A stretch of 64,000 bases of DNA. Origin: a virus. Its lineage: Duplodnaviria > Caudoviricetes. The translations under genes were made by a program, and so were the position numbers. Below, piece by piece: positions 1-64,000 of this stretch; the stretch's first letter is position 1; each line of letters opens with the position of its first letter. The stretch spans positions 1 to 64,000 of IMG/VR virus record IMGVR_UViG_3300030372_001977. One strand, given 5' to 3'. The notes under the pieces are model-generated. The model did no database searches, was not told the DNA's origin, and saw nothing but the letters and a program-made list of their open reading frames with translations.

Positions 1-21
1 TCTTTAAATATTTTCCACATA

Positions 22-492
22 TTATTTTATTATTACATCTACAGCACTACCACTAGCACTTAATTTAATTTTTAGTATATATAAATTTCTATTAAAAACT
101 AAATCACTATAATCATATTTTAATGTAACACCATTTGGTATAACTAAATTTTTCATATAGTAATAAGTTTCTACCACCTCAGAAACTCCAGCACTGTAAG
201 ATGATCCAGAAGTTGTTGTATAATCATCTGTATTTTTTGCAGGAATAAGATCATTTCTTTGATAATTTTGAACTCCATCTTGAAGATCAATTATATCATT
301 ACCACTTTCATCTAAACCCGGACCAGTGCTAGTCTTTTCAATTGTTCTTGTTATATATAAATCTACACTTACAGAATCTGTGTCATGCACATTAGTAAAA
401 CACACATATTTATAATCTTCAGAATTAGTGTAATCTTCTTTTAGTTCTAAAGTTTGTGCTGTACTGCCTGTTATATTATAGTATATACTCAT
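22..492 (-). CDS. hypothetical protein, probably virion-associated beta-rich protein
   Basis: 156-aa ORF at the distal end of the structural operon, 2 nt after the preceding stop; beta-strand-like composition; no motif recognised. Confidence 0.6.
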   Translation of the reverse strand: MSIYYNITGSTAQTLELKEDYTNSEDYKYVCFTNVHDTDSVSVDLYITRTIEKTSTGPGLDESGNDIIDLQDGVQNYQRNDLIPAKNTDDYTTTSGSSYSAGVSEVVETYYYMKNLVIPNGVTLKYDYSDLVFNRNLYILKIKLSASGSAVDVIIK

Positions 493-494
493 AA

Positions 495-1664
495 TTAATA
501 ACTATTAAAATCTAACTCAAAAACAAAACTCCAAATATACTTAGTTGTAATATTTAAATTTTGAGAGTTTGTTAAACTTATACCAAGTAAATCTCCTGCT
601 TGAAAAACATTTGTTCCAGAATCTCCTGCACCATCTAAAGATTGGAAATCTGCAACCATAACTGCAGCTTTAGCAGCTCCATCTATAACTTTTGTACCTA
701 ACAAAGTTTTATTAGCATCATTCCAATTTTCACCATCATCAAGATCATATAATTTAAAAGTTATCTCATTACTACTAGTATTGTGATTTTGATTTACTTT
801 TAAATGTACCTTTAATAATTTACCACCAACAGGCATTAAAAAAGGTGTTACAACATTTGTAAAAGAAGTACTTTCTGCTGTTGTTACAGCTGGAAAAAAA
901 TGTTCTGTTGTACCTATGTTATCACTAAGAGATCCTTGTTCTATATGTATTACTTTATCTTTTGTCTGTATAATTTTACTTTCTATAGTAGCCACACCAG
1001 ATGCACTTCTAGCAAAAGTTGTATCACTAGCGTGTCCTAAATTTATACCAGCAAACTGAGGAGAATCACCTGTAGCAACTCCTTGATCTAATGCTTTTAC
1101 AGAAGCTAAACTAGTACATTCACTATCCATTAATGCTCCAGCTGCTGTAACATTTGTAGTATCCGTTACGTCAGCCTCTGTTTCAATATTATCTAACTTA
1201 TCATGATGGGCTGATGACATTAAACCAGCTGTATCAGTAGTGGCTTCGCTGTATTCTGTATTGATATAATTACCAGTATGTATATTTGTACTCCCCTGAT
1301 CTGTAGTCCAATCAATATGTTCATTAGCTACAAAATTACTTAATGAATCATGGTCTATTTCACCAGGCACAGCTGTAGCTGTCATAGTTACCCCGGAATT
1401 TGTTACACCAACACCATTAGTTCCTAATAAGCTAAAATTAGCAGATCCACTTGATACCTCAGCTGGAGAACCAGAACCACTATCAGTTGTAATTTTTACA
1501 CCAGTTATGTCCCCACTAGCTTCTGCTGCCTTAACAATCTTATTATTAGAGTCTACACCTAAATTACCACCACTAGCAATAGTACCAGTCTGTACGTCAT
1601 CTAAATAAACATCAGATCTAAATCTAGCTATTAAATCTACAATATGTTGGCCAATCCACCTCAA
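495..1664 (-). CDS. tail fibre / receptor-binding-like protein (TTG start)
   Basis: Thr/Ser/Gly-rich 389 aa; segment DKLDNIETEADVTDTTNVTAAGALMDSE resembles repeats of phage fibre proteins; C-terminal beta-sandwich-like domain; TTG start 1 nt after the upstream TAG. Confidence 0.55.
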   Translation of the reverse strand: MRWIGQHIVDLIARFRSDVYLDDVQTGTIASGGNLGVDSNNKIVKAAEASGDITGVKITTDSGSGSPAEVSSGSANFSLLGTNGVGVTNSGVTMTATAVPGEIDHDSLSNFVANEHIDWTTDQGSTNIHTGNYINTEYSEATTDTAGLMSSAHHDKLDNIETEADVTDTTNVTAAGALMDSECTSLASVKALDQGVATGDSPQFAGINLGHASDTTFARSASGVATIESKIIQTKDKVIHIEQGSLSDNIGTTEHFFPAVTTAESTSFTNVVTPFLMPVGGKLLKVHLKVNQNHNTSSNEITFKLYDLDDGENWNDANKTLLGTKVIDGAAKAAVMVADFQSLDGAGDSGTNVFQAGDLLGISLTNSQNLNITTKYIWSFVFELDFNSY

Positions 1665-1665
1665 T

Positions 1666-2124
1666 CTATATTACTTTATATTTTGTTTTATTATTCTCAT
1701 CTTTATATGCAAGTAAACATCTGTTTCTATTTTTTTCATCAGAAACATAACTTACATGAACCCATGCAGGATTTTCTTCATCTCCAAACTCCCAGATTAA
1801 CTGGTCAAAACTTAAGTTATTTTTTATAAACTCATACATTTCAGCATTGCTAGATCTCCCAAAAGTGTCATCTATATCTATAGCTTGGCCTTTACAATGT
1901 TGTGATTTAGAACTTCCTCCTATAGCAGTATTTAATTCTTCACACCTAAAAAAACTATTTATTTTTATAGGTCCACCTACATAAGATCTTAAAGGTTCAA
2001 ATATCTGTCTAGCTATCATTTTCATGTTATATAGCTGTTTATCATTTGGTACATTTTTTATACCTCTTCGAGTAGCAGTATTACTATGCACTGCTTCTTT
2101 ATCACTTATATGTCTACTAATCAT
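1666..2124 (-). CDS. peptidase M15A family (Zn D-Ala-D-Ala peptidase fold), probable endolysin
   Basis: SFFRC...N.AIGGS.KSQHCKGQAIDI and WVHVSY motifs (H-x6-D...H zinc ligands). Confidence 0.85.
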   Translation of the reverse strand: MISRHISDKEAVHSNTATRRGIKNVPNDKQLYNMKMIARQIFEPLRSYVGGPIKINSFFRCEELNTAIGGSSKSQHCKGQAIDIDDTFGRSSNAEMYEFIKNNLSFDQLIWEFGDEENPAWVHVSYVSDEKNRNRCLLAYKDENNKTKYKVI

Positions 2125-2129
2125 AATTA

Positions 2130-2489
2130 TTAAGCTTTAGTCCAATATCCGTACTCAACTACACACGCTGCATTATTTGCTTGTATTTTTATTCCTTCTG
2201 CATCTATTACTGGGAAAAAAGAAAATTGCCCAGGCCATAAAATACCAAACAGTTCACTAGCACCTGTATAAATTTTTACATGATTTGTTTCATCTATGTT
2301 TTTCATATACAAATATGTTGTTGTTGAATTAGCAGAAGTAAGTATATCAGAAGCAGATGAATGGCTAACTGAAATCCTTGAAAATTCTGTAGGATTACCA
2401 ATTGTTTTACTATCTGTTACTGTTACACTTAAAACATCAGTCATAGCATCGTTACTACTTAATGTTAATGTTGTTTTTAATGTTGCCAT
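2130..2489 (-). CDS. hypothetical structural protein, paralog of 2520-2888
   Basis: MATL start, YLYMKN, LWPGQFSFF motifs shared with its neighbour. Confidence 0.65.
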   Translation of the reverse strand: MATLKTTLTLSSNDAMTDVLSVTVTDSKTIGNPTEFSRISVSHSSASDILTSANSTTTYLYMKNIDETNHVKIYTGASELFGILWPGQFSFFPVIDAEGIKIQANNAACVVEYGYWTKA

Positions 2490-2519
2490 ATTATTATTTT
2501 ATTTTAATTGTTATTATTG

Positions 2520-2888
2520 TTACGCTTCAAATGCATACACTTCTAAAACAGGAGTTCCAGAATACGCATCATAATTTAAATCTTCAACTGCAGACCATGA
2601 AAAGAATACAAACTCTCCTGGGTGTAAATCGTGTAAATTTGCTGAATCTGTTGCACCACTTCTAATATAAATAATTTCGTCTGTTGTAATACTTAAATTT
2701 TTTAAGTACACATAACATTTATTTGTAAAATCATCTGCTTCTAAAAATTTAGTTGCAGTTGTTGATGTAACTACTCTTTTCTGAACCACATCGTTAGTAG
2801 TAGTTACAGTATCTGAAACATTTATATTTAAATTATCGCTAGTAGCATTTGTACTAACTAAACCTAACTTTACTGTTAATGTTGCCAT
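2520..2888 (-). CDS. hypothetical structural protein, paralog of 2130-2489
   Basis: MATL start, YVYLKN, LHPGEFVFF motifs. Confidence 0.65.
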   Translation of the reverse strand: MATLTVKLGLVSTNATSDNLNINVSDTVTTTNDVVQKRVVTSTTATKFLEADDFTNKCYVYLKNLSITTDEIIYIRSGATDSANLHDLHPGEFVFFSWSAVEDLNYDAYSGTPVLEVYAFEA

Positions 2889-2899
2889 AAGTTTTAATT

Positions 2900-5818
2900 T
2901 TATTTATTAATTTTTATTTTTCTAATTACACTACCATCACTATATAAAAATAACAGAGGTGTATTATCTATAATTTTATCTACTGGTCTTCCTAATAAAT
3001 CTGTAATCATTATTAAAGTTTTATCTCCTCTTTTAAGTAAAGGACCAGACCAAGTGCCTTCACAATAGTTATAAGTTAACTGGCATATTGTATCCCATGC
3101 ATTCTCACAACAGTATTCATCTACATCTATTACCCAAGCATAGCATGGATCATTTAACCAATAAGGCTCACCCGGGCTGCCAATACAACCAGCATCGAAA
3201 AGACAAGAAAGACTATCATTAACATTAGCAAGTATATTATAATTATAGGCAGACGGATCCATACACCCTTCAACCACAGTAATACACGAACCGTTGTCAG
3301 TATTAGCTGTCGAATCATAATTAAGAGCAGTACTGTCCATACAACCATAAATGAAAGGAATACAACTAAAATCTTCTGTATTTGCTTGCGCATTATAATT
3401 AAGAGCGTTAGGGTCAGTACAACCGTAAATAAAAGGAATACATGAATTGTTGTCAACATTTGCTAAAGGATTATAATTAAACATAGTACTATCAGTACAA
3501 CCATAAATAGGTAATATACAACTAAAGTCATCAGTATTGCAAGTATCGCAATAATTTAGAGCTATAGGATTAGTACAACCATATATAAAAGGGATACATG
3601 TCCCATTGTCTGTATTAGCTGAAGGATCGTAGTTAAACATAGTAGCATCTGTACATCCATAAGAAAACTCTATACAAGAACCATTGTCTACATTAGCTAA
3701 TGGATTATAATTATACATTGTAGGATTCATACATCCAATTACAACAGGAACGCAAGAACCGTCATCAACATTAGCATTTACATTATAATTAAATGCTGCC
3801 GGATCAGTACAACCATAAGTAACCCCTATACAACTTCCATCATCCGTATTTGCTAATGGATCATAATTAAAAGCTATAGGGGACGTACAGCCATACACGA
3901 CTTGAATACAAGTATCAGGTGTATTAGCTTGCGCATTGTAATTAAAAGCTAATGAATTCATACATCCTAATACTACCGGTATGCATCCGCCATTATCTAC
4001 GTTGGCTGCACTATTATAATTAAAAGCTGTAGAATCTGTGCATCCAAACACAGCTAAAATATTACAACTTCCATTATCTACATCTGCTACAAAACCTTGT
4101 GTGTAGTACTCTAAATAGCCTGGATTAGTACACCCTGGATTATAATAACAGGTATCAGTTGTATTTGCTGTATCATTATAATTATAAGCTAACGAGTCTA
4201 AACATCCATAAACTACATCCACACACTCAGTACCACAGTAAGGCAAAGCAGAATATATGTCCTCTGGGTTTTTAAAGTTTTTTAATTTATTTTCATTAGG
4301 TCCTGGCCAAGGATTATCACCTTCATGTAATATAACTCCGTATGCATTTTCTAACTTAAATGAATTTTGTATTGTTTGTATATCTAACTGCTGCGCATTC
4401 TGTTGTTGTGTAGGAACCTCAAAATAATATATATAAACCTCTTCATACGAGCTTAATGATAAGTTAAACGTATCAGAATAAATATTGTTTGAGTCTATCC
4501 TAAACTGCCACAATGAAGTACCTTGTCTTACCCCTAACCAACAATTACCCCAGCTATCACCACCTGCATCATATAATATTAAATTATAATCACAAGGTGA
4601 AGTTAATTCCATTCTGTGTGCTGCCGGGTCATAATTAAAAGCAGCTGGGTCTATACAACCGTATAATGCTATTGTACTACAGCTACCATCATCAATTGTA
4701 GCTAACTCATTGTACTCTACATAATCTTCATCTGTACATCCTAATACAGGAGTATTGCTATCACAAGTATCAGCTACATAAGAAGCTGAAGAAGCACTAA
4801 ACCCAAAGTTAGGTGGATTTAAATTAAATATAGTATCAAAACAATCTAGATTAGTTACCATACAACTACCCACTACAGAGCCACCCCCTATACCATCACC
4901 GTAAGTATCATTTATAGTAAATACAATAGTATCACCAATAGGCACACATACTTCTGTATAAACTGTTTGTCCTGTTTGTGTATAGTCATAAGTGCCAGAT
5001 GGTACAGTATATATTATATTACCATTAGCTTCTATTTCCCAAGACGTTTCACCTGGCCAGTTATCTAGAAGTATTGCAACCTCTATTAATGATTGTCCAG
5101 GATTACAAATAACTTCCATTACACATGTACCATCATCTATATTAGCCCAGGGATTATAGTTTTCTGCTAAAGGGTTCATACACCCGTTAACATATATACA
5201 CCCTACATTTATTGTTGCAGTAGAGTCATAGTTTGGAGATATGCTGTCCATGCATCCAGGTATTATAGCATATGGATCACTAACCATTATATCATCAATA
5301 CATATATCACTAGTATAACTAGTACCTGTATTCCCTATAAATGCAATTTTAAAATTATGTTGCATATTAAGACTATCTAACGGATAGTAACCAAGATTCC
5401 AATTCATACCTTGATCTCCATTGTAAGCATCTATAAATACGTAGTTACCCATTACATCTATAGCTGCTATTTCTAACTCACCCATTGCAGGTCCAAACAT
5501 ATGATACCAGAAAGATAACACTCTCCCGTAAGTAGCAGATACATCAAAAGTTGGTGTATACGTTATAAACTGCTTACTAGGAAAATTAGGATTAGATGAT
5601 TCAACATAAAAATATACTCCATTACCCGTAGTATGATCTCCTTGTGGACCAGTATTAAAAGAAGGAGTTGACCCTATTTTTAATAACCAATCTCCATCAT
5701 CGGTAGTATCTTGTTGTAGTGGAAAATTATTTTCAAAGTTATGAACCCAAGGAAAAGTATTTATTTGTCCTACTCCTATAAAAGGTATCAACAATAATAT
5801 ATATAATAATTTTTTCAT
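2900..5818 (-). CDS. exported MAM-domain, Cys-repeat protein with T9SS-type C-terminal sorting domain
   Basis: Signal peptide MKKLLYILLLIPFIGVG|Q; MAM domain (GPQGDHTTGNGVYFYVESS, LSFWYHMFG, DICIDDI); 17 GC(T/M)D..A.NY...A..DDGSC repeats; C-terminus ITDLLGRPV...LFLYSDGSVIRKIKINK resembles flavobacterial T9SS type-A CTDs. Confidence 0.8.
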   Translation of the reverse strand: MKKLLYILLLIPFIGVGQINTFPWVHNFENNFPLQQDTTDDGDWLLKIGSTPSFNTGPQGDHTTGNGVYFYVESSNPNFPSKQFITYTPTFDVSATYGRVLSFWYHMFGPAMGELEIAAIDVMGNYVFIDAYNGDQGMNWNLGYYPLDSLNMQHNFKIAFIGNTGTSYTSDICIDDIMVSDPYAIIPGCMDSISPNYDSTATINVGCIYVNGCMNPLAENYNPWANIDDGTCVMEVICNPGQSLIEVAILLDNWPGETSWEIEANGNIIYTVPSGTYDYTQTGQTVYTEVCVPIGDTIVFTINDTYGDGIGGGSVVGSCMVTNLDCFDTIFNLNPPNFGFSASSASYVADTCDSNTPVLGCTDEDYVEYNELATIDDGSCSTIALYGCIDPAAFNYDPAAHRMELTSPCDYNLILYDAGGDSWGNCWLGVRQGTSLWQFRIDSNNIYSDTFNLSLSSYEEVYIYYFEVPTQQQNAQQLDIQTIQNSFKLENAYGVILHEGDNPWPGPNENKLKNFKNPEDIYSALPYCGTECVDVVYGCLDSLAYNYNDTANTTDTCYYNPGCTNPGYLEYYTQGFVADVDNGSCNILAVFGCTDSTAFNYNSAANVDNGGCIPVVLGCMNSLAFNYNAQANTPDTCIQVVYGCTSPIAFNYDPLANTDDGSCIGVTYGCTDPAAFNYNVNANVDDGSCVPVVIGCMNPTMYNYNPLANVDNGSCIEFSYGCTDATMFNYDPSANTDNGTCIPFIYGCTNPIALNYCDTCNTDDFSCILPIYGCTDSTMFNYNPLANVDNNSCIPFIYGCTDPNALNYNAQANTEDFSCIPFIYGCMDSTALNYDSTANTDNGSCITVVEGCMDPSAYNYNILANVNDSLSCLFDAGCIGSPGEPYWLNDPCYAWVIDVDEYCCENAWDTICQLTYNYCEGTWSGPLLKRGDKTLIMITDLLGRPVDKIIDNTPLLFLYSDGSVIRKIKINK
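3200..4212 (-). repeat. 13 tandem ~26-aa (~78-nt) GCTD/GCMD cysteine repeats (coding)
   Basis: Directly visible in the translation: YGCLDS, PGCTNP, FGCTDS, LGCMNS, YGCTSP, YGCTDP, IGCMNP, YGCTDA, YGCTNP, YGCTDS, YGCTDP, YGCMDS, EGCMDP. Confidence 0.9.
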
Positions 5819-5943
5819 TTTTGATTTTTCTTAGTACAACATTTTTTTGTTTCTTTTGTACAAACTTCTTTGTTTAAAGAGCACCCTTGTAAAAAAAGCA
5901 CAATTAATATAAGTCTTATTGACAACAGCAATTTTCTCCACAT
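5815..5943 (-). CDS. small lipoprotein (42 aa), not in the ORF track
   Basis: Hand translation MWRKLLLSIRLILIVLFLQG|CSLNKEVCTKETKKCCTKKNQK; lipobox-like LQG-C; its TGA overlaps the ATG of the 972-aa gene (ATGA). Confidence 0.65.
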   Translation of the reverse strand: MWRKLLLSIRLILIVLFLQGCSLNKEVCTKETKKCCTKKNQK

Positions 5944-6005
5944 ACTCCTACACAAATTGTTCCAAAAGTTATTTTACATATTAATTTACAAATTATTTTT
6001 TTCAT
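5916..6005 (-). CDS. 29-aa cysteine-rich micropeptide, not in the ORF track
   Basis: Hand translation MKKIICKLICKITFGTICVGVCGENCCCQ (7 Cys); A-rich leader AAAAACT before the ATG; fills the gap after the 6018 stop. Confidence 0.55.
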   Translation of the reverse strand: MKKIICKLICKITFGTICVGVCGENCCCQ

Positions 6006-6017
6006 AGTTTTTATTTT

Positions 6018-6350
6018 TTAAAAGTCACTCATTAGTATATTATCTATTTCTTCTTGTACCTCTTCTTTTGTTGCTTGCATTTTAAAACTTAAATCAGCTT
6101 GAAATCTAGCAACCTCTTCACCATCTTTAAATATAATAATAGTAGGTACAACAGCTATTTTATATTTTTGTGCAGACTCTGTATCTTTACTTATATCTAC
6201 AATACCTTTAGTACTACAGTCTTTAAGATCCATAAACCAAGATACACCATTTGCACTATTCCAGCCAGCATTAAAATGCTTTGCTGTTACTTGTCCAAAA
6301 ACTCCTACAGAGTATAACATAGACAATAAGATAATTATATATTTTTTCAT
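6018..6350 (-). CDS. exported thioredoxin-fold protein lacking CxxC
   Basis: Signal peptide ending VFG|QV; HFNAGWNSAN in place of F.A.WCxxC; cis-Pro motif VVPTIIIFKDGEEVARF typical of the thioredoxin fold. Confidence 0.75.
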   Translation of the reverse strand: MKKYIIILLSMLYSVGVFGQVTAKHFNAGWNSANGVSWFMDLKDCSTKGIVDISKDTESAQKYKIAVVPTIIIFKDGEEVARFQADLSFKMQATKEEVQEEIDNILMSDF

Positions 6351-6631
6351 TATCTATTATATAGTTTATCCTCTATTTTTTCAAGAGTTTCTTTTATTTC
6401 TTCAACATCAGATTGTGTTGTCATAATTGTGTTACGAATCATCTGATCTTTCATATCAAATTCCATACGTGTAACATCTGGAGGTAATGGTTCTGGTAAT
6501 TGTTTTGCTTCTTCTATATCAGCTTGTAAAGCAAACCACATACCCACAACAGTAGCAATTGCAAATGCAATGCCTATAAGTGTTTTAATACTTACTTTAA
6601 ATGCCGTGTCTTCGTTTAACTCTTTTGCCAT
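6350..6631 (-). CDS. single-pass membrane protein with C-terminal coiled coil (start re-assigned to MAKELNEDT)
   Basis: TM segment TLIGIAFAIATVVGMWFAL; ATG at 6631 overlaps the upstream TAA (TAATG), so the track start at 6688 is probably too long. Confidence 0.7.
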   Translation of the reverse strand: MAKELNEDTAFKVSIKTLIGIAFAIATVVGMWFALQADIEEAKQLPEPLPPDVTRMEFDMKDQMIRNTIMTTQSDVEEIKETLEKIEDKLYNR

Positions 6632-6840
6632 TATCTTCTTAATATCATTTCTGTTAGCAGCCCTCCAATAGCTGTAAATACCGCCCATAAACCAATTCTA
6701 GTATTTTTCCTAAAACTAGTATTTTTATTAATTCTAACTACTAACCCATCTTCTGGGTCTAATAAACGTAGTTTAATATCTTTTACATCTTGTCTTAAAT
6801 CTTGTAGCTCCTCGTGTAATTGTTGATTAGTTATTTTCAT
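6631..6840 (-). CDS. small coiled-coil protein with C-terminal TM helix (holin/hemolysin XhlA-like architecture)
   Basis: Heptads LHEELQDLRQDVKDIK, then TM IGLWAVFTAIGGLLTEMIL. Confidence 0.55.
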   Translation of the reverse strand: MKITNQQLHEELQDLRQDVKDIKLRLLDPEDGLVVRINKNTSFRKNTRIGLWAVFTAIGGLLTEMILRR

Positions 6841-6989
6841 ATTTCAAATCCAAAGTTTAATATTATACATCTGTGTTCTACGCCTGGATTGCAATACAAT
6901 TCTAAAATTGTAAATCTCCCAAACCTAACTGTAACTTCATATATATTGTCTTTTTTATTACCTTGTCTCCAACTATTTATCCAATTCAT
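6837..6989 (-). CDS. 50-aa hypothetical protein, not in the ORF track
   Basis: Hand translation MNWINSWRQGNKKDNIYEVTVRFGRFTILELYCNPGVEHRCIILNFGFEI; ATGA overlap with 6840; fills the intergenic gap exactly. Confidence 0.7.
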   Translation of the reverse strand: MNWINSWRQGNKKDNIYEVTVRFGRFTILELYCNPGVEHRCIILNFGFEI

Positions 6990-6992
6990 AAT

Positions 6993-7361
6993 TTATCTTT
7001 TACCGCCATCATATTCTACTGCATGGCCTTCTTTAATTAATAATTCATTTACGCTTTCTAAAGTCATTTTTTCTTTGCCATCTACAACATCAATATGCAA
7101 CTCTCCTAAAACTCTCCCATACTTTCCAACACCATGTGAGTTTAATTTTATTGTATTAGCTCCTTCTAACAATTGTTTAACTCTATCTTTAGCAGCTAAA
7201 CCTCTAGCTTTTTCTTCTAAATCTCTAGTTCTTGATTCTGGAGTATTAATCCCCATAAATCTAATTCTTTTTTTAGTTGAGATGTCAAATCCTAAATCAA
7301 TTTCAGCATCAATAGTATCTCCATCAACCACCCTATCTAATTTTATTTTGTAGGTATACAT
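6993..7361 (-). CDS. thermonuclease (staphylococcal nuclease-like)
   Basis: RVVDGDTID, RFMGINTPES, GKYGRVL motifs. Confidence 0.9.
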   Translation of the reverse strand: MYTYKIKLDRVVDGDTIDAEIDLGFDISTKKRIRFMGINTPESRTRDLEEKARGLAAKDRVKQLLEGANTIKLNSHGVGKYGRVLGELHIDVVDGKEKMTLESVNELLIKEGHAVEYDGGKR

Positions 7362-7363
7362 TA

Positions 7364-8497
7364 TTAAAATATTATATAATTAACACCAAACTTAAAATCA
7401 TACCACTCTCTGTTCCAATATTTATTATACTTACCTTCTACAAAGTATCCTAAATGTTTATCTATTTTTATACCATATATTAAACCTGCAGAGTAATCAT
7501 ACCACTGTTCTCCATTATTATATTTATGATAAGAAAACTCACCACCGTCATCATAATGCCAAGGCAATAGATTACCCCAAGCATGCAGCCATCTTTTTTT
7601 AGTATATTTATAATAATCAAATCCTATAATTATAGAATGTTGTATTTGTTTTGACAACTCATTTCTTTTCTTTTCAGAATAGTCAGCTAACACTTGTGGT
7701 ATAACAACTTCTTTCCAAACCTCAGAACTGTTAGCAACAATATTACCACTAGGATCTCTATACTCACTATTAGCAACATCTACAGTATAACCTTCTTGTA
7801 TAGCTAAATATGTATAATGTAAATTCCCATTACCTAACATCCATTCTTCTAGCGGATTATATCCATATGGTTCTGCTAATCTATGAGCAGCCCCTATACT
7901 AAAAGATAAATCTCTATCTTTTTTCCATCTATATCTTTCTGATAATTCAAAATATTCTACATCTGCAAAACCATCTTTTAAATATTCTACTTTTGCTGCA
8001 AAGTGATCTACACAAAGCGGACCATCACAGTCATCATCAGAACTATATCTTATAAAATGATGTTGATCTATATAATCTACACCTTGTTGTCTTGCATAAT
8101 CTACTTCAAATAAGTATTCAAAACCTTGTACTTTACCTACTGTAGCTGCATCTGTATAATTAGATTCAGTCCCATCATAAAAAGTGTTAGCTCTATTTTC
8201 ATATCCAAACCTAGCTATTTTTCTAATACCTACAGTTAAAGAGTAGTCATAAGGAGTTGTAATAAGACCTTCTTCTAATTGTCCTTGAGTAACAGAAAAT
8301 GTTTTTACATCTGATACTGAAGTACCTCCATTTACAGCTCCATATACTGTAGCAAACTTAGTATGACTTTTTAATGTTTCTATTAAGTCAAATGTTTTTA
8401 AATAATCTTTTATATCTGCAGTAGTTTGTGAATTAGCTGATAAACCAATACACAATACAAATAGTAGTAGTATGTTTTTTATTTTATTCATTATCAC
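7364..8497 (-). CDS. putative outer-membrane beta-barrel protein
   Basis: Signal peptide ...LCIGLSANS|Q; many amphipathic Tyr/Phe/Trp-rich strands; C-terminal beta-signal-like YDFKFGVNYIIF ending in Phe. Confidence 0.7.
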   Translation of the reverse strand: MIMNKIKNILLLFVLCIGLSANSQTTADIKDYLKTFDLIETLKSHTKFATVYGAVNGGTSVSDVKTFSVTQGQLEEGLITTPYDYSLTVGIRKIARFGYENRANTFYDGTESNYTDAATVGKVQGFEYLFEVDYARQQGVDYIDQHHFIRYSSDDDCDGPLCVDHFAAKVEYLKDGFADVEYFELSERYRWKKDRDLSFSIGAAHRLAEPYGYNPLEEWMLGNGNLHYTYLAIQEGYTVDVANSEYRDPSGNIVANSSEVWKEVVIPQVLADYSEKKRNELSKQIQHSIIIGFDYYKYTKKRWLHAWGNLLPWHYDDGGEFSYHKYNNGEQWYDYSAGLIYGIKIDKHLGYFVEGKYNKYWNREWYDFKFGVNYIIF

Positions 8498-8726
8498 TTA
8501 TCCATCCGTTATTTGAATCTCTTAAATAGTCTTTTATTTCTGCATGTGTATACTGAGTTTTACCTTCTAAAAAGCTAGGTGTCTCACCTTCAAATTTTAC
8601 AAAAGTTTTATCTCCAGCGTTATTATACCTCAGTGTATCGTTAGCAGTTTCATTTATTTTAGAAAAATCTAAACTAGATACTTCTGAAGCATCTATTATT
8701 ACATATGTATAGTTATTTAATCCCAT
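8484..8726 (-). CDS. hypothetical protein (80 aa)
   Basis: Well-packed ORF downstream of the LamG gene. Confidence 0.7.
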   Translation of the reverse strand: MGLNNYTYVIIDASEVSSLDFSKINETANDTLRYNNAGDKTFVKFEGETPSFLEGKTQYTHAEIKDYLRDSNNGWISDNE

Positions 8727-8738
8727 ATTAATTATTTA

Positions 8739-9581
8739 TTAATCCCATGTATTTTGATCTGATGGAGTATCTGTAACCCAACTCCAAGAATTACCAAGTC
8801 CACCTTCAACTCCACTTGCTGCTGCTGCACCAGTAGCACTGTTATTAATACTGGTACCAGACCCTGCTTCCATCTTTCCGTACCAAACTAAATTAGCTGC
8901 TTTATCATAAGTTCCATAATTACTTGATATATCATAAGGCACACCATCATTAAATATTCCATTTACATCATTTTGATCTAATAAAATATTAAAAATTGCT
9001 ACTTCATCAACCATTCCATCATAAAATAATTCACCATTAGTATCATTACTCATATCAGCACCAATTGCTACTGGAGTAGACGCAGTACTGTGATATACTA
9101 TAGTTGCTTCTTCAGCTGCTGAACCGGTACTTACTCCTGTAGTTTTAGTATTCCAATATAAATACAAGGTTCCAGCAACATCATAGGTAAAAACAATATG
9201 AACCCAATTATTTAATGCTTCGGTTTTAGATTCATTTAAAGCAGCTGTAATATATCCTGCACTACCACTACCATCATTACTAACCCTAAGAGTCACCTCT
9301 AATGTTGTAACTTGACTTCCAGTATTTTTTAAAGATAGTTTCCACCCTCCAGTTCTAAGACATCCTATTACAACATCTTCATCTGAACCGGTTGTCATAT
9401 CCCAAGTATTAGGTTTCATCCAAAGAGATACACCTAAAGCATTTACTGGCTTTAGAGCGTCATCCTCTAATATCTTTATAAAGTCAGCAGCACCGTCAAA
9501 TTCTACAGCGTACTGACTGTATTTAGACTGTATATAGTCTGGTTTACTTGTAGCTATTCCTAATCCTAATTGAGGCACCAT
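8739..9581 (-). CDS. LamG / concanavalin-A-like lectin domain virion protein
   Basis: SLWMKP, WVHIVFTYD...LYLY, FYDGMVDEVAIFNILLDQNDV, LVWYGKMEAGSGT motifs. Confidence 0.85.
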   Translation of the reverse strand: MVPQLGLGIATSKPDYIQSKYSQYAVEFDGAADFIKILEDDALKPVNALGVSLWMKPNTWDMTTGSDEDVVIGCLRTGGWKLSLKNTGSQVTTLEVTLRVSNDGSGSAGYITAALNESKTEALNNWVHIVFTYDVAGTLYLYWNTKTTGVSTGSAAEEATIVYHSTASTPVAIGADMSNDTNGELFYDGMVDEVAIFNILLDQNDVNGIFNDGVPYDISSNYGTYDKAANLVWYGKMEAGSGTSINNSATGAAAASGVEGGLGNSWSWVTDTPSDQNTWD

Positions 9582-9582
9582 A

Positions 9583-9936
9583 CTATGACGGATCTGCAGT
9601 TGGTTCTTTAGCTTCTCCTTTAACTCCTTTAGAATATGCTAATATTTTACCACTGGTTAATTGTATACATTGAAAATCAGAATATATAGTCATACCTTTA
9701 GGAACTGTAAAATCTGTTTCTACATCTCTTTTAACTCCTGATGCAAATTCTATAATTCCAGTATTTCCTTCACTTACATCAATGACAGAATCTTCTATTG
9801 CTGATATAGCATAAAAAGGTCCGCAATGTCTTATATTATTAATTATAATTGTTGTAAAAGATTGATAAATTGTTACTGTATTAACTTTTCTAGTTTCTTC
9901 ACAACAGCATAATTCTTGTGTACGTACTCCACCCAT
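9583..9936 (-). CDS. hypothetical small beta protein
   Basis: FYAISAIEDSVI...FTVPKGMTIYSDFQCIQLTSGKILAY; tightly packed in the operon. Confidence 0.65.
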   Translation of the reverse strand: MGGVRTQELCCCEETRKVNTVTIYQSFTTIIINNIRHCGPFYAISAIEDSVIDVSEGNTGIIEFASGVKRDVETDFTVPKGMTIYSDFQCIQLTSGKILAYSKGVKGEAKEPTADPS

Positions 9937-10349
9937 TATTTTATTATTTTTATTAAGTTATTAATTTGTTTAGCTGTAATCTCTTCAGGTAAAATATTTT
10001 CTTTAAGAATATTAAGTTTTACTTCAATTTCTTCCTCCATCATTTCTTTTACCTTATCCATTTGAGTTCTTCTTTCATCTACTAACTTTTTATTTTCTTC
10101 TTCTAATTTATTTATTTTTTCTTTAGAATCTTCTGTATTAAGATTAGCAAGTTGATTTACTTCTGATGCTAGCTTCATAAATTCTTCAGAAGGTTTACCT
10201 GCCTCTTCTAATTCTTTAAGTGATTTTTGAAGAATAACAATATTTTTACTTACTGTTAAACTAAACTCTTTTCCTTTTAATTCTTGAACCGAAAATAATC
10301 CATTAATTATATTTACGAATTCTCCTTTTGTTGCTTTAATTGTTGTCAT
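9936..10349 (-). CDS. coiled-coil protein, possible tail-fibre assembly chaperone
   Basis: Lys/Glu-rich helical protein directly after a fibre gene. Confidence 0.5.
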   Translation of the reverse strand: MTTIKATKGEFVNIINGLFSVQELKGKEFSLTVSKNIVILQKSLKELEEAGKPSEEFMKLASEVNQLANLNTEDSKEKINKLEEENKKLVDERRTQMDKVKEMMEEEIEVKLNILKENILPEEITAKQINNLIKIIK

Positions 10350-10373
10350 TTTATATATTGGTTTTTGTTAATA

Positions 10374-11828
10374 TTAACTATTGTTTATCACTAAAAAGTG
10401 AATTTTGTGTGCGTTTGTAGACACATTGCCCGCCCCAGGATTACTTAATCTAACATTAAATGATCCAGCATTTACCTCATCAAGCTGAGCTACTAATGTA
10501 GCATTGTCTGTAGCACTTGCTGCTGCAGGACACTGAACAGTTAATAATATAACTGAATCTGCCTGAACAGTACTATTTGTAACAGCAAAATCTGCTTCTG
10601 CCGCTGCGTTTAAACCTACTCCTGCTAATGTAATAATACCAGATGTTGCATTAATTGTAACTCCTGTACTATGATTAGTACCTTGAGTAACCGTTCCACT
10701 ACCAGCATGTATAATTCCTTTAGTTGCTTCAGTTATCTGTAAATTACCTACATCAATTGAAAAATCTGGATTTGCTGATCCTCCTGACAATGTTGTTCCT
10801 CCAATAGCATTACCAGCCCCATCATATACATAGTTTCTAATACTACCTGCTGAACCTCCAGCCTCATTACCTCCATATATAGCTACAGCTCCACCATCAC
10901 CTCCACCAGAAGCTGCTGAACCTGCTTTTAAAATTAAATTTCCAGCACTACCTGAAGCACTACTTCCTCCTTCAATTGTAAGTACTTGCCCAACCGTATC
11001 ACTTGTTGTAGCGCTTGGTTTAATTGTAGGTGCGGTATCATTAGTAAATCTAATACTACCTTTTATATTTAAACTTTCATCAAATGCTGCTGTAGGAGTA
11101 GATTGCCCTACAAACACTTTACCACTATTATCAACTGCAATTCCTTCGTCTGTTCCATCTCCAGAAATCCATCCATCCCCATTATTAGTATCTATATTAT
11201 AAGTAGTTCCAGTGCCATCGTACAAATCTACATTTGCTGTTGCATTTGCTATAGTTGCATTTATTGTTATACTTCCGGCACCGTTTGTAATTGAAACTCC
11301 TGTTCCAGCAGTAAGTGTTGCTAAACTAGGAACTCCAGTTGTAGCATTACCTATAAGCACTTGTCCGTTTGTACGCATTGATGCAGTAGCGGCAATTGTA
11401 TCATCTGCACTAGCATAAAGAACTGATCCTTTTACTATTGTATCTAAACCTGTACCACCATTTACCACTGGGCATTGCCCTGTAACATTTCCAGTAAAAT
11501 CCATAGAAGTTAAAAATCCAGCTGAAGTATTACTACAATTAGCTAAATCTATACCAGATTCTACTAAAGTTAGTAATATATTATTAGTATCTGTAGTTGC
11601 TGTTAATTTAGTTGTGTCTGCAGACTTTATACCTTTAAAGTTTAATTGATTTTTATTTGTAACACTTACAAATATATCTTGTCCTCCAGTACCAGTAGTT
11701 GACATTGTAGGAAAAAAGCCTGAAGCTAGAACTTTTTTTGCAGCTCCAGTAGACTCATTAGATATATTAAAATAGTCATATGTGTTATCTATGCTAGTTT
11801 TTGCTAAAGTTTGTAAATTTAAAGCCAT
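10374..11828 (-). CDS. tail fibre protein
   Basis: Gly/Thr/Ala-rich; PVVNGGTGL, NGQVLIGN, TLTAGTGVSITNGAGSITI fibre repeats. Confidence 0.75.
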   Translation of the reverse strand: MALNLQTLAKTSIDNTYDYFNISNESTGAAKKVLASGFFPTMSTTGTGGQDIFVSVTNKNQLNFKGIKSADTTKLTATTDTNNILLTLVESGIDLANCSNTSAGFLTSMDFTGNVTGQCPVVNGGTGLDTIVKGSVLYASADDTIAATASMRTNGQVLIGNATTGVPSLATLTAGTGVSITNGAGSITINATIANATANVDLYDGTGTTYNIDTNNGDGWISGDGTDEGIAVDNSGKVFVGQSTPTAAFDESLNIKGSIRFTNDTAPTIKPSATTSDTVGQVLTIEGGSSASGSAGNLILKAGSAASGGGDGGAVAIYGGNEAGGSAGSIRNYVYDGAGNAIGGTTLSGGSANPDFSIDVGNLQITEATKGIIHAGSGTVTQGTNHSTGVTINATSGIITLAGVGLNAAAEADFAVTNSTVQADSVILLTVQCPAAASATDNATLVAQLDEVNAGSFNVRLSNPGAGNVSTNAHKIHFLVINNS

Positions 11829-11869
11829 ATTATTTTTATTTTTTTATTTATTTTAACTTAGAGGTTTGT

Positions 11870-14800
11870 TTATTTTTGTTTCCATGCAGGTGGTATATTA
11901 CAATCTTTACAGTATTTATTTACAAATTTAAGAAAATTATCGTAATAATTCACACTTGTAGTTATATCTATAAAATTCTCATCTGAACATTTGGTCCAAT
12001 TCCCACCAGCTATTCCAGTCGCTGTTTCTGGATTATTGTCTTTTAAGTCAAAAGTAAGTGGGCCTACTTGATTAAAAGATATACTTACAACTCTATATAT
12101 ATACCCACTAGGCATTTTAATAACATCTCCTAAACTAAGCTTGTGCGGAGATGTAAAATATAAAGCAGGATCAGTAACTGTAGTTCCCTCTCCTGTTGTC
12201 CAAGAAGTTCCTGTAACACTAGCTCCATTTGTTGCAGCGTCATTTAAACCTGTAAAAGATCCTCCTTTTACCCATAAGTCGTTACAATTAAGCGCTACAT
12301 CTTCTATATTAGGAGTTCCTTTATCAGCGCAATTAAATAAACACCCTAAACCAAAACCATTTTCACTTTTATTAGATTTTAATACATACCCCAATAATAT
12401 TAATTTCCATTTATTCATTGTAGAACAATCTATATTTGTACCTATTTTATATTCTGTTAGCCATTCAGATCCTTTTTGAGATAAACAAGATTTTAATTTA
12501 ACTATTGCTTTTTTTAATTGTTTTGGTATACAAGGATTTTTTTCATCTCTATATAAACAACTGCCATCGTCAATAATTGCATTTGGGTTATAGTTTATAG
12601 CAAGTGGGTCTGTACAACCTTCGTATATACAAGAACCATCATCGCATGAAGCATTAGGGTCATAGTTAGATGCCAACGGATCTGTACATCCAACTGATAA
12701 AGTAGTAGTAGATATAGAAAATGTTTGCTCTACTTTACAACCAAAAAGGTCTGTAAATGTAATAGTGTAAGCTCCCGGAGCCAATCCTGAATGTGTAATT
12801 GTAGAACCATCAGGAGCAGGTGTAGGAGATACATCAGGGACATACGAATATATTAAATTTGCACTTACAGGAAGTCCAGAATAAATCTGAATTAAAAAAT
12901 GTGTAGATCCGTTTGTAGATGCATATTTAAAAGTTACTGTTCCATCTGCGATTGGTCCCGTACACGTACCCGTAGAATCTGTTGTAGTTACTGTTATATC
13001 AGGAGGACTATCACAAGGAAATTCACAACAATCTGGATCATGAACAGTTGCACTAGGAATGTCTATACCACAATCACAGCTATATTCATAGTTTGATGCC
13101 CCAGAATCTAAACATGCTTTATATTCACAAGTACCATCGTCTGTATCAGCAGCTGGATCATAATTAATTGCACAAGGATCTGTGCATCCTGGTATAGGCA
13201 TTGGCACACAACTTTGCTCGCAATCTACTAAACTGCTATATTGACCTGTACCATCTCCTGGATCATAACAAGAACCTGTTACAAGATCACATTCCCAAGA
13301 TTCATATATACAAGGTCCTGGACATAAAGCGTTTGGATTATAATTTAAAGCTGCTGGATCAGGGCACCCAGAATCAGGGACTCCATCAAAAACAAAATCT
13401 TGTGTATAAACACAAATACTACCATCAGGCATGTCTACATATACTTCCTGAGTATAAGTACCTGCCCCAAGTACTTGAAGTGGTGACATAGAATTCCAAA
13501 ATGGATCAAACACCATTAGCTGAGAATGACCAAATCCCACTCCATTGGCATTAATTGGGCTAGTATGACCCACACCATAACCAGATATATCATTTGCTGT
13601 CCCAGAACTATTTTGATTAGGGTGAGCAACTCCATTAAAAAGCCAAACTACTGTAAAATAACCTGGACCAAAATGGCCCGGTCCAATCGTTCCAGGACCA
13701 CAACCAGGAGAATCATACAAAGCGAAATGCCAATGCAAATATGGATTACATTCATTAGCTCCATTTGAGTTTTGACCCCCTCCTCCATTACAATTAGTAA
13801 ACCAATAGTTAGGATCGTCAGAAAGTTCAAAAGAATGATCTGACGGGACCGGACAGTTACTAGGAGTACATAAACTTGAGTCTGGAATTCTAAAAGGTGC
13901 TGCTACTGTTGTGTTATAGTCTGAAGAATTAACATCATCACAAACCGGAACTTTTACTGTAATATATACCCAAGTAAAACACTCTTCTGCTTCTAAAACA
14001 TTATTTGAATCAACAAACTGTATTTTAATAGCATAGTGACCAAAACCCAGACCTGTAAAAGTATGCTGAGGAGAGTAACTAAAAGTATTTGATGCTATTC
14101 CTGTTTGCTGACTAATAACCGATCCTATTGTGCTAGGATCTCCAGGTACTGTAACTGGATATATCCCCATTGTATAAGTCTCAGTAGCACCAAGGCTTAT
14201 ATATTGTTGTAAAGCAGGGTCTATGCTTGTTGTTAAAGAAACAGTACCATCAGATTGTGGAACATTACTTGCATTTACAGTTGCATCAGTAACAAGAGCT
14301 ACATGATTAGTAAATAAATCTCCTGCAATATTTCCTGCAGGATCTTCTAATTTTCCAGTAGTAGCATTACACACAACGCATGAACCATCATCATTAACTG
14401 CTGAGGCGTCATAATTTATTGCTGTATTGTCTGTACACCCGTCTGGAACAGCACAATCAGCTAAAGTTATATGTAATGTTTTTTCACACCCATCTTCATC
14501 TGTAACTTTTAAAATATAATACGTTCCTAATAATGCCCCTTCATTAGGAGCAAGACTTCCAAAGTAAAATCTAAAGCCAGCTGCAAAAGTTAAAGTTACT
14601 GTAGCGGCTGCTGTTGCTTGAACAGTATTTCCTACAGCATCTATAAGTGTAAATTTTGTTACATTGTTACCTGCTGTCCCAGTTAAAATATTACCAACAT
14701 AAGTTCCAGCTGGTATTCCTGCCCCACTTACTTGCATCCATGGTGTAATAGTGCTGCTAGAAGGACAAGTAACTTCATGTTCTGTTCCACTTGTTGTATT

Positions 14801-16405
14801 TGTTACACAGTTAGCTTGAGTAACTGTATTTCCTCCTGTTGGAGGCATAGTTTGGGTTAAACTGTTTCCATTACTTAAAGTTAAGTTATAGGTATACTGA
14901 CTACCACTACTCCATGGATTTCCTGTAGTAGTAGTACTAGTCCACGCAGGATTTGTAGTTGTAACTTCAATAATTTTATCATTTACACCATAAGTTCCAC
15001 AATGTGGAGTAGTAGATACTATTTCTAAAGTACAATTTGAACAACAAGCGTTATTAGGAACAAAAGTAGTAATGTTATGATTTGCTCCTCCTGGTAAATT
15101 AGCTGCTGGAATAGTTGCTCCACTACAATCTTTACTAGTTGTTAAATAGTATGAGGGATCACCAGCTTCATCACAAACATTAAACACGTGAAGAGGATTA
15201 GGAGGCGCAGGAGCTGTTAAATTTTCTGCATAAAATATTTTATATACATAATGATAGTGTGGGCTATTAGAAGTGTCTGCACCTCTTGTAGCTAACTCGT
15301 AAGCTGAATTCCAAGTCATTATATTATCACCAAAGGAATCCCACACCTCTGATCTTCTATACAGATTTCTTATATCTATTCCCGGATCAATAGGTGAAGG
15401 CTCAACACTACCATAAGGCGGAACAGGCCAGTTATCTCCAGAATAAGTTCCTTGCATAAAGCCAAGGTTTGAATTCATTTGATTTATTATGTTTGGAACG
15501 TTCATTAAAACACCTCCTTGTGTTTCTAGATTGTCATACCATAAAGGATTATTTTCTTGTAAAAGAAAATCTATAGAGTGAAATTCTTGTCTATTAGGAT
15601 TACCCGCATCAGGAGTAGTAAGAGCATTTAACCCATATATATGAGCAAGTCTATCATCATGACCAGAAATCGTACCTCCAGAACCACAAAAACCATGATC
15701 GTAAAGTACATTATTAACATCAGACTTTACATGTAAAAACTGCTCTGATGGTGTAAAGCCTGGATTTGTATTTACCCCTATAGTGTTTGCATGAACTCCA
15801 CTATATTTTGAAAATATATAAAAAGGCTCAGTTACTAATAATCCAGAAACTGTAAGACTACCTGCAACTCCCTTATTTTGAGATTGTAAAGAATAAAAAT
15901 TATTCACAGGAAGACCAGTAGCAGGATCTATAGCCGCATTTAAATGTGTATTGTAATAACCTTGTTGAAAATAAGACTCTGAACTTGAGCCTGGCTGGTT
16001 TGCTAATTCAACCAAATCCATAATAAACCAAGGACTGTTTAAACCATCGTGGTGTGCCTTTATGGTCATAGGTATTTCAAAATACTCAATATGACCACTT
16101 GTAAATGTAAGTTTTAATGTTCTTATTGAAACTATAGTAGTTATAGGAGTAAATGGGGGTAAATATTTTAGCGTAAAAGTTTGCCCTGGAGTTCCTCCAA
16201 TAGAATTTAGTTGTATTAAAGGTGCATTACCATCTCCAGTTGTATCTGCTACATCTACTAAAAAATCCCACCCTGTTCCACTAGCCTTATTATCATGTAC
16301 CTGAATTTCAGGCATCTCTGGTCCGCCATACAGCCCATTTACACCTAGTAGTACACCCCAAAATTTAGGAGGATGAGAAGATATAGTAACAAGTCTTTTA
16401 GACAT
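11870..16405 (-). CDS. large Cys-rich tail/structural protein with GCTD repeats
   Basis: 1511 aa, no signal peptide; about 6 GCTD..A.NY repeats, Ig/SprB-like segments (ITFTDLFGC), helical C-terminus; follows the ring-protein genes. Confidence 0.6.
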   Translation of the reverse strand: MSKRLVTISSHPPKFWGVLLGVNGLYGGPEMPEIQVHDNKASGTGWDFLVDVADTTGDGNAPLIQLNSIGGTPGQTFTLKYLPPFTPITTIVSIRTLKLTFTSGHIEYFEIPMTIKAHHDGLNSPWFIMDLVELANQPGSSSESYFQQGYYNTHLNAAIDPATGLPVNNFYSLQSQNKGVAGSLTVSGLLVTEPFYIFSKYSGVHANTIGVNTNPGFTPSEQFLHVKSDVNNVLYDHGFCGSGGTISGHDDRLAHIYGLNALTTPDAGNPNRQEFHSIDFLLQENNPLWYDNLETQGGVLMNVPNIINQMNSNLGFMQGTYSGDNWPVPPYGSVEPSPIDPGIDIRNLYRRSEVWDSFGDNIMTWNSAYELATRGADTSNSPHYHYVYKIFYAENLTAPAPPNPLHVFNVCDEAGDPSYYLTTSKDCSGATIPAANLPGGANHNITTFVPNNACCSNCTLEIVSTTPHCGTYGVNDKIIEVTTTNPAWTSTTTTGNPWSSGSQYTYNLTLSNGNSLTQTMPPTGGNTVTQANCVTNTTSGTEHEVTCPSSSTITPWMQVSGAGIPAGTYVGNILTGTAGNNVTKFTLIDAVGNTVQATAAATVTLTFAAGFRFYFGSLAPNEGALLGTYYILKVTDEDGCEKTLHITLADCAVPDGCTDNTAINYDASAVNDDGSCVVCNATTGKLEDPAGNIAGDLFTNHVALVTDATVNASNVPQSDGTVSLTTSIDPALQQYISLGATETYTMGIYPVTVPGDPSTIGSVISQQTGIASNTFSYSPQHTFTGLGFGHYAIKIQFVDSNNVLEAEECFTWVYITVKVPVCDDVNSSDYNTTVAAPFRIPDSSLCTPSNCPVPSDHSFELSDDPNYWFTNCNGGGGQNSNGANECNPYLHWHFALYDSPGCGPGTIGPGHFGPGYFTVVWLFNGVAHPNQNSSGTANDISGYGVGHTSPINANGVGFGHSQLMVFDPFWNSMSPLQVLGAGTYTQEVYVDMPDGSICVYTQDFVFDGVPDSGCPDPAALNYNPNALCPGPCIYESWECDLVTGSCYDPGDGTGQYSSLVDCEQSCVPMPIPGCTDPCAINYDPAADTDDGTCEYKACLDSGASNYEYSCDCGIDIPSATVHDPDCCEFPCDSPPDITVTTTDSTGTCTGPIADGTVTFKYASTNGSTHFLIQIYSGLPVSANLIYSYVPDVSPTPAPDGSTITHSGLAPGAYTITFTDLFGCKVEQTFSISTTTLSVGCTDPLASNYDPNASCDDGSCIYEGCTDPLAINYNPNAIIDDGSCLYRDEKNPCIPKQLKKAIVKLKSCLSQKGSEWLTEYKIGTNIDCSTMNKWKLILLGYVLKSNKSENGFGLGCLFNCADKGTPNIEDVALNCNDLWVKGGSFTGLNDAATNGASVTGTSWTTGEGTTVTDPALYFTSPHKLSLGDVIKMPSGYIYRVVSISFNQVGPLTFDLKDNNPETATGIAGGNWTKCSDENFIDITTSVNYYDNFLKFVNKYCKDCNIPPAWKQK

Positions 16406-16424
16406 AAATTATTATTTTTTTAAA

Positions 16425-16940
16425 TTAACATTCACACCCACAACTGCCGTCACAAAGTTCTTTTGCTTTTTTATATTTATCATAAGCATCATCGTAATGC
16501 CCCATAACAGTACTACCCCAAGGATCAGAATTTATTTCTTCTACTTTAGCTATAGCAGATTGTATTAATAAGTATATTTTTTGAGCTTTTGCTAAAGCAC
16601 TAGAACATCTTGGACAATCGCACTCACATGCTAATAATTCATTAGTTAACTTTGTTAAACAACAGTCTATATCACAATGAACTAAAACTGCTTTAGTCAT
16701 ATGTCGAGTACTTCCAGCCTCTTCTACTGTAACCATAAAAACTCCTGAACTGCTAGCTAAATCAGCAATAGGAATACGTAGTTTAGTAACAGCGCTAGTG
16801 CTTATATTAATAGGATAGGTAATTGTTGTTCCACCAGGAACGTCAGTTATTTTAACATCTCCAGTTGCAGCAGAAGTATAAGGTCTATAAGTTACGTCTA
16901 TACTTTTACAAAAATTTACAGATTTAATATTTAATGCCAT
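16425..16940 (-). CDS. Cys-rich tail ring/adaptor-like protein
   Basis: CDIDCC...CECDCPRC...CDGSCGCEC; position in the crAss-like tail module. Confidence 0.5.
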   Translation of the reverse strand: MALNIKSVNFCKSIDVTYRPYTSAATGDVKITDVPGGTTITYPINISTSAVTKLRIPIADLASSSGVFMVTVEEAGSTRHMTKAVLVHCDIDCCLTKLTNELLACECDCPRCSSALAKAQKIYLLIQSAIAKVEEINSDPWGSTVMGHYDDAYDKYKKAKELCDGSCGCEC

Positions 16941-16960
16941 AGCTTAAATTTATTTATATT

Positions 16961-17003
16961 AAAAAAAAGACCGATAGGGGGACAATGCCCCCTATTAGTC
17001 TTA
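16961..17003 (-). terminator. intrinsic terminator
   Basis: Minus-strand AGACTAATAGGGGGC-ATT-GTCCCCCTATCGGTCT followed by a T8 run. Confidence 0.85.
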
Positions 17004-17016
17004 TTTAGATTAACGA

Positions 17017-17532
17017 TTATGAGAAATCGCCAGTTTCTACGTAATGTACGTATAGTGTAAGTTTACCTGTACTAAGAGCTGTATCGTCATTAGTAGTAAG
17101 TAAAATCTCTTTTTGAGCTGTTAAGTGTATCATAGTTGCTGCATTTAAAGCAATTACTTCTAATGCAGAATCATGAGCTGCATCAGCACCTAAATTAGCG
17201 CCCATTCCAACTAAAGTACCATGAGCACCTGCATCCCATACATTTGTACTAGCTTGAATTGCTATAGATGCAACAAAAGCTCCTGTAGCACCTGTATAAC
17301 CTAATGCAATTTGTGATGAGTCATCACCAGCATCTGTAAAGGTTGTTGCTACATGATAGTATGCCTTAGTAATTAAAGCTCCATCTGGTAAATATAGAGG
17401 CTTAGAAGCTCCTGATACAGGATCAATACAAGAAGCAGAAGCATTGTTTGCTAACGTTCTTTTTGATCCGTCCCAAACAGCAACTGCAACTTTCTCTCCA
17501 CTACCATATAAAGGGTTATTTCCTTGATTCAT
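17017..17532 (-). CDS. putative capsid decoration / structural protein
   Basis: Ala/Gly/Thr-rich beta protein (LYLPDGALITKAYYHV...GKLTLYVHY) in the head gene cluster. Confidence 0.5.
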   Translation of the reverse strand: MNQGNNPLYGSGEKVAVAVWDGSKRTLANNASASCIDPVSGASKPLYLPDGALITKAYYHVATTFTDAGDDSSQIALGYTGATGAFVASIAIQASTNVWDAGAHGTLVGMGANLGADAAHDSALEVIALNAATMIHLTAQKEILLTTNDDTALSTGKLTLYVHYVETGDFS

Positions 17533-17566
17533 TTTTTTATATTTTAAAAGTTATTATTTCGATTTA

Positions 17567-18517
17567 TTATAAGTTCACAGCTGCAAATCCGCAATCTGCC
17601 ATGTAAGGATTCAGTCTTGCTTCAAGCCCTGCATTTTGACCAGCAACAATTGCAATTGAAATGTGCATAATGTTGTCTACCCCATGAACTTGAGATTGAG
17701 AACTACCATCTTTAGTTGCTGCAATAGAGTATACATCATAAGTAGATGCTAATACTGAATAGTTTGCTGGAGGTTTTGGTAACTGCACTCTGTCATAGTA
17801 ACCAAATTGATTACCCCACCATTGCTCTTCAATTTTTCTAATTAAGTATCCGTTACCTGCACCTGCATCTGCAGATTGAGTTGGAGCAGAGTCTAATGTC
17901 CATGTTGCAGTTATACCTGCTGGTACATTAGTACATGATACAACAAATGTTGAAGGATTTTCATCCCAAATTGTTCCATCATCGTTTGTATTACCTGCTA
18001 TAGATCCTTCAATTACATTAGCTGTACCAGTATTTGCACAAACTGCATCTAACCATGATGGTACGTTTGCTGCTGCAAATGCGTTTGTAACTAAAAGATC
18101 AACTGCTGTAGCTGCCGTTCCTGAAGGAACATCAGTATCGAAACTAAATGTATCAAATCCAGGTACATCAGTTCTCATTATTTTAATTGTAAGCGTACCA
18201 GCTGCTGTAGAAGTTCCTCCTAAAGTTACTGTGTGCTTATGAGAAGTTGGTGCTGCATAAGATTGTCCATCCCAGTTAATAACATCATCACCATAAATCC
18301 AAGGACTTACAATGTTATGTGTTCCTGTACCCTGTACAATTCTAAACTGCTCAGTGTTTGTTCTTATATCATTTGCAGCCATTGAAGTTGGTCCACTAAT
18401 ATTAGAAACTTTTTGTACATCAATTGCACCAGAAGCCAACAGTCCGTTAGTATACGGTCCTGACCCAACAGATGCATAGTCCGTAGTAGTAGCTCCTATA
18501 TAAATATGTCTTGCCAT
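17567..18517 (-). CDS. putative auxiliary capsid/structural protein
   Basis: 316-aa Ala/Thr-rich protein downstream of MCP; synteny with crAss-like head modules. Confidence 0.5.
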   Translation of the reverse strand: MARHIYIGATTTDYASVGSGPYTNGLLASGAIDVQKVSNISGPTSMAANDIRTNTEQFRIVQGTGTHNIVSPWIYGDDVINWDGQSYAAPTSHKHTVTLGGTSTAAGTLTIKIMRTDVPGFDTFSFDTDVPSGTAATAVDLLVTNAFAAANVPSWLDAVCANTGTANVIEGSIAGNTNDDGTIWDENPSTFVVSCTNVPAGITATWTLDSAPTQSADAGAGNGYLIRKIEEQWWGNQFGYYDRVQLPKPPANYSVLASTYDVYSIAATKDGSSQSQVHGVDNIMHISIAIVAGQNAGLEARLNPYMADCGFAAVNL

Positions 18518-18540
18518 TTTTTTAAATTTTTATTTGTTAA

Positions 18541-19716
18541 TTATTCGTTTTTACTCACCTCTAACTGATGAGACTTGTATCGAGGGTCACCAATTCCCTC
18601 TAAAATACTGCTAACCGTCATATCAACAATCTCTTGATGACAGTGTTCTGGCAGTTCGCAGTCAATCCCCAAAGATAGTGAAATTTTTTGAGGTTTTCTT
18701 ATATATGTAATTTTTACCTTGTCTATTATAAATATATCACTAGTGTATAGATCAATATAGTCTCCTCGTATTGTAGTAAGGGGAGAAGTGTATTTTGTAG
18801 TATTAAAAGGGTCTTCTATAAGTTTAGAAATATCATCGTGCTGTACAAACTTATTTAAAGTAAATTCTCTTTCACTATCATTTAAAGTTCTATAGTCTAC
18901 TAACTGAGAATCATCGTATAATACGTCTGTTGTAGTATTTATAGGATCATCTACTCCTGTAGCTGTTGGCATTCTACCAATAGCTTTAGTTATTGTATTA
19001 ACTCCTGATACAGCATTTGTAACAGAAGCATCATAATTAACCCATGGATGTACGTTAGTATCTACTGTAACTATAAAATGCCCTGGAAAATTTAAATGCT
19101 CAAAAGTATTAAGATACCACTTAAAGCCTGCATTCCAATTATTAGGATCTAAAATATCATTTTGTAAAGCATTAATATCTGCAGGATATGTGTATGCTAA
19201 AGATATGTCTCCTAATGACAACATAGGGACATCACCAAGTAATGGATTAGTTACATCTGCAACCATCCTCATTCTTTTTACAAAAGTTGTACCTCCATCA
19301 TGCAGATTAGACATAGGTATTTTAAAATATGTAATATCACTTCCAGATTGTGTAATAGTAAAAGAAATTGGTGTACAAGTTTTATTACGTAGCACCTCTG
19401 ATCTTTGACTTACTAAATATAAATAATTAGGAGGAAGTTTAAAAGTATCTACCCAAGTTTTTTTACCATACTGCTCTTTGTACGTCACAGTATTAGAATA
19501 CTCAGTAACTAAAGTCCTTAAATCATCAACACGTTTCTGTGATTCTTCAAATCCTTTATTATACCTATTGTTTATTCCGTATTTTGTATTAATAAATCTA
19601 TCTTGAGATTTATTTAACTCTACATCTATTTCTTCTGAAAGCAGCATATCAGCTTGGAGTGAATTAATCTTATCCACTCCTTGCTGAACTGCTTGATGCA
19701 TATTTACTATGTTCAT
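18541..19716 (-). CDS. crAss-like tail ring (adaptor) protein
   Basis: EEIDVELNKSQ, FEESQKRVDDLRTLV, YIRKPQKI, CELPEHCHQEIVDMTV motifs characteristic of crAss ring proteins. Confidence 0.7.
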   Translation of the reverse strand: MNIVNMHQAVQQGVDKINSLQADMLLSEEIDVELNKSQDRFINTKYGINNRYNKGFEESQKRVDDLRTLVTEYSNTVTYKEQYGKKTWVDTFKLPPNYLYLVSQRSEVLRNKTCTPISFTITQSGSDITYFKIPMSNLHDGGTTFVKRMRMVADVTNPLLGDVPMLSLGDISLAYTYPADINALQNDILDPNNWNAGFKWYLNTFEHLNFPGHFIVTVDTNVHPWVNYDASVTNAVSGVNTITKAIGRMPTATGVDDPINTTTDVLYDDSQLVDYRTLNDSEREFTLNKFVQHDDISKLIEDPFNTTKYTSPLTTIRGDYIDLYTSDIFIIDKVKITYIRKPQKISLSLGIDCELPEHCHQEIVDMTVSSILEGIGDPRYKSHQLEVSKNE

Positions 19717-19717
19717 A

Positions 19718-20530
19718 TTATACTAAAGATAATTCTTTAAGTTTTGCTCTTAATATTGTTAATTTACTAGAGTTCTTTTTATCTTTTAAATGAATAATAG
19801 TATCTTCTAATGTATCTCCTAGAATTTCATCCATAAATACTACCTGGTTTCCAATTCTCCTAAGAACACCTGCTGATACCATTTCTTCAAGTTCTGATTT
19901 TAACTCTAAATTTTTATCTGTAGCTATAGTAAAGAATTTTTTAGGATTTTTATTCTTAAGTTCATATAAAGAATTTTCAACTTGCTCTGTAGTCAATCTA
20001 TCAGGATTTATGTTAGACATAAGTCTTAATATTCTCTTCATAGATTTTTCATTAGAAGATACTTTGATAAATTCTTTGTCAGCATCTTTTCTAACCTGAA
20101 TAGTATTATTTCTAACTTTATCATCTCTTGTAAGATCCTGAATATAAAATCTTTTACTTTGATCTCTATCCATTTCTTCTTTAGTTAATGCTACTTGTGG
20201 GTGTTTTAAAGCAAAATTATATTTAATGAAGTCCATTACTTGTATTGGCTCATCATTACTATCTAATCCTACTTCAAGTTCAATCCCAGTCCATCCTACG
20301 GGAATTGTTAGGTTTGTCCAAAATTCTTTTGTATGTTTAGGCCATTCTACATGGTCCGGAGACACATCTACTTGCTCTCTTAAATACTTTTTTTCTTCCT
20401 CACCTGTAAATCCTCTTAGTGGTTGCCTGTCAACATAAACACTGCTCAGTTTGTAAACTGCTTCAGCTCTTACTGCCTTCGGCAAATGATTTAACACTTC
20501 TTGTTGTCTTAATGTTACTTTTTTACTCAT
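19718..20530 (-). CDS. conserved crAss-like virion-module protein downstream of MCP
   Basis: PKHTKEFWTNLTIPV, PIQVMDFIKYNFALKHPQVA; synteny. Confidence 0.55.
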   Translation of the reverse strand: MSKKVTLRQQEVLNHLPKAVRAEAVYKLSSVYVDRQPLRGFTGEEEKKYLREQVDVSPDHVEWPKHTKEFWTNLTIPVGWTGIELEVGLDSNDEPIQVMDFIKYNFALKHPQVALTKEEMDRDQSKRFYIQDLTRDDKVRNNTIQVRKDADKEFIKVSSNEKSMKRILRLMSNINPDRLTTEQVENSLYELKNKNPKKFFTIATDKNLELKSELEEMVSAGVLRRIGNQVVFMDEILGDTLEDTIIHLKDKKNSSKLTILRAKLKELSLV

Positions 20531-20602
20531 AATATAGTTCTTTTAAAGTTTTAGTTAGTGGGTGTAAAGAATAACTCCCCGGATATATAATTAATTAAAG
20601 TA

Positions 20603-20622
20603 GTGGGGGATTGCTCCCCCAC
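20603..20622 (-). terminator. GC-rich hairpin after MCP (GCAA tetraloop), probable terminator/attenuator
   Basis: GTGGGGGA-GCAA-TCCCCCAC then ACTTTAATT on the minus strand. Confidence 0.65.
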
Positions 20623-20691
20623 AACCTTAATCAAAAACCAATATATAGACGCAAATTAATGCCAATGTTATACTACTACTGTTTTAACTTA

Positions 20692-22164
20692 TTAACAAGT
20701 TGAAGCAGAAGCAGTAGAAGCTACACATGTAATATCAATTGAAGTATCAAATCTCTTAAGAGCGATACCTGCAGTTTTTAACATATGTACGCTTGCACCG
20801 TCAACATCAGATGCTCTAGATGAAGTTGCATCAAATCCTCTAGGGACTACTGATCCAGCTACACACCATCTCATAGACTCACGACCTTTCTTAGAGATCA
20901 TTTGTAAGTTATTTTGACCATCATAATTTGATTGGTCAACAAATACCATTCTATAAGACTCTAACGAGTATCCAGTGTCTGGGTGTTTTGCACGAGCTTG
21001 AGCAACAGCACCATGGTCAAATAATGGTAATTTTACCACATTAACCATATGGCCATCAACATGCTCATACGAGTTAAAGTATCCAGTTAATCCTAATGAT
21101 CTACCAGATCCAGTTACAAATTTACTTTGGTCAATTACTTTCCAAGTGTTACCTGAGAAATGGTTTTTAAGTGCCTCATCAAATTCACGAGCACCTCCCG
21201 TACCAGTGTACAGAGTTACTTGTTTTTGAGTTGCATCAGTCATTCCGTAGAATAAGTCACCAATAATATTCTTAAGTTTACACTCAGTCATTGTAGAGTA
21301 AGTATCTTTGTTTACTATTTGTTGTAGAAGTCCAGGACCTATGATTACTGGCTGACCATTCTCATCCTTCATGTAAGTCAATCCATTTGCATCATAAGTT
21401 TTTTCTCCGTACCAGTAATAATTTTCACACTCTTCTTTAAAGTCAAGCATGTGTAAATACTCTTCGTAGTCCATCCAAAGTTTAGTAGTAGAACCTCCTT
21501 TAGTAGGTAAAGAAAACTCAGCTACATAATCTTTAGCATGCCCAGACATGTGGTAAGATTTTCTTACAGTTGTAAGTTTATTTCTTACTAATCCTGGAGC
21601 TTGCCAGTTTGAAGCGTTACCTCTAGAGAAGTCTGTTCCAACTGGTGCATATAATTGCCCCCATATAGCTCCCGGTAAACAGTCTGATGCTGCTACAACC
21701 GCTGCTGCATTTGGGTCTACGATTTGTACTGTATATTCCCAATCTGTACCTGAAGCTGCCATTTCTGGTTCTTTCATGATACGCACTTGAGTACCTGATT
21801 GAGATACTAAAACGTATGGGAAAATAAAATATTTGTCAGGAAAAGTCAATAAAAAAGTTGCTCCTCCAATACCTATTGCTGCCCCTGTTGGGCCTGCTGC
21901 TGATAACGGTCTCGTTCTCAATTTATGTGTTGCCACACGATACTCATATTCTAACCTGTCAATAGATTTTACATTACCAACACCTTCCGTTAAGAACGAT
22001 AGAGGGAATCGTTTATCATCTTTACCTGCTAAATGAGTTATGATTGGAGACAGTTCAGCTGGTTTTGATAGCATAGCATTTGCTAAGCTATTCATATCAG
22101 TCATTTGTGAATCATTGTAGAATGTTTTTACAACGCTGATATTCGATCCTGTTGTTACTGCCAT
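20692..22164 (-). CDS. major capsid protein (crAss-like)
   Basis: 490 aa; FPLSFLTEG, RNKLTTVRKSYHMSG, GPGLLQQI, LYTGTGGAREFD, SYEHVDGH motifs; between scaffold-like and tail genes. Confidence 0.9.
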   Translation of the reverse strand: MAVTTGSNISVVKTFYNDSQMTDMNSLANAMLSKPAELSPIITHLAGKDDKRFPLSFLTEGVGNVKSIDRLEYEYRVATHKLRTRPLSAAGPTGAAIGIGGATFLLTFPDKYFIFPYVLVSQSGTQVRIMKEPEMAASGTDWEYTVQIVDPNAAAVVAASDCLPGAIWGQLYAPVGTDFSRGNASNWQAPGLVRNKLTTVRKSYHMSGHAKDYVAEFSLPTKGGSTTKLWMDYEEYLHMLDFKEECENYYWYGEKTYDANGLTYMKDENGQPVIIGPGLLQQIVNKDTYSTMTECKLKNIIGDLFYGMTDATQKQVTLYTGTGGAREFDEALKNHFSGNTWKVIDQSKFVTGSGRSLGLTGYFNSYEHVDGHMVNVVKLPLFDHGAVAQARAKHPDTGYSLESYRMVFVDQSNYDGQNNLQMISKKGRESMRWCVAGSVVPRGFDATSSRASDVDGASVHMLKTAGIALKRFDTSIDITCVASTASASTC

Positions 22165-22211
22165 TTTAATTTATTTTTGTAGGGTACCTATTTCCCTGTT
22201 AAGGTATGCTT

Positions 22212-23288
22212 TTATAACGATAGATCTAAATTATCTAAATCTATATTTTTACTTTTTCTTGTTGCTCTACGAGCACTTTTAACTTTTTCTTCATTTTTAG
22301 AGATCTTGTCTCTTAATGATTTTGTAGCTTTAGTAGTTGCCTTTTTATTAATAATACTATTTAAGTCAAATCCTTTATACATTAAATAGTCAATAGCTAA
22401 TTTAACTTCCATATTAGCTTCTGCATGATCTACATCACGTTGAGTATAACCATTTTGGTTTACAGGCTTAGAAAGGTAGTCAAAGAATTTTGACTTTTCT
22501 TTTTCAGGGACTTGTAACCCAGCAAATTCTTTAGATTCTTGAATAGTTTCAGCAACATCACTCCAAAAATTTTCTTGTTGTTCTTGCTGTTTCTGCATTT
22601 CTTGTCTTTGCTTTGATAACAATTGTTCTTTTCTTTGTGCCTGTACTTTACCTAAAGCTTGTCTTGCTTGATCTGCTTTACCATGTAATTTACCTGCATC
22701 TTCATAATCTTCAAGCATTTCTTTTATAAAAGCTTTATCATGACCTTTTTGTGTAAAGTATTCTGATAAAATAGCTTTTTGATTACGAATATCATCTTGT
22801 GCAATCTCCATGTTATTAAAATCTAAATTAGGATCGTTAACTTTCATAAAGTTTTGTGATTCTCCTCCAGCTAAAACATATTCTAAATGTTGCTTAACTA
22901 ACGGAAAAGATTTTAAAACCTCATCAATCCTATCATCTGCCATTTTAGATGCTATTTCTTTAGTCATATCAGCCAATCCATCTGCAGTATCTTCATACTC
23001 TTCATCAGCTTCATATCCTAATTTTTCTAAAATTTCTGAAACAACTGTGTCAGAAACTTCTTCTTCAACATCTTCTTCCTCAACCTCTTCTTCAGGCTCT
23101 TCTACTTGTTCATCTTCTACCTTATCCTCAATTTCTTCTAATTCAGGGGTAGATTCTTCTTTTACTACTTCTTCTTTTTCAACCGGAGCTTCTACTTCAG
23201 CAGTAGCTTCCGGCACTTTCATGCCATCACCTGCGATTACATCATCAAAAGTAATGTCATCTAATTGTATTTTATCATTTGGGTCCAT
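22212..23288 (-). CDS. scaffold-like protein (acidic N-terminus, coiled coil)
   Basis: Glu/Asp-rich N-terminal region, Gln-rich coiled coil, directly upstream of MCP as in crAss-like phages. Confidence 0.6.
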   Translation of the reverse strand: MDPNDKIQLDDITFDDVIAGDGMKVPEATAEVEAPVEKEEVVKEESTPELEEIEDKVEDEQVEEPEEEVEEEDVEEEVSDTVVSEILEKLGYEADEEYEDTADGLADMTKEIASKMADDRIDEVLKSFPLVKQHLEYVLAGGESQNFMKVNDPNLDFNNMEIAQDDIRNQKAILSEYFTQKGHDKAFIKEMLEDYEDAGKLHGKADQARQALGKVQAQRKEQLLSKQRQEMQKQQEQQENFWSDVAETIQESKEFAGLQVPEKEKSKFFDYLSKPVNQNGYTQRDVDHAEANMEVKLAIDYLMYKGFDLNSIINKKATTKATKSLRDKISKNEEKVKSARRATRKSKNIDLDNLDLSL

Positions 23289-23308
23289 TATATATTGTTT
23301 TTAATTTA

Positions 23309-23316
23309 CAAATTTA
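23309..23316 (-). promoter_or_regulatory. Bacteroidota sigma70 -7 element (TAAATTTG) upstream of scaffold/MCP
   Basis: Matches TAnnTTTG, 20 nt before the ATG at 23288. Confidence 0.7.
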
Positions 23317-23383
23317 CTAATTATATTGATATTTTTTATAAATGTTTTATTTTTTGGTTTTCTATTATTATATAACACTTAGC

Positions 23384-24319
23384 TTATTTTTTAACAGCGT
23401 TTCTATAATCTTTCATATACTCTTCAACTGATTTATTTTTTCCTGGTGGTGTATACACCTTACCTTCTCTTCGAGCTGCAAAATATTTTCTAGCTCCTTC
23501 TCTCCCTATATAATTTGATAATGCTGCTAGTTCATTGTCAGTAAAATCAGTTGCTAAGTCTTTATAATCTTTCCTTAATTTTTTAATATTACTCTGTAGT
23601 CCTGGAACATCTTTAATCTCACCTCTCCAACGCATATCAAAAATTTGATTTTGTAAAGTAGTGTCTGATGCAAAAGAATCTCTACTTACACCTTCCATTA
23701 TAGGTAATTTTTTTATCTCTGAGTATAACTGCCCATAAAATCCAGTAGCACTAGTTTCAGGGTTTTTCATAAGAACTCCGTTACTACTCTCTACAAATCT
23801 TACTCCTTTTTTAAGTTCCCATGGCGCTCCTTTTTCTCTACGACCTTGTGGAAATTGTGGGGGCATGTATGGTGTAGGATTAATATCATCAGGATTAAAC
23901 CCACCTTTTTGATAAGCAGCTGGTGATTCTATTACTGTTCCTCTTGATGGACCAGTTGGTAAATCTTGTATTCCTGGAGGTACATTTTGATAGCTTTCTA
24001 CTAAATGACCTTGATCATCTATTTTATCTATATTAATAGGTGCTTTCATCCCAACTGTGTTAAAAGATTGGTTAGGTTGTACATTAGGGAAAGCCATACT
24101 AGCTTGAGTGTTCCCCATAGCATGTTGTTCTCGTAACCCTACCTCTTGTTCTTGCGGTGTATTAGCAACTTGCATTTGTTGTTGCTCTTGCTGCATTTGA
24201 TATTGCTCAATCAAATCTACTCCTTGATCTGCAGCCTGAAATACCTCAGTAATACCACCTGGGTATCCTGTAGCTCTAACTCTGTTTAGTAATTCCCTCC
24301 TAACTTCGTTTGTTGGCAT
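23384..24319 (-). CDS. Gln-rich protein with C-terminal lytic transglycosylase/lysozyme-like domain
   Basis: FVESSNG...NPETSATGFYGQ resembles the E-S and SA.G..Q motifs of SLT-type muramidases; ELAALSNYIG third motif. Confidence 0.55.
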   Translation of the reverse strand: MPTNEVRRELLNRVRATGYPGGITEVFQAADQGVDLIEQYQMQQEQQQMQVANTPQEQEVGLREQHAMGNTQASMAFPNVQPNQSFNTVGMKAPINIDKIDDQGHLVESYQNVPPGIQDLPTGPSRGTVIESPAAYQKGGFNPDDINPTPYMPPQFPQGRREKGAPWELKKGVRFVESSNGVLMKNPETSATGFYGQLYSEIKKLPIMEGVSRDSFASDTTLQNQIFDMRWRGEIKDVPGLQSNIKKLRKDYKDLATDFTDNELAALSNYIGREGARKYFAARREGKVYTPPGKNKSVEEYMKDYRNAVKK

Positions 24320-26606
24320 TCTTATCAGCTATTTCTTTTCTGTTTTTACTGTCCTCTCTTTTAACTTCGTGTAACTCTCTTGTAAGATTTTCTGTAGCTT
24401 GATTACCCCTAGATTTTTCATCTAATTCTTTTTGTCTTACTTCAAGCTCTCTTTCTTTTATCTCAAAATCTCTAACCATCTTCTCAAGATTTAAAGTATG
24501 TCCTTCAGTATCTTTTTTAGATTCTGCAGATATTAATGCAATCTCAATATCTTTCTGTCTGTCTTTTTCTCTTTCAAGATTTTCAGCTTCTTGTTGCATT
24601 TGTGCAGCTTGCATCTGCTGTTGTTGCATTTGTTGTTCTGCTTCACTTTGAGCTTGTTCTAATTGCTCTTGAACTCTATCAGCTTTCTTAAGATTCTTTT
24701 TAATTTCTATAAAACTTTCAGAATCTAACATCTGTGCTATATCCCCCATCTTAGCTCCACCTTGAACCATAGCTTGTGTCAATCCTTTAATGTTTTGTAA
24801 CTTCTCTTGATCTTTACCTGCATCAGAAACAAATATCCCATAATTAGATTCCATATGTTGCATACTATCTATATCTAAAAAGTCTTGTGTACCATCAGGC
24901 ATTACATACATTGATTTCTTGCCTGTTAACCATGCTTCTTTAGAATACTCAAGTAAAGCTTGGAAATCTCTTTGCTCCATTCTTTCAAACTTTCTAAATA
25001 AATCTTCTGTAATATGTGATGATTGTAATATAGCTTGTTGTGAAGATGCTTTACCTTCGTATGCACCAATTTCACCTTGTCTTTGTCTACTAACCCCAGA
25101 TATTTTTTCCCATTCAACTAATATAGATTCTAATAAAGAAATATACTGCCCAATAGTTTTTATAGACATGTCAAGTACTGATTGATGCTGTGGATTTAGC
25201 TGTATACCTTCTTTATTGTAGTCCACCCAAGCAATACCTGTACCCTCTACATAATACATAAACTTATCCATGTCCCATTTCTTAGGTATCATATTTATAT
25301 CAAACTGTGCAATAATATCTTTACTCCTAGCTATTGCAAGTTCTAATCTATACTTGTATATGTTGTAGTTTAACTGATAAGGTATACCAAGTTTTACTAA
25401 AGATATATTTTTTGCATTAGTATTAGAATATCTTCTCCCGTTAATAGGTAATTTACATTTAGAAGGGTTATCTAAAGATAATCTTTGGTTTACAATAGGG
25501 TTTATATTTATATAAAATCTCCCATCTATTCTTGTACCTTCCCAAACTTCATTAACCCATTTCCAAGTTAGTCTAGCCCCTTGTTCTTTCATTTCCATAG
25601 GTAATCTAAATCCATCTGCAACTTCTTGCTCTTCTACCGTTCCTGTTTCAGGGTCTAAGTAAGTTAAAAATCCTATTCTTTTTCTAGATTTCCAGTAAAC
25701 ATTAGTTACTTCAATTAATCTATTTCTAAAAGCATTTGCATCTTTACCTGTAGAGTTTGCATATAAAAATGAAACATCATTCTCTGAATGTTGCGGATCT
25801 TCAAGCTCTAATACCTGCTGTTCTGATAAACTTTCATAATATGCGTCAACTACAGTAGATGCGTGTACGTATTTTCTTACTAGAGCCCAATCACCATCTT
25901 CTACAAACTCTAAGTCTGGGTCAAGGTCATAGTCTACATCTAAAGGATTTAATATTTCATAAAATGGTTCTGAATTTCTAACTCCTCTGTGTGTATACAC
26001 TTCTCCAGATACTAAATAGTGAAACCAAGCTTTTTGTATTTTATCATACACTTCTTGATCTTGCATTATATAGTTCATAGCCTTTTGTCCTAGTATAGCT
26101 CTTTGATCTACATATGTTTCTTCAAACATTTCTGCAATATGTTGAGGTAATTCTATTTCTTGTTCAGGATCTACCCCCACATCTTGTCCTTGTCTTTGAA
26201 CTGCTTGTAAAAAATGTTGTTGTAAATTTTTAAATATTAATTCTTTTTTGCTTTCCTCCTTGATAGCAATACTATCAGAATTTTGTACTGTAACAGTGTA
26301 ATTGAGAGGCCTCTTAGATTTTTCCCCTAGAAGAAGATCAATTATGGGTTTGATTATAGGGTAATTACGCATTTCGGAAGGGAAGTTTTTACGGCTTTTA
26401 CCGTAAGGTTTTAATACATAATTGTAATCGCCTTCATCAATTACACCGTTATAGTAATCATATAAAATGTTAAGATCATCTTTCTTTTGAGAGTATCCTG
26501 CTCCTGAGTTAGAAAGATTAATAAATGCTTCTACACATTCTTCTCTCCATTTTTTATCTTTTTTAGTTATAGACAGTTTTTGTCTTGGTAATTTAGTGTA
26601 TCCCAT
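24300..26606 (-). CDS. portal protein (crAss-like)
   Basis: 768 aa; YPIIKPIIDLLLGE, LVKLGIPYQLNYNI, SGVSRQRQG motifs; C-terminal coiled coil; near terL. Confidence 0.9.
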   Translation of the reverse strand: MGYTKLPRQKLSITKKDKKWREECVEAFINLSNSGAGYSQKKDDLNILYDYYNGVIDEGDYNYVLKPYGKSRKNFPSEMRNYPIIKPIIDLLLGEKSKRPLNYTVTVQNSDSIAIKEESKKELIFKNLQQHFLQAVQRQGQDVGVDPEQEIELPQHIAEMFEETYVDQRAILGQKAMNYIMQDQEVYDKIQKAWFHYLVSGEVYTHRGVRNSEPFYEILNPLDVDYDLDPDLEFVEDGDWALVRKYVHASTVVDAYYESLSEQQVLELEDPQHSENDVSFLYANSTGKDANAFRNRLIEVTNVYWKSRKRIGFLTYLDPETGTVEEQEVADGFRLPMEMKEQGARLTWKWVNEVWEGTRIDGRFYININPIVNQRLSLDNPSKCKLPINGRRYSNTNAKNISLVKLGIPYQLNYNIYKYRLELAIARSKDIIAQFDINMIPKKWDMDKFMYYVEGTGIAWVDYNKEGIQLNPQHQSVLDMSIKTIGQYISLLESILVEWEKISGVSRQRQGEIGAYEGKASSQQAILQSSHITEDLFRKFERMEQRDFQALLEYSKEAWLTGKKSMYVMPDGTQDFLDIDSMQHMESNYGIFVSDAGKDQEKLQNIKGLTQAMVQGGAKMGDIAQMLDSESFIEIKKNLKKADRVQEQLEQAQSEAEQQMQQQQMQAAQMQQEAENLEREKDRQKDIEIALISAESKKDTEGHTLNLEKMVRDFEIKERELEVRQKELDEKSRGNQATENLTRELHEVKREDSKNRKEIADKNANKRS

Positions 26607-26612
26607 AATCTA

Positions 26613-26620
26613 CAAAAATA
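26613..26620 (-). promoter_or_regulatory. TAnnTTTG promoter element (TATTTTTG) upstream of portal
   Basis: 6 nt before the portal ATG. Confidence 0.65.
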
Positions 26621-26683
26621 ATAAATATTTGTTCTTAATATTAGCCCTAATTACATTTTTAATTAGACATTATAAATATATCA

Positions 26684-27019
26684 CTACAGATAGTTACATA
26701 TATCGTATAAACTATATTTAAGAGTTAATTCTTTACCTTCCTCTACTCTTTTTATAGTTTTTAACTTTTTATAATCTGTATTCTCATCATCCTCAACCAA
26801 TTCACAATTAGCATCTTCAGAATGATTTATAAATCCTCCTAATGGTGTTCTAATATAATCGTGTTGAAAATTTGGGTCATAAACATGACTTATACCTATA
26901 ACTACCTCTCCCGGAATATCTTCTTTCGCTATGATCCCTACTCCATGAATTTCTGACGGACCTATTGTTAAGTATTCTGGTAGAGGGTTATAAGGTTCTT
27001 TTTCTTTACATTTTTCCAT
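26684..27019 (-). CDS. SET-domain protein (putative lysine methyltransferase)
   Basis: SEIHGVGIIAKEDI, GGFINHSEDANC, GKELTLKY = SET motifs I, III (NHS) and IV (EL...Y); likely start MEKCK at 27019, just after the terL stop. Confidence 0.85.
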   Translation of the reverse strand: MEKCKEKEPYNPLPEYLTIGPSEIHGVGIIAKEDIPGEVVIGISHVYDPNFQHDYIRTPLGGFINHSEDANCELVEDDENTDYKKLKTIKRVEEGKELTLKYSLYDICNYL

Positions 27020-27020
27020 A

Positions 27021-28991
27021 TTAATAATAATTTTGATCAAACCATTTATCGGATGATCTGTCTTCTAGTATATCTTTAACTTCTGCATTATACAATTCTC
27101 TAGTGTGATACATTCCAATCATTAACGACATTACTCGGTCAAAGTTACCTTTGTGATTAAATTTTATCAACTCTAATAATAAAGCAGGATCGTATATTTT
27201 ATGCAAATTTAATAATTGTTTTCCATCTTCTTCTGTTCTCCTTACAGTATTTAGCCAATCTCTGATATATATCTCACCTTGCCTTTTCCTAGCTTCAGTC
27301 ATATGCATACCATATTGTCTTTTTACTGTTCTACTTCTAAGTTCTCTTTTATCTAACATCTCAAACTCTTCTTGTAACTTGTGTAACTTCCTAAATCTTT
27401 TTGCGTAAGCTATTACCTCACCACGATCATTTTCAAACCCTATTTTACACCCATAGTAATCTGCAAGTAAGAATAAATTTCTATTATAATCATCTTGAGT
27501 CTTAGGCCTACCTACATATGATGCTACAATAATATCGTCTGGTTGTGATAAATTATTAGGTCTTTTTAAAACATATGCAGAGCCTAAAGATGTAGAATCT
27601 GCAGATTGATTTTGACCATAAGGGTCATGACAAATAACATACATATTCATAGGTACTTGTCCTTTTTGATTTCTGTAAGGAGTTTCATATATAACTACCG
27701 CCCCTGTCTTATCATCATCTTTTCTATGTGGAAATTTTATAATTTGTTTTAAATCTCCATCTAAAGTAAATTTAACACCACCTTTTACATCTTGGTGTAG
27801 TCTACCAACTGTCCCCATAGACTGTAGACCTCTTGCCTTAACAATATTATACTGTTCTTGCAAAGTGGCTATGTCAAATAAATTAGAAGTAATTTGTAGT
27901 GTAGCTTCTTGAGGAGAAAAAGGGTGCTCAGCTATATATTGGTCTAATGATTTTGCATCTGCAGCACCTTTCTTCTTTTCCCTCATTTCTGTTTCATACT
28001 CTATTGCTTTTTGCTCTTCAGAGTTACCTTCATCGTCTATAAATCCATCTAAGTTTTTTTGTATAGGAATAAAATACCCACACTTAGTTCCTGTAGCTCC
28101 TTCGTCCCAAATATTTTCATATTCCATACAATCATATGCTGCAGGGTTATAAAATATCTCTTCCATAGCCTCAAAGTCTGATCCCTCAGTACCACCCGTA
28201 CCAAATGCTATCATCATCCCCAAAGTTTTACTACCTTGCCTCATTGTAGGCATTGTTACCTCCCATGCTTTTAATAATCCTGGGAAAGATCCTGCCTCTT
28301 CAAAAAATACTAGCTCCCCTGCTTTACCCCTTACTTTATCTGGGTTATCTTTTAAACTTACCCCTAGTATTTGTGACTTCATCCCCATTTCGATCTCTAA
28401 TCCATTAACCTTCTTTTTATATCCTGACATTTTATGCATTTCTCTATCCCTTAGTCTAGGTTGAGACCATGCAGTATGATCATCTATAAATGATAGAAAT
28501 TCCCACGCTTTAGATAATAGTCCATCACCAATTAAATATTCTTTTTGTCCAGCAAATACAAAGTTTTTAGAATTTTTTACAAAAAAGTAATTACGTGCAA
28601 GCATAGATCCAGCTTTATAAGAATATCCCTTACGTCTTGCTTTTAAAACAATCATATGTTTATTATCTGCCCTAGCTTTATCTATTTCTTGATAGTATTC
28701 CCAATCACCATCATAAAATCTAGGAAATGTACGCTCACGTCTAGCTTGTATACTACCATCAGGTAATTCTTCATCTACAGCTCTATCAATAGGACAATAG
28801 TTTAAATAAAAATAGTGAAATCCTGTAATGTGTAATTCATCTATAGTATATCCATATAAACAGCGATTTTTTTCTTCATCCCAAAAGTCATAATATTCTT
28901 TTGTACCTGGAAGTGCAGGTGTGTAATATCCATTATTTAAAAAAGATACTGCTGCTGGTCTAATTCTATCTATATTTTTAAATCTTGACAT
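27021..28991 (-). CDS. terL: terminase large subunit
   Basis: Walker A LKARRKGYSYK, Walker B FFEEAG, FGTGG, nuclease CHDPY and FDRVMSL. Confidence 0.95.
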   Translation of the reverse strand: MSRFKNIDRIRPAAVSFLNNGYYTPALPGTKEYYDFWDEEKNRCLYGYTIDELHITGFHYFYLNYCPIDRAVDEELPDGSIQARRERTFPRFYDGDWEYYQEIDKARADNKHMIVLKARRKGYSYKAGSMLARNYFFVKNSKNFVFAGQKEYLIGDGLLSKAWEFLSFIDDHTAWSQPRLRDREMHKMSGYKKKVNGLEIEMGMKSQILGVSLKDNPDKVRGKAGELVFFEEAGSFPGLLKAWEVTMPTMRQGSKTLGMMIAFGTGGTEGSDFEAMEEIFYNPAAYDCMEYENIWDEGATGTKCGYFIPIQKNLDGFIDDEGNSEEQKAIEYETEMREKKKGAADAKSLDQYIAEHPFSPQEATLQITSNLFDIATLQEQYNIVKARGLQSMGTVGRLHQDVKGGVKFTLDGDLKQIIKFPHRKDDDKTGAVVIYETPYRNQKGQVPMNMYVICHDPYGQNQSADSTSLGSAYVLKRPNNLSQPDDIIVASYVGRPKTQDDYNRNLFLLADYYGCKIGFENDRGEVIAYAKRFRKLHKLQEEFEMLDKRELRSRTVKRQYGMHMTEARKRQGEIYIRDWLNTVRRTEEDGKQLLNLHKIYDPALLLELIKFNHKGNFDRVMSLMIGMYHTRELYNAEVKDILEDRSSDKWFDQNYY

Positions 28992-29242
28992 TTCTCTTTT
29001 ATCTTAACTAATTCAGCACACTTTTCATACTCTTCTATACTTACAAAATACTCAACAACAATATCTATTATATCATCACTCCTACCATCCTCTGCTATAG
29101 GATCAAATGGTAGAGGAAAATCATTTATTGTGTCATCTTCTAAAGCATAGTAAATATCATCTAAAGTTTTCCTCTTAGTTATAAGATCGTAAGCGTTAAC
29201 CATTGCCCGATTATAAAGTTCTAAGTCTTCTAAAAATTCCAT
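28970..29242 (-). CDS. hypothetical acidic protein with UVR-like C-terminal motif
   Basis: YFVSIEEYEKCAELVKIKE. Confidence 0.55.
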   Translation of the reverse strand: MEFLEDLELYNRAMVNAYDLITKRKTLDDIYYALEDDTINDFPLPFDPIAEDGRSDDIIDIVVEYFVSIEEYEKCAELVKIKEKCQDLKI

Positions 29243-29757
29243 TACATACTATATTTGTTTACTTCAATGCCCCCTCTGTTTGTATTAGCAGCTTGCTCTT
29301 CTTTTTTAACTATCTCTTCTAATCTTGATAAACCATCAACAACTTTCCCCATATTAGACAGATTAGCTATTAAATCTTTAGCATGAAATATAGGCTTACC
29401 ATGGTCATCCATTAAATGTAAGTCTATATCTCTAAAATATTTTTCTAACTTTACTATTGACTCTCTAGCAGCTTTTAATAATCTTACTGCTGATGTCTCT
29501 ATTAAAGTTTCGTACTTTTTACACCCTCCTAATACTTTTTCCGAAGGTTTCCATTTACTTTTTTCTCCAAATATACTATTTTTTACTTCAATTGTACGCT
29601 GCTCTCTATCATATACTGCAAATGGACTTTTATGATCTTCCATAAAATATATAAAAGCCAGCTCTTCAGCATTTAAAGTTTTTAACTGTATTATAGTTTT
29701 ACAGTATGGGCTAGGTACCGCTTTATTATCTTGTATGTGTATTAAATCTTCTCTCAT
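29242..29757 (-). CDS. conserved crAss-like protein upstream of terL (terminase small subunit candidate)
   Basis: ELAFIYFMEDHKSPF...RGGIEVNKY; helical; position. Confidence 0.5.
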   Translation of the reverse strand: MREDLIHIQDNKAVPSPYCKTIIQLKTLNAEELAFIYFMEDHKSPFAVYDREQRTIEVKNSIFGEKSKWKPSEKVLGGCKKYETLIETSAVRLLKAARESIVKLEKYFRDIDLHLMDDHGKPIFHAKDLIANLSNMGKVVDGLSRLEEIVKKEEQAANTNRGGIEVNKYSM

Positions 29758-30112
29758 GTTTTCTTACAAGTGTTAGGACATTCTTATATTTTTCTTTATC
29801 TTCTACTAGTTCTACAGTAATACTTATTTCATCTAGTTTTTCATTATTTTCTATTGCAATATCTTTTAAAATTCTTAATCTATGATTTCCATTGCACGCA
29901 TAATATCTATACTCTAAATTTTCTCCTTTATAATCTAAAACTTCAATATTATTTTGTATTCCATTTTCTTTAATATCTTCTTTTAACTGTTTATTTGACC
30001 AATAACAATTATTTTTAATCGTATGTTTAACTCCATACTTTGCATAAAAACCACCAGCATTACAAAAACAACCTTTAATTTGACTTAAAAATAAAGTTGT
30101 AGTTTTACTCAT
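29726..30112 (-). CDS. ParB/Srx N-terminal-like domain protein
   Basis: LKEDIKENGIQNNIEV...YYACNGNHRLRIL resembles the ParB L..SI...G...PI.V...DG.HR motif. Confidence 0.6.
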   Translation of the reverse strand: MSKTTTLFLSQIKGCFCNAGGFYAKYGVKHTIKNNCYWSNKQLKEDIKENGIQNNIEVLDYKGENLEYRYYACNGNHRLRILKDIAIENNEKLDEISITVELVEDKEKYKNVLTLVRKHERRFNTHTR

Positions 30113-30365
30113 CTACTTTTTTATTGTGTATTTCTAAAAACTGTTTTATAGTTTCAAATTGCATACAATAATCATATAATATTTTTTCATCCTCAGTATG
30201 CTCTTTTTTAGCATCATGAATTAAAGCATATTTAAATAAAGCCATTTCATGATTTTGTAACTGCGAATCTCTTTCACGAATTAACATATAAACATCGTAG
30301 TCAATCTTTTTTTGCATTCCATTAATAAATACCTTCTTCTTACTTTTCTTTTTTTCTTTTTTCAT
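30105..30365 (-). CDS. hypothetical protein, Lys-rich N-terminus
   Basis: Packed ORF with overlapping start and stop. Confidence 0.65.
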   Translation of the reverse strand: MKKEKKKSKKKVFINGMQKKIDYDVYMLIRERDSQLQNHEMALFKYALIHDAKKEHTEDEKILYDYCMQFETIKQFLEIHNKKVDE

Positions 30366-30588
30366 TTAATTTAGTAATATGTTTAATTCTATTAGGGTTT
30401 ACAGAAAATTTACCAAAGTAAGGTAGACGAACACTATCAAAATTTCCCTGTTTCATTATCTTTTCTACAAATTTAAATTGTGAGTTTACAATATTTTCTA
30501 CTTTTTTAAGGGAAAGATTATATTTAGTCGCTAGAATCTGTATTATTATTTTTTTGTCTTTCAGCATTTTCTTTTTTGTAGTTTTCAA
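30340..30588 (-). CDS. HU/IHF-like DNA-binding protein
   Basis: IQILATKYNLSLKKVENIVNSQFKFV...VRLPYFGKFSV, HU fold; true start may be MLKDKK at 30567. Confidence 0.8.
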   Translation of the reverse strand: MKTTKKKMLKDKKIIIQILATKYNLSLKKVENIVNSQFKFVEKIMKQGNFDSVRLPYFGKFSVNPNRIKHITKLNEKRKKEK

Positions 30589-31057
30589 CCTCTTCTGGAG
30601 GTATTATCTTCATGTTTCCAGGACCTGCAGGCATCATAGTTGGGGGATTTGTATATATTTTTGTACCGTTAGCATCATAATAATGATATGCTTCTTCTAT
30701 GTCTGGAGTGTTTTCTTTTTCTTTCTCCTTATCAGCTTTATCTGCTGCTTCTTTTTCTTCTTTTGATAATTCTTGCTTTTCCCACTTATCTTTTGGGCAA
30801 TCTGCTGTTTTCCATTTTGCTTTATGTTCTAACAAACAGCCGCAAGCTCCACACCTCATACTTTTTTCAATTAAAAATTCACATTCTTTGCAAGTATCTA
30901 ATCTTGCTACGTAGTCTTCTTCAGTTACATTAGGGGCACCTTCTTTTACATACTTAGCTACTTCTTTTGTAAAACTTTTAGCCATTTGAAAAAATGATGG
31001 GGGTTTTACATAATGTTCTTCGTTATCAATTTTTTCTTTATCAGTCATATTTCTCAA
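30524..31057 (-). CDS. zinc-binding protein (DUF6171-like)
   Basis: RLDTCKECE...RCGACGCLLEHKAKWKTADCPKDKW; likely start MTDKEK at 31048. Confidence 0.65.
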   Translation of the reverse strand: MRNMTDKEKIDNEEHYVKPPSFFQMAKSFTKEVAKYVKEGAPNVTEEDYVARLDTCKECEFLIEKSMRCGACGCLLEHKAKWKTADCPKDKWEKQELSKEEKEAADKADKEKEKENTPDIEEAYHYYDANGTKIYTNPPTMMPAGPGNMKIIPPEEVENYKKENAERQKNNNTDSSD

Positions 31058-31160
31058 TCTTTAAAGTTATTAAATCTCCACTTGGATTTTGTAGTATAAT
31101 TATTTCATATGGCCCTACTTCAAAGTATGATGGTACTAAAATATCAAGTATATTATCCAT
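31041..31160 (-). CDS. 39-aa hypothetical protein, not in the ORF track
   Basis: Hand translation MDNILDILVPSYFEVGPYEIIILQNPSGDLITLKIEKYD; TAATG coupling with the upstream gene. Confidence 0.55.
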   Translation of the reverse strand: MDNILDILVPSYFEVGPYEIIILQNPSGDLITLKIEKYD

Positions 31161-31492
31161 TATCCTCTTTTTATTGTAACTTCTACCTTATCTGTATTTG
31201 GATTTAAAAATGGGTTAAGGGTATATACATTATCTTTCTTTATCATAGCCCCCTTATCTTTAAATCTTTTAATATAATTATTTAGTGTATTATAATCTGT
31301 AATTCCTATCATTCCTGCTACATTCTTTTTATTATTTATAGAACAAAGATTAATATCCTTTTTACTATCTTGAACATCTATAAATGCAGCTAAAATTTGT
31401 AGTTCTTTATTAGTTAAATTAAATATACCATTCCATATTTGTAAATATTTATATGTAGTATCTATATTAACTGTTATTTTTTTATTTTTCAT
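31160..31492 (-). CDS. winged-helix DNA-binding protein (RepL-like)
   Basis: LTNKELQILAAF...VAGMIGITDYNTLNNYIKRFKDKG...YTLNP. Confidence 0.6.
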   Translation of the reverse strand: MKNKKITVNIDTTYKYLQIWNGIFNLTNKELQILAAFIDVQDSKKDINLCSINNKKNVAGMIGITDYNTLNNYIKRFKDKGAMIKKDNVYTLNPFLNPNTDKVEVTIKRG

Positions 31493-31784
31493 TGTATTTA
31501 TTCTTTATACCTAATTTTTTATTTATTTCTTGTTGTTCTTTTTCTCTGTAGCCTTTACCCATATCTGTTCCATAGTATTCATCAAACGTAACTTCTTTTT
31601 TTCGTAAAGTTGGTTCTGTTCTTATAAGACTTGGAAAACCATCAAACTCTTTTTCTACCTCTTGCATCCAATCCCCACATTCACACTGAGCTTGTTCAGT
31701 CCTAACTTTACCATCTATAACTTTTAGTGTTGCTTTAGATAATTCTCTTGTGTTCCCACAACTATTACATATATACTTCAACAT
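31482..31784 (-). CDS. zinc-ribbon protein
   Basis: YICNSCG...QCECG. Confidence 0.6.
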   Translation of the reverse strand: MLKYICNSCGNTRELSKATLKVIDGKVRTEQAQCECGDWMQEVEKEFDGFPSLIRTEPTLRKKEVTFDEYYGTDMGKGYREKEQQEINKKLGIKNKYNEK

Positions 31785-31786
31785 TT

Positions 31787-31873
31787 CTACTCTTCGTTTT
31801 CAAAAATTATTTCTTTAGCTACAAATACAGCTCCTAGTATAATTAGTATAATTATTAATATTACGTCTATCAT
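31787..31873 (-). CDS. 28-aa membrane micropeptide, not in the ORF track
   Basis: Hand translation MIDVILIIILIILGAVFVAKEIIFENEE; fills the gap exactly. Confidence 0.55.
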   Translation of the reverse strand: MIDVILIIILIILGAVFVAKEIIFENEE

Positions 31874-32109
31874 ATTTTTAATTCTATTTTAGCAATGCCC
31901 CCATTTATATTGATCACTGCTGTTTGTGATTGTCTATTAAACTCCTCTACATACTTCTCTACATTCTCTCTTGTGCAAATAAAAGACAAAAATACCTGCA
32001 ACTCTTTAACTGCTAAATCTAAATCTTGTTTAGCTTTTAAAGTTTTAGAGTCAGAATCTAAAAAATCATGGTAATCTTTAAGGGATATAGTTACGCTACC
32101 TTTTACCAC
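31870..32109 (-). CDS. hypothetical protein (GTG start)
   Basis: 79 aa, overlaps the groES stop. Confidence 0.6.
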   Translation of the reverse strand: MVKGSVTISLKDYHDFLDSDSKTLKAKQDLDLAVKELQVFLSFICTRENVEKYVEEFNRQSQTAVININGGIAKIELKI

Positions 32110-32372
32110 TTACCTAACAACTGATGTTCCCCAACTAATAAAACATCTTTCTCATCTACACGAGACTTTATAGCCTCTGTTCTAGGATCTACCATAACAG
32201 TATCCCCAACTTTAACAAAATTGCACATAGGACCTACAGCTATTACCTCTAATATATTAGAACGTTTAGCATTATCCGCTGCTGTCTCATCTCCTACAAA
32301 AATACCTGACTCTGTTTGTGTAATTGTTGGGTCTGGAAGGATGACCCATGATCCATTTGGTTTAAATTCCAT
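32103..32372 (-). CDS. groES: co-chaperonin GroES-like
   Basis: FKPNGSWVIL, TESGIFV mobile loop, EVIAVGP, VKVGDTVMV, LLVGEHQLLG. Confidence 0.85.
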   Translation of the reverse strand: MEFKPNGSWVILPDPTITQTESGIFVGDETAADNAKRSNILEVIAVGPMCNFVKVGDTVMVDPRTEAIKSRVDEKDVLLVGEHQLLGKW

Positions 32373-32391
32373 AATCTATATATTTTTTTTA

Positions 32392-32424
32392 CAAATATAT
32401 AAACTATTTTTTTATATTTCCAAA
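32392..32424 (-). promoter_or_regulatory. Bacteroidota sigma70 promoter (TTTG -33 / TATATTTG -7) heading the packaging operon
   Basis: TTTG (32424-32421), 21-nt spacer, TATATTTG (32399-32392), 19 nt before the groES ATG. Confidence 0.8.
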
Positions 32425-32454
32425 TGTTTTTTAAGAAAAGTTTGTTTACTGGAA

Positions 32455-32710
32455 GTAACTAGACGCAGTTATCCCCCTTGAGATTTTATTTCAAACTTGG
32501 ACTTCGTATCTAGCAGTGCTCCTTGTTAAGGGACCCAGGGATAATAAAACTGATGTTAATTCATCACACTTACCTATGTGTAATTTACCCCAACTAGAAC
32601 TTATACACTCGTTCTTTTGCAATTACCGGAGAAAACTCTATCTCTATTTGAGACTACAATCCGATGTCTTTTCCCATTTTTGGTTACCGTGGGATGAAAT
32701 TATTGCGATG
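32455..32710 (-). ncRNA. candidate structured non-coding RNA (~250 nt)
   Basis: ORF-poor, GC-enriched island directly downstream of a TATTTTTG element; several stems (TCCCA/TGGGA, AGAC/GTCT, GAAC/GTTC, CACA/TGTG, TGATG/CATCA, CCTT/AAGG, TTATCCCT/GGGGGATAA). Confidence 0.4.
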
Positions 32711-32718
32711 CAAAAATA
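32711..32718 (-). promoter_or_regulatory. TAnnTTTG element (TATTTTTG) with no adjacent ORF
   Basis: Consensus match, followed by a non-coding structured stretch. Confidence 0.55.
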
Positions 32719-32729
32719 ATAAAAATTTA

Positions 32730-32801
32730 TTACAATCCAAATAAAAACACAATAATCATAAGTAATAAATATATTACAGGTGTTAAATCTATTCTTTTCA
32801 T
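32730..32801 (-). CDS. 23-aa hydrophobic micropeptide with its own promoter
   Basis: Hand translation MKRIDLTPVIYLLLMIIVFLFGL; TATATTTG at 32813-32806 ends 4 nt before the ATG. Confidence 0.5.
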   Translation of the reverse strand: MKRIDLTPVIYLLLMIIVFLFGL

Positions 32802-33004
32802 ACTGCAAATATACCTAGCTGCTATCCAAATAATGTTAAGGTAATGTTAAATTTTAAAAATAAAAAAAATTTTTTTGGTGGGTTAATGAGCGTGAGGACC
32901 AGCACAATCAAAGACCCCCGCTATTTTACGGAGTTCAAAGTACCCAGGCTTTAATCTTCAAACATTAATTATTTCTGGGAATAATCTAAAAACATAAATG
33001 CCTT

Positions 33005-33256
33005 ATGCTACCTACTATTACAGCTACAACAATTAGAACAACTACTAATCATGTATTAATATTCTACAAAGCCAACCCATTCTCTTGCGAGAACGCTATT
33101 GGCTATGTTCAAAAGAATAATCTTATACCTGAGACTATTCAGCCTAAAGATACATTTCAAATACCAGCTAATCCTATTCCTTTTCAGAAAGAAGATGAAA
33201 ATGGTAACATAATGTGTACTAAGGATGGTGAGCCATTGACGTTTCTTAAGTGGTAG
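33005..33256 (+). CDS. hypothetical early protein
   Basis: First plus-strand ORF, followed by a terminator. Confidence 0.65.
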   Translation: MLPTITATTIRTTTNHVLIFYKANPFSCENAIGYVQKNNLIPETIQPKDTFQIPANPIPFQKEDENGNIMCTKDGEPLTFLKW

Positions 33257-33257
33257 T

Positions 33258-33280
33258 AAAGGGAGTTCTTCCCTTTTTTT
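33258..33280 (+). terminator. intrinsic terminator
   Basis: AAAGGGA-GTTCT-TCCCTTT then a T run. Confidence 0.8.
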
Positions 33281-33404
33281 GTTTTCTTGTCGTAAACAAT
33301 CACGAAAGTGTGTGAGTGTGTCAATCAGGTCACATTCACCACTTTTTCCCACATTTTAACATTATATCAAATTGTAAAGATATAATAATATAACATTAAC
33401 AACT

Positions 33405-33505
33405 TAATAACAGGTGTAACAATAAGCCCAAAGGTTAGTGATAACCATCTAGATTTGGTGTCGAATTGAGTAGGAAACAAAAAAACCCTACTCAACCTGT
33501 TATTA
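33405..33505 (+). ncRNA. candidate three-way-junction RNA/ssDNA structure
   Basis: 11-bp closing stem TAATAACAGGT/ACCTGTTATTA, inner CCAAA/TTTGG with GGTTA-GTGA-TAACC hairpin, and a 9-bp TTGAGTAGG/CCTACTCAA stem. Confidence 0.45.
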
Positions 33506-33539
33506 TTAACCTAAACATTAACTAAACACAAATAAAGAC

Positions 33540-33704
33540 ATGGAAAAAACAACACCATTTTCTGATGCACTTAACGTTGCACCTTCAGAAAGAGAACAAA
33601 CAGAAATTAATATCTTAAGAGAATCTAACAGCAAGTTAAAACTTGAGCTACTAAAACTAAAAGAGAAACTTAAGAAGATTAGAGAAGAGGCGGAATGGAA
33701 CTAG
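33540..33704 (+). CDS. 54-aa coiled-coil protein, not in the ORF track
   Basis: Hand translation MEKTTPFSDALNVAPSEREQTEINILRESNSKLKLELLKLKEKLKKIREEAEWN. Confidence 0.65.
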   Translation: MEKTTPFSDALNVAPSEREQTEINILRESNSKLKLELLKLKEKLKKIREEAEWN

Positions 33705-33898
33705 CAATAAGAAAGTTTATAATCTATCCTATAATGGACAGAATATTTAACTATAAACAGAAACCTAGTAATATACAGCCAATGAAAATAGAATGCACTG
33801 CACATCCAGCAACTAGTAAGAAATTACAATGCTTAGATGTAAGAAGCATAACTTATGATGATTGGCTAAAATATATTAGACATGAATGCACAAGATAA
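33695..33898 (+). CDS. hypothetical early protein
   Basis: 67 aa, overlapping chain of small ORFs. Confidence 0.6.
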   Translation: MELAIRKFIIYPIMDRIFNYKQKPSNIQPMKIECTAHPATSKKLQCLDVRSITYDDWLKYIRHECTR

Positions 33899-33980
33899 AT
33901 ATAAGAGAACAATGCGAGAGTTATACTATGCTTATATAGGTATAATTCTTGTGTTGGTCTACGCAATTATAGCACAGTAA
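33882..33980 (+). CDS. 32-aa membrane micropeptide, not in the ORF track
   Basis: Hand translation MNAQDKYKRTMRELYYAYIGIILVLVYAIIAQ. Confidence 0.5.
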   Translation: MNAQDKYKRTMRELYYAYIGIILVLVYAIIAQ

Positions 33981-34044
33981 ACACAAGGTTGATGATATAC
34001 CTTTTTAAAATCATCAAATTAACCCATTAAAAATCAATTAAACA

Positions 34045-34719
34045 ATGGCAAATCAATTAAATGAAGGAGGGAAACCAAGAGCACAAGAGCTAATGTCTTC
34101 CCTAAAAGTAGGTCAAACAGTACTTACAAAAGTAATCAAAACTAGTAATCCTGACTATGTAAGAATGGAGTTAGTGGAGAGAATCGCAAAATCTAACAGC
34201 AAACCATCTGATGACGGCATAATAAGTATGTATGAAATGTCTATCGGTGCTAATAGCTCGTTACAGTATTTCTGGCAACCAGTTAGTGTAGATCACTTAC
34301 AAGCTTGGCTAGATATACCTGAGTTAGACATTGCGTTAGCAGAGTTTACAACTGAGGTTGACTCAAAAGGTAAATCAAGAGAGGTTTACTATCTAAATGT
34401 ACCTCAACCAACTGCGTATGTTAATCCTGCAACAGGAGAAGCTATCGAAGTTAGAATGCATGGTAGAATCATTGAGACTACTGAGGGCCAAGACTGGCAA
34501 GTGGAGAACAATGACGTTAAAAGAAATCCATCTACTGGAGATGCTATCACACACAATGGTAACTATGTTTACTATAATAATAAGATAGTATTTACTGCAG
34601 ATGTTAGTGATAACGCTAAAGTACCTCATGTATTTCTAGCTAACGATGTACAGTCAGTGACTTCTAAAGTGGAAGCTAAAGAGGAAGTTCTAGACGAAGT
34701 GCAGTTAGACATGATGTAA
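34045..34719 (+). CDS. hypothetical protein (224 aa, beta-rich, acidic tail)
   Basis: Clear ORF with an AATCAATTAAAC leader and a downstream terminator. Confidence 0.75.
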   Translation: MANQLNEGGKPRAQELMSSLKVGQTVLTKVIKTSNPDYVRMELVERIAKSNSKPSDDGIISMYEMSIGANSSLQYFWQPVSVDHLQAWLDIPELDIALAEFTTEVDSKGKSREVYYLNVPQPTAYVNPATGEAIEVRMHGRIIETTEGQDWQVENNDVKRNPSTGDAITHNGNYVYYNNKIVFTADVSDNAKVPHVFLANDVQSVTSKVEAKEEVLDEVQLDMM

Positions 34720-34760
34720 AATATGGACTACAGATAAGGCAATCTGTGTTTTTAACAGTT

Positions 34761-34784
34761 AAGGGGACTTTCGAGTCCTCTTTT
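34761..34784 (+). terminator. intrinsic terminator with UUCG loop
   Basis: AGGGGACT-TTCG-AGTCCTCT then TTTT; preceded by an ACAGAT/ATCTGT hairpin. Confidence 0.85.
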
Positions 34785-34806
34785 CTGTTTTTATAACAAA
34801 TTTTTT

Positions 34807-34814
34807 TATATTTG
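34807..34814 (+). promoter_or_regulatory. TAnnTTTG element (TATATTTG) heading the replication operon
   Basis: Directly after the terminator, 25 nt before the ATG at 34840. Confidence 0.75.
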
Positions 34815-34839
34815 TAGTCTTAATTTTAAATATATAATC

Positions 34840-35103
34840 ATGAGTGGAAAACCATACAACACGTATCTCGACAAAATACAAATTGTTATAAAGAAGAAGA
34901 TGGTAAAAGAGAAAATTAAATTTCAGGGTAAAATGATAGTTAGAGAAAGAGTAGAAACTGAATTTAAACTTCCAAAAATAATCAACACTGACATAGGTTA
35001 TCAGCTTATGTTTGGAAATAAACCATCAATACCAAAATATAAACAAGACAGTGGTATAGAAGAAATGTCTGTAATAAGCAACCAAAACTATATCATGGAC
35101 TAA
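34840..35103 (+). CDS. hypothetical protein
   Basis: 87-aa ORF after the promoter. Confidence 0.65.
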   Translation: MSGKPYNTYLDKIQIVIKKKMVKEKIKFQGKMIVRERVETEFKLPKIINTDIGYQLMFGNKPSIPKYKQDSGIEEMSVISNQNYIMD

Positions 35104-35135
35104 TAAATTAACTAATCAATTAAAACACAATTATC

Positions 35136-35372
35136 ATGGGAAAAATGAAATGGATTTATCAAATGGTGCAAGATGGCACTTCAGAAGATTTTATCAAAGC
35201 ATATTTACAAGCTAAGTTACAAGACAAGCAAGAATTTATCTTTGATTCACAAACTATCAGTATATTACAAGGCAAGTCTATAATGCGGGAGATCAGAAAA
35301 GTAGACAAGGAATACAATGAATACATAGACACACGAGCTGAAATGTATGGTAGACAATACTACGGAGAATGA
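35136..35372 (+). CDS. hypothetical protein
   Basis: 78 aa, ATGA overlap with polA. Confidence 0.7.
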   Translation: MGKMKWIYQMVQDGTSEDFIKAYLQAKLQDKQEFIFDSQTISILQGKSIMREIRKVDKEYNEYIDTRAEMYGRQYYGE

Positions 35373-37267
35373 TCTACTTAATAGACGGACACAATACTCA
35401 ATTACTTTCACCACATTATCAAAAGGCAACTATTGAAGATGCGGTGGAGTATTGTTCCACTAAAACTGTACTAGGAGTAGACACAGAGACTGAGGGCTTT
35501 GACTTCACATGTAAGAAAATGATTATGTTTCAGATTGGAGACAAAGACAAACAGTTTGTGATTGACACTAGAACAGTTAGTGTAGAACCACTGCGCAGTA
35601 TACTAGAAAGCAAAGACATTATAAAAGTATTTCACAATGCTAAATTTGACTATAAGTTTATAAAAAGGTGGGGAAATATAGAATGTGAAGGTATTTATGA
35701 TACATTTCTAACTGAGCGTGTGTTAAACTGTGGTAAAGACGGTGTTAAATACGGACTTAAAGATGTTTGTAAAAAATACCTAAACGTTGAGCTGAACAAA
35801 GACGTAAGGAATCAGTTTATAGGATTAACAGGTCAACCATTTGAGAATAGTCAGATTATATACGGTGCTAAAGACGTTGAATACTTGCTAGGTGTTAGGG
35901 ACCACCAGTTACCACTGATAGAAAGATATAAGTTAAATAATGTGGTAGAGCTTGAGAACAAAGCAGTTACTGCATTTGCTGACATAGAGTATAATGGTTT
36001 AGATTTAGATACAGAGAGTTGGAAAGAGATAAAGAAAACGAACACACATAAAGCTGACATGTTGCTTATAAATCTAGATTTAATGTTAACAGAGGATTAC
36101 AGGTTAAAGAAGTTTGTATCTAAATATTTACAAACAGATATGTTTACACCTGTAGAAGACTTAAGAAAGGTTGATGTAAAATGGACGTCACCTAAACAAG
36201 TTCTAGATGTATTTAAAGTGTTGATTCCTAAGTTAGAGAATGTAAATGGGAAAGCTATGTATAAACATAGGTATAAGTTCCCACTTATAAATACATATGT
36301 AGAATACAAAGAGGCAATGAAACTGTGTACATCTTATGGTGATGCATTTTTTAAGAATTTGTCCTCAGATAATAGAATTCATACCAATTTTCACCAGATA
36401 CTAGACACTGGCCGTGTAAGTAGCAGCAAGCCTAACATGCAGCAGATACCTGCTGACAATGTATACAGGAACTGTTTCATTGCACCCGATGGTTGGAGTT
36501 TTGTCAGTGCCGATTATTCTTCACAAGAGTTAAATGTCATAGCTTATGGTAGCCAAGATCCAGTTTGGATAGAAGCACTAAAGAATAATGAGGACCTACA
36601 CTCCACATGTGCCGAGCTAGTATATGGTGATCAATGGTTAAACAGTGGGGAAGATGATTGCGCTTATTTTAAGAATAAAGTAAAATGTAATTGTCCTAAT
36701 CACAAAAAACTTAGAACTAATGTCAAAACAATTAATTTCGGTCTTGCTTATGGCATGGGCCCTAATAAGCTTTCTGATACTCTTAACATCAGTTTGGAAG
36801 GAGCTAAAGAACTCATCGAAGAGTATTTCAAAGCATTCCCAGCGATCAAAGGATTCTTAGATAAGCTAGGTAACTATGGTAAGAAGTATGGGTATATTAA
36901 AACATTTCCTCCTTATAATAGGAAGAGGTGGTTTAGTAACTGGTATCCAAAGATTTGGAATAACAAGTCATCTATGATGGAGCTTGGTAGTATTGAACGA
37001 GCATCTAAAAATACACCTATACAAGGAGCTAGCGCAGATATGACAAAGCTGGCACTAGTACTTATGAGGGACTATATAAAGATAACTAATTGTCCTGTTA
37101 AACTAGTAATGACTGTACATGATCAGATAGATACTATATGTAGTAATGAGTATTTAGAAGAGTGGACAGTCAAAATGCAAGAGCTTATGGAACTGGCTGC
37201 TAATCAAATAGTTAAGAACGGCTTATTGAAAGCAGAAGTATCAGTAAGTAATTGTTGGGAAAAGTAA
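35369..37267 (+). CDS. polA: DNA polymerase family A with 3'-5' exonuclease (Phe at the 762-equivalent)
   Basis: Exo I GVDTETEG, HNAKFD; TGRVSSSKPNMQQIP; motif A SADYSSQEL; motif B KTINFGLAYG; motif C TVHDQI. Confidence 0.95.
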   Translation: MIYLIDGHNTQLLSPHYQKATIEDAVEYCSTKTVLGVDTETEGFDFTCKKMIMFQIGDKDKQFVIDTRTVSVEPLRSILESKDIIKVFHNAKFDYKFIKRWGNIECEGIYDTFLTERVLNCGKDGVKYGLKDVCKKYLNVELNKDVRNQFIGLTGQPFENSQIIYGAKDVEYLLGVRDHQLPLIERYKLNNVVELENKAVTAFADIEYNGLDLDTESWKEIKKTNTHKADMLLINLDLMLTEDYRLKKFVSKYLQTDMFTPVEDLRKVDVKWTSPKQVLDVFKVLIPKLENVNGKAMYKHRYKFPLINTYVEYKEAMKLCTSYGDAFFKNLSSDNRIHTNFHQILDTGRVSSSKPNMQQIPADNVYRNCFIAPDGWSFVSADYSSQELNVIAYGSQDPVWIEALKNNEDLHSTCAELVYGDQWLNSGEDDCAYFKNKVKCNCPNHKKLRTNVKTINFGLAYGMGPNKLSDTLNISLEGAKELIEEYFKAFPAIKGFLDKLGNYGKKYGYIKTFPPYNRKRWFSNWYPKIWNNKSSMMELGSIERASKNTPIQGASADMTKLALVLMRDYIKITNCPVKLVMTVHDQIDTICSNEYLEEWTVKMQELMELAANQIVKNGLLKAEVSVSNCWEK

Positions 37268-37287
37268 ATAACTTAAAAATATAAATT

Positions 37288-37983
37288 ATGAGTACTATAA
37301 AACAACAGGTAGGGGATTGGTATGGTATACTAGATCCTATCTTTAGATCAGACTATTTTAGAAAGTTAACTGATCAACACAGGAAGCACACAACTGAGTG
37401 TACGGTTTATCCAGAAAAAGGTAAAACATTTAGAGCTTTTGAGTTATGTTCGTTAAACTCTGTAAAAGTTGTAATATTGGGACAAGATCCTTATCACGAT
37501 GGTAGTGCAACTGGACTAGCTTTTGCAAACGATGGTAAAGGTAGAGTTAGTCCTAGTTTGCGTAACATATTGCAGACAGTAAAGAATGATTTTGGAGATG
37601 TAAATGTAAATCCAAATCTAGAGAGCTGGGCTAAACAAGGTGTATTATTGTTAAATACTGCTTTGACTGTACAAAAAGGTATGCCTGCATCACATATAGA
37701 TATGTGGATGCCATTTACAAGAGATATTATAACTAAACTATCTTTAGAAAAGCCACATCTTGTATGGGTATTATGGGGCAAAAAAGCGCAAGAGTATCAT
37801 AGGCATATTATGTACAAAGCTGCACATACTATACTTGAAGCTCCTCATCCTGCTGCAGAAGTATACAGCGGAGGTAAGGCTGGCTTTTTTACATGTGAAC
37901 ACTTTAAGAAGATTAATATGGCGCTATTTAAAAACAAGATAGAGCCTATAGAATGGGGTGTAACACAAAATGTTGAGGTATGA
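37288..37983 (+). CDS. ung: uracil-DNA glycosylase family 1
   Basis: ILGQDPYH, GLAF, QGVLLLNT, VLWG, PHPAA. Confidence 0.92.
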   Translation: MSTIKQQVGDWYGILDPIFRSDYFRKLTDQHRKHTTECTVYPEKGKTFRAFELCSLNSVKVVILGQDPYHDGSATGLAFANDGKGRVSPSLRNILQTVKNDFGDVNVNPNLESWAKQGVLLLNTALTVQKGMPASHIDMWMPFTRDIITKLSLEKPHLVWVLWGKKAQEYHRHIMYKAAHTILEAPHPAAEVYSGGKAGFFTCEHFKKINMALFKNKIEPIEWGVTQNVEV

Positions 37984-38291
37984 CAGAAGAAGCTAAGCAT
38001 CTTATACAAGAATGTAAACAAAAAAAAGAGTGGGAAGAGCGCTACAGATCTAACTATATAGAATTAGATGATTATTTTAAATATAGTGGTGAAGTAGAGC
38101 CTACCCGAGTATTAATTACTCGTTATGAATATAATTATAATACTAAATGTAATGATTTATGCGAGCACTATATAAAAAAAGAAGATTATGAAAAATTATG
38201 GGAAAAATATAAGAGCAAGTCAGGTAGATTCGCTGAAGAAGTTGACTCCTTCTATTGGCATGAAACAGAAGACAGTCTACGGAGCAATTAA
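37980..38291 (+). CDS. hypothetical protein
   Basis: 103 aa, ATGA-coupled to ung. Confidence 0.6.
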   Translation: MTEEAKHLIQECKQKKEWEERYRSNYIELDDYFKYSGEVEPTRVLITRYEYNYNTKCNDLCEHYIKKEDYEKLWEKYKSKSGRFAEEVDSFYWHETEDSLRSN

Positions 38292-38460
38292 AACTGCTAA
38301 CCCAGCTACAAATAGGAACATAGCTAAGGTTTTAGGTTGGGATATAAACAGAGTTACAGGTCGTGTCACAGAGCTTGTTAGTAAGGGTATGGTTAAATCT
38401 AATGGTACATACTTTGACAAGGATACAAATAGAACAGTAACGTTATGGCAAGCAGTGTGA
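38188..38460 (+). CDS. winged helix-turn-helix protein
   Basis: ATNRNIAKVLGWDINRVTGRVTELVSKGMV. Confidence 0.7.
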   Translation: MKNYGKNIRASQVDSLKKLTPSIGMKQKTVYGAIKTANPATNRNIAKVLGWDINRVTGRVTELVSKGMVKSNGTYFDKDTNRTVTLWQAV

Positions 38461-39617
38461 CCAAAAAGATTAACCAAATAAGAGATAAAGAGCAAAGAAA
38501 CGCTCTAAATAGCTGGGCTAAGCAAAACTATATTGGCTCTGTTATAGCAGGTACAGGCTTTGGTAAATCTAGAGTTGGTGTTTTAGCTGTCAATCATGCA
38601 CTTAGAGATGGTGGCAGAGCACTAATACTTGTACCTACAGTTCAACTGCAAGAACAATTTAAAGAAGAGTTTTCTAAATGGGGACTAGAACATTGTTTAG
38701 ACTTTACAGATGTACTATGTTATCAGACTGCTTATAAAATGGCTGGTGAGCACTATACTATTGTGATTTGTGACGAAGTTCACCTAGGATTGAGTCCTGA
38801 ATACAGGAAATTCTTTAAATATAATAGCTATGATTATCTATTGTGTATGACTGCTACACCACCTGAAGAAGCAGAATATAAAGAAATTTTGTATAAATTG
38901 GCACCTATTGCCTATTCTATCACTTTAGATAGGTGTGTTAAACTAGGGATAGTCAGTCCTTATAAGATTACATGTGTTCCAGTCAAATTAACCAAGAAAG
39001 AGCAAGATAGTTATAAAAAAATTAACAATAAATTTTTATACTATAAGTATAGCCTTGGTCAATTTGATGCTTTTAATGAGGCAAAACGCATATTAAAAGA
39101 CAATAGCGCATCTCCTGCACAGAAACAGGCTGCTGTACAATTTTACAGATGTATTAGAGAACGTAAGAAAATTGTAGACTTTGCATCTAATAAGATAAAG
39201 AAGTTTCAGCAGATATTTGCAAAGAAAAAAGACAATAAGATCTTGGTTTTCAGTGGTGCAAATACCTTTACAGATGAGCTCTGTGAGTCTATTTCTCCTT
39301 TTGCGCTGTCTTACCATTCTAAGAAGACTAAAAAGCAAAGAGACGAAGCCTTAGAGGCATTTAAGACAAACAAAATCAGTGTGTTATGCTCTACTAAAGC
39401 TTTGAATCAAGGTTTTGATGTACCTGACGCTAATATGGGGATTATATGTGGAATTACTAGTAAGTCACTCCCTATGATCCAGCGTGTAGGTAGGCTGATT
39501 AGATTTCAAGAGAATAAAGTAGGTGAAATTATTATCTTGTATGTAAAAGATAGTCAGGAAGAAAAATGGCTAAAAAATGCAGTTAAAAGTTTGAATAATA
39601 TAGTATGGAAAAAATAA
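38445..39617 (+). CDS. superfamily 2 helicase (DEAD/DEAH-like)
   Basis: AGTGFGKS, ICDEVH, MTAT, QGFDVPD, QRVGR. Confidence 0.92.
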   Translation: MASSVTKKINQIRDKEQRNALNSWAKQNYIGSVIAGTGFGKSRVGVLAVNHALRDGGRALILVPTVQLQEQFKEEFSKWGLEHCLDFTDVLCYQTAYKMAGEHYTIVICDEVHLGLSPEYRKFFKYNSYDYLLCMTATPPEEAEYKEILYKLAPIAYSITLDRCVKLGIVSPYKITCVPVKLTKKEQDSYKKINNKFLYYKYSLGQFDAFNEAKRILKDNSASPAQKQAAVQFYRCIRERKKIVDFASNKIKKFQQIFAKKKDNKILVFSGANTFTDELCESISPFALSYHSKKTKKQRDEALEAFKTNKISVLCSTKALNQGFDVPDANMGIICGITSKSLPMIQRVGRLIRFQENKVGEIIILYVKDSQEEKWLKNAVKSLNNIVWKK

Positions 39618-39628
39618 TGTTTAAAATA

Positions 39629-39660
39629 TTTGTATACTATGTAAATTGTTATTATATTTG
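39629..39660 (+). promoter_or_regulatory. Bacteroidota sigma70 promoter (TTTG-N20-TATATTTG)
   Basis: Both elements present with canonical spacing, upstream of the initiator/dnaB genes. Confidence 0.8.
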
Positions 39661-39674
39661 CACTAGATTAAAAT

Positions 39675-40262
39675 GTGAATATAATAAATTCTTTTATAAA
39701 TTTTACTGCCATGAAAATTGATATAGATTTTGAAATACTGATGGAGACTAACATGTCTGCAGATGATTTTACTTATTTGTATCTACTATATAAGAAAGAA
39801 TATAGTTATATACCCAATCTTAATCTTAAACCAAATTTAGACAAATTACAGGAAGCGGGATATATTAAGTTAGGCGAATCGTCTGATCAACACGTTGTTA
39901 GACAAGAGTTTATAGATCTTTTCTCTAATGACTTTGATCAGATGTTTGCTGAGCTTATATCTACATATCCTATGAAAGTAACCACATCTAATAAAGGAGT
40001 TAGAGTGTTGCATGCTAAGGATCCAGATGCTAAAGCTAATCTGAAATGCAAACTAAGGTATAAAAGAATAGTTGGTGACAAGAAGTATAAACATAAGCAT
40101 ATAATGCGATGTTTAGATAACCAGCTAAAAATAGAAAGAAACAACCTTGGGTATTTACAGAATTTAGAAACTTGGATTAATAACCATACTTGGGAAAAGT
40201 ATGAAAACTTAGATGAACATGACACACGAGAAACTACCACACGGATTACAAGATCCCTTTAA
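39675..40262 (+). CDS. putative replication initiator / helicase loader
   Basis: N-terminal wHTH-like region, DnaD-like FAELISTYP...YLQNLETWIN; upstream of dnaB; likely start MKIDID at 39711. Confidence 0.55.
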   Translation: MNIINSFINFTAMKIDIDFEILMETNMSADDFTYLYLLYKKEYSYIPNLNLKPNLDKLQEAGYIKLGESSDQHVVRQEFIDLFSNDFDQMFAELISTYPMKVTTSNKGVRVLHAKDPDAKANLKCKLRYKRIVGDKKYKHKHIMRCLDNQLKIERNNLGYLQNLETWINNHTWEKYENLDEHDTRETTTRITRSL

Positions 40263-41166
40263 ACAAAACGGCTTTAAGAGTATAAAACAGTCAGTATCTG
40301 CGTCTTTGACAGAGATTAGGACTGGTATGTACGGTAAAAGACGTGTATACCCCACTAAATGGGGGAGATTAAATACTAATTTACTAGGAGGTTTACAACC
40401 TGGTAAGATGTATGTCGTTGCTGGACGACCTGGTGTAGGTAAGTCAGCATTTAGTAATCAAATGATCTTTGACTTACTGGACAATAATAAAGATAAGCAA
40501 TTAACTGTATTGTATTGGAGCTTCGAGATGCCTGGCTATCAGCAGATATTAAGGGCTGGTGCAAAAGGAGCTAACAAGCAAGTTAGTGATTTATTATCTG
40601 TAAAAGAAACTCTGCAACAGGCTGAGTATGAGAAGTATAGAGATGAGGTTATTAAGTATAATGACTACCCTATATACTTTAACAACATACCTAGAGATAT
40701 AGAGTTTATTAAGAAGGCAAATATAGATGTAACAAACAAGCATCCTGACACTACTATTATAAATGTGTTTGACCATTCTAGATTAATACTTAGTGGTAAA
40801 GATCAAGAATTGCAAAAACTAAATGAGGTTAGCAAAGGATGTATGTGGTTACAAGCTAAGATAGGATGTATAAATATATTATTATCACAGCTAAATCGTA
40901 ACATAGAGCAAGAACACCGTGCTAAGGCACAGTATCAGCCATTGCTTACAGATTTGTTTGGTGGTGACAGTATAGGTCAGGATGCACATGTAGTATTAAT
41001 GCTACAAAGGCCTAACGATTTGTATGGTATTACCGATGCATATTGTGGAGAAAGTCCTATTAAACTGCTGGCATGTCATGTAGAGAAAAACCGTGATGGT
41101 TTACTAGGTATGATACCGTATGAAGCAGAGATGTCAACATTTACTATTAACGAAAGAATAAAATAA
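40213..41166 (+). CDS. dnaB: DnaB-like replicative helicase (C-terminal RecA domain only)
   Basis: VVAGRPGVGKS, SFEM, VFDH, LSQLNR, GQDA..V, EKNRDG. Confidence 0.92.
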   Translation: MNMTHEKLPHGLQDPFKQNGFKSIKQSVSASLTEIRTGMYGKRRVYPTKWGRLNTNLLGGLQPGKMYVVAGRPGVGKSAFSNQMIFDLLDNNKDKQLTVLYWSFEMPGYQQILRAGAKGANKQVSDLLSVKETLQQAEYEKYRDEVIKYNDYPIYFNNIPRDIEFIKKANIDVTNKHPDTTIINVFDHSRLILSGKDQELQKLNEVSKGCMWLQAKIGCINILLSQLNRNIEQEHRAKAQYQPLLTDLFGGDSIGQDAHVVLMLQRPNDLYGITDAYCGESPIKLLACHVEKNRDGLLGMIPYEAEMSTFTINERIK

Positions 41167-41324
41167 TGTTTAAAAAAATATTTAACCTATTTATAGGAGA
41201 GGAAAATCAAAACGAAACACTAATTAGAAACATAGAAAACTATGAGCAAAAAGAAAAAGCTAAACAGCAAAAACCCAAAGTACTGGCCAAAGGACAGGCG
41301 AGAAGGACCAAAAATAAAAAATAG
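41166..41324 (+). CDS. 52-aa basic protein, not in the ORF track
   Basis: Hand translation MFKKIFNLFIGEENQNETLIRNIENYEQKEKAKQQKPKVLAKGQARRTKNKK; TAATG coupling to dnaB. Confidence 0.5.
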   Translation: MFKKIFNLFIGEENQNETLIRNIENYEQKEKAKQQKPKVLAKGQARRTKNKK

Positions 41325-41388
41325 AGTATTAATGTGTACTACACACCATGGATGTAAAGTTTATGGGATATGGTACGAAAACGAGTAA
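41242..41388 (+). CDS. 48-aa basic protein, not in the ORF track
   Basis: Hand translation MSKKKKLNSKNPKYWPKDRREGPKIKNRVLMCTTHHGCKVYGIWYENE; stop 2 nt before the AAA ATG. Confidence 0.5.
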   Translation: MSKKKKLNSKNPKYWPKDRREGPKIKNRVLMCTTHHGCKVYGIWYENE

Positions 41389-41390
41389 AT

Positions 41391-42089
41391 ATGGAATTAC
41401 CAAAAACAAAGGTAAAGGCTAGCCGTAAATCGCCTAAAAACATGATAATATATGGTCCACCAAAGATTGGTAAGACTACAATATTGTCAGAACTAGATAA
41501 CTGTTTGATTATAGATCTTGAGGATGGTTCTGATATGGTTGATGCTTTAAAAGTTAAAGTAACTAACCTTAAAGAGCTAGCTAATGTGGGTAGAGAGGTA
41601 ATTAAACAAGGGAAGCCGTATAAATATGTTGCTATCGACACTATATCTAAACTAGAGGAATGGTGTGAGGAGGAAGGTAAGCAGATTTATATGAAGACAC
41701 CTATGGGTAAGAACTTTGAGACTAAAAACCCTGGTATGTCAATTTTGTCATTGCCTAATGGCGCAGGTTATTTATATTTGCGGATGGCATACAAAAAATG
41801 GATTGATAGATTAAATTTACTTGCTGATAGAGTTATACTTGTAGGTCACTTAAAAGACAAGATGCTAGAGAAGAAAGGTAAAGAAGTATCTGTCAAAGAC
41901 CTAGATTTAACAGGTAAAATAAAACAGATTACATGCGCTAATGCAGATGCTGTTGGTTATATATATAGAGAAGGAGATGAGACTATGGTATCATTCAATT
42001 CTCTAGATGATGTAACTGCAGGTTCACGTTGCGCACACCTAAAAGGCCAGACTATGCCTATGAAATGGTCAGAAATATATATAGATTAA
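41391..42089 (+). CDS. AAA_24/Sak4-like ATPase (recombination)
   Basis: IIYGPPKIGKTT, IIDLEDG, VAIDTIS, VILVGHLKD; start re-assigned to MELPK. Confidence 0.85.
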   Translation: MELPKTKVKASRKSPKNMIIYGPPKIGKTTILSELDNCLIIDLEDGSDMVDALKVKVTNLKELANVGREVIKQGKPYKYVAIDTISKLEEWCEEEGKQIYMKTPMGKNFETKNPGMSILSLPNGAGYLYLRMAYKKWIDRLNLLADRVILVGHLKDKMLEKKGKEVSVKDLDLTGKIKQITCANADAVGYIYREGDETMVSFNSLDDVTAGSRCAHLKGQTMPMKWSEIYID

Positions 42090-42110
42090 TAACCAATTAA
42101 ACACAAAAAA

Positions 42111-42599
42111 ATGATTGAAATGAGAAAAACCCCAGAGACAGGAGTAAAGACTCCTGCAAAAATTTCCGTAATGCAGATTGATCAAGATCTTAAGGACGGT
42201 ATTAGTAAGTCAGAAATGGCAAAAAAGTATAACATTAAACCATGGGAAGTGGATGAGATGTTTAAGCATTCTTTTCTAAAAGGTAGAAGACCTAGCAGAA
42301 AGAAAGCTTTATCTTTTACTTTTGTAGATGATGCACCTAAAACTACACCGGAAGAAGATTTTGTAGATCCTAATCAAGTAACTCTAGAGCAAGCTATAGA
42401 CAATGCTATGGATAGTGCTGAAGAGGCTAGACAAGAGTTACAGGATGCAGAAGCGGCTATAACTGAAATGCTAAGTCCTACACAGTTTGCTACTCCTGAG
42501 CAGGAGGTAGTTAGTGCTTTGACTGACTCAGCTGAAGAAGTAGAGGTAGAAGAAATTACAGAAGAACTAGAAGAAGACGATACAACGTTTGAATTATAA
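42111..42599 (+). CDS. hypothetical protein, HTH-like N-terminus and acidic tail
   Basis: DLKDGISKSEMAKKYNIKPWEVDEMF; Glu-rich C-terminus. Confidence 0.6.
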   Translation: MIEMRKTPETGVKTPAKISVMQIDQDLKDGISKSEMAKKYNIKPWEVDEMFKHSFLKGRRPSRKKALSFTFVDDAPKTTPEEDFVDPNQVTLEQAIDNAMDSAEEARQELQDAEAAITEMLSPTQFATPEQEVVSALTDSAEEVEVEEITEELEEDDTTFEL

Positions 42600-42626
42600 T
42601 TAATTAACCAATAAAAATAGATAAAA

Positions 42627-43409
42627 ATGGCAATACAAAGTAATGCAAGTACCCAAGAGGTAGTAGGAGGAATAAAAGTTTATTCTGGCCTAACAAATGT
42701 AAAAGTTTTAGCAGTAAATCCAACAATGGCAGAGTTACACGCTATGGATATAAATGTTAAACAAGAACCTAATTATAAAGTGTCGTTTAGTGACCAAGAT
42801 TATAATAAAGTTGTATTCTGGCTAGCTAACGAAGATGGTAACTTTAAATTAGAAATACTAATGGCTAGTAACTTTAGAGTTTCACAAGCCGGTAAACACC
42901 AATGGATTAATGCTACTGGTCAATCTACATGGTCTGAAGAAGCTCCTAGTTATGAGTGGTGGAAAGCAGATGGTCAGAGAAAAGCATATATAGGTGAGGA
43001 AACTCTAATTAATTTTGTAAAAGCATGGGCTAATGTAGCTAATGGTGATGAAGTATCTTTTGATACTATTAATGCTATTGCTTCTGGTGATGTAACAGAA
43101 ATTAAAGAGCTAGTTAAAGTATTAACTAATAACGAAGTTAGAGTTCTTGTAGGTGTAAAAGACGATAAGTATCAGCAAGTGTATACTAAATATTTTGGTA
43201 GAGTAAAACCTCAAAGAAATGATTTATTTGTAAAAGCACTTAATGATGATTATGGTTCTTTTAATGCAGATTTTAATGCTGACTTAGTGTGGGGCACACA
43301 TAAACCAACTAGTGAGTTAATTTCTCCTGATGCACCAGCAGAAGATGAGGATTGGACTGCAGAACCTGCAATGGCTAGCACAGAAAAAGGCGAAGACTTG
43401 CCGTTCTAA
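42627..43409 (+). CDS. ssb: single-stranded DNA-binding protein (crAss-type)
   Basis: YSGLTNVKVLAVNPT N-terminus, acidic tail ending EDLPF, between AAA and primase. Confidence 0.7.
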   Translation: MAIQSNASTQEVVGGIKVYSGLTNVKVLAVNPTMAELHAMDINVKQEPNYKVSFSDQDYNKVVFWLANEDGNFKLEILMASNFRVSQAGKHQWINATGQSTWSEEAPSYEWWKADGQRKAYIGEETLINFVKAWANVANGDEVSFDTINAIASGDVTEIKELVKVLTNNEVRVLVGVKDDKYQQVYTKYFGRVKPQRNDLFVKALNDDYGSFNADFNADLVWGTHKPTSELISPDAPAEDEDWTAEPAMASTEKGEDLPF

Positions 43410-44410
43410 TGGCAATTAAGAGCCGAAGAAGCGAGGATCATTTACACACGGATGTCATACTTGGTAAAATTACTGAGTATGACATTTTTGTGTATTATTG
43501 TCCTAGCTTTAAAGAACTTGGTAAAAAGTTTAAAAGTGACTTAAGGAAAGATAACTCTCCAACAGTTTCTATAGTACCTTACAATGGTAAGTTGTTGTAT
43601 AAAGACTTTGGTAATCCTGATCATACTTTTGACTGTTTTAATTATATTAGGCATAAGTATGCATGTTCTTTTATAGGTGCTCTAAGAATTATAGACTGCG
43701 ACTTTAATTTAGGACTAGGTTCTAAAACAGACGCTATTAAATTTACAATGGGCTATATGGCCTATAGACAAGACAAAACCCCAAAACTAATAAAGCCTGA
43801 GATAATTATCAGGAAGAAAAGACGACAATGGACAAAGGCAGATGCGAACTTTTGGTCTCAATATTTGGTTAGTAGAAAATTATTGATTAAGTTTGCTGTC
43901 GAACCAATAAGTCACTTCTGGGTTAACAGTTCTAGATTTAGCTGTAAATCAATTAGTTATGCTTTTCGATTCAATAATAGGTATAAAATCTATTCTCCTT
44001 ATGATGAACAAAATAAATGGTTGAGCAACACAAAAAAGACAGACGTGCAAGGCTATAACCAACTCCCAAATAAAGGTGAGAGGCTAATCATCACATCATC
44101 TCTTAAAGATGTTATATGTTTACATGCTGCAGGCTACAATTCGATTGCTATGCAAAGCGAAATGCAATTACCTTCAGATAAACTAATAAGTGAGCTAAAA
44201 CAAAGATTTACTACAGTAGAAATTTTATACGATAATGATTTTGATAAAGCAAATAATCCTGGCCAGGTAATGGCTAAGAAAATTTGTGACTTATATGGTT
44301 TTAATAATATCTGTTTACCAGCTAAATATAAATCTAAAGATCCATCAGATTTAGTTAGTAAGACAGGTAGTTTTAATGAATTAAAAACTATATTAAATGA
44401 GACGAGATGA
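43409..44410 (+). CDS. dnaG: DNA primase (TOPRIM)
   Basis: LRKDNSPT...YKDFG...DCF; IITSSLKDV; ILYDND. Confidence 0.85.
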   Translation: MAIKSRRSEDHLHTDVILGKITEYDIFVYYCPSFKELGKKFKSDLRKDNSPTVSIVPYNGKLLYKDFGNPDHTFDCFNYIRHKYACSFIGALRIIDCDFNLGLGSKTDAIKFTMGYMAYRQDKTPKLIKPEIIIRKKRRQWTKADANFWSQYLVSRKLLIKFAVEPISHFWVNSSRFSCKSISYAFRFNNRYKIYSPYDEQNKWLSNTKKTDVQGYNQLPNKGERLIITSSLKDVICLHAAGYNSIAMQSEMQLPSDKLISELKQRFTTVEILYDNDFDKANNPGQVMAKKICDLYGFNNICLPAKYKSKDPSDLVSKTGSFNELKTILNETR

Positions 44411-45566
44411 AATTATTGAAAAATTTAGAACACGGAAAGGCTTTTTAAAGAAAGGGGCGCAATGGCTTGCCGACAAATGGGGCGTAGACATAGCTATTAT
44501 TAAAGATTGTAAAAAAATTGTAACTTCTGAAGAGTGGGTACAAGAGCGCATGAATAATGATAACGGTCACGAACTAAGTCAAAGTCAAGCATTTTCAAAA
44601 CATTTGTTAGATAACGGATTAACTATGGCAGATGTAAAGTCTGTTAAGTTTTGGCAGAACTTTAACGGTGAGCAAAGGTATAGTATAGTAACACATAATC
44701 AGTGGCATGAACAGCCGCAGGTTAAAGATGAGTTGCTAAATTATATTAAGAGTAGGTCTGTTAAAGTTCCAAAGCTTAAGTACAAAAAACCTAAAGATCC
44801 TATTTGTTATGAAATATCTTTACCAGATATACATTATGGTAAGATAACTGATGAGGGGCCAGAAGCGTTAGAAAAGCAATATTTAGAAACTATTCAAGAT
44901 TTGCATAGAAAAGCTGATGGTTTAGAGATTGAAAGGTTTCTTTTACCTGTAGGTAATGATGGTCTTAACTCAGAAGGTATGAGTAGAGCTACAACTAAAG
45001 GTACACCTCAACAAGATAGTATGCGTTGGCGTCAATCTTTTAGAGGTTATTGGCATTTAGTTACAAAAGCAATTGACTATTTATCACAATTTGCACCTGT
45101 AGATGTAGTAGTTGTACAAGGTAATCATGACTTTGAACGCATGTTTTATGTGGGAGAAGTGTTAGATGCTTTATATCATAAGAATAAAAACGTAACTGTA
45201 GATAATAATTTAGAGTCACGTAAATATTATGAGTATGGTATAAATATGATTATGTTTACACACGGTGATAAAGAAAAAGCTAATGAGCTTCCGCTATTGA
45301 TTGCCACTGAACAACCTGACATGTGGAGTAGATGTAAAATTAGAGAGATACACTGTGGACACAAGCATAAGGAAATGCTTAATGAATACATGGGTACAAA
45401 AGTAAGGTTTATTCCTAGTATATGTGCTAACGATACTTGGCACAAAACACAAGGCTATGTAGGTACACTGCGATGTGGACAAGCATACATTTGGAATAAA
45501 TCTAGAGGACTAGAAGGTTATTTACAAACTAACGTGGTAAAATATGGTGTGGAAGCGGAGAGCTAA
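44397..45566 (+). CDS. calcineurin-like metallophosphoesterase
   Basis: DIHYG, GND, GNHD, THGD, GHKH. Confidence 0.88.
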   Translation: MRRDEIIEKFRTRKGFLKKGAQWLADKWGVDIAIIKDCKKIVTSEEWVQERMNNDNGHELSQSQAFSKHLLDNGLTMADVKSVKFWQNFNGEQRYSIVTHNQWHEQPQVKDELLNYIKSRSVKVPKLKYKKPKDPICYEISLPDIHYGKITDEGPEALEKQYLETIQDLHRKADGLEIERFLLPVGNDGLNSEGMSRATTKGTPQQDSMRWRQSFRGYWHLVTKAIDYLSQFAPVDVVVVQGNHDFERMFYVGEVLDALYHKNKNVTVDNNLESRKYYEYGINMIMFTHGDKEKANELPLLIATEQPDMWSRCKIREIHCGHKHKEMLNEYMGTKVRFIPSICANDTWHKTQGYVGTLRCGQAYIWNKSRGLEGYLQTNVVKYGVEAES

Positions 45567-45990
45567 AAAGAAGTCAAGATCTAAAGTAAAGAATGCTAAA
45601 AAGTGTACTTACGATGGTAAGAAGTTTCAGTCTAATTTAGAACTTTATTGTTATAAACAGTTAGAAGAAGCTGAGATATTAGTAGATTATGAAGAACATA
45701 CATTTACTATATTTCCAGCTCTAGTATATCCTCAAGCATGTTATGAGGGTACAACTAAAAAGCTTTATAATAAAGGCTCTAAAATTAGACCGATAACTTA
45801 TACACCTGACTTTGTAGATCCAAATGGTAAATTTATTATAGAAACAAAAGGCTATGCAAATGAGTCTTTTCCTTTAAGATGGAAGCTGTTTAAAAAACAT
45901 CTTAAGGACAACAACAAACAATATGTGCTTTTTATGCCAAGAAACAAAAAGCAGGTAGATGAGGTTGTTGAACTTATCAAACAATTATAG
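45544..45990 (+). CDS. PD-(D/E)xK endonuclease (DUF1064/endonuclease I-like)
   Basis: FQSNLE, YTPDFV, IIETKG. Confidence 0.85.
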   Translation: MVWKRRAKKKSRSKVKNAKKCTYDGKKFQSNLELYCYKQLEEAEILVDYEEHTFTIFPALVYPQACYEGTTKKLYNKGSKIRPITYTPDFVDPNGKFIIETKGYANESFPLRWKLFKKHLKDNNKQYVLFMPRNKKQVDEVVELIKQL

Positions 45991-45993
45991 GTT

Positions 45994-46064
45994 AAGGGGA
46001 GGTTAGTAATTTAATTTTAATAACGAGCGGTTATACTTTGTGTGTAATTACAATTCCTCCCCTT
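45994..46064 (+). other. extended intergenic stem-loop (terminator-like)
   Basis: AAGGGGAGG/CCTCCCCTT outer stem, GTAATT/AATTAC and ATAAC/GTTAT inner stems, then a T-rich run. Confidence 0.55.
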
Positions 46065-46097
46065 TCCTTTTTATTAATCAATTAAATAATTAAACGT

Positions 46098-46295
46098 ATG
46101 GCAAATTTAGTAAGCCCTTGCTGTGGGCATGATTACAGCGACACCCTAGATAGTGAAGGATATGAAATCTATGTTTGTGACCATCCTAGATGTGGAGAAG
46201 AATTTGATGAGCCTGTAGAGGACTATGAGTATGATGCTCGTATAAGGGAATCATATTTAGAGGACCGCATGGATGAAAGAAGGTTAGGACTATGA
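46098..46295 (+). CDS. small zinc-binding protein
   Basis: SPCCG...VCDHPRCGE. Confidence 0.6.
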   Translation: MANLVSPCCGHDYSDTLDSEGYEIYVCDHPRCGEEFDEPVEDYEYDARIRESYLEDRMDERRLGL

Positions 46296-47146
46296 TAGAA
46301 AGAGTTATCAGAAAGTCTATGCTAATTAGACCTTCAGGTAGATCTACAGATTTTATATCACCAAGCTTTGGTTATGGCTGTTTATATAACTGCTCTTACT
46401 GCTACATGAAACGACATAAAGATAAAGGTCTTACAGTGGCTAGTAACACAGGAGATATATTAACAGCTATAAATAACCATGCTTTCTTTACACCGGTAGA
46501 TAAACCTAATCAAACACATTCACAATTTACAACATATGATATTAGTTGTAATGAAGACTTTGCTTTGCACGCTAAGCATCATGATTGGAAAAAGATATTT
46601 GAATTCTTTAGAGACCATCCTGTTGCTATGGGCAGTTTTGCTACAAAGTATGTTAATCCTATTCTTAAGGATTTTAATCCAGAAGGTAAAGTGCGGATAA
46701 GATTTAGTCTTATGCCTCAGCACAAATCAGATTTACATGAACCAAAGACATCTAAAATTATAGATAGAATAAAAGCTATTGATGCATTTATAGATGCTGG
46801 TTATGATGTGCATGTTAACTACAGTCCTATTATTGTATATGATGGGTGGTTAGATGACTATGCAGATCTATTTCATATGATGAATGAACATGTTAAGTAT
46901 AAGGATCAGGTATTAGCAGAGTGTATATTTCTTACACATAATTTTAAAAAGCATACTATTAATCTAGGCAGACATCCAGAGACAGAGGTAGATCTTTGGG
47001 TACTTACAAAACAGGAGCTTAAAACCTCACAGTATGGAGGTGAGAATGTACGATACAAACTTGGGATGAAGTCCGAGTATATAAATCAATTTAAACAATT
47101 ACACAAATCAATTGTACCATGGAATAAGATAAGGTACATATTTTAA
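46292..47146 (+). CDS. splB: spore photoproduct lyase-like radical SAM protein
   Basis: GCLYNCSYCYM (CxxxCxYCY), ISCNED, FATK, RIRFSLMP, HVNYSPII. Confidence 0.8.
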   Translation: MIERVIRKSMLIRPSGRSTDFISPSFGYGCLYNCSYCYMKRHKDKGLTVASNTGDILTAINNHAFFTPVDKPNQTHSQFTTYDISCNEDFALHAKHHDWKKIFEFFRDHPVAMGSFATKYVNPILKDFNPEGKVRIRFSLMPQHKSDLHEPKTSKIIDRIKAIDAFIDAGYDVHVNYSPIIVYDGWLDDYADLFHMMNEHVKYKDQVLAECIFLTHNFKKHTINLGRHPETEVDLWVLTKQELKTSQYGGENVRYKLGMKSEYINQFKQLHKSIVPWNKIRYIF

Positions 47147-47157
47147 ATCAATTAAAC

Positions 47158-48330
47158 ATGAGAACAGTTCAAGACCAACTCTCCCGTATATCAAAAACAC
47201 TGATATTTACGGAGCCTTTCTACGGTATATTTCTTATTGGAATGCAAAAAGAATTCAGTAAGCAATGCGCTACCGCAGGTGTAGGAAAACACGGCATAGG
47301 AATGAGGTTAGTTATAAATCCGGATTTCTTTGCAGAACTTAGTGAGCCACATCAACACGGCTTGCTAAAACATGAGCTATTACACATAGCTTTTGGGCAT
47401 CTTATATTGGCAGATAAATATCCTAATAAAAAGCTATTTAACATAGCTGCAGATATAGAAATCAATCAATATATAGATCGTAACATGCTGCCAGATGGCG
47501 GATTAACTTTGGATACATTTAAAGATCTTAATTTACCAAGAAAAGCTGGTACAGATAAATACTATAAGCTATTAGAAGATACCATGGATAAAGATGGTAA
47601 TAGCAGCTCTGATAGATTGCAGGGTATACTAGATCAAATGGACGGTAACAGTCAGTATGATCATAAGTTATGGGATGAGGTTACAGATTTACCTGAAGCA
47701 GAGAAGAAACTAGTGCAAAAGCAATACGAGCATCAGATGAAGACTACTGCAGAAGAGATCCAGAAGAAGCACGGGACAATCCCTGGGGAATTAGCGGAAA
47801 TTATCGAAAGATTATTTAAAGTAGATCCTCCTAAATTCAACTGGAAGCAGTATCTTAAAAGGTTTATTAACAACGCATCTAAAATCTATACTAAAAAGCT
47901 GCGTAGAAAGTATAACAAGAGATACTCAGGGAATCCGGGTCTTAAGATTAAGCATAAAAATCACGTGCTTGTAGGCGTTGATACTTCAGGATCTGTAAGC
48001 AGCTCAGAGCTTGTAGAGTTTATGAATGAGTTATGTCATATGCATAAGACTGGTAATCAAATTACTGTAGCGCAGTTTGATACACAGCTTACTAGTGTAG
48101 AAGAATTCAATCCTAGAAAAAACTGGGAAATAAAAGGTAGAGGTGGTACATGTTTTCAGCCGGTTACAGATCATTATAATGACCCTAAAAACAAATACTC
48201 TGCTTTTATATGTCTTACAGACGGTGAGGCCCCTAATCCAGAAGGATGTCCACAGAATGCATTGTGGGTACACAGCAGCGCATCTAGAATAAACGAAGAG
48301 CTAACTGGAATAAAAATTCAATTAAATTAA
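47158..48330 (+). CDS. DUF2201-type metallopeptidase-like + vWA domain protein
   Basis: LKHELLHIAFGH, NIAADIEINQ, MIDAS VDTSGS, GRGGT.F, LTDG. Confidence 0.88.
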   Translation: MRTVQDQLSRISKTLIFTEPFYGIFLIGMQKEFSKQCATAGVGKHGIGMRLVINPDFFAELSEPHQHGLLKHELLHIAFGHLILADKYPNKKLFNIAADIEINQYIDRNMLPDGGLTLDTFKDLNLPRKAGTDKYYKLLEDTMDKDGNSSSDRLQGILDQMDGNSQYDHKLWDEVTDLPEAEKKLVQKQYEHQMKTTAEEIQKKHGTIPGELAEIIERLFKVDPPKFNWKQYLKRFINNASKIYTKKLRRKYNKRYSGNPGLKIKHKNHVLVGVDTSGSVSSSELVEFMNELCHMHKTGNQITVAQFDTQLTSVEEFNPRKNWEIKGRGGTCFQPVTDHYNDPKNKYSAFICLTDGEAPNPEGCPQNALWVHSSASRINEELTGIKIQLN

Positions 48331-48349
48331 TCAATTAAACAATAAAATT

Positions 48350-49528
48350 ATGAACCAAGTAAATTTAAACATCGATGAACTACAAAATTTTGTAGGGCAC
48401 ATTATTAACAACAACCGGCACTTACAGAGTGAAGGTAAAAAACCTGTAGCTATAGAAGTTGTAGGTGAATCAGGTATAGGTAAAACTACTAGTATTATGG
48501 ACATGACTAAATCTCATGGCCTAGACTTTGTAAAGCTAAATCTAGCACAGATAGAAGAGCTAGGTGACCTTGTAGGTTTCCCTATAAAGCAGTTCCAAAT
48601 GTGGAATACTAAGGATGGTAAGAAGATAGGTAAGTGGGTAGATGAGGTAGCAGTAAAAGATCATTCTAATGATGGGTGGAAAACTACAGGTAAAAGCAAG
48701 ATGTCATACAGTGCACCAGAGTGGATTGCAGATAAAAAAGCCGGTGGTGTATTGTTGCTAGATGACTGGAATCGTGCAGATGTAAGATTTATACAAGCAT
48801 GCATGGAATTGGTAGATAGACAACAGTATATATCATGGACCCTTCCAAAGGACTGGCACATTATATTGACTGCAAATCCTGACAACGGTGACTACATGGT
48901 AAACTCTGTAGATGCAGCACAGAAGACACGTTATATTACAGCTAATCTTAAGTTTGATATAGATGTGTGGGCTAGATGGGCAGAAGAAAATAGTATAGAC
49001 TCTAGATGTATTAACTTCTTGTTATTACACCCGGAGCTAGTTACACAGGAGACTAATGCTAGATCTATATCAACGTTCTTTAACAGTATTTCTAGTATAA
49101 AGAGCTTTGAAGAGCAGCTGCCTCTAATCCAAATGATTGGTGAAGGCTCAGTGGGTAACGAGTTTGCTTCTATGTTTACTACATTTATTAATAATAAATT
49201 AGACAAACTAGTGACACCAAAGGACGTAGTTCTTGGGAAAGAAGAGGAAATACTACCACGTTTAGGTGAGTGTATAGGTCAGGGAGAAAACTACAGAGCT
49301 GATATAGCTAGTATTTTAGCTACTCGTATAGCCAATTTCTCTGTTGCATACTCAAAAACTGACACTGTAACGCCAAAAATGCAAGAGCGTCTCGTTACGC
49401 TGTGCACAGGAAGCTATTTTACTAATGACTTAAAGTACCTTGTTGTTAGGACTATATTCAACGGCAATAAATCGAAGTTTAACCAGATGATGATGAATCC
49501 TCACATTATCAAAATGACAATTAAATAA
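48350..49528 (+). CDS. MoxR-like AAA+ ATPase
   Basis: GESGIGKT, LGDLVGFP, LLLDDWNRA, ILTANP, NARS. Confidence 0.88.
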   Translation: MNQVNLNIDELQNFVGHIINNNRHLQSEGKKPVAIEVVGESGIGKTTSIMDMTKSHGLDFVKLNLAQIEELGDLVGFPIKQFQMWNTKDGKKIGKWVDEVAVKDHSNDGWKTTGKSKMSYSAPEWIADKKAGGVLLLDDWNRADVRFIQACMELVDRQQYISWTLPKDWHIILTANPDNGDYMVNSVDAAQKTRYITANLKFDIDVWARWAEENSIDSRCINFLLLHPELVTQETNARSISTFFNSISSIKSFEEQLPLIQMIGEGSVGNEFASMFTTFINNKLDKLVTPKDVVLGKEEEILPRLGECIGQGENYRADIASILATRIANFSVAYSKTDTVTPKMQERLVTLCTGSYFTNDLKYLVVRTIFNGNKSKFNQMMMNPHIIKMTIK

Positions 49529-49530
49529 TT

Positions 49531-50565
49531 ATGGCAAGCAAAAACATACACGATGGTCCATACCCAGACGCAGAATTAACTGCGCTTGGGTTTGAGGACC
49601 CAGAAGTTGTTGGCATGGTCCAAAACAACTTAGATGTAGTAGATCTAGTTTTATCAGAATCTCTTGCACAATATGACAAAGTAAAAAGTCTTTTAGAAAC
49701 TGAAACAACTAATGATTTAACTACAGTTAAAAAAGCTTTTATATTACCTATGGCTGATGTATCTACAGATAGACTAAAGTCAGCGCTTAAGGAGCATAAG
49801 ATTACTGTTACTAATGATTATGAGAAAGCTGATTTTATTATACCGCATCTTAACTTTTATGATTCTTATTCATCAATTGACCCTATACCGCAAACTAAAA
49901 TGATGTTTCATTTAAAAAATGGTTATTATTGTAATGACCATAGAGAATGTGTAAGAGATTATTATGATAGAACAGATAATAATGTTATATTAGACAAACG
50001 TAGTCTAGGTGATAAGTATCAGCATAATGTAGATTATGAAAGTTTACCTTATGATAGTTATGTTTTTAGTAACATGGCTATTTGTATTGCTAATCTAGTA
50101 GATAGCGGTGTATTGCAAGTTGTAGAAACAGATACTATTCTTAATCAGTCTGCAAACAGGGTCCCTATGACAAAAGAACTTATGGAGGATCTTGAAAAGA
50201 TGACAAGTGGTTATTCTGTTAGTGATGAGGAATTACAAATGGCAGGTAAGATTATACCTACTATTGATCCTACAGGAGAACCGTATTTATTATACAAAGC
50301 TGCTAAAGATTTTCTAGGTGGTATAGATTATAAGTACAGTAGAAATAAGGATGTGTTGTATTGGTTAGACAAACATAATATATCAATACTAGCACGTAAA
50401 AGTGCTGAACAAGCTATTAAGTATTTTGAAGACAAAGATATGTTAGACTCAAGATGCTTTAGAGCTTTGGAGGTAGAATGTAGAAAAGAGATACAAATCC
50501 ACAATAGGGAATTGTATACATTTAAAGTTCAAGTTAAACCCGAGTATAGAAAGTACATGAAGTAA
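49531..50565 (+). CDS. hypothetical protein with a possible BRCT-like domain
   Basis: KAFILP...LKSALKEHKITVTNDYEKADFII; coupled to the MoxR gene. Confidence 0.5.
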   Translation: MASKNIHDGPYPDAELTALGFEDPEVVGMVQNNLDVVDLVLSESLAQYDKVKSLLETETTNDLTTVKKAFILPMADVSTDRLKSALKEHKITVTNDYEKADFIIPHLNFYDSYSSIDPIPQTKMMFHLKNGYYCNDHRECVRDYYDRTDNNVILDKRSLGDKYQHNVDYESLPYDSYVFSNMAICIANLVDSGVLQVVETDTILNQSANRVPMTKELMEDLEKMTSGYSVSDEELQMAGKIIPTIDPTGEPYLLYKAAKDFLGGIDYKYSRNKDVLYWLDKHNISILARKSAEQAIKYFEDKDMLDSRCFRALEVECRKEIQIHNRELYTFKVQVKPEYRKYMK

Positions 50566-50572
50566 CTGAGGA

Positions 50573-50670
50573 GAGTTGTCATGCAACTCGTGTTTAATTG
50601 ATTGCATATATAGGGGAGCGCACTGATTGCAAAAGTAACGTGCACGACATTCAGTGTCCCCCTTTATATG
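50573..50670 (+). other. intergenic double stem-loop, candidate cis-regulatory RNA
   Basis: GAGTTG/CAACTC hairpin; nested CATATA/TATATG, GGGGA/TCCCC, CACTGA/TCAGTG and TGCA/TGCA stems. Confidence 0.5.
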
Positions 50671-50694
50671 TTTAACCTAATAAAAATTAAATAA

Positions 50695-51444
50695 ATGAAA
50701 GACACAACAGCTTTAATAGATGGCGATAGTTTAATCTATTATGAGATGGGTAAACCTACCCTAGAAGAGGCATTGCAAGGTTTGGATACTAGAATTAGAA
50801 CTATGATTGAGCAATGCGGAGCAAATAAATACGCTGGATTTTTGACATCTGGTAAGTGTTTTAGATATGCAGCAGCTAAAACAAAACCTTACAAAGGCAA
50901 TAGAAAGTATGGAGATAAACCTATTATATTTCCTGCGTTAAAGGAATACTTAAGACAGGAATGGAAGTTTATATCTGTCCCTGAATTGGAAGCAGATGAT
51001 TTAGTTTCTGTGTATCATGACCCTATGAAAACTGTTATATGTAGCCCTGATAAGGATGTACTATATCAAAACAAGGTACATAATTATAACTATGGAAAAG
51101 CAGAATTTGTGACTATAGATGAAAATGATTCTATAAGATTTTTATGGAAACAAATGCTTATGGGAGACTCAACTGATGGTATTACAGGTATACCAAAGGT
51201 GGGCCCAAAAACAGCTGATACATGGTTAAAAAGCTTGCTTCCAGACGAAATGCCATCGTTTGTTTTAAATAAATACATAGAAAAATTTGGATATGCGGCA
51301 GGAATTACTAACTTTGCAGAGACATTTAAACTTGTGTATATCCTAAAAACCAAGGAAGACGTTCTGAGGGAAACTGGCATCGAGCTACCTGAATTAGTAA
51401 CTTATGATGTTAAACCTTTAAATGAAAATGACGAATGGCTGTGA
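50695..51444 (+). CDS. 5'-3' exonuclease (T7 gp6/FEN-like)
   Basis: LIDGDSL, YKGNR, LEADDL, SPDKD, MGDSTDGITGIPKVGPKTA. Confidence 0.9.
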   Translation: MKDTTALIDGDSLIYYEMGKPTLEEALQGLDTRIRTMIEQCGANKYAGFLTSGKCFRYAAAKTKPYKGNRKYGDKPIIFPALKEYLRQEWKFISVPELEADDLVSVYHDPMKTVICSPDKDVLYQNKVHNYNYGKAEFVTIDENDSIRFLWKQMLMGDSTDGITGIPKVGPKTADTWLKSLLPDEMPSFVLNKYIEKFGYAAGITNFAETFKLVYILKTKEDVLRETGIELPELVTYDVKPLNENDEWL

Positions 51445-52193
51445 AATGTACAGAACTATTATATACCCCAATAAACGCACTATCTTTTAGAATTACTGGT
51501 GGTACAAAATCCTTATCAACTACAAAGAAAGGTAATATTATTACTTCTATAGATGACCCTGATGGTACTTTTTTATCGTTAGGGACAAATCTAGAAATAA
51601 AACGTATAAAATATAAAGTAAATATTATTGAAGAGATTATAGTAAACACAACTAAATACTATAAAATATCTCTAGCTAAGAGAACTAAAGCTTCTACTTT
51701 TATTATGCCTATGTTAGGTGCAAATAAAAATTTATACTTTTGGAATAAACTATTTGTAAATTGTTTTATAGAAACTCCTGAAGATAAAAATTGTATTGCT
51801 TTACTTTATAGATGGTCTTCTAATCCTACGTATATAAAATTTGAGAAAGCTTTGACAAAATTTCAAAACTTTAGACGTAGGTATGACCCAAGCCCAAACT
51901 ATGTCATGTTTGTGTTTGATGTACCTAAGAGACATATTAGAAACTATAAAAAATTTATAGAAGGTAAATACTCTAAGTTTTCTAAAGCTTATAAAGTAGA
52001 TATTTTAGAGTTTCATGATGCAGATATAGAAGACGAGGTAGGACAAATACTATTTAGAAGTGAAAAGAGACGCAAAGCTCTAGAAAGAAAGCTTGATTCT
52101 AGATTGCCTAAAGATTCTGAGTTGTTGAGTATTATTAATATAGAAGATGAAAAATATAACCCAGAAGTATATAAACTTAAAAAATTAATATAA
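51435..52193 (+). CDS. conserved hypothetical protein
   Basis: 252-aa ORF overlapping the exonuclease stop. Confidence 0.7.
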   Translation: MAVKCTELLYTPINALSFRITGGTKSLSTTKKGNIITSIDDPDGTFLSLGTNLEIKRIKYKVNIIEEIIVNTTKYYKISLAKRTKASTFIMPMLGANKNLYFWNKLFVNCFIETPEDKNCIALLYRWSSNPTYIKFEKALTKFQNFRRRYDPSPNYVMFVFDVPKRHIRNYKKFIEGKYSKFSKAYKVDILEFHDADIEDEVGQILFRSEKRRKALERKLDSRLPKDSELLSIINIEDEKYNPEVYKLKKLI

Positions 52194-52591
52194 TGGCAAA
52201 AAAGAAAAAAGAAATAAAAATGTCTGTACCTGAAGGATTAGAGTTTAACACCTCTTATACTTTAGCAGACTTACACCAACGAGAGCATAGTAAATATTAC
52301 TACGAATCTGATAGAAATATAAATCCTTTTACAGAGAAAGACTTTGAAGGAAAATTACTAGAAGTAACTAAAGAGATAACTGATTTATTGATTAGTAAAA
52401 ACAAGGCCTATGGAGATACCGCTCTTAACCCTGTTAAAATCTTTAGTAGTTTAGATGCAACAGAAGCTTTATGTGCTAGAATTGATGATAAAATTATGCG
52501 TATAAAAAACAAAGGTATTAATGATGACACTGAAGACACCGTGTCTGATTTAATTGGATACTTGTTACTACTTAAGATGTCTAAACTATAA
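52193..52591 (+). CDS. DUF1599 / nucleotide-modification-associated (MazG-like fold) protein
   Basis: LLISKNKAYG, RIDDKIMRI, EDTVSDLIGYLLL. Confidence 0.75.
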   Translation: MAKKKKEIKMSVPEGLEFNTSYTLADLHQREHSKYYYESDRNINPFTEKDFEGKLLEVTKEITDLLISKNKAYGDTALNPVKIFSSLDATEALCARIDDKIMRIKNKGINDDTEDTVSDLIGYLLLLKMSKL

Positions 52592-52595
52592 AAAC

Positions 52596-52619
52596 AAAGG
52601 GGCTTATCGCCCCTTTTTT
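52596..52619. terminator. bidirectional terminator between the convergent blocks
   Basis: AAAGGGGC-TTATC-GCCCCTTTTT, with an A run upstream and a T run downstream. Confidence 0.85.
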
Positions 52620-52627
52620 ACTGCCCC

Positions 52628-55600
52628 TTATTGTAGTGTTGTAAACCACTTATAAGCATCACCAGGAGAACCGGATCTAGTAAATCCTCTCCATATAGGT
52701 AGTAGGTCCTCAAAATCTTTTCTTATTTTACGATCTCCTTTGTTAAATCTTCCTGTACGTCTTTGGTAGTATACGTCTTTTTCATCTACCCACGGTGCAA
52801 CACCGCTAAAGTATCCAAGGTCTGATCCTATTTGGCTCATTAATTCAAAACCTTTTTCTATTGGCCTTGCCGTTGCTGTAGGAGATCGCATAATTCTAAA
52901 TGCTTCTTTGTAACCTACAGCTGGATTCCACTGCATAATTTCTGTGTGGTATCTTTTAGCTTGGTACATAGCAAAGTTAACTGCCCAATCGTCTTCATCT
53001 GCATCTAGACTAGCTAAACCATTAACTATTGCTGCTGCAGCAATCATAGCAGATAGTTCAACAAATGTTCTCTTAACATTTTGACGTTCCATCTCTGTCA
53101 TTTTACTGTATGCAAACTCTCTATTTGATATAGACTCTCTTATCATATTCCAAAAAGATATATACATACCCTGTGTAACAGTTCCTAATTCTTCATCAAC
53201 TCTTAACGTACTTCCTCCTCCGTGACCATAACGTCTTCTAATTCCTGGTAACAGCCAGCTTCTAAACAACATTAATAGTTTACCGTATGCTCTTCTTTGC
53301 AGCATAGGCTGATGCATCTTACCTTTAGTTTGATTTGTTCTTCTACTTAAACCTTGCACTAAACCTATAAAATCTAAACGGTTAAAGTTATCTACTCTAG
53401 GGTCTACAGACATTACACCATCTTTATCTATAGTTAACATGTCGTATAAATCTGCAGGTTCTCCTTTATCATTCTTTATAACATTTCCATCACTGTCTTT
53501 TAACTTACCTTTTAAACTTCTCATTAAGCCAAGTAGTCTAGTACCGGATAGTTCATGTTCTGCAGCCTGTTGTAAAAACAATAAATTATTTGTACTTAAG
53601 AATTTTCTAGCTTTACCTCCTACTATTTGATTACCTTCATGATCTGTAAATTCTGTTAAAGCATCAAAATATTCCATTGCTTTACCAAGTTTAGTTTTAG
53701 GGTCAAATCTACCTATATCTGTCATCGCTCCCCCTTCAAACCAGTACTGAGTTTTAGCCCAAGCAAGGTCAGATGCAGACATAAATTGTTTTGCAACTGC
53801 TTCTTGCGCCATAGTAAGGTTATCAAGTATTAATTGGTTAGTACCTTGTAGCAAGTTAAATGATAGAGTGCTTATAGCTGTAAAGCTATTCAAAGCGCCT
53901 ACTGCTTTAGTTGCAGAAATTCCTCTAAAGTTTTGCTTTAGTTCATTCTGACCAAACATAACAGTATCAATCCATTCGTCAACGTGTTTAAAGTTAAATG
54001 AATCTCCTTCTTTAAGTAGTGGCATTTTGAAGCCCATAGCTTCTGCAGTTTTTTGTATATACTCTATTCCTCCTGAGTTAGTTACTAATGTTTTTCTATC
54101 TTTTATAATATCTCTAAACAACATAACTTGACCTACAACTTCTGATTTAACTTTATAGTTGTGAGCCATATGTCTAAATTTATATAAACTACTAGCAATA
54201 TCTCTAGAGACATCCGATGCTGGGACTCTATTAGTATAGTATACAGGCACACGTTTATTTAGCTCACCACTATTTTGATCATAAGTACCAAATTGGTCAT
54301 CTGTTTCTACTATAGAAAATCCTTCTTTTAATATATCTTTAGTACCCGCTAGCAAACCTTGCTCTCTAAGTCTATCAACATCTTCTTTTCTTATAGACGG
54401 CATTAAATAAGAAAACTTATCCCAAGAATTCTTATCCATACGGGTAGCCCCAACCATTTCGTGTCCTTTTTGTAACTCCTCTAAAACAAAATTATAATAT
54501 TCTTTTAGTATAGGATTATTTTGTATTTTAATATACTTTAAATTAGTATACTTATCTTTTCTAGGTCTTACCCATTCTCTCCTAGGAGAACCTGTAAGAG
54601 AGTTATAGTTTGCATCTTTAAATTTTATAAGCTCTTGCAATCTACCGGTTTGCATAGAGTACGCATCGCTGTCTTCTTGACCGTCCTCTTTTAACTTTTG
54701 TCTTAATTTTCTAGCTTGTTCTATTTGTTTATTTAAAACCTTTAGCTCTTGTCTCCAATTATCCACAGGCTCACTATTTTCTTTATCCCACTTCGTTTCT
54801 TCTTGCCTAGCCCTTTTGTAATTGTTTGATAATTTCCATGCTGAATAAGCAGCTTTAAAAGCTTCTTCAGACTGACCCTCTCTTTTTTGCGGTTGACCAT
54901 ACTCTATATTTATTTTTTTAATAAATGCTTGCTTATCTTTATAATATTTATCTGAGTCAATAGGATTAACTATAGCTAATCTTTTAACGCCCCTTATAGT
55001 TACCTCTTCTAGTAAATCATCATTTAACTTAGATACATCAGATTCAGATCTACCTTCTGCAAATTTATTATATGCGGCACTTAGTTTAGATTTAAACATA
55101 CGAGTCATGTCATTCTTTCTTAAATCCGCATCTTGTACAGACTTAACAAATAATTGTATAGCATTATCATTACTATAGATTAGTGGGTCTAGTAAGTATG
55201 AAAAACCACTCTTATCTTTATTTGCTGCTCTTAGTTGTTTAACTAAGGCCCCATAGTTAGGGATCATTTTATTTTTAAGTTGCTCTACTTTTAAATCTAC
55301 TTTTTTATTTAAGAATTCTACAGCTGTAATTTCTCCCGCATCAAAACTTTTTTTAAGCTCTTTGTATTCTATTGTTTGTGTGTTTAGTCCTTGTGTTCTT
55401 TTATACTTAATTGCATTATCAATCTGAGCTTGTAGTTGCGGATCAATTGCTTTATTATGGTAACCAGATAAAAACTGTGCCATTATAGGGATTACCTCAT
55501 CATTAAATTTCATACTATATACTCTAGCTGATCTTAAAATAGAATTTAATCTACCTTCTAGTGTATCAAACTTACCCTGATCTAAAACTTTACCCTCGTT

Positions 55601-56989
55601 TTCTTTAACAAGCATAACAACTTCTAATGCTTGCATTACATCTAGTGCATCTAATTCAGTTTTTAATTTGTATATTTCACTCATATTTTCTAATGTAGCT
55701 CTTTCGTTTTCAGGAAGCTCCATTATTTTATCATATGTATTAATTGCAGAAGCTAATGAATTTCCCATACTATTTACAGTAGCTAACAAATCCTCTACTT
55801 TTTCAACTTTATCTAAACCTTGCTTAAGATTCTGTAGTTTATAAATACGTTTTTCTCGTTCTTCTGGTGGTAATTGCTCTACTTCATATATTTCAGATGC
55901 TATCCGTACTTTTAAGTTTTGTACAATTTCTGTAAAGTATTCTGAATGATCTCTGCTTTCCTGTGTGTAAGGACTTATAGGATTAAGCATTCCCTCTGCA
56001 CGAAGCTTTTTAGCAAACATTTCTTCTGCAATAATTGCAGCTGCGTTAGGTTCAATACCAAATAGTTTTCCAAATGCACGCAATATTCTATTTATAAATT
56101 GTTGTAGTGGACTAGGATTATCTCTTACAATTCTAGCGCCTTCTAACCCAATTGCTGTAGCTAGTACTTCTTTGTCTAATCTTTCCCCGGTTAATTCAGG
56201 ATACATTTCCTGCACTTTTCTGTACAAGTTAGTATCTCTAAGCTGAGCTATTGCTGCAGCTACTACAGGGTCGTTAACACCTAACATGTCAATATAAATA
56301 TGACCAAACTCATGATAGGCAGTGTCATCTTTTACTTTGTTAGGATTAAGAACTACCACGGGATTTGTTTCTCCTGGCCTTACTTCTCCTAAGTTATCTA
56401 TTTCAGTATCATATATAACATCTACTACAACACCTGCTTTAGAAAATGCCTCTTTTAACTGTACTACCTTAGACTCAAGCCTATCTATATCTTCTTTAGC
56501 CATGTCAGAGAACTTACTCTGATCACTAGTATTCTCTTGCCTTGCTTTCTCTGATAGATAATAATCTTCCGTATTTTCTTTACCTGCAACAAGACGTACA
56601 TACTGATCTAATTCCGTCTGGTCGTTATATGTAAAGTCTGCAGTTTCTGGACCCTCTTTTTGTATAGTTTTTAGTAAAGCTTCATTAATATCTAACACAT
56701 GCAACTCTGATGCTCTAGAATAAATAGTTTCTGGGGTTGTTTTTATAAAGGTAGTTTTTAATAATCCCGGATATTTACCATTTATTCTTTCTATTTCTCT
56801 TAAGCTAGGTTGTAGATTAGCTTGGTTTAAATATGTAGAACCACGGAATTTTGTAGCTATACCATTGTTTTTCAATATTTTATACACTGCATTAGAAGTT
56901 TTCTTTTCTGCAGATGTATTATCCATGTAGCCATATAACTCTGTATATAACTTACTTTCTACTCCATTTATATAATATTTACACGCCAT
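52628..56989 (-). CDS. giant virion cargo (ejection) protein with zincin motif
   Basis: 1453 aa, helical; AYHEFGH (56314-56300) with downstream KEVLA; adjacent to the vRNAP gene as in crAss-like phages. Confidence 0.75.
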   Translation of the reverse strand: MACKYYINGVESKLYTELYGYMDNTSAEKKTSNAVYKILKNNGIATKFRGSTYLNQANLQPSLREIERINGKYPGLLKTTFIKTTPETIYSRASELHVLDINEALLKTIQKEGPETADFTYNDQTELDQYVRLVAGKENTEDYYLSEKARQENTSDQSKFSDMAKEDIDRLESKVVQLKEAFSKAGVVVDVIYDTEIDNLGEVRPGETNPVVVLNPNKVKDDTAYHEFGHIYIDMLGVNDPVVAAAIAQLRDTNLYRKVQEMYPELTGERLDKEVLATAIGLEGARIVRDNPSPLQQFINRILRAFGKLFGIEPNAAAIIAEEMFAKKLRAEGMLNPISPYTQESRDHSEYFTEIVQNLKVRIASEIYEVEQLPPEEREKRIYKLQNLKQGLDKVEKVEDLLATVNSMGNSLASAINTYDKIMELPENERATLENMSEIYKLKTELDALDVMQALEVVMLVKENEGKVLDQGKFDTLEGRLNSILRSARVYSMKFNDEVIPIMAQFLSGYHNKAIDPQLQAQIDNAIKYKRTQGLNTQTIEYKELKKSFDAGEITAVEFLNKKVDLKVEQLKNKMIPNYGALVKQLRAANKDKSGFSYLLDPLIYSNDNAIQLFVKSVQDADLRKNDMTRMFKSKLSAAYNKFAEGRSESDVSKLNDDLLEEVTIRGVKRLAIVNPIDSDKYYKDKQAFIKKINIEYGQPQKREGQSEEAFKAAYSAWKLSNNYKRARQEETKWDKENSEPVDNWRQELKVLNKQIEQARKLRQKLKEDGQEDSDAYSMQTGRLQELIKFKDANYNSLTGSPRREWVRPRKDKYTNLKYIKIQNNPILKEYYNFVLEELQKGHEMVGATRMDKNSWDKFSYLMPSIRKEDVDRLREQGLLAGTKDILKEGFSIVETDDQFGTYDQNSGELNKRVPVYYTNRVPASDVSRDIASSLYKFRHMAHNYKVKSEVVGQVMLFRDIIKDRKTLVTNSGGIEYIQKTAEAMGFKMPLLKEGDSFNFKHVDEWIDTVMFGQNELKQNFRGISATKAVGALNSFTAISTLSFNLLQGTNQLILDNLTMAQEAVAKQFMSASDLAWAKTQYWFEGGAMTDIGRFDPKTKLGKAMEYFDALTEFTDHEGNQIVGGKARKFLSTNNLLFLQQAAEHELSGTRLLGLMRSLKGKLKDSDGNVIKNDKGEPADLYDMLTIDKDGVMSVDPRVDNFNRLDFIGLVQGLSRRTNQTKGKMHQPMLQRRAYGKLLMLFRSWLLPGIRRRYGHGGGSTLRVDEELGTVTQGMYISFWNMIRESISNREFAYSKMTEMERQNVKRTFVELSAMIAAAAIVNGLASLDADEDDWAVNFAMYQAKRYHTEIMQWNPAVGYKEAFRIMRSPTATARPIEKGFELMSQIGSDLGYFSGVAPWVDEKDVYYQRRTGRFNKGDRKIRKDFEDLLPIWRGFTRSGSPGDAYKWFTTLQ

Positions 56990-56994
56990 ATATT

Positions 56995-59900
56995 TTAACT
57001 TTTACAAACTTTTTGTGCCTGCTGGTCTTCTTTAACGATGACCGGTGGTTTTGGTTGTTGGAACTTAGCGCCAGGCCTATCAGTTGTAGTATTAACTGCA
57101 AAATTAACTAAACTTTCTGAATTACTACTCGATATTCCTGACTCATTTAATTTTCTAGATTTACCTAACATTGATAATCTTTGGTATTTACCGTTTTCTA
57201 CATTTACAAATACATTAGCCTGACCTGTAGCGTAAGATAAAAAGTAATCTAAATTTAAATTATTATCTCCGTATATTCTAGAGTCTTGTTTATTAAAACT
57301 TACAAATCCATCTGGACTCATTTTAATTTTTCTAATAGTTTTTAGTAGTGACACTCCTCCCGGGCTTTGCAATCCGTATGTTCTTACAAACTCATGCTGG
57401 AAGTTATCAAAGTAATCTGTCTTAGTTAACGCTGTAGCTTCTTGTCTAAAAAACTCTACAGGACTTTCTGCTGATGTATTTAACATGTTTGTAGTTAATG
57501 CTTCTGTAGGTATTAGATCTATGTAGCTTCCAAATGTAGGATTAAAACCACTAGTTAGAATTTGATTAACTACAAGAGATTTACCAAAGTCTCGTATTTC
57601 TTCATTAGGACTACTAATCAATTGGTTTAAACTATCACTAAACTGATTCTTATCTGTTGTAGATATTCCTATTGGTAAATCTAAACGTAATAAAAATAAA
57701 CCGGTTTCTTTATTAGATGGATCCTCTTCTAGAGCTTGTACAAATAAATTATTATTTAGTTCTGGATACTTAACTTTTATTTCTTCTAGTTTAGTAACTA
57801 GATTATTATTAGGATTTATATACATATTTCTAAAAGTATTTTCAGAAATAATACCTCCATCTATAAAAGGACTGTTAGGCTGAGTCATTATCTTTAAAAA
57901 TAATGCTCTGTCTATTAGTTTATGCTGCTTGTCTGTAAATCTAGAGACGCCTAGAGATTCTTTTAGGTTATCTTTAAATGTATTGAATGCTGGAGAATTG
58001 TTTATAAACCCTGCTCGACCAGCTTCTTCTAGTATAGTATCAAATATCCCTCTATATGCAACTCCTATAGGATTTAACGGCTTGTCTGTTCCTTTATTGT
58101 GTAGTATAAACTCTTCTGCTCCTGATATTAAACTGTCTACATTATTTAGATATAAATTTTCTCTATCTATCCAAGCTATAACCGATGATAGTTCGTTTAC
58201 ATTATCTATATTATCAGGTGTTATAATTTTATTTACAGTTTGTAATGCTCTACCTGCTTTGTAAAATGTTTTAAAGTTTAGTAGATATTGTGCTTGTAGC
58301 TCAGGATCTGCTTCTGATAGATTATCTTGCAATTGTATTGAAGACATAGGAAAGTTTGGTGCAAAATCAGGATTGTTTATTTTATATTTTTTAGCTATTT
58401 TATCTATAGACTGATTAAACTCTCCTAGAGATCTTGCATTTAATTTTGCATCATCTGTAATCTCTCTAATTATAGGTTGGTTTACAAAGTTTAATGCTGT
58501 ATCTATAGGAATACCTAAACTATAGAATAGTCCTAAAACTGGATTAGTATATATATTATCATTTATATCTAACTGTATAGGCTCCTTAGCATAATCAGTA
58601 GCTCCAGATAAGTGCTCTGATATATTAGCATCAGTGTAGTTTCCTTTTATGTCTTTTGTAACTCCTAAATCTCCATAGTTTACATTGTCAATTGACAGCA
58701 TAAATTCTGGTTTTAATCTTAAAAGCTTTGCAGTCTCTGATACATTTCTACCCGCCAAATGATTTGCCCATAATCCAATTAGACTAGCTCCTTCTTTAGT
58801 TCTCTCTTCCATAGCTATTTCTGCTAAAGGACTGTTGTAATCTATTGTAGTATCTACACCAATTTTATCAGATAAAAATGCTTTAGAATCTCTTAGACTT
58901 TGTATATCTAGTGGCTTTATAACTTCTTCTAAATGTTTTGCATCTGTTAGTATAGACTTAAATACATCAAATACTACATTGTTTCTTTCTTTTCTACTCA
59001 TTTTAGAAGGGTCTACAGAATAATCCGGTTTAACAACGTTTCCATCTGTATCTACTTCAGGGAGTATTATATTTAGCTTATCAATATCAAAGTCACTACC
59101 CATCTGTACAGTTATAGCTCCAGGTACCATGATAGCTTTTTCATGTGACTCTGGTAAAAAGTCTACTACCTCCATAAACAATGATGAATTCTTACCCTGT
59201 TGAGGTATACGATACCCAATAACTTGTAGTTTTTCTTTTGGTACATCTTCTATTTTAACGTTAGGCTCTAATCCTAATGCGCTAGCTTTTATTCTTATTT
59301 GTGCAGCATTTGTTCCGTCATAAAACTCTAACTCTCCACTTACTGTATGCCCACCAAGCTCTGCAATCTGCACTAACTCTTTACCTTTAAACTTCTGATT
59401 AAACAGTTCATTATTATATGTGCTCATAAATATACCTTCAAACTTAGCTTGATAGTTAGGAAAAGCTAGTGGTATTTTAAATGTCCAGTCAAATGCTCCA
59501 TTAGGGACTATGTTTAATGCTTCTAGATAATTATCAGGCAAGTCTCTATCTTTAATTTGCCTAGCCATTTTATCTCTAACATTTATTAGATAGTTTAGTT
59601 TAGCATCTCTATACTCTTTAGTACCTTCTCTACCCCTTAACTTTTTTATTTGTGTAATACCTAGTTCTTTTTCTAAGTTTACTCTATCTTCGTTTATATT
59701 AGCAGCTATAGATTCTCCGTATATCTTATATAGTAACGAGCCTGATACTGTAACATCTCCTAATTTATATTGCTGTGTTGGAAATATGTTTGCAGTTATA
59801 TTTTTTCTAATCTGTCTGTTAAATGCTAACTCATCTTTTTTAGTTCTAGGCATCATTTGTGGAAACCTCAACATCTTAGAGTCCATAACTGTTGGATTTG

Positions 59901-62900
59901 ACACATCTAAATTTCCTGTTCCTTCAAAATCTTGTACATTTCTTTTAGCTCCTTTAGTTGCACTTACTGTATTAACTACATCGATACCATTGTTCATAGC
60001 ATCTAACATAGTAGATAAGTAAGGGTAGAACATAGCTAACTCTGGAGTTACAACTGTATATGAATTTTTATCCATATATAGTGTGTTTACACTATTTTGT
60101 AAAGATAATTCTTCGTGGAACGGTTTTAACGGATATATAGGCATAGCTTGCCCGCTGTTATTAATATATCTATTAACTTCAGGATTTCTAGCATTGTTGT
60201 ATGCTTCTTCATCTTTTACGGTCCACTGACCTAGTCCTTGCATTATACCACGATACATCGGTAAACTAATAAATGATTGTGCATCTGACTTGTTTACACT
60301 GCGGTAGTCTTGAGCTATCTCTTCTGCTGTAAACATATCTATACCTTGACTTTGTAATGTTGTAGATAAGCTATCTGCTATTTCATTAGCTCTTTCTTTA
60401 TCTGTAAAATCAAAATCTCTAATAGTAATAGTATTATATGTAGGAGGCATACCATATGTTGGATCTGTCTCAGACATACCTTTAATAAATAGTTTATTAC
60501 CTGGTGTTTTTAGAAGAGCCATACGTTTATAGAAGTCTTCTGTATTTTTAGCAAAGCTAAATCCTCCTCTTAACACTTTAGTAATTTCTATTTTACCTAT
60601 AAAATTTTCAAATATAAAATCCTTAAGAAATTTATTACGTTTAGTATCCGTATCTAACTCAGAGCTAACTTCTGTAAACAGATCTATTCCGTAGCTATTA
60701 ATTTTTTGTACTATATCCTCTTCGTAAAGTTTTATTTTGTTTTCAACGTCATTTATTTTATCATTTAGTAATGTCTCAAACTCTTCTCTTTGTACAAATT
60801 GTTTATTTAAAATGTAGTCTTTTGTATAGTCAGACATTTCAGTACCATCTTTTAATATTGTATTTTGTAGTCCTGATATTTGTGTCATAGTAAATGCAGA
60901 ACCATCTGCCGCATAAGGATCTGCTATGTTCTTATAGTGATAACCTTCTATTAATATGCTAGGGTCACTCATTTTAAATGCTTCTATTATCAGTTCATTA
61001 GCTTGATCCATTCTAGCTAAGTCTTGTAATATTAAATTTTCTATTAACTGTTTTCTATTAGTGCTTACCCCATATTTTAAATAACTACTAATTCTAGGTA
61101 TAGTTAAAAAATCTAAAGATTGTCTTCCCGCTTGTATAGGTAATGCTACCTTAGTAAAGTTTTTACTTCCTCTGTTTTGATATGCTAGCAATCTTTCTAT
61201 TAAAGATATTTTACTAGTTTGGTTATCATAATCCGAGCTAGCTACTAACTCATCAGAAGATTTGTATGAGTCTAGCACTTCATGTATAAAGTTTCTTCTA
61301 GCCTCTTCGTTGTTATGTAGCGCAGATATTAAAGGAGATGAATGCTTAATACTTCCGTAAGGTCTGTTTAGAGGATCTGTTAAAAGCTGAGTTAAAAGTT
61401 TAATTTTTCCATCTGCTTCTTTAGGGTTATTAATTTCACTAGTAAGTTCATGTAATCTTGTAGGAAGATTAATAGGATAGTACTGTTTGTTTGTTCCGCT
61501 AATAAAGGATCCAAATGGTTTAGACTCAAATAGAGGAGCAATGTCTACAAGCTTATCCACTAAACTGCTGTGTTCTCTGTAGATGTCTTTTGGATTTTCT
61601 TGGTTAATACTATTTACAAACTTGTTAAGATTATTTCCTGGCTCAAATACTAGCCTAGAGAATAAGTTATTTTCAGCTACACCTTCTTCATTCCCTAGAT
61701 TATAATACCTTAATAAATTTTCTTGTGTTGTTTCTAGAGATGGTCCGTACTGCATACCTAATGTCCACAGGTATTCTCCTAAAGCTAGAATATCTTCTGT
61801 ATCCCATTGTCCTCTTTTTGTATTGTTAACAGCACTAATTTGATCCCAAAGCTTTACTAGTAACTCTTTCTTATCTTCTTTTACTGATATTTTATTATCA
61901 GCATCTATCATATATATAGCTCTATCATTAGGTATTAACCTTTGTCTAGAGTTTTCTCTAAATTTTTCTTTAGCCTTTTTACTTATTTGACTTTGATTAG
62001 AGTTAATAATTTTATTTGTAGTGCTTATCTGTCCTGTTATAGGATCTGTGTATAACTCACTTTTAAATAGAATAAAATTATTGTATGCTGTTTTAAAGTT
62101 AGTGAATAAAGCTGCTTCTTCTTGAGGTGTAAGTGTATCTAGCTTAGCTCTTAAAGCTACTGCTTCAGGTTTGTACAATGCATACCAGTCTAGTTTACTT
62201 CTCATGTCAGCAAAGGTAGGCTCACCTACAGCTGCTTCAGCCATAATACTGTATGCTTTATCCATAGACATAATTACAGGATACCCAAAACTGTTAAGTG
62301 TCCCTAACTTAATATTGCCTAGAATAGATCTTGCTTCAGAAGACAACTTATCTCTTGGGTTTTCTTCTAAGCTAGACATGCTATATATCTTTTCAGGAGT
62401 ATCATCAAACTCCTCCATAGTACCTGCTCTATCTGAGAGCTTCATACCATATGCCGATAGACTGTCTTTTAGTATTTCTCTAACACCTACTTTTTCTATG
62501 TTACCTGTAATAGGATTTCTTTCTGTATTCCAATTATGGTAAGCAAATATAAAAATTTGACTTGCATTGTTAGGGGCCCCTGGTACAGTGTTCATACTAA
62601 CACCTTCAGGGAGCGCTTCTACAAAAGCATCTTTACCTTCTGTAGTTAATATTTTATAAAGTCTTTTAGCTTCTTGTATATCGTCTAGTCCTTGGAATGC
62701 TTCTAATAAAAGTTTATCTGCTAAGTCTCCTTTCTCTTCTGTATCTTGAGCTAGACCAAAGTATTTATTAACGTCTCCTTTAAATGTCTCCGGATTGTTT
62801 TCTTTGACGGTATTTACAAAGTTAACTATTGTATTAATAAGCTCATCTTGTAACTCTCTCCCTATATTTAATACACTGCTTTTTTCTTTTACTTCTACAG

Positions 62901-63174
62901 GTATTTCCCAAGTATCTCCTTTGTTATTTTTAAAAGAAACATACCCAGTTTCATATGCTAATTTAGGCTCTCCATTATTATCAGTAAATAAATCTACATT
63001 ATAATCTTTTTCCCAGTCTTTACCATACCACTTCTTAAACTCTGCAGAATGTATGTCATCATAAATTTTTGTAGCTTCATTACTATCTCGTGTAGCAATT
63101 TTTAAATCTTCGTATAACTCAGATGTCTTACCGTTTGGTAGTATAGCTTTTCCTTTTTGTACTCTACAACTCAT
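56995..63174 (-). CDS. virion-packaged DNA-dependent RNA polymerase (crAss/phi14:2 gp66-type)
   Basis: 2059 aa; catalytic GSDFDIDK (59094-59080), GYRIPQQG, KSDAQ, QIRKN motifs. Confidence 0.9.
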   Translation of the reverse strand: MSCRVQKGKAILPNGKTSELYEDLKIATRDSNEATKIYDDIHSAEFKKWYGKDWEKDYNVDLFTDNNGEPKLAYETGYVSFKNNKGDTWEIPVEVKEKSSVLNIGRELQDELINTIVNFVNTVKENNPETFKGDVNKYFGLAQDTEEKGDLADKLLLEAFQGLDDIQEAKRLYKILTTEGKDAFVEALPEGVSMNTVPGAPNNASQIFIFAYHNWNTERNPITGNIEKVGVREILKDSLSAYGMKLSDRAGTMEEFDDTPEKIYSMSSLEENPRDKLSSEARSILGNIKLGTLNSFGYPVIMSMDKAYSIMAEAAVGEPTFADMRSKLDWYALYKPEAVALRAKLDTLTPQEEAALFTNFKTAYNNFILFKSELYTDPITGQISTTNKIINSNQSQISKKAKEKFRENSRQRLIPNDRAIYMIDADNKISVKEDKKELLVKLWDQISAVNNTKRGQWDTEDILALGEYLWTLGMQYGPSLETTQENLLRYYNLGNEEGVAENNLFSRLVFEPGNNLNKFVNSINQENPKDIYREHSSLVDKLVDIAPLFESKPFGSFISGTNKQYYPINLPTRLHELTSEINNPKEADGKIKLLTQLLTDPLNRPYGSIKHSSPLISALHNNEEARRNFIHEVLDSYKSSDELVASSDYDNQTSKISLIERLLAYQNRGSKNFTKVALPIQAGRQSLDFLTIPRISSYLKYGVSTNRKQLIENLILQDLARMDQANELIIEAFKMSDPSILIEGYHYKNIADPYAADGSAFTMTQISGLQNTILKDGTEMSDYTKDYILNKQFVQREEFETLLNDKINDVENKIKLYEEDIVQKINSYGIDLFTEVSSELDTDTKRNKFLKDFIFENFIGKIEITKVLRGGFSFAKNTEDFYKRMALLKTPGNKLFIKGMSETDPTYGMPPTYNTITIRDFDFTDKERANEIADSLSTTLQSQGIDMFTAEEIAQDYRSVNKSDAQSFISLPMYRGIMQGLGQWTVKDEEAYNNARNPEVNRYINNSGQAMPIYPLKPFHEELSLQNSVNTLYMDKNSYTVVTPELAMFYPYLSTMLDAMNNGIDVVNTVSATKGAKRNVQDFEGTGNLDVSNPTVMDSKMLRFPQMMPRTKKDELAFNRQIRKNITANIFPTQQYKLGDVTVSGSLLYKIYGESIAANINEDRVNLEKELGITQIKKLRGREGTKEYRDAKLNYLINVRDKMARQIKDRDLPDNYLEALNIVPNGAFDWTFKIPLAFPNYQAKFEGIFMSTYNNELFNQKFKGKELVQIAELGGHTVSGELEFYDGTNAAQIRIKASALGLEPNVKIEDVPKEKLQVIGYRIPQQGKNSSLFMEVVDFLPESHEKAIMVPGAITVQMGSDFDIDKLNIILPEVDTDGNVVKPDYSVDPSKMSRKERNNVVFDVFKSILTDAKHLEEVIKPLDIQSLRDSKAFLSDKIGVDTTIDYNSPLAEIAMEERTKEGASLIGLWANHLAGRNVSETAKLLRLKPEFMLSIDNVNYGDLGVTKDIKGNYTDANISEHLSGATDYAKEPIQLDINDNIYTNPVLGLFYSLGIPIDTALNFVNQPIIREITDDAKLNARSLGEFNQSIDKIAKKYKINNPDFAPNFPMSSIQLQDNLSEADPELQAQYLLNFKTFYKAGRALQTVNKIITPDNIDNVNELSSVIAWIDRENLYLNNVDSLISGAEEFILHNKGTDKPLNPIGVAYRGIFDTILEEAGRAGFINNSPAFNTFKDNLKESLGVSRFTDKQHKLIDRALFLKIMTQPNSPFIDGGIISENTFRNMYINPNNNLVTKLEEIKVKYPELNNNLFVQALEEDPSNKETGLFLLRLDLPIGISTTDKNQFSDSLNQLISSPNEEIRDFGKSLVVNQILTSGFNPTFGSYIDLIPTEALTTNMLNTSAESPVEFFRQEATALTKTDYFDNFQHEFVRTYGLQSPGGVSLLKTIRKIKMSPDGFVSFNKQDSRIYGDNNLNLDYFLSYATGQANVFVNVENGKYQRLSMLGKSRKLNESGISSSNSESLVNFAVNTTTDRPGAKFQQPKPPVIVKEDQQAQKVCKS

Positions 63175-63175
63175 A

Positions 63176-64000
63176 TTAACATTTTTTACCTAAGTCGTCA
63201 AAGAATATGTTTAGTTGATCATTATCGCTCTTTTTTATTGTCTTAGTTTTTGATTTTGTTTCTACTTTAGTTTCTGGTCTTATTGCGGCTAATTGCATAT
63301 CATATTTATCATTGATTTCATTTATAAGAGTTTGGTTTGTTACACCTTTTAAAGCTTTTCTTCTTTTAACTTCAATGTTAACTGCTTGGTTCCGTGTCTC
63401 TGATGAACTATATATATTTTTCATATTCTGTTCAGAGGCTATAAAAGCTTCTCTTTTAATCTTAGTATTCTTAATAATCTCTGGTGCAGTCTCACCTAGT
63501 AGATCTCCTTTCTCAAATATTACTCTAGGACTGTTAAACATACTTTCTCCTTTTCTAGTTATATCTGTAGTTAGTATAGCATTATATCCTACACCATCTA
63601 CTCTTGCTTCATCTCCTAGTTCTTTAGAGCTAAATAAATATTCTTGATAACTACTATATTGTATATCTGTTACTGGGCTAGTATATGGAGTTTTTTGATT
63701 ACCCAAATCTCTATCTACATTATATTTTTTAGTTTCTAAAAACTCTGTTAAATCTTTTGCTAGGTCTAGTTTTGATTTTGTTGTATCAGATTTACCTCCT
63801 ACAAATTTTTCATTCTTTTCAGTTACAATATGGAATGTGCTTTCTTGGTCAGTTCCTAAACCTTTTGCTAATTCGTTTTCATTTATTCTAATTAACTTTC
63901 CTAGCTTAGGACTATTATAAACTATATATTTAGTTCCATCCTCAAACTCTGCAAACTCTAAGTAGGATGGATTTGTATTAGCACCACTTCTTATAGAACT
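63176..64000 (-). CDS. C-terminal part of another cargo protein, truncated by the window edge
   Basis: The frame of the 176-aa track ORF stays open from 63706 to 64000 (98 more codons, SSIRSGANTN...); the TTG start is not real; ends ...LGKKC. Confidence 0.75.
   Translation of the reverse strand, partial: SSIRSGANTNPSYLEFAEFEDGTKYIVYNSPKLGKLIRINENELAKGLGTDQESTFHIVTEKNEKFVGGKSDTTKSKLDLAKDLTEFLETKKYNVDRDLGNQKTPYTSPVTDIQYSSYQEYLFSSKELGDEARVDGVGYNAILTTDITRKGESMFNSPRVIFEKGDLLGETAPEIIKNTKIKREAFIASEQNMKNIYSSSETRNQAVNIEVKRRKALKGVTNQTLINEINDKYDMQLAAIRPETKVETKSKTKTIKKSDNDQLNIFFDDLGKKC

Follow-up and report, generated by a model that had tools for sequence, protein, structure and literature searches.

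Two-component spanins such as lambda Rz/Rz1 pair an inner-membrane protein, in which an N-terminal transmembrane (TM) segment is joined to a periplasmic coiled coil, with a small outer-membrane lipoprotein, and their genes accompany those of endolysin and holin in the lysis cassette (Kongari et al. 2018, PMC6139136). The uncultured Bacteroidota phage 'Cryophage' encodes a variable secreted glycoside hydrolase with a host T9SS type A sorting domain, and this cargo has been proposed to alter what the infected cell displays (Bellas et al. 2020, PMC7468147). PorV and PorP/SprF are outer-membrane barrels encoded beside T9SS substrates. Phage genes for host outer-membrane beta-barrels include lambda Lom, the huge-phage OMPs (bioRxiv 10.64898/2026.10.24.761521) and the cyanophage OMP family PF24653; no description of these places them in a lysis cassette or links them to a coiled-coil membrane protein and a dead thioredoxin.

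In this study, we analyzed positions 2900-8497 of a 64,000-nucleotide window (the whole stretch of DNA under analysis) from an 83.7-kb marine crAss-like phage genome. We read the region as two units within the late/lysis gene block, a cargo and a three-gene set (the trio), and give the whole reading a probability of about 0.5: a putatively T9SS-tagged surface protein would be inserted beside a lysis-linked, envelope-spanning trio that is possibly a spanin substitute. Like the spanins, the trio combines an outer-membrane partner with an inner-membrane protein whose N-terminal TM segment precedes a periplasmic coiled coil, and its genes lie in lysis cassettes with endolysin and holin. It differs in that its outer-membrane component is a modeled 14-stranded beta-barrel, in its obligatory third, periplasmic thioredoxin-fold protein, and in its membrane protein, whose periplasmic part falls well short of that in Rz; it has no sequence similarity to spanins. 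The cargo, like that of 'Cryophage', is a variable secreted protein of an uncultured Bacteroidota phage with a host sorting signal, and is likewise proposed to alter infected-cell display. Unlike the 'Cryophage' protein, it is Cys-repeat and adhesin-like, has a short tail that T9SS CTD models miss (the canonical domain occurs in some orthologues only), and is embedded in a late/lysis block. The barrel is similar in size to PorV and PorP/SprF and also lies beside a putative T9SS substrate, but its structural matches are generic outer-membrane barrels and it also occurs without such a substrate. It belongs to a different family from Lom, the huge-phage OMPs and PF24653, with no HMM match, and an Atlas comparison gave a weak lead only (0.93, 150 shared features). 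The view of a sequence-only reading that no system of this composition had been described holds for the literature and the 50,697 GenBank phage records searched.

Organization of the locus

The genome encodes terL, portal and MCP, with terL 38-42% identical to Crassvirales. These genes identify the element as a phage; its hosts are Bacteroidota-type, in agreement with the earlier assignment, and probably uncultured Flavobacteriales. The phage lineage is an abundant, uncultured, marine crAss-like one. The region contains nine minus-strand ORFs coupled by overlaps of 4 nt (6837-6840 and 5815-5818) or 1 nt (6631 and 6350), and the gene layout and three signal peptides (NS/Q, FG/Q and VG/Q, the slash marking the end of the signal) listed by the sequence-only reading were all present. 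These signals belong to the barrel, thioredoxin-like protein and cargo, respectively; the nuclease and the 50-aa protein have no export signal. The genes are as follows.

7364..8497, minus strand: trio member 1, outer-membrane beta-barrel of 377 aa (AF2 model and PDB structural matches)
6993..7361, minus strand: SNase-type endonuclease of 122 aa (PF00565, 1.5e-10; phrog_452, 8.8e-39)
6837..6989, minus strand: conserved hypothetical protein of 50 aa without TM segment or signal peptide, accessory (homologues in relatives)
6631..6840, minus strand: tail-anchored membrane protein of 69 aa, accessory (hydropathy)
6350..6631, minus strand: trio member 2, single-pass inner-membrane protein of 93 aa (start MAKELNED, set by homologues)
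6018..6350, minus strand: trio member 3, exported thioredoxin-fold protein of 110 aa (PF00085 and AF2 model)
5916..6005, minus strand: peptide of 29 aa with seven Cys (K.ICKLICKITFG.IC...CC), a sporadic accessory micro-ORF (ORF list)
5815..5943 (alternatively to 5955), minus strand: micro-lipoprotein (lipobox LQGC)
2900..5818, minus strand: cargo of 972 aa with Sec signal (VG/Q), MAM domain, Cys repeats and C-terminal tail

Members of the trio

Modeling gives the 377-aa protein the fold of a 14-stranded outer-membrane barrel. It has a Sec signal ending NS/Q, 14 predicted strands, a conserved insert of ~75 aa at residues 209-283 and the C-terminus ...NYIIF. The AF2 model (pLDDT 78.8, pTM 0.72) was closest in the PDB to outer-membrane barrels, namely OmpG (Z 11.2), Tsx (10.3), the TamA barrel (9.8) and NanC (E 4.6e-6), in agreement with the earlier call of a beta-barrel. 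Searches against Pfam, NCBIfam and PHROG gave no match, nor did the PorV, PorP/SprF and PorQ models at E<=1. Among the best-conserved parts of the barrel are its large insert and residues 90-111, which form a disordered segment. Clustering divides the family into 3898 clusters at 90% identity and 305 at 50%. Because it was found in 2/401 Flavobacteriales genomes and in none of the five candidate host MAGs, the family is essentially phage-only; it was also absent from the GenBank phage records.

The ORF of the second member was called at 6350-6688, and 70 distinct homologues place the true start at the ATG at 6631. The resulting protein consists of a short N-terminus, a TM segment, a Pro-rich linker and a conserved periplasmic coiled coil of ~45 aa, and is 34-47% identical across lineages (alignment A3). 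At least 7999 metagenome clusters (90% identity) matched among 8000 candidates scored, all unnamed, and GenBank phages gave no match.

The third member scored 23.6 bits against PF00085 (cut-off 23.5), and the best PDB matches of its AF2 model (pLDDT 86) were thioredoxins (TM 0.59-0.65). It shares with thioredoxin the fold and the cis-Pro loop (VPT), but it is Sec-exported (signal ending FG/Q) and has GWNSAN in place of WCGPC. In alignment A4, P69, T70, G77 and the C-terminal Phe, F110, were invariant, and no member had a CxxC motif, so the protein is not a thiol-disulfide oxidoreductase. It is predicted to be exported, periplasmic and redox-dead, which matches the CxxC-less thioredoxin fold first proposed.

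Linkage of the trio and its independence of the cargo

We counted barrel loci in which each flank extended for at least 3.5 kb. The membrane-protein and thioredoxin-like genes accompanied the barrel in 52/52 of these, and because the three genes recur jointly in every sufficiently flanked related locus, the cluster is far from chance. The membrane-protein gene always lay directly upstream of the thioredoxin-like gene, in invariant order. The nuclease was present in 25/80 related loci, the 50-aa protein in 28/80 and the 69-aa protein in 20/80, and the cargo was missing in several lineages.

The same reading had taken the barrel as a cognate PorP/SprF- or PorV-like partner, and the thioredoxin-like protein as a folding helper, for a Cys-rich T9SS cargo in a cassette that remodels the infected cell surface. 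In the crAss-like clade, barrel, membrane protein, thioredoxin-like protein and cargo do occur together in 30/33 fully flanked loci, the thioredoxin-like stop and cargo start are usually -10 to +3 nt apart, the cargo has 51 Cys, and L167-172 and L177/178, two additional lineages, also have an exported Cys-repeat protein after the trio. Against this, several unrelated phage lineages (L165, L166, L173-176 and L179-184) have the complete trio but no cargo at all, the barrel lacks similarity to the Por models, the redox cysteine pair is missing from every thioredoxin-like member, the barrel gene stands before or after the membrane protein-thioredoxin-cargo block depending on the locus, and the cargo N-terminus is variable. 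We consider this explanation quite improbable. At the level of gene order, the trio is shown to be an invariably linked set that is independent of the cargo, and its linkage persists at 25-45% identity over unrelated phage backbones, with or without cargo.

The cargo and its sorting tail

The cargo contains a MAM domain (PF00629, 5.5e-19) and 16-17 GC..NY..DDGSC units, followed by a CC..W.D..C module, and its signal obeys the Bacteroidota Q-rule. Its C-terminal sorting tail is short (~40 aa; LIMITDLLGR...LFLYSDGSVIRKIKINK) and gave no match to T9SS CTD models at E<=1 to 10. The T9SS-like CTD proposed earlier thus fails the CTD HMMs, but three orthologues have a genuine T9SS type A CTD at the C-terminus (TIGR04183/PF18962) above the curated cut-off (L059, 38.6; L063, 34.9; L177, 50.2 bits). 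Secreted enzymes encoded by marine Flavobacteriales MAGs also carry the short tail at their very C-terminus, where it sits 6-9 residues before the stop in signal-peptide proteins, including metalloproteases, esterases/PHB depolymerases, an ExeM-like nuclease and choice-of-anchor B proteins. Five such MAGs each encode 8-53 short tails and 32-90 canonical CTDs, with SprA in 4/5. Since orthologues carry the type A CTD and secreted MAG enzymes carry the same tail, the cargo tail is a host sorting tag, widespread on secreted enzymes of T9SS-bearing marine Flavobacteriales. Because curated CTD models miss the tail, T9SS dependence of the cargo itself is putative.

A role as a virion or tail-fibre component would fit the position of the gene among tail-fibre-like genes and the GC..NY..DDGSC repeat shared with a 1511-aa tail-region protein (11870-16405). 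This similarity is at motif level only (28% overall), and a cleavable Sec or lipoprotein signal and a C-terminal sorting tail were found in all 46 cargo homologues listed (30/30 in the fully flanked crAss-like set), which makes a virion role extremely unlikely. We instead propose that the infected cell exports the cargo to the periplasm, where many disulfides would form on folding, and that the host T9SS would then show it on, or release it from, the cell surface late in infection. Its N-terminal domain, which is variable in the crAss-like clade (MAM in only 4/30), may act as a binding domain on a surface or environmental ligand.

A possible role of the trio in lysis

An endolysin gene lies in the same late/lysis block.

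1666..2124, minus strand: endolysin (Peptidase_M15_3) of 152 aa (phrog_894, 1.8e-30; PF08291, 1.6e-15)

A holin (phrog_3427, 4.8e-32) and a 2-TM holin-like gene at G000 83102-83655 directly follow window gene 22-492 across the record ends, by synteny with the contiguous relative L001. The cargo-free loci L165, L166 and L173-175 have the order membrane protein, thioredoxin-like protein, barrel, M15 endolysin (phrog_894, 1.9e-36) and holin (phrog_3427, 5.5e-22). The order in L179 is barrel, membrane protein, thioredoxin-like protein, a 44-aa basic protein, M15 endolysin and a holin-like gene, and in L180-184 a DUF5675/Tlde1-like protein fills the endolysin slot. In L177/178, which have a cargo, a 2-TM holin-like gene, cargo, barrel, membrane protein and thioredoxin-like protein are followed by a PG_binding_1+Amidase_2 endolysin. 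In the unrelated lineages without cargo, the trio directly adjoins an endolysin, of three non-homologous types, and in most of them a holin. These cargo-free cassettes contained no o-spanin-like lipoprotein and no other spanin candidate.

We propose that the trio spans the inner membrane (membrane protein), periplasm (thioredoxin-like protein) and outer membrane (barrel) and acts at the final step of lysis, functionally replacing spanins: after holin and endolysin remove the peptidoglycan, it would link or destabilize both membranes. It may represent a new route for breaching the outer membrane, linked to lysis genes in many unrelated ocean phages. Several points weigh against this proposal. 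In this phage, the cargo and two small structural-looking genes separate the trio from the endolysin, and the membrane protein extends about 55 aa into the periplasm, which is little for a rod that has to span it. An outer-membrane barrel requires BAM-dependent assembly, whereas a lipoprotein o-spanin does not. Some cargo-free cassettes encode a very basic 42-46-aa protein, which could be the outer-membrane disruptor instead of the trio, and neither the barrel nor the membrane protein was found in a cultured phage in the GenBank phage searches. Morons and exclusion genes also typically adjoin lysis genes.

The trio could accordingly be read as a superinfection-exclusion, receptor-masking or envelope-stabilizing module of the kind represented by lambda Lom, T5 Llp or Cor. 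Phage outer-membrane barrels are common, and one of them, Lom, reportedly blocks a receptor (bioRxiv 10.64898/2026.10.24.761521); the region is also an accessory-gene hot spot. This explanation is unlikely, because the three genes, unlike morons, stay linked across divergent backbones whether or not a cargo is present, the insert and residues 90-111 of the barrel are conserved where a contested exposed surface would be expected to vary, and the genomes are lytic-type with the trio genes in the late block. Another explanation, drawn by analogy with the T4 RI antiholin acting on holin T, is that the trio sets lysis timing rather than rupturing the outer membrane, with the thioredoxin fold as a periplasmic sensor on the membrane protein. 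The constant adjacency and order of these two genes (1-nt overlap here) and the separate true holin in the same cassettes would fit, but the invariably linked outer-membrane barrel is left unexplained and the sequences show no similarity to RI, RIII or T, so that we regard a timing role as very unlikely.

Accessory genes

Five of the nine genes, encoding the nuclease, the 50-aa and 69-aa proteins and the two micro-ORF products, are variable accessories, and the region is a hot spot of such genes. The SNase gene, which resembles cyanophage endonuclease genes (68-75% over about 130-165 nt), varies in position among related loci and lies outside the envelope set. Homologues of the 50-aa protein often adjoin the endolysin. 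The 69-aa protein has an N-terminal coiled coil and a C-terminal TM segment at residues 49-67 by hydropathy, and profile searches gave no family for it. L052, L057 and L063 have protein-level look-alikes of the 29-aa Cys peptide in the corresponding position. The mature micro-lipoprotein is Cys/Lys-rich (~22 aa), its stop codon and the start codon of the cargo overlap in ATGA, and L057 has a look-alike; the cargo proteins of L002, L027 and L063 and the barrels of L001, L015 and L023 carry a related leader, SC...K.CC[SG]Q, as a fusion.

Genome context and re-check of the gene region

The IMG/VR virus record is 83.7 kb long and rated 97% complete, with the window as its first 64 kb. A crAss-type terminase, portal and major capsid protein, the markers by which membership of Crassvirales was judged, are encoded on the minus strand of the window (phrog_6681, 2.1e-136; phrog_6547, 2e-125; phrog_11589, 6.7e-89). 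The terL product is 38-42% identical to those of crAss-like phages (Crassvirales), and its 159 matching records include Flavobacterium and Cellulophaga phages. The GC content is ~31-33%, and DNA near-identical to the region was present in marine metagenome runs from 12 studies (2014-2025).

We re-checked the ORFs at 2900-8497. The results confirmed all nine ORFs with the coordinates and the overlaps (1 nt or 4 nt) given before, and placed them at the distal end of the late gene array, after tail/fibre-like genes and before the M15 endolysin gene (1666-2124). The genes discussed here are as follows.

7364-8497, minus strand: predicted outer-membrane beta-barrel, 377 aa (barrel)
6993-7361, minus strand: SNase-type endonuclease
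6837-6989, minus strand: 50-aa protein
6631-6840, minus strand: 69-aa protein
6350-6631, minus strand: predicted membrane protein, 93 aa (tm protein)
6018-6350, minus strand: predicted thioredoxin-fold protein, 110 aa (Trx)
5815-5943, minus strand: putative micro-lipoprotein
2900-5818, minus strand: MAM/Cys-repeat protein, 972 aa (cargo)

The sequence-only reading had assigned most of these products to the host envelope. Its three signal peptides ending before Gln were found again, but no export signal is present in the nuclease or in the 50-aa protein. The MAM, SNase and thioredoxin annotations held, the thioredoxin match being borderline. The membrane protein previously read as a 112-aa ORF is present, but comparison with its homologues moves the start codon to the ATG at 6631, so that the product has 93 aa and begins MAKELNED.

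Two minor features of the region were also recorded. The DNA of the SNase gene resembles endonuclease genes of T4-like cyanophages (68-75% over ~130-165 nt) and the gene occupies different cassette positions in different relatives, which together suggest that it is mobile or often exchanged among marine phages. Between the cargo and endolysin genes lie two paralogous genes for small beta-rich proteins (2130-2489 and 2520-2888), both starting MATL.., whose copy number differs between relatives.

The barrel, tm and Trx genes are linked and in several lineages adjoin lysis genes

We compared synteny in 80 IMG/VR relatives and took distant barrel homologues (25-45% identity) together with their flanks. 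The results showed that barrel, tm and Trx (the trio) were always together in the 80 relatives; the tm-Trx order was fixed, and the barrel lay before or after the tm-Trx-cargo block. Among 101 barrel loci, tm and Trx were present in all 52 that had at least 3.5 kb on both sides, and were missing only where the contig ended. The complete trio also occurred on unrelated phage backbones, and several such lineages had no cargo. Conservation of the neighbourhood across phages, which the sequence-only reading had proposed to check, extended to barrel, tm and Trx but not to the cargo in several unrelated lineages. That reading had further taken the barrel and Trx as dedicated helpers of the cargo; of the explanations considered, this one is the least compatible with lineages that carry the trio without cargo.

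In several of the compared loci (L165, L166, L173-175 and L177-184), the trio directly adjoins lysis genes.

Gene content of loci carrying the trio
L165, L166, L173-175: tm, Trx, barrel, M15 endolysin (phrog_894, 1.9e-36), holin (phrog_3427, 5.5e-22); no cargo
L177/178: 2-TM holin-like gene, cargo with true C-terminal domain (CTD), barrel, tm, Trx, PG_binding_1+Amidase_2 endolysin
L179: barrel, tm, Trx, 44-aa basic protein, M15 endolysin, holin-like gene
L180-184: DUF5675/Tlde1-like protein in the endolysin slot
L001 (contiguous): barrel, tm, Trx, cargo, two small genes, endolysin, fibre-like gene, 156-aa gene, 2-TM gene, holin

The lysis-gene setting is kept in the window phage, where the trio lies no more than ~4 kb upstream of the endolysin gene, and holins then follow. 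Outside the window, at 83102-83655 of the full record (L186:19102-19655), lie the genes for a holin (phrog_3427, 4.8e-32) and for a holin-like protein with 2 TM segments. These two genes would run on into window position 1 only in a record with joined ends; such a join is implied by the gene order of L001, and the record is linear according to IMG/VR. Because three non-homologous cell-wall hydrolases stand beside a constant set of neighbours, the trio region bears the usual signature of a lysis cassette, and the trio appears to share this cassette with holin and endolysin, the context in which spanins are found.

Crude lipobox scans found no lipobox ORF that could be an o-spanin in or beside the tm gene of the cargo-free cassettes. 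The sole candidate in these cassettes was an out-of-frame ORF inside the barrel gene, which we took as chance. The micro-lipoprotein gene of the window is sporadic among relatives.

The cargo-free lysis cassettes encode a conserved, very basic protein of 42-46 aa (..KRKG[VI]HSK.KS....YKGQGK) at L165:4559-4696, L166:9854-9994, L179:8825-8959, L180:8795-8923 and L181:2111-2242, and no small basic protein of this KRKG[VI]HSK type was found in the window. It may act on membranes in the manner of disruptin, or bind nucleic acids. The DUF5675 protein in the endolysin slot (L180:8930-9406, L182:8765-9244) has a weak match to Tlde1, an L,D-transpeptidase-like effector, and is a candidate for an undescribed type of endolysin. 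In L167-L172 (contigs of 65-168 kb), three genes follow the trio at ~9170-10930. One encodes a lipoprotein of 308-328 aa that has the Cys repeats of the cargo but lacks a CTD. The products of the other two have signal peptides and are 68-71 aa and 186-196 aa long; the longer one ends ...FQFKVGLGVKL and may form a small second barrel.

Predicted structures of the trio proteins

The 377-aa protein had been called a beta-barrel, and structural modelling agreed. A model from a 30-sequence alignment (pLDDT 78.8) had 14 strands and, at residues 209-283, an insert made of helix and hairpin, and its top PDB matches were exclusively outer-membrane or mitochondrial barrels, including OmpG (Z 11.2; rmsd 5.5, 201 aligned), Tsx (Z 10.3), the TamA barrel (Z 9.8), NanC (E 4.6e-6) and autotransporters. 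Among the matches listed, FadL/TodX-type barrels reached only Z 7.0-7.8 and chains of the Bacteroidota BAM complex Z 7.3-7.6; a family absent from the list may still be structurally similar. With its signal peptide, an even number of amphipathic strands closing the barrel in the model and a C-terminal aromatic residue (...NYIIF), the protein has the features expected of an outer-membrane beta-barrel. Its sequence hit none of the families in NCBIfam (E<=1) or Pfam (E<=0.1) and no PHROG, and these sequence-model searches gave no match to PorV, PorP-SprF or PorQ.

The barrel family is essentially confined to phages. It was absent from five candidate host MAGs and present in only 2 of 401 Flavobacteriales genomes; both matches had a strength (E 1e-102 and 1e-124) that phage contigs caught up in the bins would give, and not diverged cellular homologues. 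Four different queries found no barrel in 50,697 GenBank phage records. We also considered that the barrel might hydrolyse outer-membrane lipids, as OMPLA and LpxR do (Z 9.2-9.3). This reading was unsupported, since these matches did not exceed those to porins and the conserved residues S288, H305 and D334 do not come to lie side by side when the hairpin register of the model is followed. The cyanophage outer-membrane protein family PF24653 is an Atlas lead only (0.93, 150 shared features).

Residues 29-47 of the 112-aa ORF form the single hydrophobic segment of the tm protein; after it come a Pro-rich linker and a C-terminal part that is conserved and heptad-like. The tm protein is thus predicted to cross the inner membrane once, N-in, and to carry a coiled coil in the periplasm, an architecture it would share with the i-spanin of two-component spanins. 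The o-spanin of such systems is a small outer-membrane lipoprotein, whereas the outer-membrane protein linked to the tm protein is a predicted beta-barrel. The tm protein is not the holin, because a separate phrog_3427 holin and a 2-TM holin-like gene occur in the same phage. It was likewise absent from the 50,697 GenBank phage records. In L167-L172 the tm protein is 223-247 aa long, with an extra N-terminal cytoplasmic domain; an MshEN-like domain guessed in the 224-aa variant gave no Pfam match.

The sequence-only reading had described a thioredoxin fold without CxxC, and both parts stood. The Trx model (pLDDT 86) had 273 PDB matches at E<=0.001, with thioredoxins ranked at the top, and so appears to keep the PF00085 fold. 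GWNSAN occupies the place of the active site, CxxC occurs in none of the 16 aligned members, and the cis-Pro and the C-terminal Phe are invariant among them.

A possible role at the outer-membrane step of lysis

The comparisons establish that a predicted inner-membrane coiled-coil anchor, a predicted soluble periplasmic protein and a predicted outer-membrane barrel are genetically inseparable and stand with lysis genes. From this arrangement, we put at roughly 35-50% the probability that the trio is an envelope-spanning set which would reach across the inner membrane, periplasm and outer membrane and act at the outer-membrane step of lysis, the role of spanins or disruptin elsewhere. Two alternatives are that the trio is an exclusion or envelope-modifying module merely sited near the lysis genes, or that it is a lysis-timing device. 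More tentatively than its placement at the outer-membrane step, the trio could be a three-layer machine that performs this step in marine Flavobacteriales phages, with the barrel as the basis of a third type of outer-membrane disruptor.

To our knowledge, how Bacteroidota phages breach the outer membrane is largely unknown. Disruptin is a cationic peptide acting at the outer-membrane step of lysis. We found no barrel-based outer-membrane disruptor in the literature searched, and none is mentioned in the abstracts of a spanin survey (PMC6139136) and of the disruptin preprint (bioRxiv 10.1101/515445). According to the preprint, about 15% (~1 in 7) of phages of Gram-negative hosts have no recognisable spanin (bioRxiv 10.1101/515445). 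Phage outer-membrane barrels have been catalogued for huge phages, without the trio and without a link to lysis (bioRxiv 10.64898/2026.10.24.761521). A conserved trio in the lysis cassettes of very abundant ocean phages is a concrete, testable candidate for outer-membrane breach in Bacteroidota; if the lysis reading is true, thousands of phage lineages in the ocean would use a type of disruptor besides spanins and disruptin, abundant marine crAss-like phages among them.

The cargo and its short C-terminal tail

The cargo contains 51 Cys and 16-17 GC..NY..DDGSC units. Judged from sequence, it begins with a Sec signal peptide (MKKLLYILLLIPFIGVG, with cleavage before Q), and all 46 listed cargo homologues have a Sec or lipoprotein signal. 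In the crAss-like clade, the cargo was present in 30 of 33 fully flanked loci and its N-terminal domain was variable, with MAM in only 4 of the 30. The cargo resembles the 1511-aa tail-region protein in the repeat motif alone (28% overall).

The cargo had been proposed to end in a T9SS-like CTD. The T9SS type A CTD models TIGR04183 and PF18962 (Por_Secre_tail) gave no match at E<=1 to 10, either with the full protein or with its last 99 or 199 residues alone. However, orthologues in L059 (38.6 bits) and L063 (34.9 bits), against a cut-off of 23, and in L177 (50.2 bits), against a cut-off of 27, exceed the curated thresholds, and in these orthologous genes a canonical CTD stands in place of a short tail of ~40 aa.

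The tail consensus is L.K..D.LGR......N.PLFYIYDDG[TS]VEKKIII (loci L082-L161 and MAGs G001-G005). When the last 99 cargo residues were searched against longer proteins, only phage relatives were found; bacterial carriers emerged only from the genome scan, in which a tail profile was run against one genome per prokaryotic species and gave 290 matches. The best 80 of the 290 were nearly all in uncultured marine Flavobacteriales or Bacteroidota MAGs, the motif stood 6-9 residues before the stop codon in every one of these 80, and all complete ORFs among them began with a signal peptide. Carriers include metalloproteases, esterases/PHB depolymerases, an ExeM-like nuclease, choice-of-anchor B proteins and an Omp28-like protein. 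Five tail-bearing MAGs (1.2-2.4 Mb) contained 8-53 short tails and 32-90 canonical CTDs each, and SprA (SprA_N) was found in four of the five. TIGR04183 does not recognise the short tail in the proteins of these marine Flavobacteriales MAGs.

On two independent lines, its exchange for a CTD in orthologues and its occurrence on secreted proteins of marine Flavobacteriales MAGs, the tail looks like an unannotated class of sorting signal, putatively a second tag of T9SS-bearing marine Flavobacteriales. Its exchange for the CTD also suggests that it is routed via T9SS. The tail points to marine Flavobacteriales as the host group, the phage's own host being putative. In practical terms, each genome of these small marine Flavobacteriales has 8-53 secreted proteins that carry the tail and escape current T9SS models.

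The cargo may accordingly be regarded as a candidate for Sec export to the periplasm, where it would fold as a disulfide-rich protein; the short tail would then direct it through the T9SS, for display on the surface or release late in infection. By this path, lytic marine phages could, late in infection, feed surface proteins of their own into the host secretion system, which would matter at sea for receptor masking, for aggregation and for particle attachment. A phage-encoded T9SS cargo has been inferred once before and was called a unique occurrence (PMC7468147). Viral Por_Secre_tail clusters are Atlas leads only (0.83-0.84).

A 745-aa cargo homologue with a CC..W.D..C module and the short tail lies on L122, a 120-kb contig labelled as a Rickettsiales MAG but probably of phage origin and misbinned. 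In some relatives, a lipoprotein-type leader replaces the plain signal peptide of the cargo. This leader, a lipobox with the Cys-rich motif SC...K.CC[SG]Q, is found at three kinds of position, and it can be read as a lipoprotein signal or a long SPase I signal, because its Q sits where the plain signal is cleaved.

Positions of the SC...K.CC[SG]Q leader
On the barrel: L001:7989-9134, L015:8010-9110, L023:7908-9026
On the cargo: L002, L027, L063
As a free micro-lipoprotein: window 5815-5943; L057

What the first reader, a model, noticed from the sequence alone, without database searches (positions are those of the whole stretch)
56981..63181. Terminal-only cysteines in the ejected cargo proteins: a possible head-to-tail disulfide chain
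Seen: by my scan, the ~3,790 cargo residues in the window contain only four Cys, all within three residues of a terminus. The upstream protein ends ...LGKKC; the vRNAP starts MSC and ends ...KVCKS, with no internal Cys in 2059 aa; the zincin protein starts MAC, has no other Cys and no C-terminal Cys. Each C-terminal Cys faces an N-terminal Cys of the next gene product, and the last protein lacks the outgoing one. Inference: the proteins are linked in gene order by disulfides (or a shared metal site) in the oxidised virion, are ejected as one chain, and separate or activate in the reducing cytoplasm. This would fit the known auto-inhibited state of phi14:2 vRNAP. I do not know whether this has been reported.
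Basis: partly seen in the sequence, partly recalled or inferred. Interest (0 to 1): 0.8.

Follow-up and report, generated by a model that had tools for sequence, protein, structure and literature searches.

The report
Terminal cysteine pairs chain crAss cargo
Three giant proteins that this marine crAss-like phage packs next to its DNA, with its RNA polymerase in the middle, have no cysteine except one at each end that faces the next protein; relatives from sea water to the human gut keep this rule and drop it where the genes are fused, which suggests an undescribed end-to-end tether that joins the proteins into one thread.

Summary
In the window, the C-terminal 274 aa of protein A, the 2059-aa virion RNA polymerase B and the 1453-aa zincin-motif protein C hold four Cys: the last residue of A, B3, B2057 and C3. 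In the whole 83.7-kb genome, six consecutive cargo proteins after the muzzle gene (7,286 aa) hold only these four.

The rule is conserved across the order:
- 111 of 113 full-length B homologues have both terminal Cys, with 10 internal Cys in 242,985 aa.
- 108 of 120 C homologues have one Cys, at the N-terminus.
- 35 of 35 full-length A representatives have one Cys, near the C-terminus.
- phi14:2, crAss001 and other gut crassviruses obey it, although crAss001 gp47 is not collinear with gp50.

Natural fusions lose exactly the junction pair: ABC has 0 Cys, AB keeps only the C-terminal Cys, and BC keeps the N-terminal one. In 19 genomes all 29 junctions carry facing Cys (one only from an MSC start 14 codons inside the annotated ORF). 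None of 36 outer ends does.

Best reading: head-to-tail disulfide tethers that act as a polyprotein made after translation. The bond, joint ejection and redox release are untested. A link to vRNAP auto-inhibition is not supported. I found no paper describing this. This scan has noted the same rule before on other crAss-like genomes.

The parts
63176..64000 (-). C-terminal 274 aa of cargo protein A. The full gene is genome 63176-67903 and encodes 1575 aa. Its single Cys is the last residue (codon 63179-63181).
   Evidence: It is an orthologue of crAss001 gp47 (BLASTP 1.8e-15). All 35 full-length representatives have one Cys, at -1 to -5 in 33 of them.
56995..63174 (-). Cargo protein B, the virion RNA polymerase, 2059 aa. 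Its only Cys are Cys3 (63166-63168) and Cys2057 (57004-57006). The catalytic DFDID motif is at 59080-59094.
   Evidence: phmmer hit to 6VR4_A at 5e-24. tblastn hits to phi14:2 g066 and crAss001 gp50. M1, C3, C2057 and D1361/F1362/D1363/D1365 of DFDID (I1364 varies) are invariant columns in 43 sequences.
52628..56989 (-). Cargo protein C, 1453 aa. Its single Cys is Cys3 (56981-56983). The HEFGH zincin motif is at 56300-56314 (residues 226-230).
   Evidence: Orthologue of phi14:2 g065 (7.5e-37) and crAss001 gp49 (1.7e-32). C3 is invariant in 47 sequences, while H226, E227, F228 and H230 of HEFGH are only nearly invariant.
63166..63181 (-). A|B junction: TGT (Cys, last codon of A), TAA, one base, then ATG AGT TGT (Met-Ser-Cys of B).
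56981..57006 (-). B|C junction: TGT AAA AGT TAA (Cys-Lys-Ser-stop of B), 5 bases, then ATG GCG TGT (Met-Ala-Cys of C).

Best explanation
A, B (vRNAP) and C are the RNA-polymerase cargo module of a marine crassvirus. They are most likely joined head to tail through two pairs of terminal cysteines: the C-terminal Cys of A with Cys3 of B, and the C-terminal Cys of B with Cys3 of C. The link is most likely a disulfide that forms once the proteins are packed and the particle is oxidised. The result would be one linear thread of about 5,100 residues, the post-translational equivalent of the single ABC polyprotein that other crassviruses encode. Because the links sit within a few residues of the chain ends, the thread stays unbranched and could pass a narrow portal and tail channel in partly unfolded form. 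All other cysteines have been purged, so no competing disulfide can form. In the reducing host cytoplasm the links would be cut and the three proteins released. Shown here: the positions of the Cys, their conservation, the matched pairing, and their loss on fusion. Inferred: that the link is covalent and a disulfide, when it forms, that the proteins are ejected as one chain, and that reduction releases them.
For: (1) B family: 111 of 113 full-length homologues (27-99% identity) have a Cys at residue 3-5 and one 1-6 residues from the C-terminal end. 102 of them have no other Cys, and there are 10 internal Cys in 242,985 residues. (2) C family: 113 of 120 have an N-terminal Cys and 108 have exactly that one. 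(3) A family: all 35 full-length cluster representatives have exactly one Cys, at -1 to -5 in 33. (4) In 19 genomes all 29 separate-gene junctions have Cys on both facing ends. One of these counts only if the in-frame MSC start is used. None of 18 outer N-ends and none of 18 outer C-ends has Cys. (5) Natural fusions: the ABC fusions P0122, P0124 and P0132 (4,652-4,937 aa) have zero Cys. AB fusions keep only a C-terminal Cys. Among BC fusions P0148 keeps only an N-terminal Cys, while P0125 and P0126 also carry one internal Cys. In the four fusion genomes whose neighbouring gene I fetched, that neighbour has the matching single Cys. (6) crAss001 obeys the rule with gp47 (-3), gp50 (5 and -9) and gp49 (5), although gp47 is on the opposite strand. 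Intestiviridae obey it across intergenic gaps of 77-130 nt. The pattern is therefore not a by-product of the gene-junction DNA. (7) C3 and C2057 of B are invariant columns, as four of the five DFDID residues are. C3 of C is more conserved than the HEFGH motif. (8) Disulfides do form in crassvirus particles: the tail and gp57 of crAss001 (PMC10172136). (9) The three proteins are virion proteins of phi14:2 and other crAss-like phages, and are fused into one polyprotein in some phages (bioRxiv 10.1101/2020.03.07.982082).
Against: No experiment shows the bond, and none of the papers read mentions it. The proteins are made and packed in a reducing cytoplasm, so oxidation would have to occur inside the capsid, and how is unknown. 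Gut crassviruses live anaerobically. In gut Intestiviridae and Suoliviridae several internal Cys exist (3-7 per protein in four of the five genomes read, 16 in a fifth), so purging is not universal. The homologues are related to each other, so the counts are not independent events. The fusions carry inserted domains at the junction and cannot be aligned residue by residue.
Confidence: 0.55

Rival explanations
1. Each terminal Cys acts on its own and does not pair with the facing one. It might form a disulfide or another bond to a third virion component such as the portal or inner capsid, or form homodimers (A-A, C-C). The matched numbers would then be a side effect.
For: Sequence alone cannot identify the partner. 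Fusion removes both termini, so any terminus-dependent role would be lost at a fused junction.
Against: None of the 36 outer ends carries Cys, while 29 of 29 junctions carry Cys on both sides. The number of C-terminal Cys equals the number of N-terminal Cys in every genome examined. The ABC fusions do without any Cys, so the role is one that a peptide bond between neighbours can replace.
Confidence: 0.14
2. The facing Cys pair bridges a metal ion (a shared thiolate site) and does not form a disulfide.
For: Two thiolates can hold some metals linearly (my own knowledge).
Against: There is only one Cys per terminus. His is present in 0-13% of the terminal 20-residue stretches. No other conserved ligand lies near the Cys: its neighbours are K/R, small or aliphatic residues, and D/N in A.
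Confidence: 0.1
3. The link forms only during infection. The thiols are free in the particle and host periplasmic oxidases cross-link them as the proteins cross the envelope.
For: Lack of Cys in ejected phage proteins has been ascribed to passage through the disulfide-forming periplasm (PMC11445570).
Against: The vRNAP must reach the cytoplasm. The idea does not explain why ABC polyproteins are equivalent before ejection, and no data support it.
Confidence: 0.07
4. Cys3 of C is a cysteine-switch ligand that keeps the zincin protease latent, as in matrix metalloproteinase pro-domains (my own knowledge).
For: C carries HEFGH at 226-230. Residues 158-290 of the model resemble zincin proteases weakly (Z 5.0-5.5, rmsd 3.9-4.0 A over 87-113 residues).
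Against: The C orthologues of L003, L004, L005, L012, crAss001 gp49 and Dulem virus 41 have no HExxH yet keep the N-terminal Cys. The idea does not explain the A-B pair or the loss of Cys on fusion.
Confidence: 0.03
5. Chance, a gene-calling artefact, or a DNA-level signal at gene junctions that happens to encode Cys.
For: The genes abut or overlap (gaps of -1 to 28 nt). Nearly all the Cys codons are TGT, as expected in AT-rich DNA.
Against: The pattern is conserved to 27% identity. The offsets vary (3-7 from the N-end, -1 to -9 from the C-end). It holds for non-collinear gp47 of crAss001 and across 77-130 nt gaps in Intestiviridae.
Confidence: 0.01

Closest known systems
RNA-polymerase cargo block of cultured crassviruses: phi14:2 gp67-gp66-gp65 (gp66 is PDB 6VR4) and crAss001 gp47, gp50, gp49
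   Same: These are orthologous proteins. The block follows the ring, muzzle and small cargo genes in the same order. They are described as virion-packed. They carry the same terminal-Cys pattern.
   Different: The papers read describe the vRNAP structure, the cargo zones and the tail disulfides, but say nothing about cysteines of these proteins or a link between them. This phage is only 22-26% identical to them.
Crassvirus 'polyprotein' forms in which the three proteins are one ORF (cited in bioRxiv 10.1101/2020.03.07.982082)
   Same: The same three modules occur in the same order A-B-C.
   Different: A peptide bond joins the modules, and the junction Cys are absent. The ABC forms I found have no Cys at all. 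The authors expect proteolytic cleavage; redox release is proposed here.
Cysteine-suppressed ejection proteins of N4-like phages (Schitoviridae gp50/gp51/gp52 homologues)
   Same: Giant ejected vRNAP and partner proteins are nearly free of Cys, which is explained by passage through the oxidising periplasm (PMC11445570).
   Different: No terminal Cys pairs are reported there: the Cys frequency is given as 0.00075% in gp71 (vRNAP) homologues and no terminal pairing is described. The polymerase family is unrelated (PMC13434306).
Interchain disulfide of AB-type translocated proteins, such as the two-chain clostridial neurotoxins and diphtheria toxin (my own knowledge, functional analogy only)
   Same: A single disulfide holds a translocated chain to its partner during passage through a narrow channel and is reduced on the cytosolic side.
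   Different: Those proteins are unrelated, eukaryote-targeting, and have one link between two chains made from one precursor. Here separately translated proteins would be joined end to end, and nothing has been shown experimentally.
Disulfide-stabilised virions: crAss001 tail barrel, fibre hubs and gp57 dimer
   Same: Inter-subunit disulfides exist in crassvirus particles (PMC10172136).
   Different: Those disulfides rivet the shell and tail. They do not link ejected cargo and are not at chain termini.

Membership tests
Crassvirales virion RNA polymerase (phi14:2 gp66 family) | Sequence homology to gp66 / PDB 6VR4 | tested here: met
   phmmer against 6vr4_A gives 5e-24 over query residues 321-1377. 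tblastn to phi14:2 g066 gives 2e-20. The folded N-terminal 130 aa matches 6vr4_A by Foldseek at E 5.1e-4, TMq 0.59.
Crassvirales virion RNA polymerase (phi14:2 gp66 family) | Catalytic DFDxD motif | tested here: met
   DFDID at residues 1361-1365 (window 59080-59094). D1361, F1362, D1363 and D1365 are invariant in 43 sequences.
Crassvirales virion RNA polymerase (phi14:2 gp66 family) | Packed in the virion and ejected | not testable with these tools
   Inferred from orthology and from the gene order ring protein 1, muzzle, three small Cys-free proteins, A, B, C, as in crAss001.
Zincin-like protease-domain protein (phi14:2 gp65 family) | Homology to gp65 / crAss001 gp49 | tested here: met
   BLASTP 7.5e-37 to g065 and 1.7e-32 to gp49, over the C-terminal half.
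Zincin-like protease-domain protein (phi14:2 gp65 family) | HExxH metal-binding motif | tested here: met
   HEFGH at 226-230; H226, E227, F228 and H230 are nearly invariant among 47 close homologues. The motif is absent from six more distant orthologues.
Zincin-like protease-domain protein (phi14:2 gp65 family) | Zincin fold | tested here: inconclusive
   AF2 model of residues 1-340 has mean pLDDT 60.8, and 54-72 over the motif region. Foldseek finds nothing at E <= 0.001. VIA-align top rows for residues 158-290 are mostly zincin proteases, but only at Z 5.0-5.5, rmsd 3.9-4.0 A, 87-113 residues aligned. Pfam gives no hit.
Cysteine-suppressed phage ejection proteins | Cys frequency far below the proteome's | tested here: met
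   4 Cys in 7,286 aa of six consecutive cargo proteins, against 1.39% window-wide.
Proposed head-to-tail terminal-Cys chain | Cys on both ends that face a neighbour, none on the outer ends | tested here: met
   Met in this genome. Holds at 29 of 29 junctions and at none of 36 outer ends in 19 genomes.
Proposed head-to-tail terminal-Cys chain | The junction pair is lost when the neighbours are fused | tested here: met
   ABC fusions have 0 Cys. AB fusions keep a C-terminal Cys only. Of the BC fusions P0148 keeps an N-terminal Cys only, while P0125 and P0126 also carry one internal Cys. In the four genomes fetched, the neighbouring gene carries the matching Cys.
Proposed head-to-tail terminal-Cys chain | Covalent (disulfide) link present in virions and cut on entry | not testable with these tools
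   Needs non-reducing gels or disulfide-mapping mass spectrometry.

The most novel reading that the evidence does not exclude
Crassvirales use a 'terminal cysteine code'. Separately translated giant cargo proteins, including the virion RNA polymerase, are joined after packaging into one unbranched, redox-cleavable thread, a polyprotein made without a peptide bond. The thread is spooled through the tail and falls apart in the host cytoplasm without a protease. Gene fusion and fission in the order switch freely between the peptide-bond form and the disulfide form of the same chain.
Probability: 0.45. Interest if true: 0.9.

Novelty: new variant of a known kind. Interest (0 to 1): 0.8.

Why it matters
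Crassviruses are the most abundant phages of the human gut and are common in the sea. How their roughly 5 MDa of cargo protein is packed, ordered and pushed through the tail is an open question. The crAss001 authors say only that the order of extrusion is probably set by packing and by interactions among the cargo proteins.

A conserved end-to-end tether would give a concrete mechanism for three things: equal packaging of the three polymerase-module proteins, their ordered and processive exit, and their release without a protease. It would also explain why the module exists as one, two or three genes in different lineages.

The idea can be tested directly in two cultured phages, phi14:2 and crAss001, with standard gels and mass spectrometry. 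The rule also gives a practical annotation aid. It locates true start codons (cr110_1) and identifies module boundaries in very divergent crass-like genomes.

Tried and rejected
- The search for related loci in viral contigs found no relative. Megablast against phages found nothing. PHROGs and Pfam gave no family for A, B or C.
- The junctions of the natural BC fusions P0125 and P0126 carry inserted domains. They could not be aligned to separate B+C pairs, so I could not see what replaces the Cys residues.
- Codon usage at the terminal Cys (30 TGT, 2 TGC) is uninformative in AT-rich DNA.
- Possible co-loss case: P0016 (B without a C-terminal Cys) and P0169 (C starting at residue 22) come from contigs of the same length (36,324 bp). 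It looks like a frameshift or assembly error at the junction.
- A of L005 contains a 100-N scaffold gap and was not scored.
- The search for a phage sulfhydryl oxidase (PF04777) found nothing, but the control genomes did not ring either, so it says nothing.
- Intramolecular N-to-C cyclisation of B is rejected. AB fusions have one Cys; of the BC fusions P0148 has one, while P0125 and P0126 have two but none at the C-terminus.
- Split-intein or ligation chemistry is rejected, because the Cys lie 0-8 residues from the chain ends with no room for such a domain.
- The structural search of the C head (residues 8-114) gave only unrelated rows at Z 4.0-4.5, and 6VR4 was not listed. The B-head/C-head relation therefore rests on the weak profile match alone.
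Full report
**Observation.** The three genes lie on the minus strand.
- A runs from 63176 past the window end and ends LGKKC.
- B (56995-63174, 2059 aa) starts MSC and ends KVCKS. It has no Cys other than residues 3 and 2057.
- C (52628-56989, 1453 aa) starts MAC and has no other Cys.

Cys frequency across all window ORFs of 100 aa or more is 1.39%. About 50 Cys would therefore be expected in these 3,786 residues, and four are seen, all on terminal positions.

**Wider anatomy.** The window is bases 1-64000 of an 83,692-bp virus record. In full, A is 1575 aa and its only Cys is its last residue. The three proteins encoded before it (790, 964 and 445 aa) have no Cys. Further upstream lie a 1917-aa protein matching the crassvirus muzzle family (PF25731, 7e-40, 18 Cys) and ring protein 1 (PF24228, 1.9e-56). 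The gene order is therefore ring, muzzle, three small Cys-free proteins, A, B, C. This matches crAss001 gp44 (muzzle), gp45, gp46, gp47 and onward.

B is a distant relative of the phi14:2 virion RNA polymerase:
- It hits 6VR4_A at 5e-24.
- It carries DFDID at residues 1361-1365.

A matches crAss001 gp47 (1.8e-15). C matches phi14:2 gp65 (7.5e-37) and crAss001 gp49 (1.7e-32). C carries HEFGH at 226-230. Its fold model is weak (mean pLDDT 60.8), and the zincin-like structural matches reach only Z 5.0-5.5, so the fold remains unconfirmed.

**Conservation.**
- B: among 113 full-length homologues (27-99% identity, mostly marine metagenomes), 111 have a Cys at residue 3-5 and another 1-6 residues from the C-terminal end. 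102 of them have no other Cys. There are 10 internal Cys in 242,985 residues.
- C: among 120 homologues, 113 have an N-terminal Cys and 108 have only that one. Most of the seven exceptions are short or start at an internal Met.
- A: a search of 1.84 billion cluster representatives with the in-window part gave 35 full-length proteins. Each has exactly one Cys, at -1 to -5 in 33 of them and at -12 and -17 in the other two.
- In the alignments, C3 and C2057 of B are invariant, as four of the five DFDID residues are. C3 of C is invariant, while four residues of HEFGH are only nearly so.

**Whole blocks in other genomes.** Six related contigs (vRNAP 28-60% identical) show the full three-protein pattern, preceded by a Cys-free protein of about 800 aa. 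In a seventh, L005, A could not be scored. Cultured phages follow the rule:
- phi14:2: gp67 has one Cys, its last residue. gp66 has Cys3 and Cys-2 only. gp65 has Cys3 only.
- crAss001: gp47 has one Cys at -3. gp50 has Cys5, Cys-9 and one internal Cys. gp49 has Cys5 only.

In crAss001, gp47 is on the opposite strand from gp50 and gp49. In Intestiviridae the two genes are 77-130 nt apart. The pattern therefore does not come from junction DNA. Dulem virus 41 and cr53_1 (Suoliviridae) also obey the rule.

In my tally of 19 genomes, 28 of 29 separate-gene junctions have a Cys within 9 residues of both facing ends as annotated. The 29th, cr110_1, has an in-frame MSC start 14 codons downstream that is identical to the start in cr11_1. 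None of 18 outer N-ends and none of 18 outer C-ends has Cys.

[quoted passage not shown] A search for longer homologues found such forms:
- The ABC fusions P0122, P0124 and P0132 (4,652-4,937 aa) contain no Cys at all.
- At least seven AB fusions have a single Cys at the C-terminal end and none at the N-terminus.
- The BC fusions have an N-terminal Cys and none at the C-terminus. P0148 has only that Cys, while P0125 and P0126 also have one internal Cys.

I fetched four of these loci. In both AB cases the next protein has a single Cys3. In both BC cases the preceding A has a single Cys at -2 or -3. The two Cys of a junction thus disappear together exactly where a peptide bond replaces the junction, and the other pair stays. 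This is the strongest evidence that the facing Cys are partners. It also rules out closure of B on itself.

There are exceptions. P0129, P0130 and P0137 each have a single internal Cys, and P0141, P0147 and P0154 have many.

**Local context.** The residues around the Cys:
- N-end of B: M-[AS]-C-[RK]
- C-end of B: K-[IV]-C-[KR]-I
- N-end of C: M-[AG]-C-K-[YF]
- C-end of A: [NQ]-D-C followed by 0-2 residues

His is nearly absent from the terminal 20 residues (0-13%), which argues against a conventional metal site.

The models place Cys3 of B and of C just before a confidently predicted short beta-hairpin and two helices. Mean pLDDT is 77-94 over the first 90 residues of B and 64-93 over the first 110 of C. 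The B head matches the N-terminal domain of 6VR4. The C-terminal Cys sit in polar, charged or Pro-rich tails. I therefore picture a flexible tail meeting a folded head; this is inference.

**Mechanism.** The most economical reading is a head-to-tail tether A-B-C, most likely through disulfides. Several points fit it:
- Crassvirus particles do contain disulfides.
- Cys depletion of ejected proteins is already known in N4-like phages and is ascribed to passage through the oxidising periplasm. That makes the four retained Cys stand out.
- Links at the extreme ends keep the chain unbranched for passage through a channel that, according to the crAss001 authors, requires partial unfolding.
- Purging all other Cys prevents mispairing.

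Untested points are whether the link is covalent, when it forms, whether the chain is ejected as a unit, and whether reduction frees the proteins.

That state is attributed to a cleft-blocking domain at residues 196-233, and it was seen under DTT and TCEP.

The cysteine-switch idea for the zincin is weakened. Six C orthologues without HExxH keep the N-terminal Cys.

**Literature and novelty.** I read or searched the following and found no mention of cysteines in these cargo proteins:
- the crAss001 atlas
- the phi14:2 vRNAP preprint, which contains no occurrence of 'cysteine' or 'disulfide'
- the 2024 DEV paper

I also ran four full-text searches that included crass-related terms. The published Nature version of the vRNAP paper is not held.

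This scan has recorded the same rule before on at least eight other crAss-like genomes, with the same reading. My tests were run independently before I looked. The proteins belong to known families. The tether, if real, is a new use of a known principle, the redox-cleavable interchain disulfide of translocated proteins.

Noticed in passing
window 62785-63174 (-) and 56630-56989 (-): The N-terminal heads of B and C look related. A profile-profile comparison of residues 1-120 gives probability 88.5% and E 2.7e-6 over 45 columns. Both share M-x-C-[KR] and then NG-x-x-S-x-L-[FY]-x-x-L. Without the first four residues the match drops to E 7e-4 and probability 26%, against a best control of E 0.014. 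Both models start with a beta-hairpin and two helices. This may be a common acceptor module for the preceding protein's tail.
   Followed up: partly
window 6018-6350 (-): A 110-aa ORF has a signal-like N-terminus, a weak thioredoxin-fold match (PF00085, 22.7 bits, just under the cut-off) and a single Cys, with no CxxC. It lies beside a 972-aa protein with 51 Cys.
   Followed up: partly
window 2900-5818, 11870-16405, 16425-16940 (all -): Three proteins are very Cys-rich: 51 Cys in 972 aa, 54 in 1511 aa, and 12 in 171 aa (the last ends SCGCEC). This is the opposite of the cargo block in the same particle genes.
   Followed up: no
window 20692-22164 (-): A 490-aa protein in the structural block ends with Cys as its last residue (ASASTC) and has 6 Cys in all. 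I did not identify it or check conservation.
   Followed up: no
L003:16225-20118, L004:16213-20088, L005:18121-21987, L012:22664-27937, L008:13434-17483, L014:19015-23010: The C orthologues in these genomes, including crAss001 gp49, have no HExxH motif anywhere. The 'zincin' label therefore does not hold for the whole family.
   Followed up: partly
L016:11376-24629 (cr110_1, MT774386): The annotated start of the giant protein is probably 14 codons too far upstream. An in-frame MSCTVKITNNDNL matches the start of the cr11_1 orthologue exactly.
   Followed up: partly
P0016 and P0169 (contig of 36,324 bp, not fetched): The B homologue loses similarity about 25 residues before its end and lacks the C-terminal Cys. 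The C homologue starts at the equivalent of residue 22 and lacks Cys3. This is probably a frameshift or assembly error at the junction, but a real co-loss is not excluded.
   Followed up: partly
P0023, P0056, P0063, P0102, P0125, P0127, P0134, P0141, P0148: Longer B or fusion forms carry extra precomputed Pfam domains: DUF7831 (PF25176), ART-PolyVal (PF18760), a YbiA-like DUF1768 (PF08719) and cpYpsA (PF12694). Enzymatic passenger domains therefore ride on the ejected polymerase module in some lineages.
   Followed up: no
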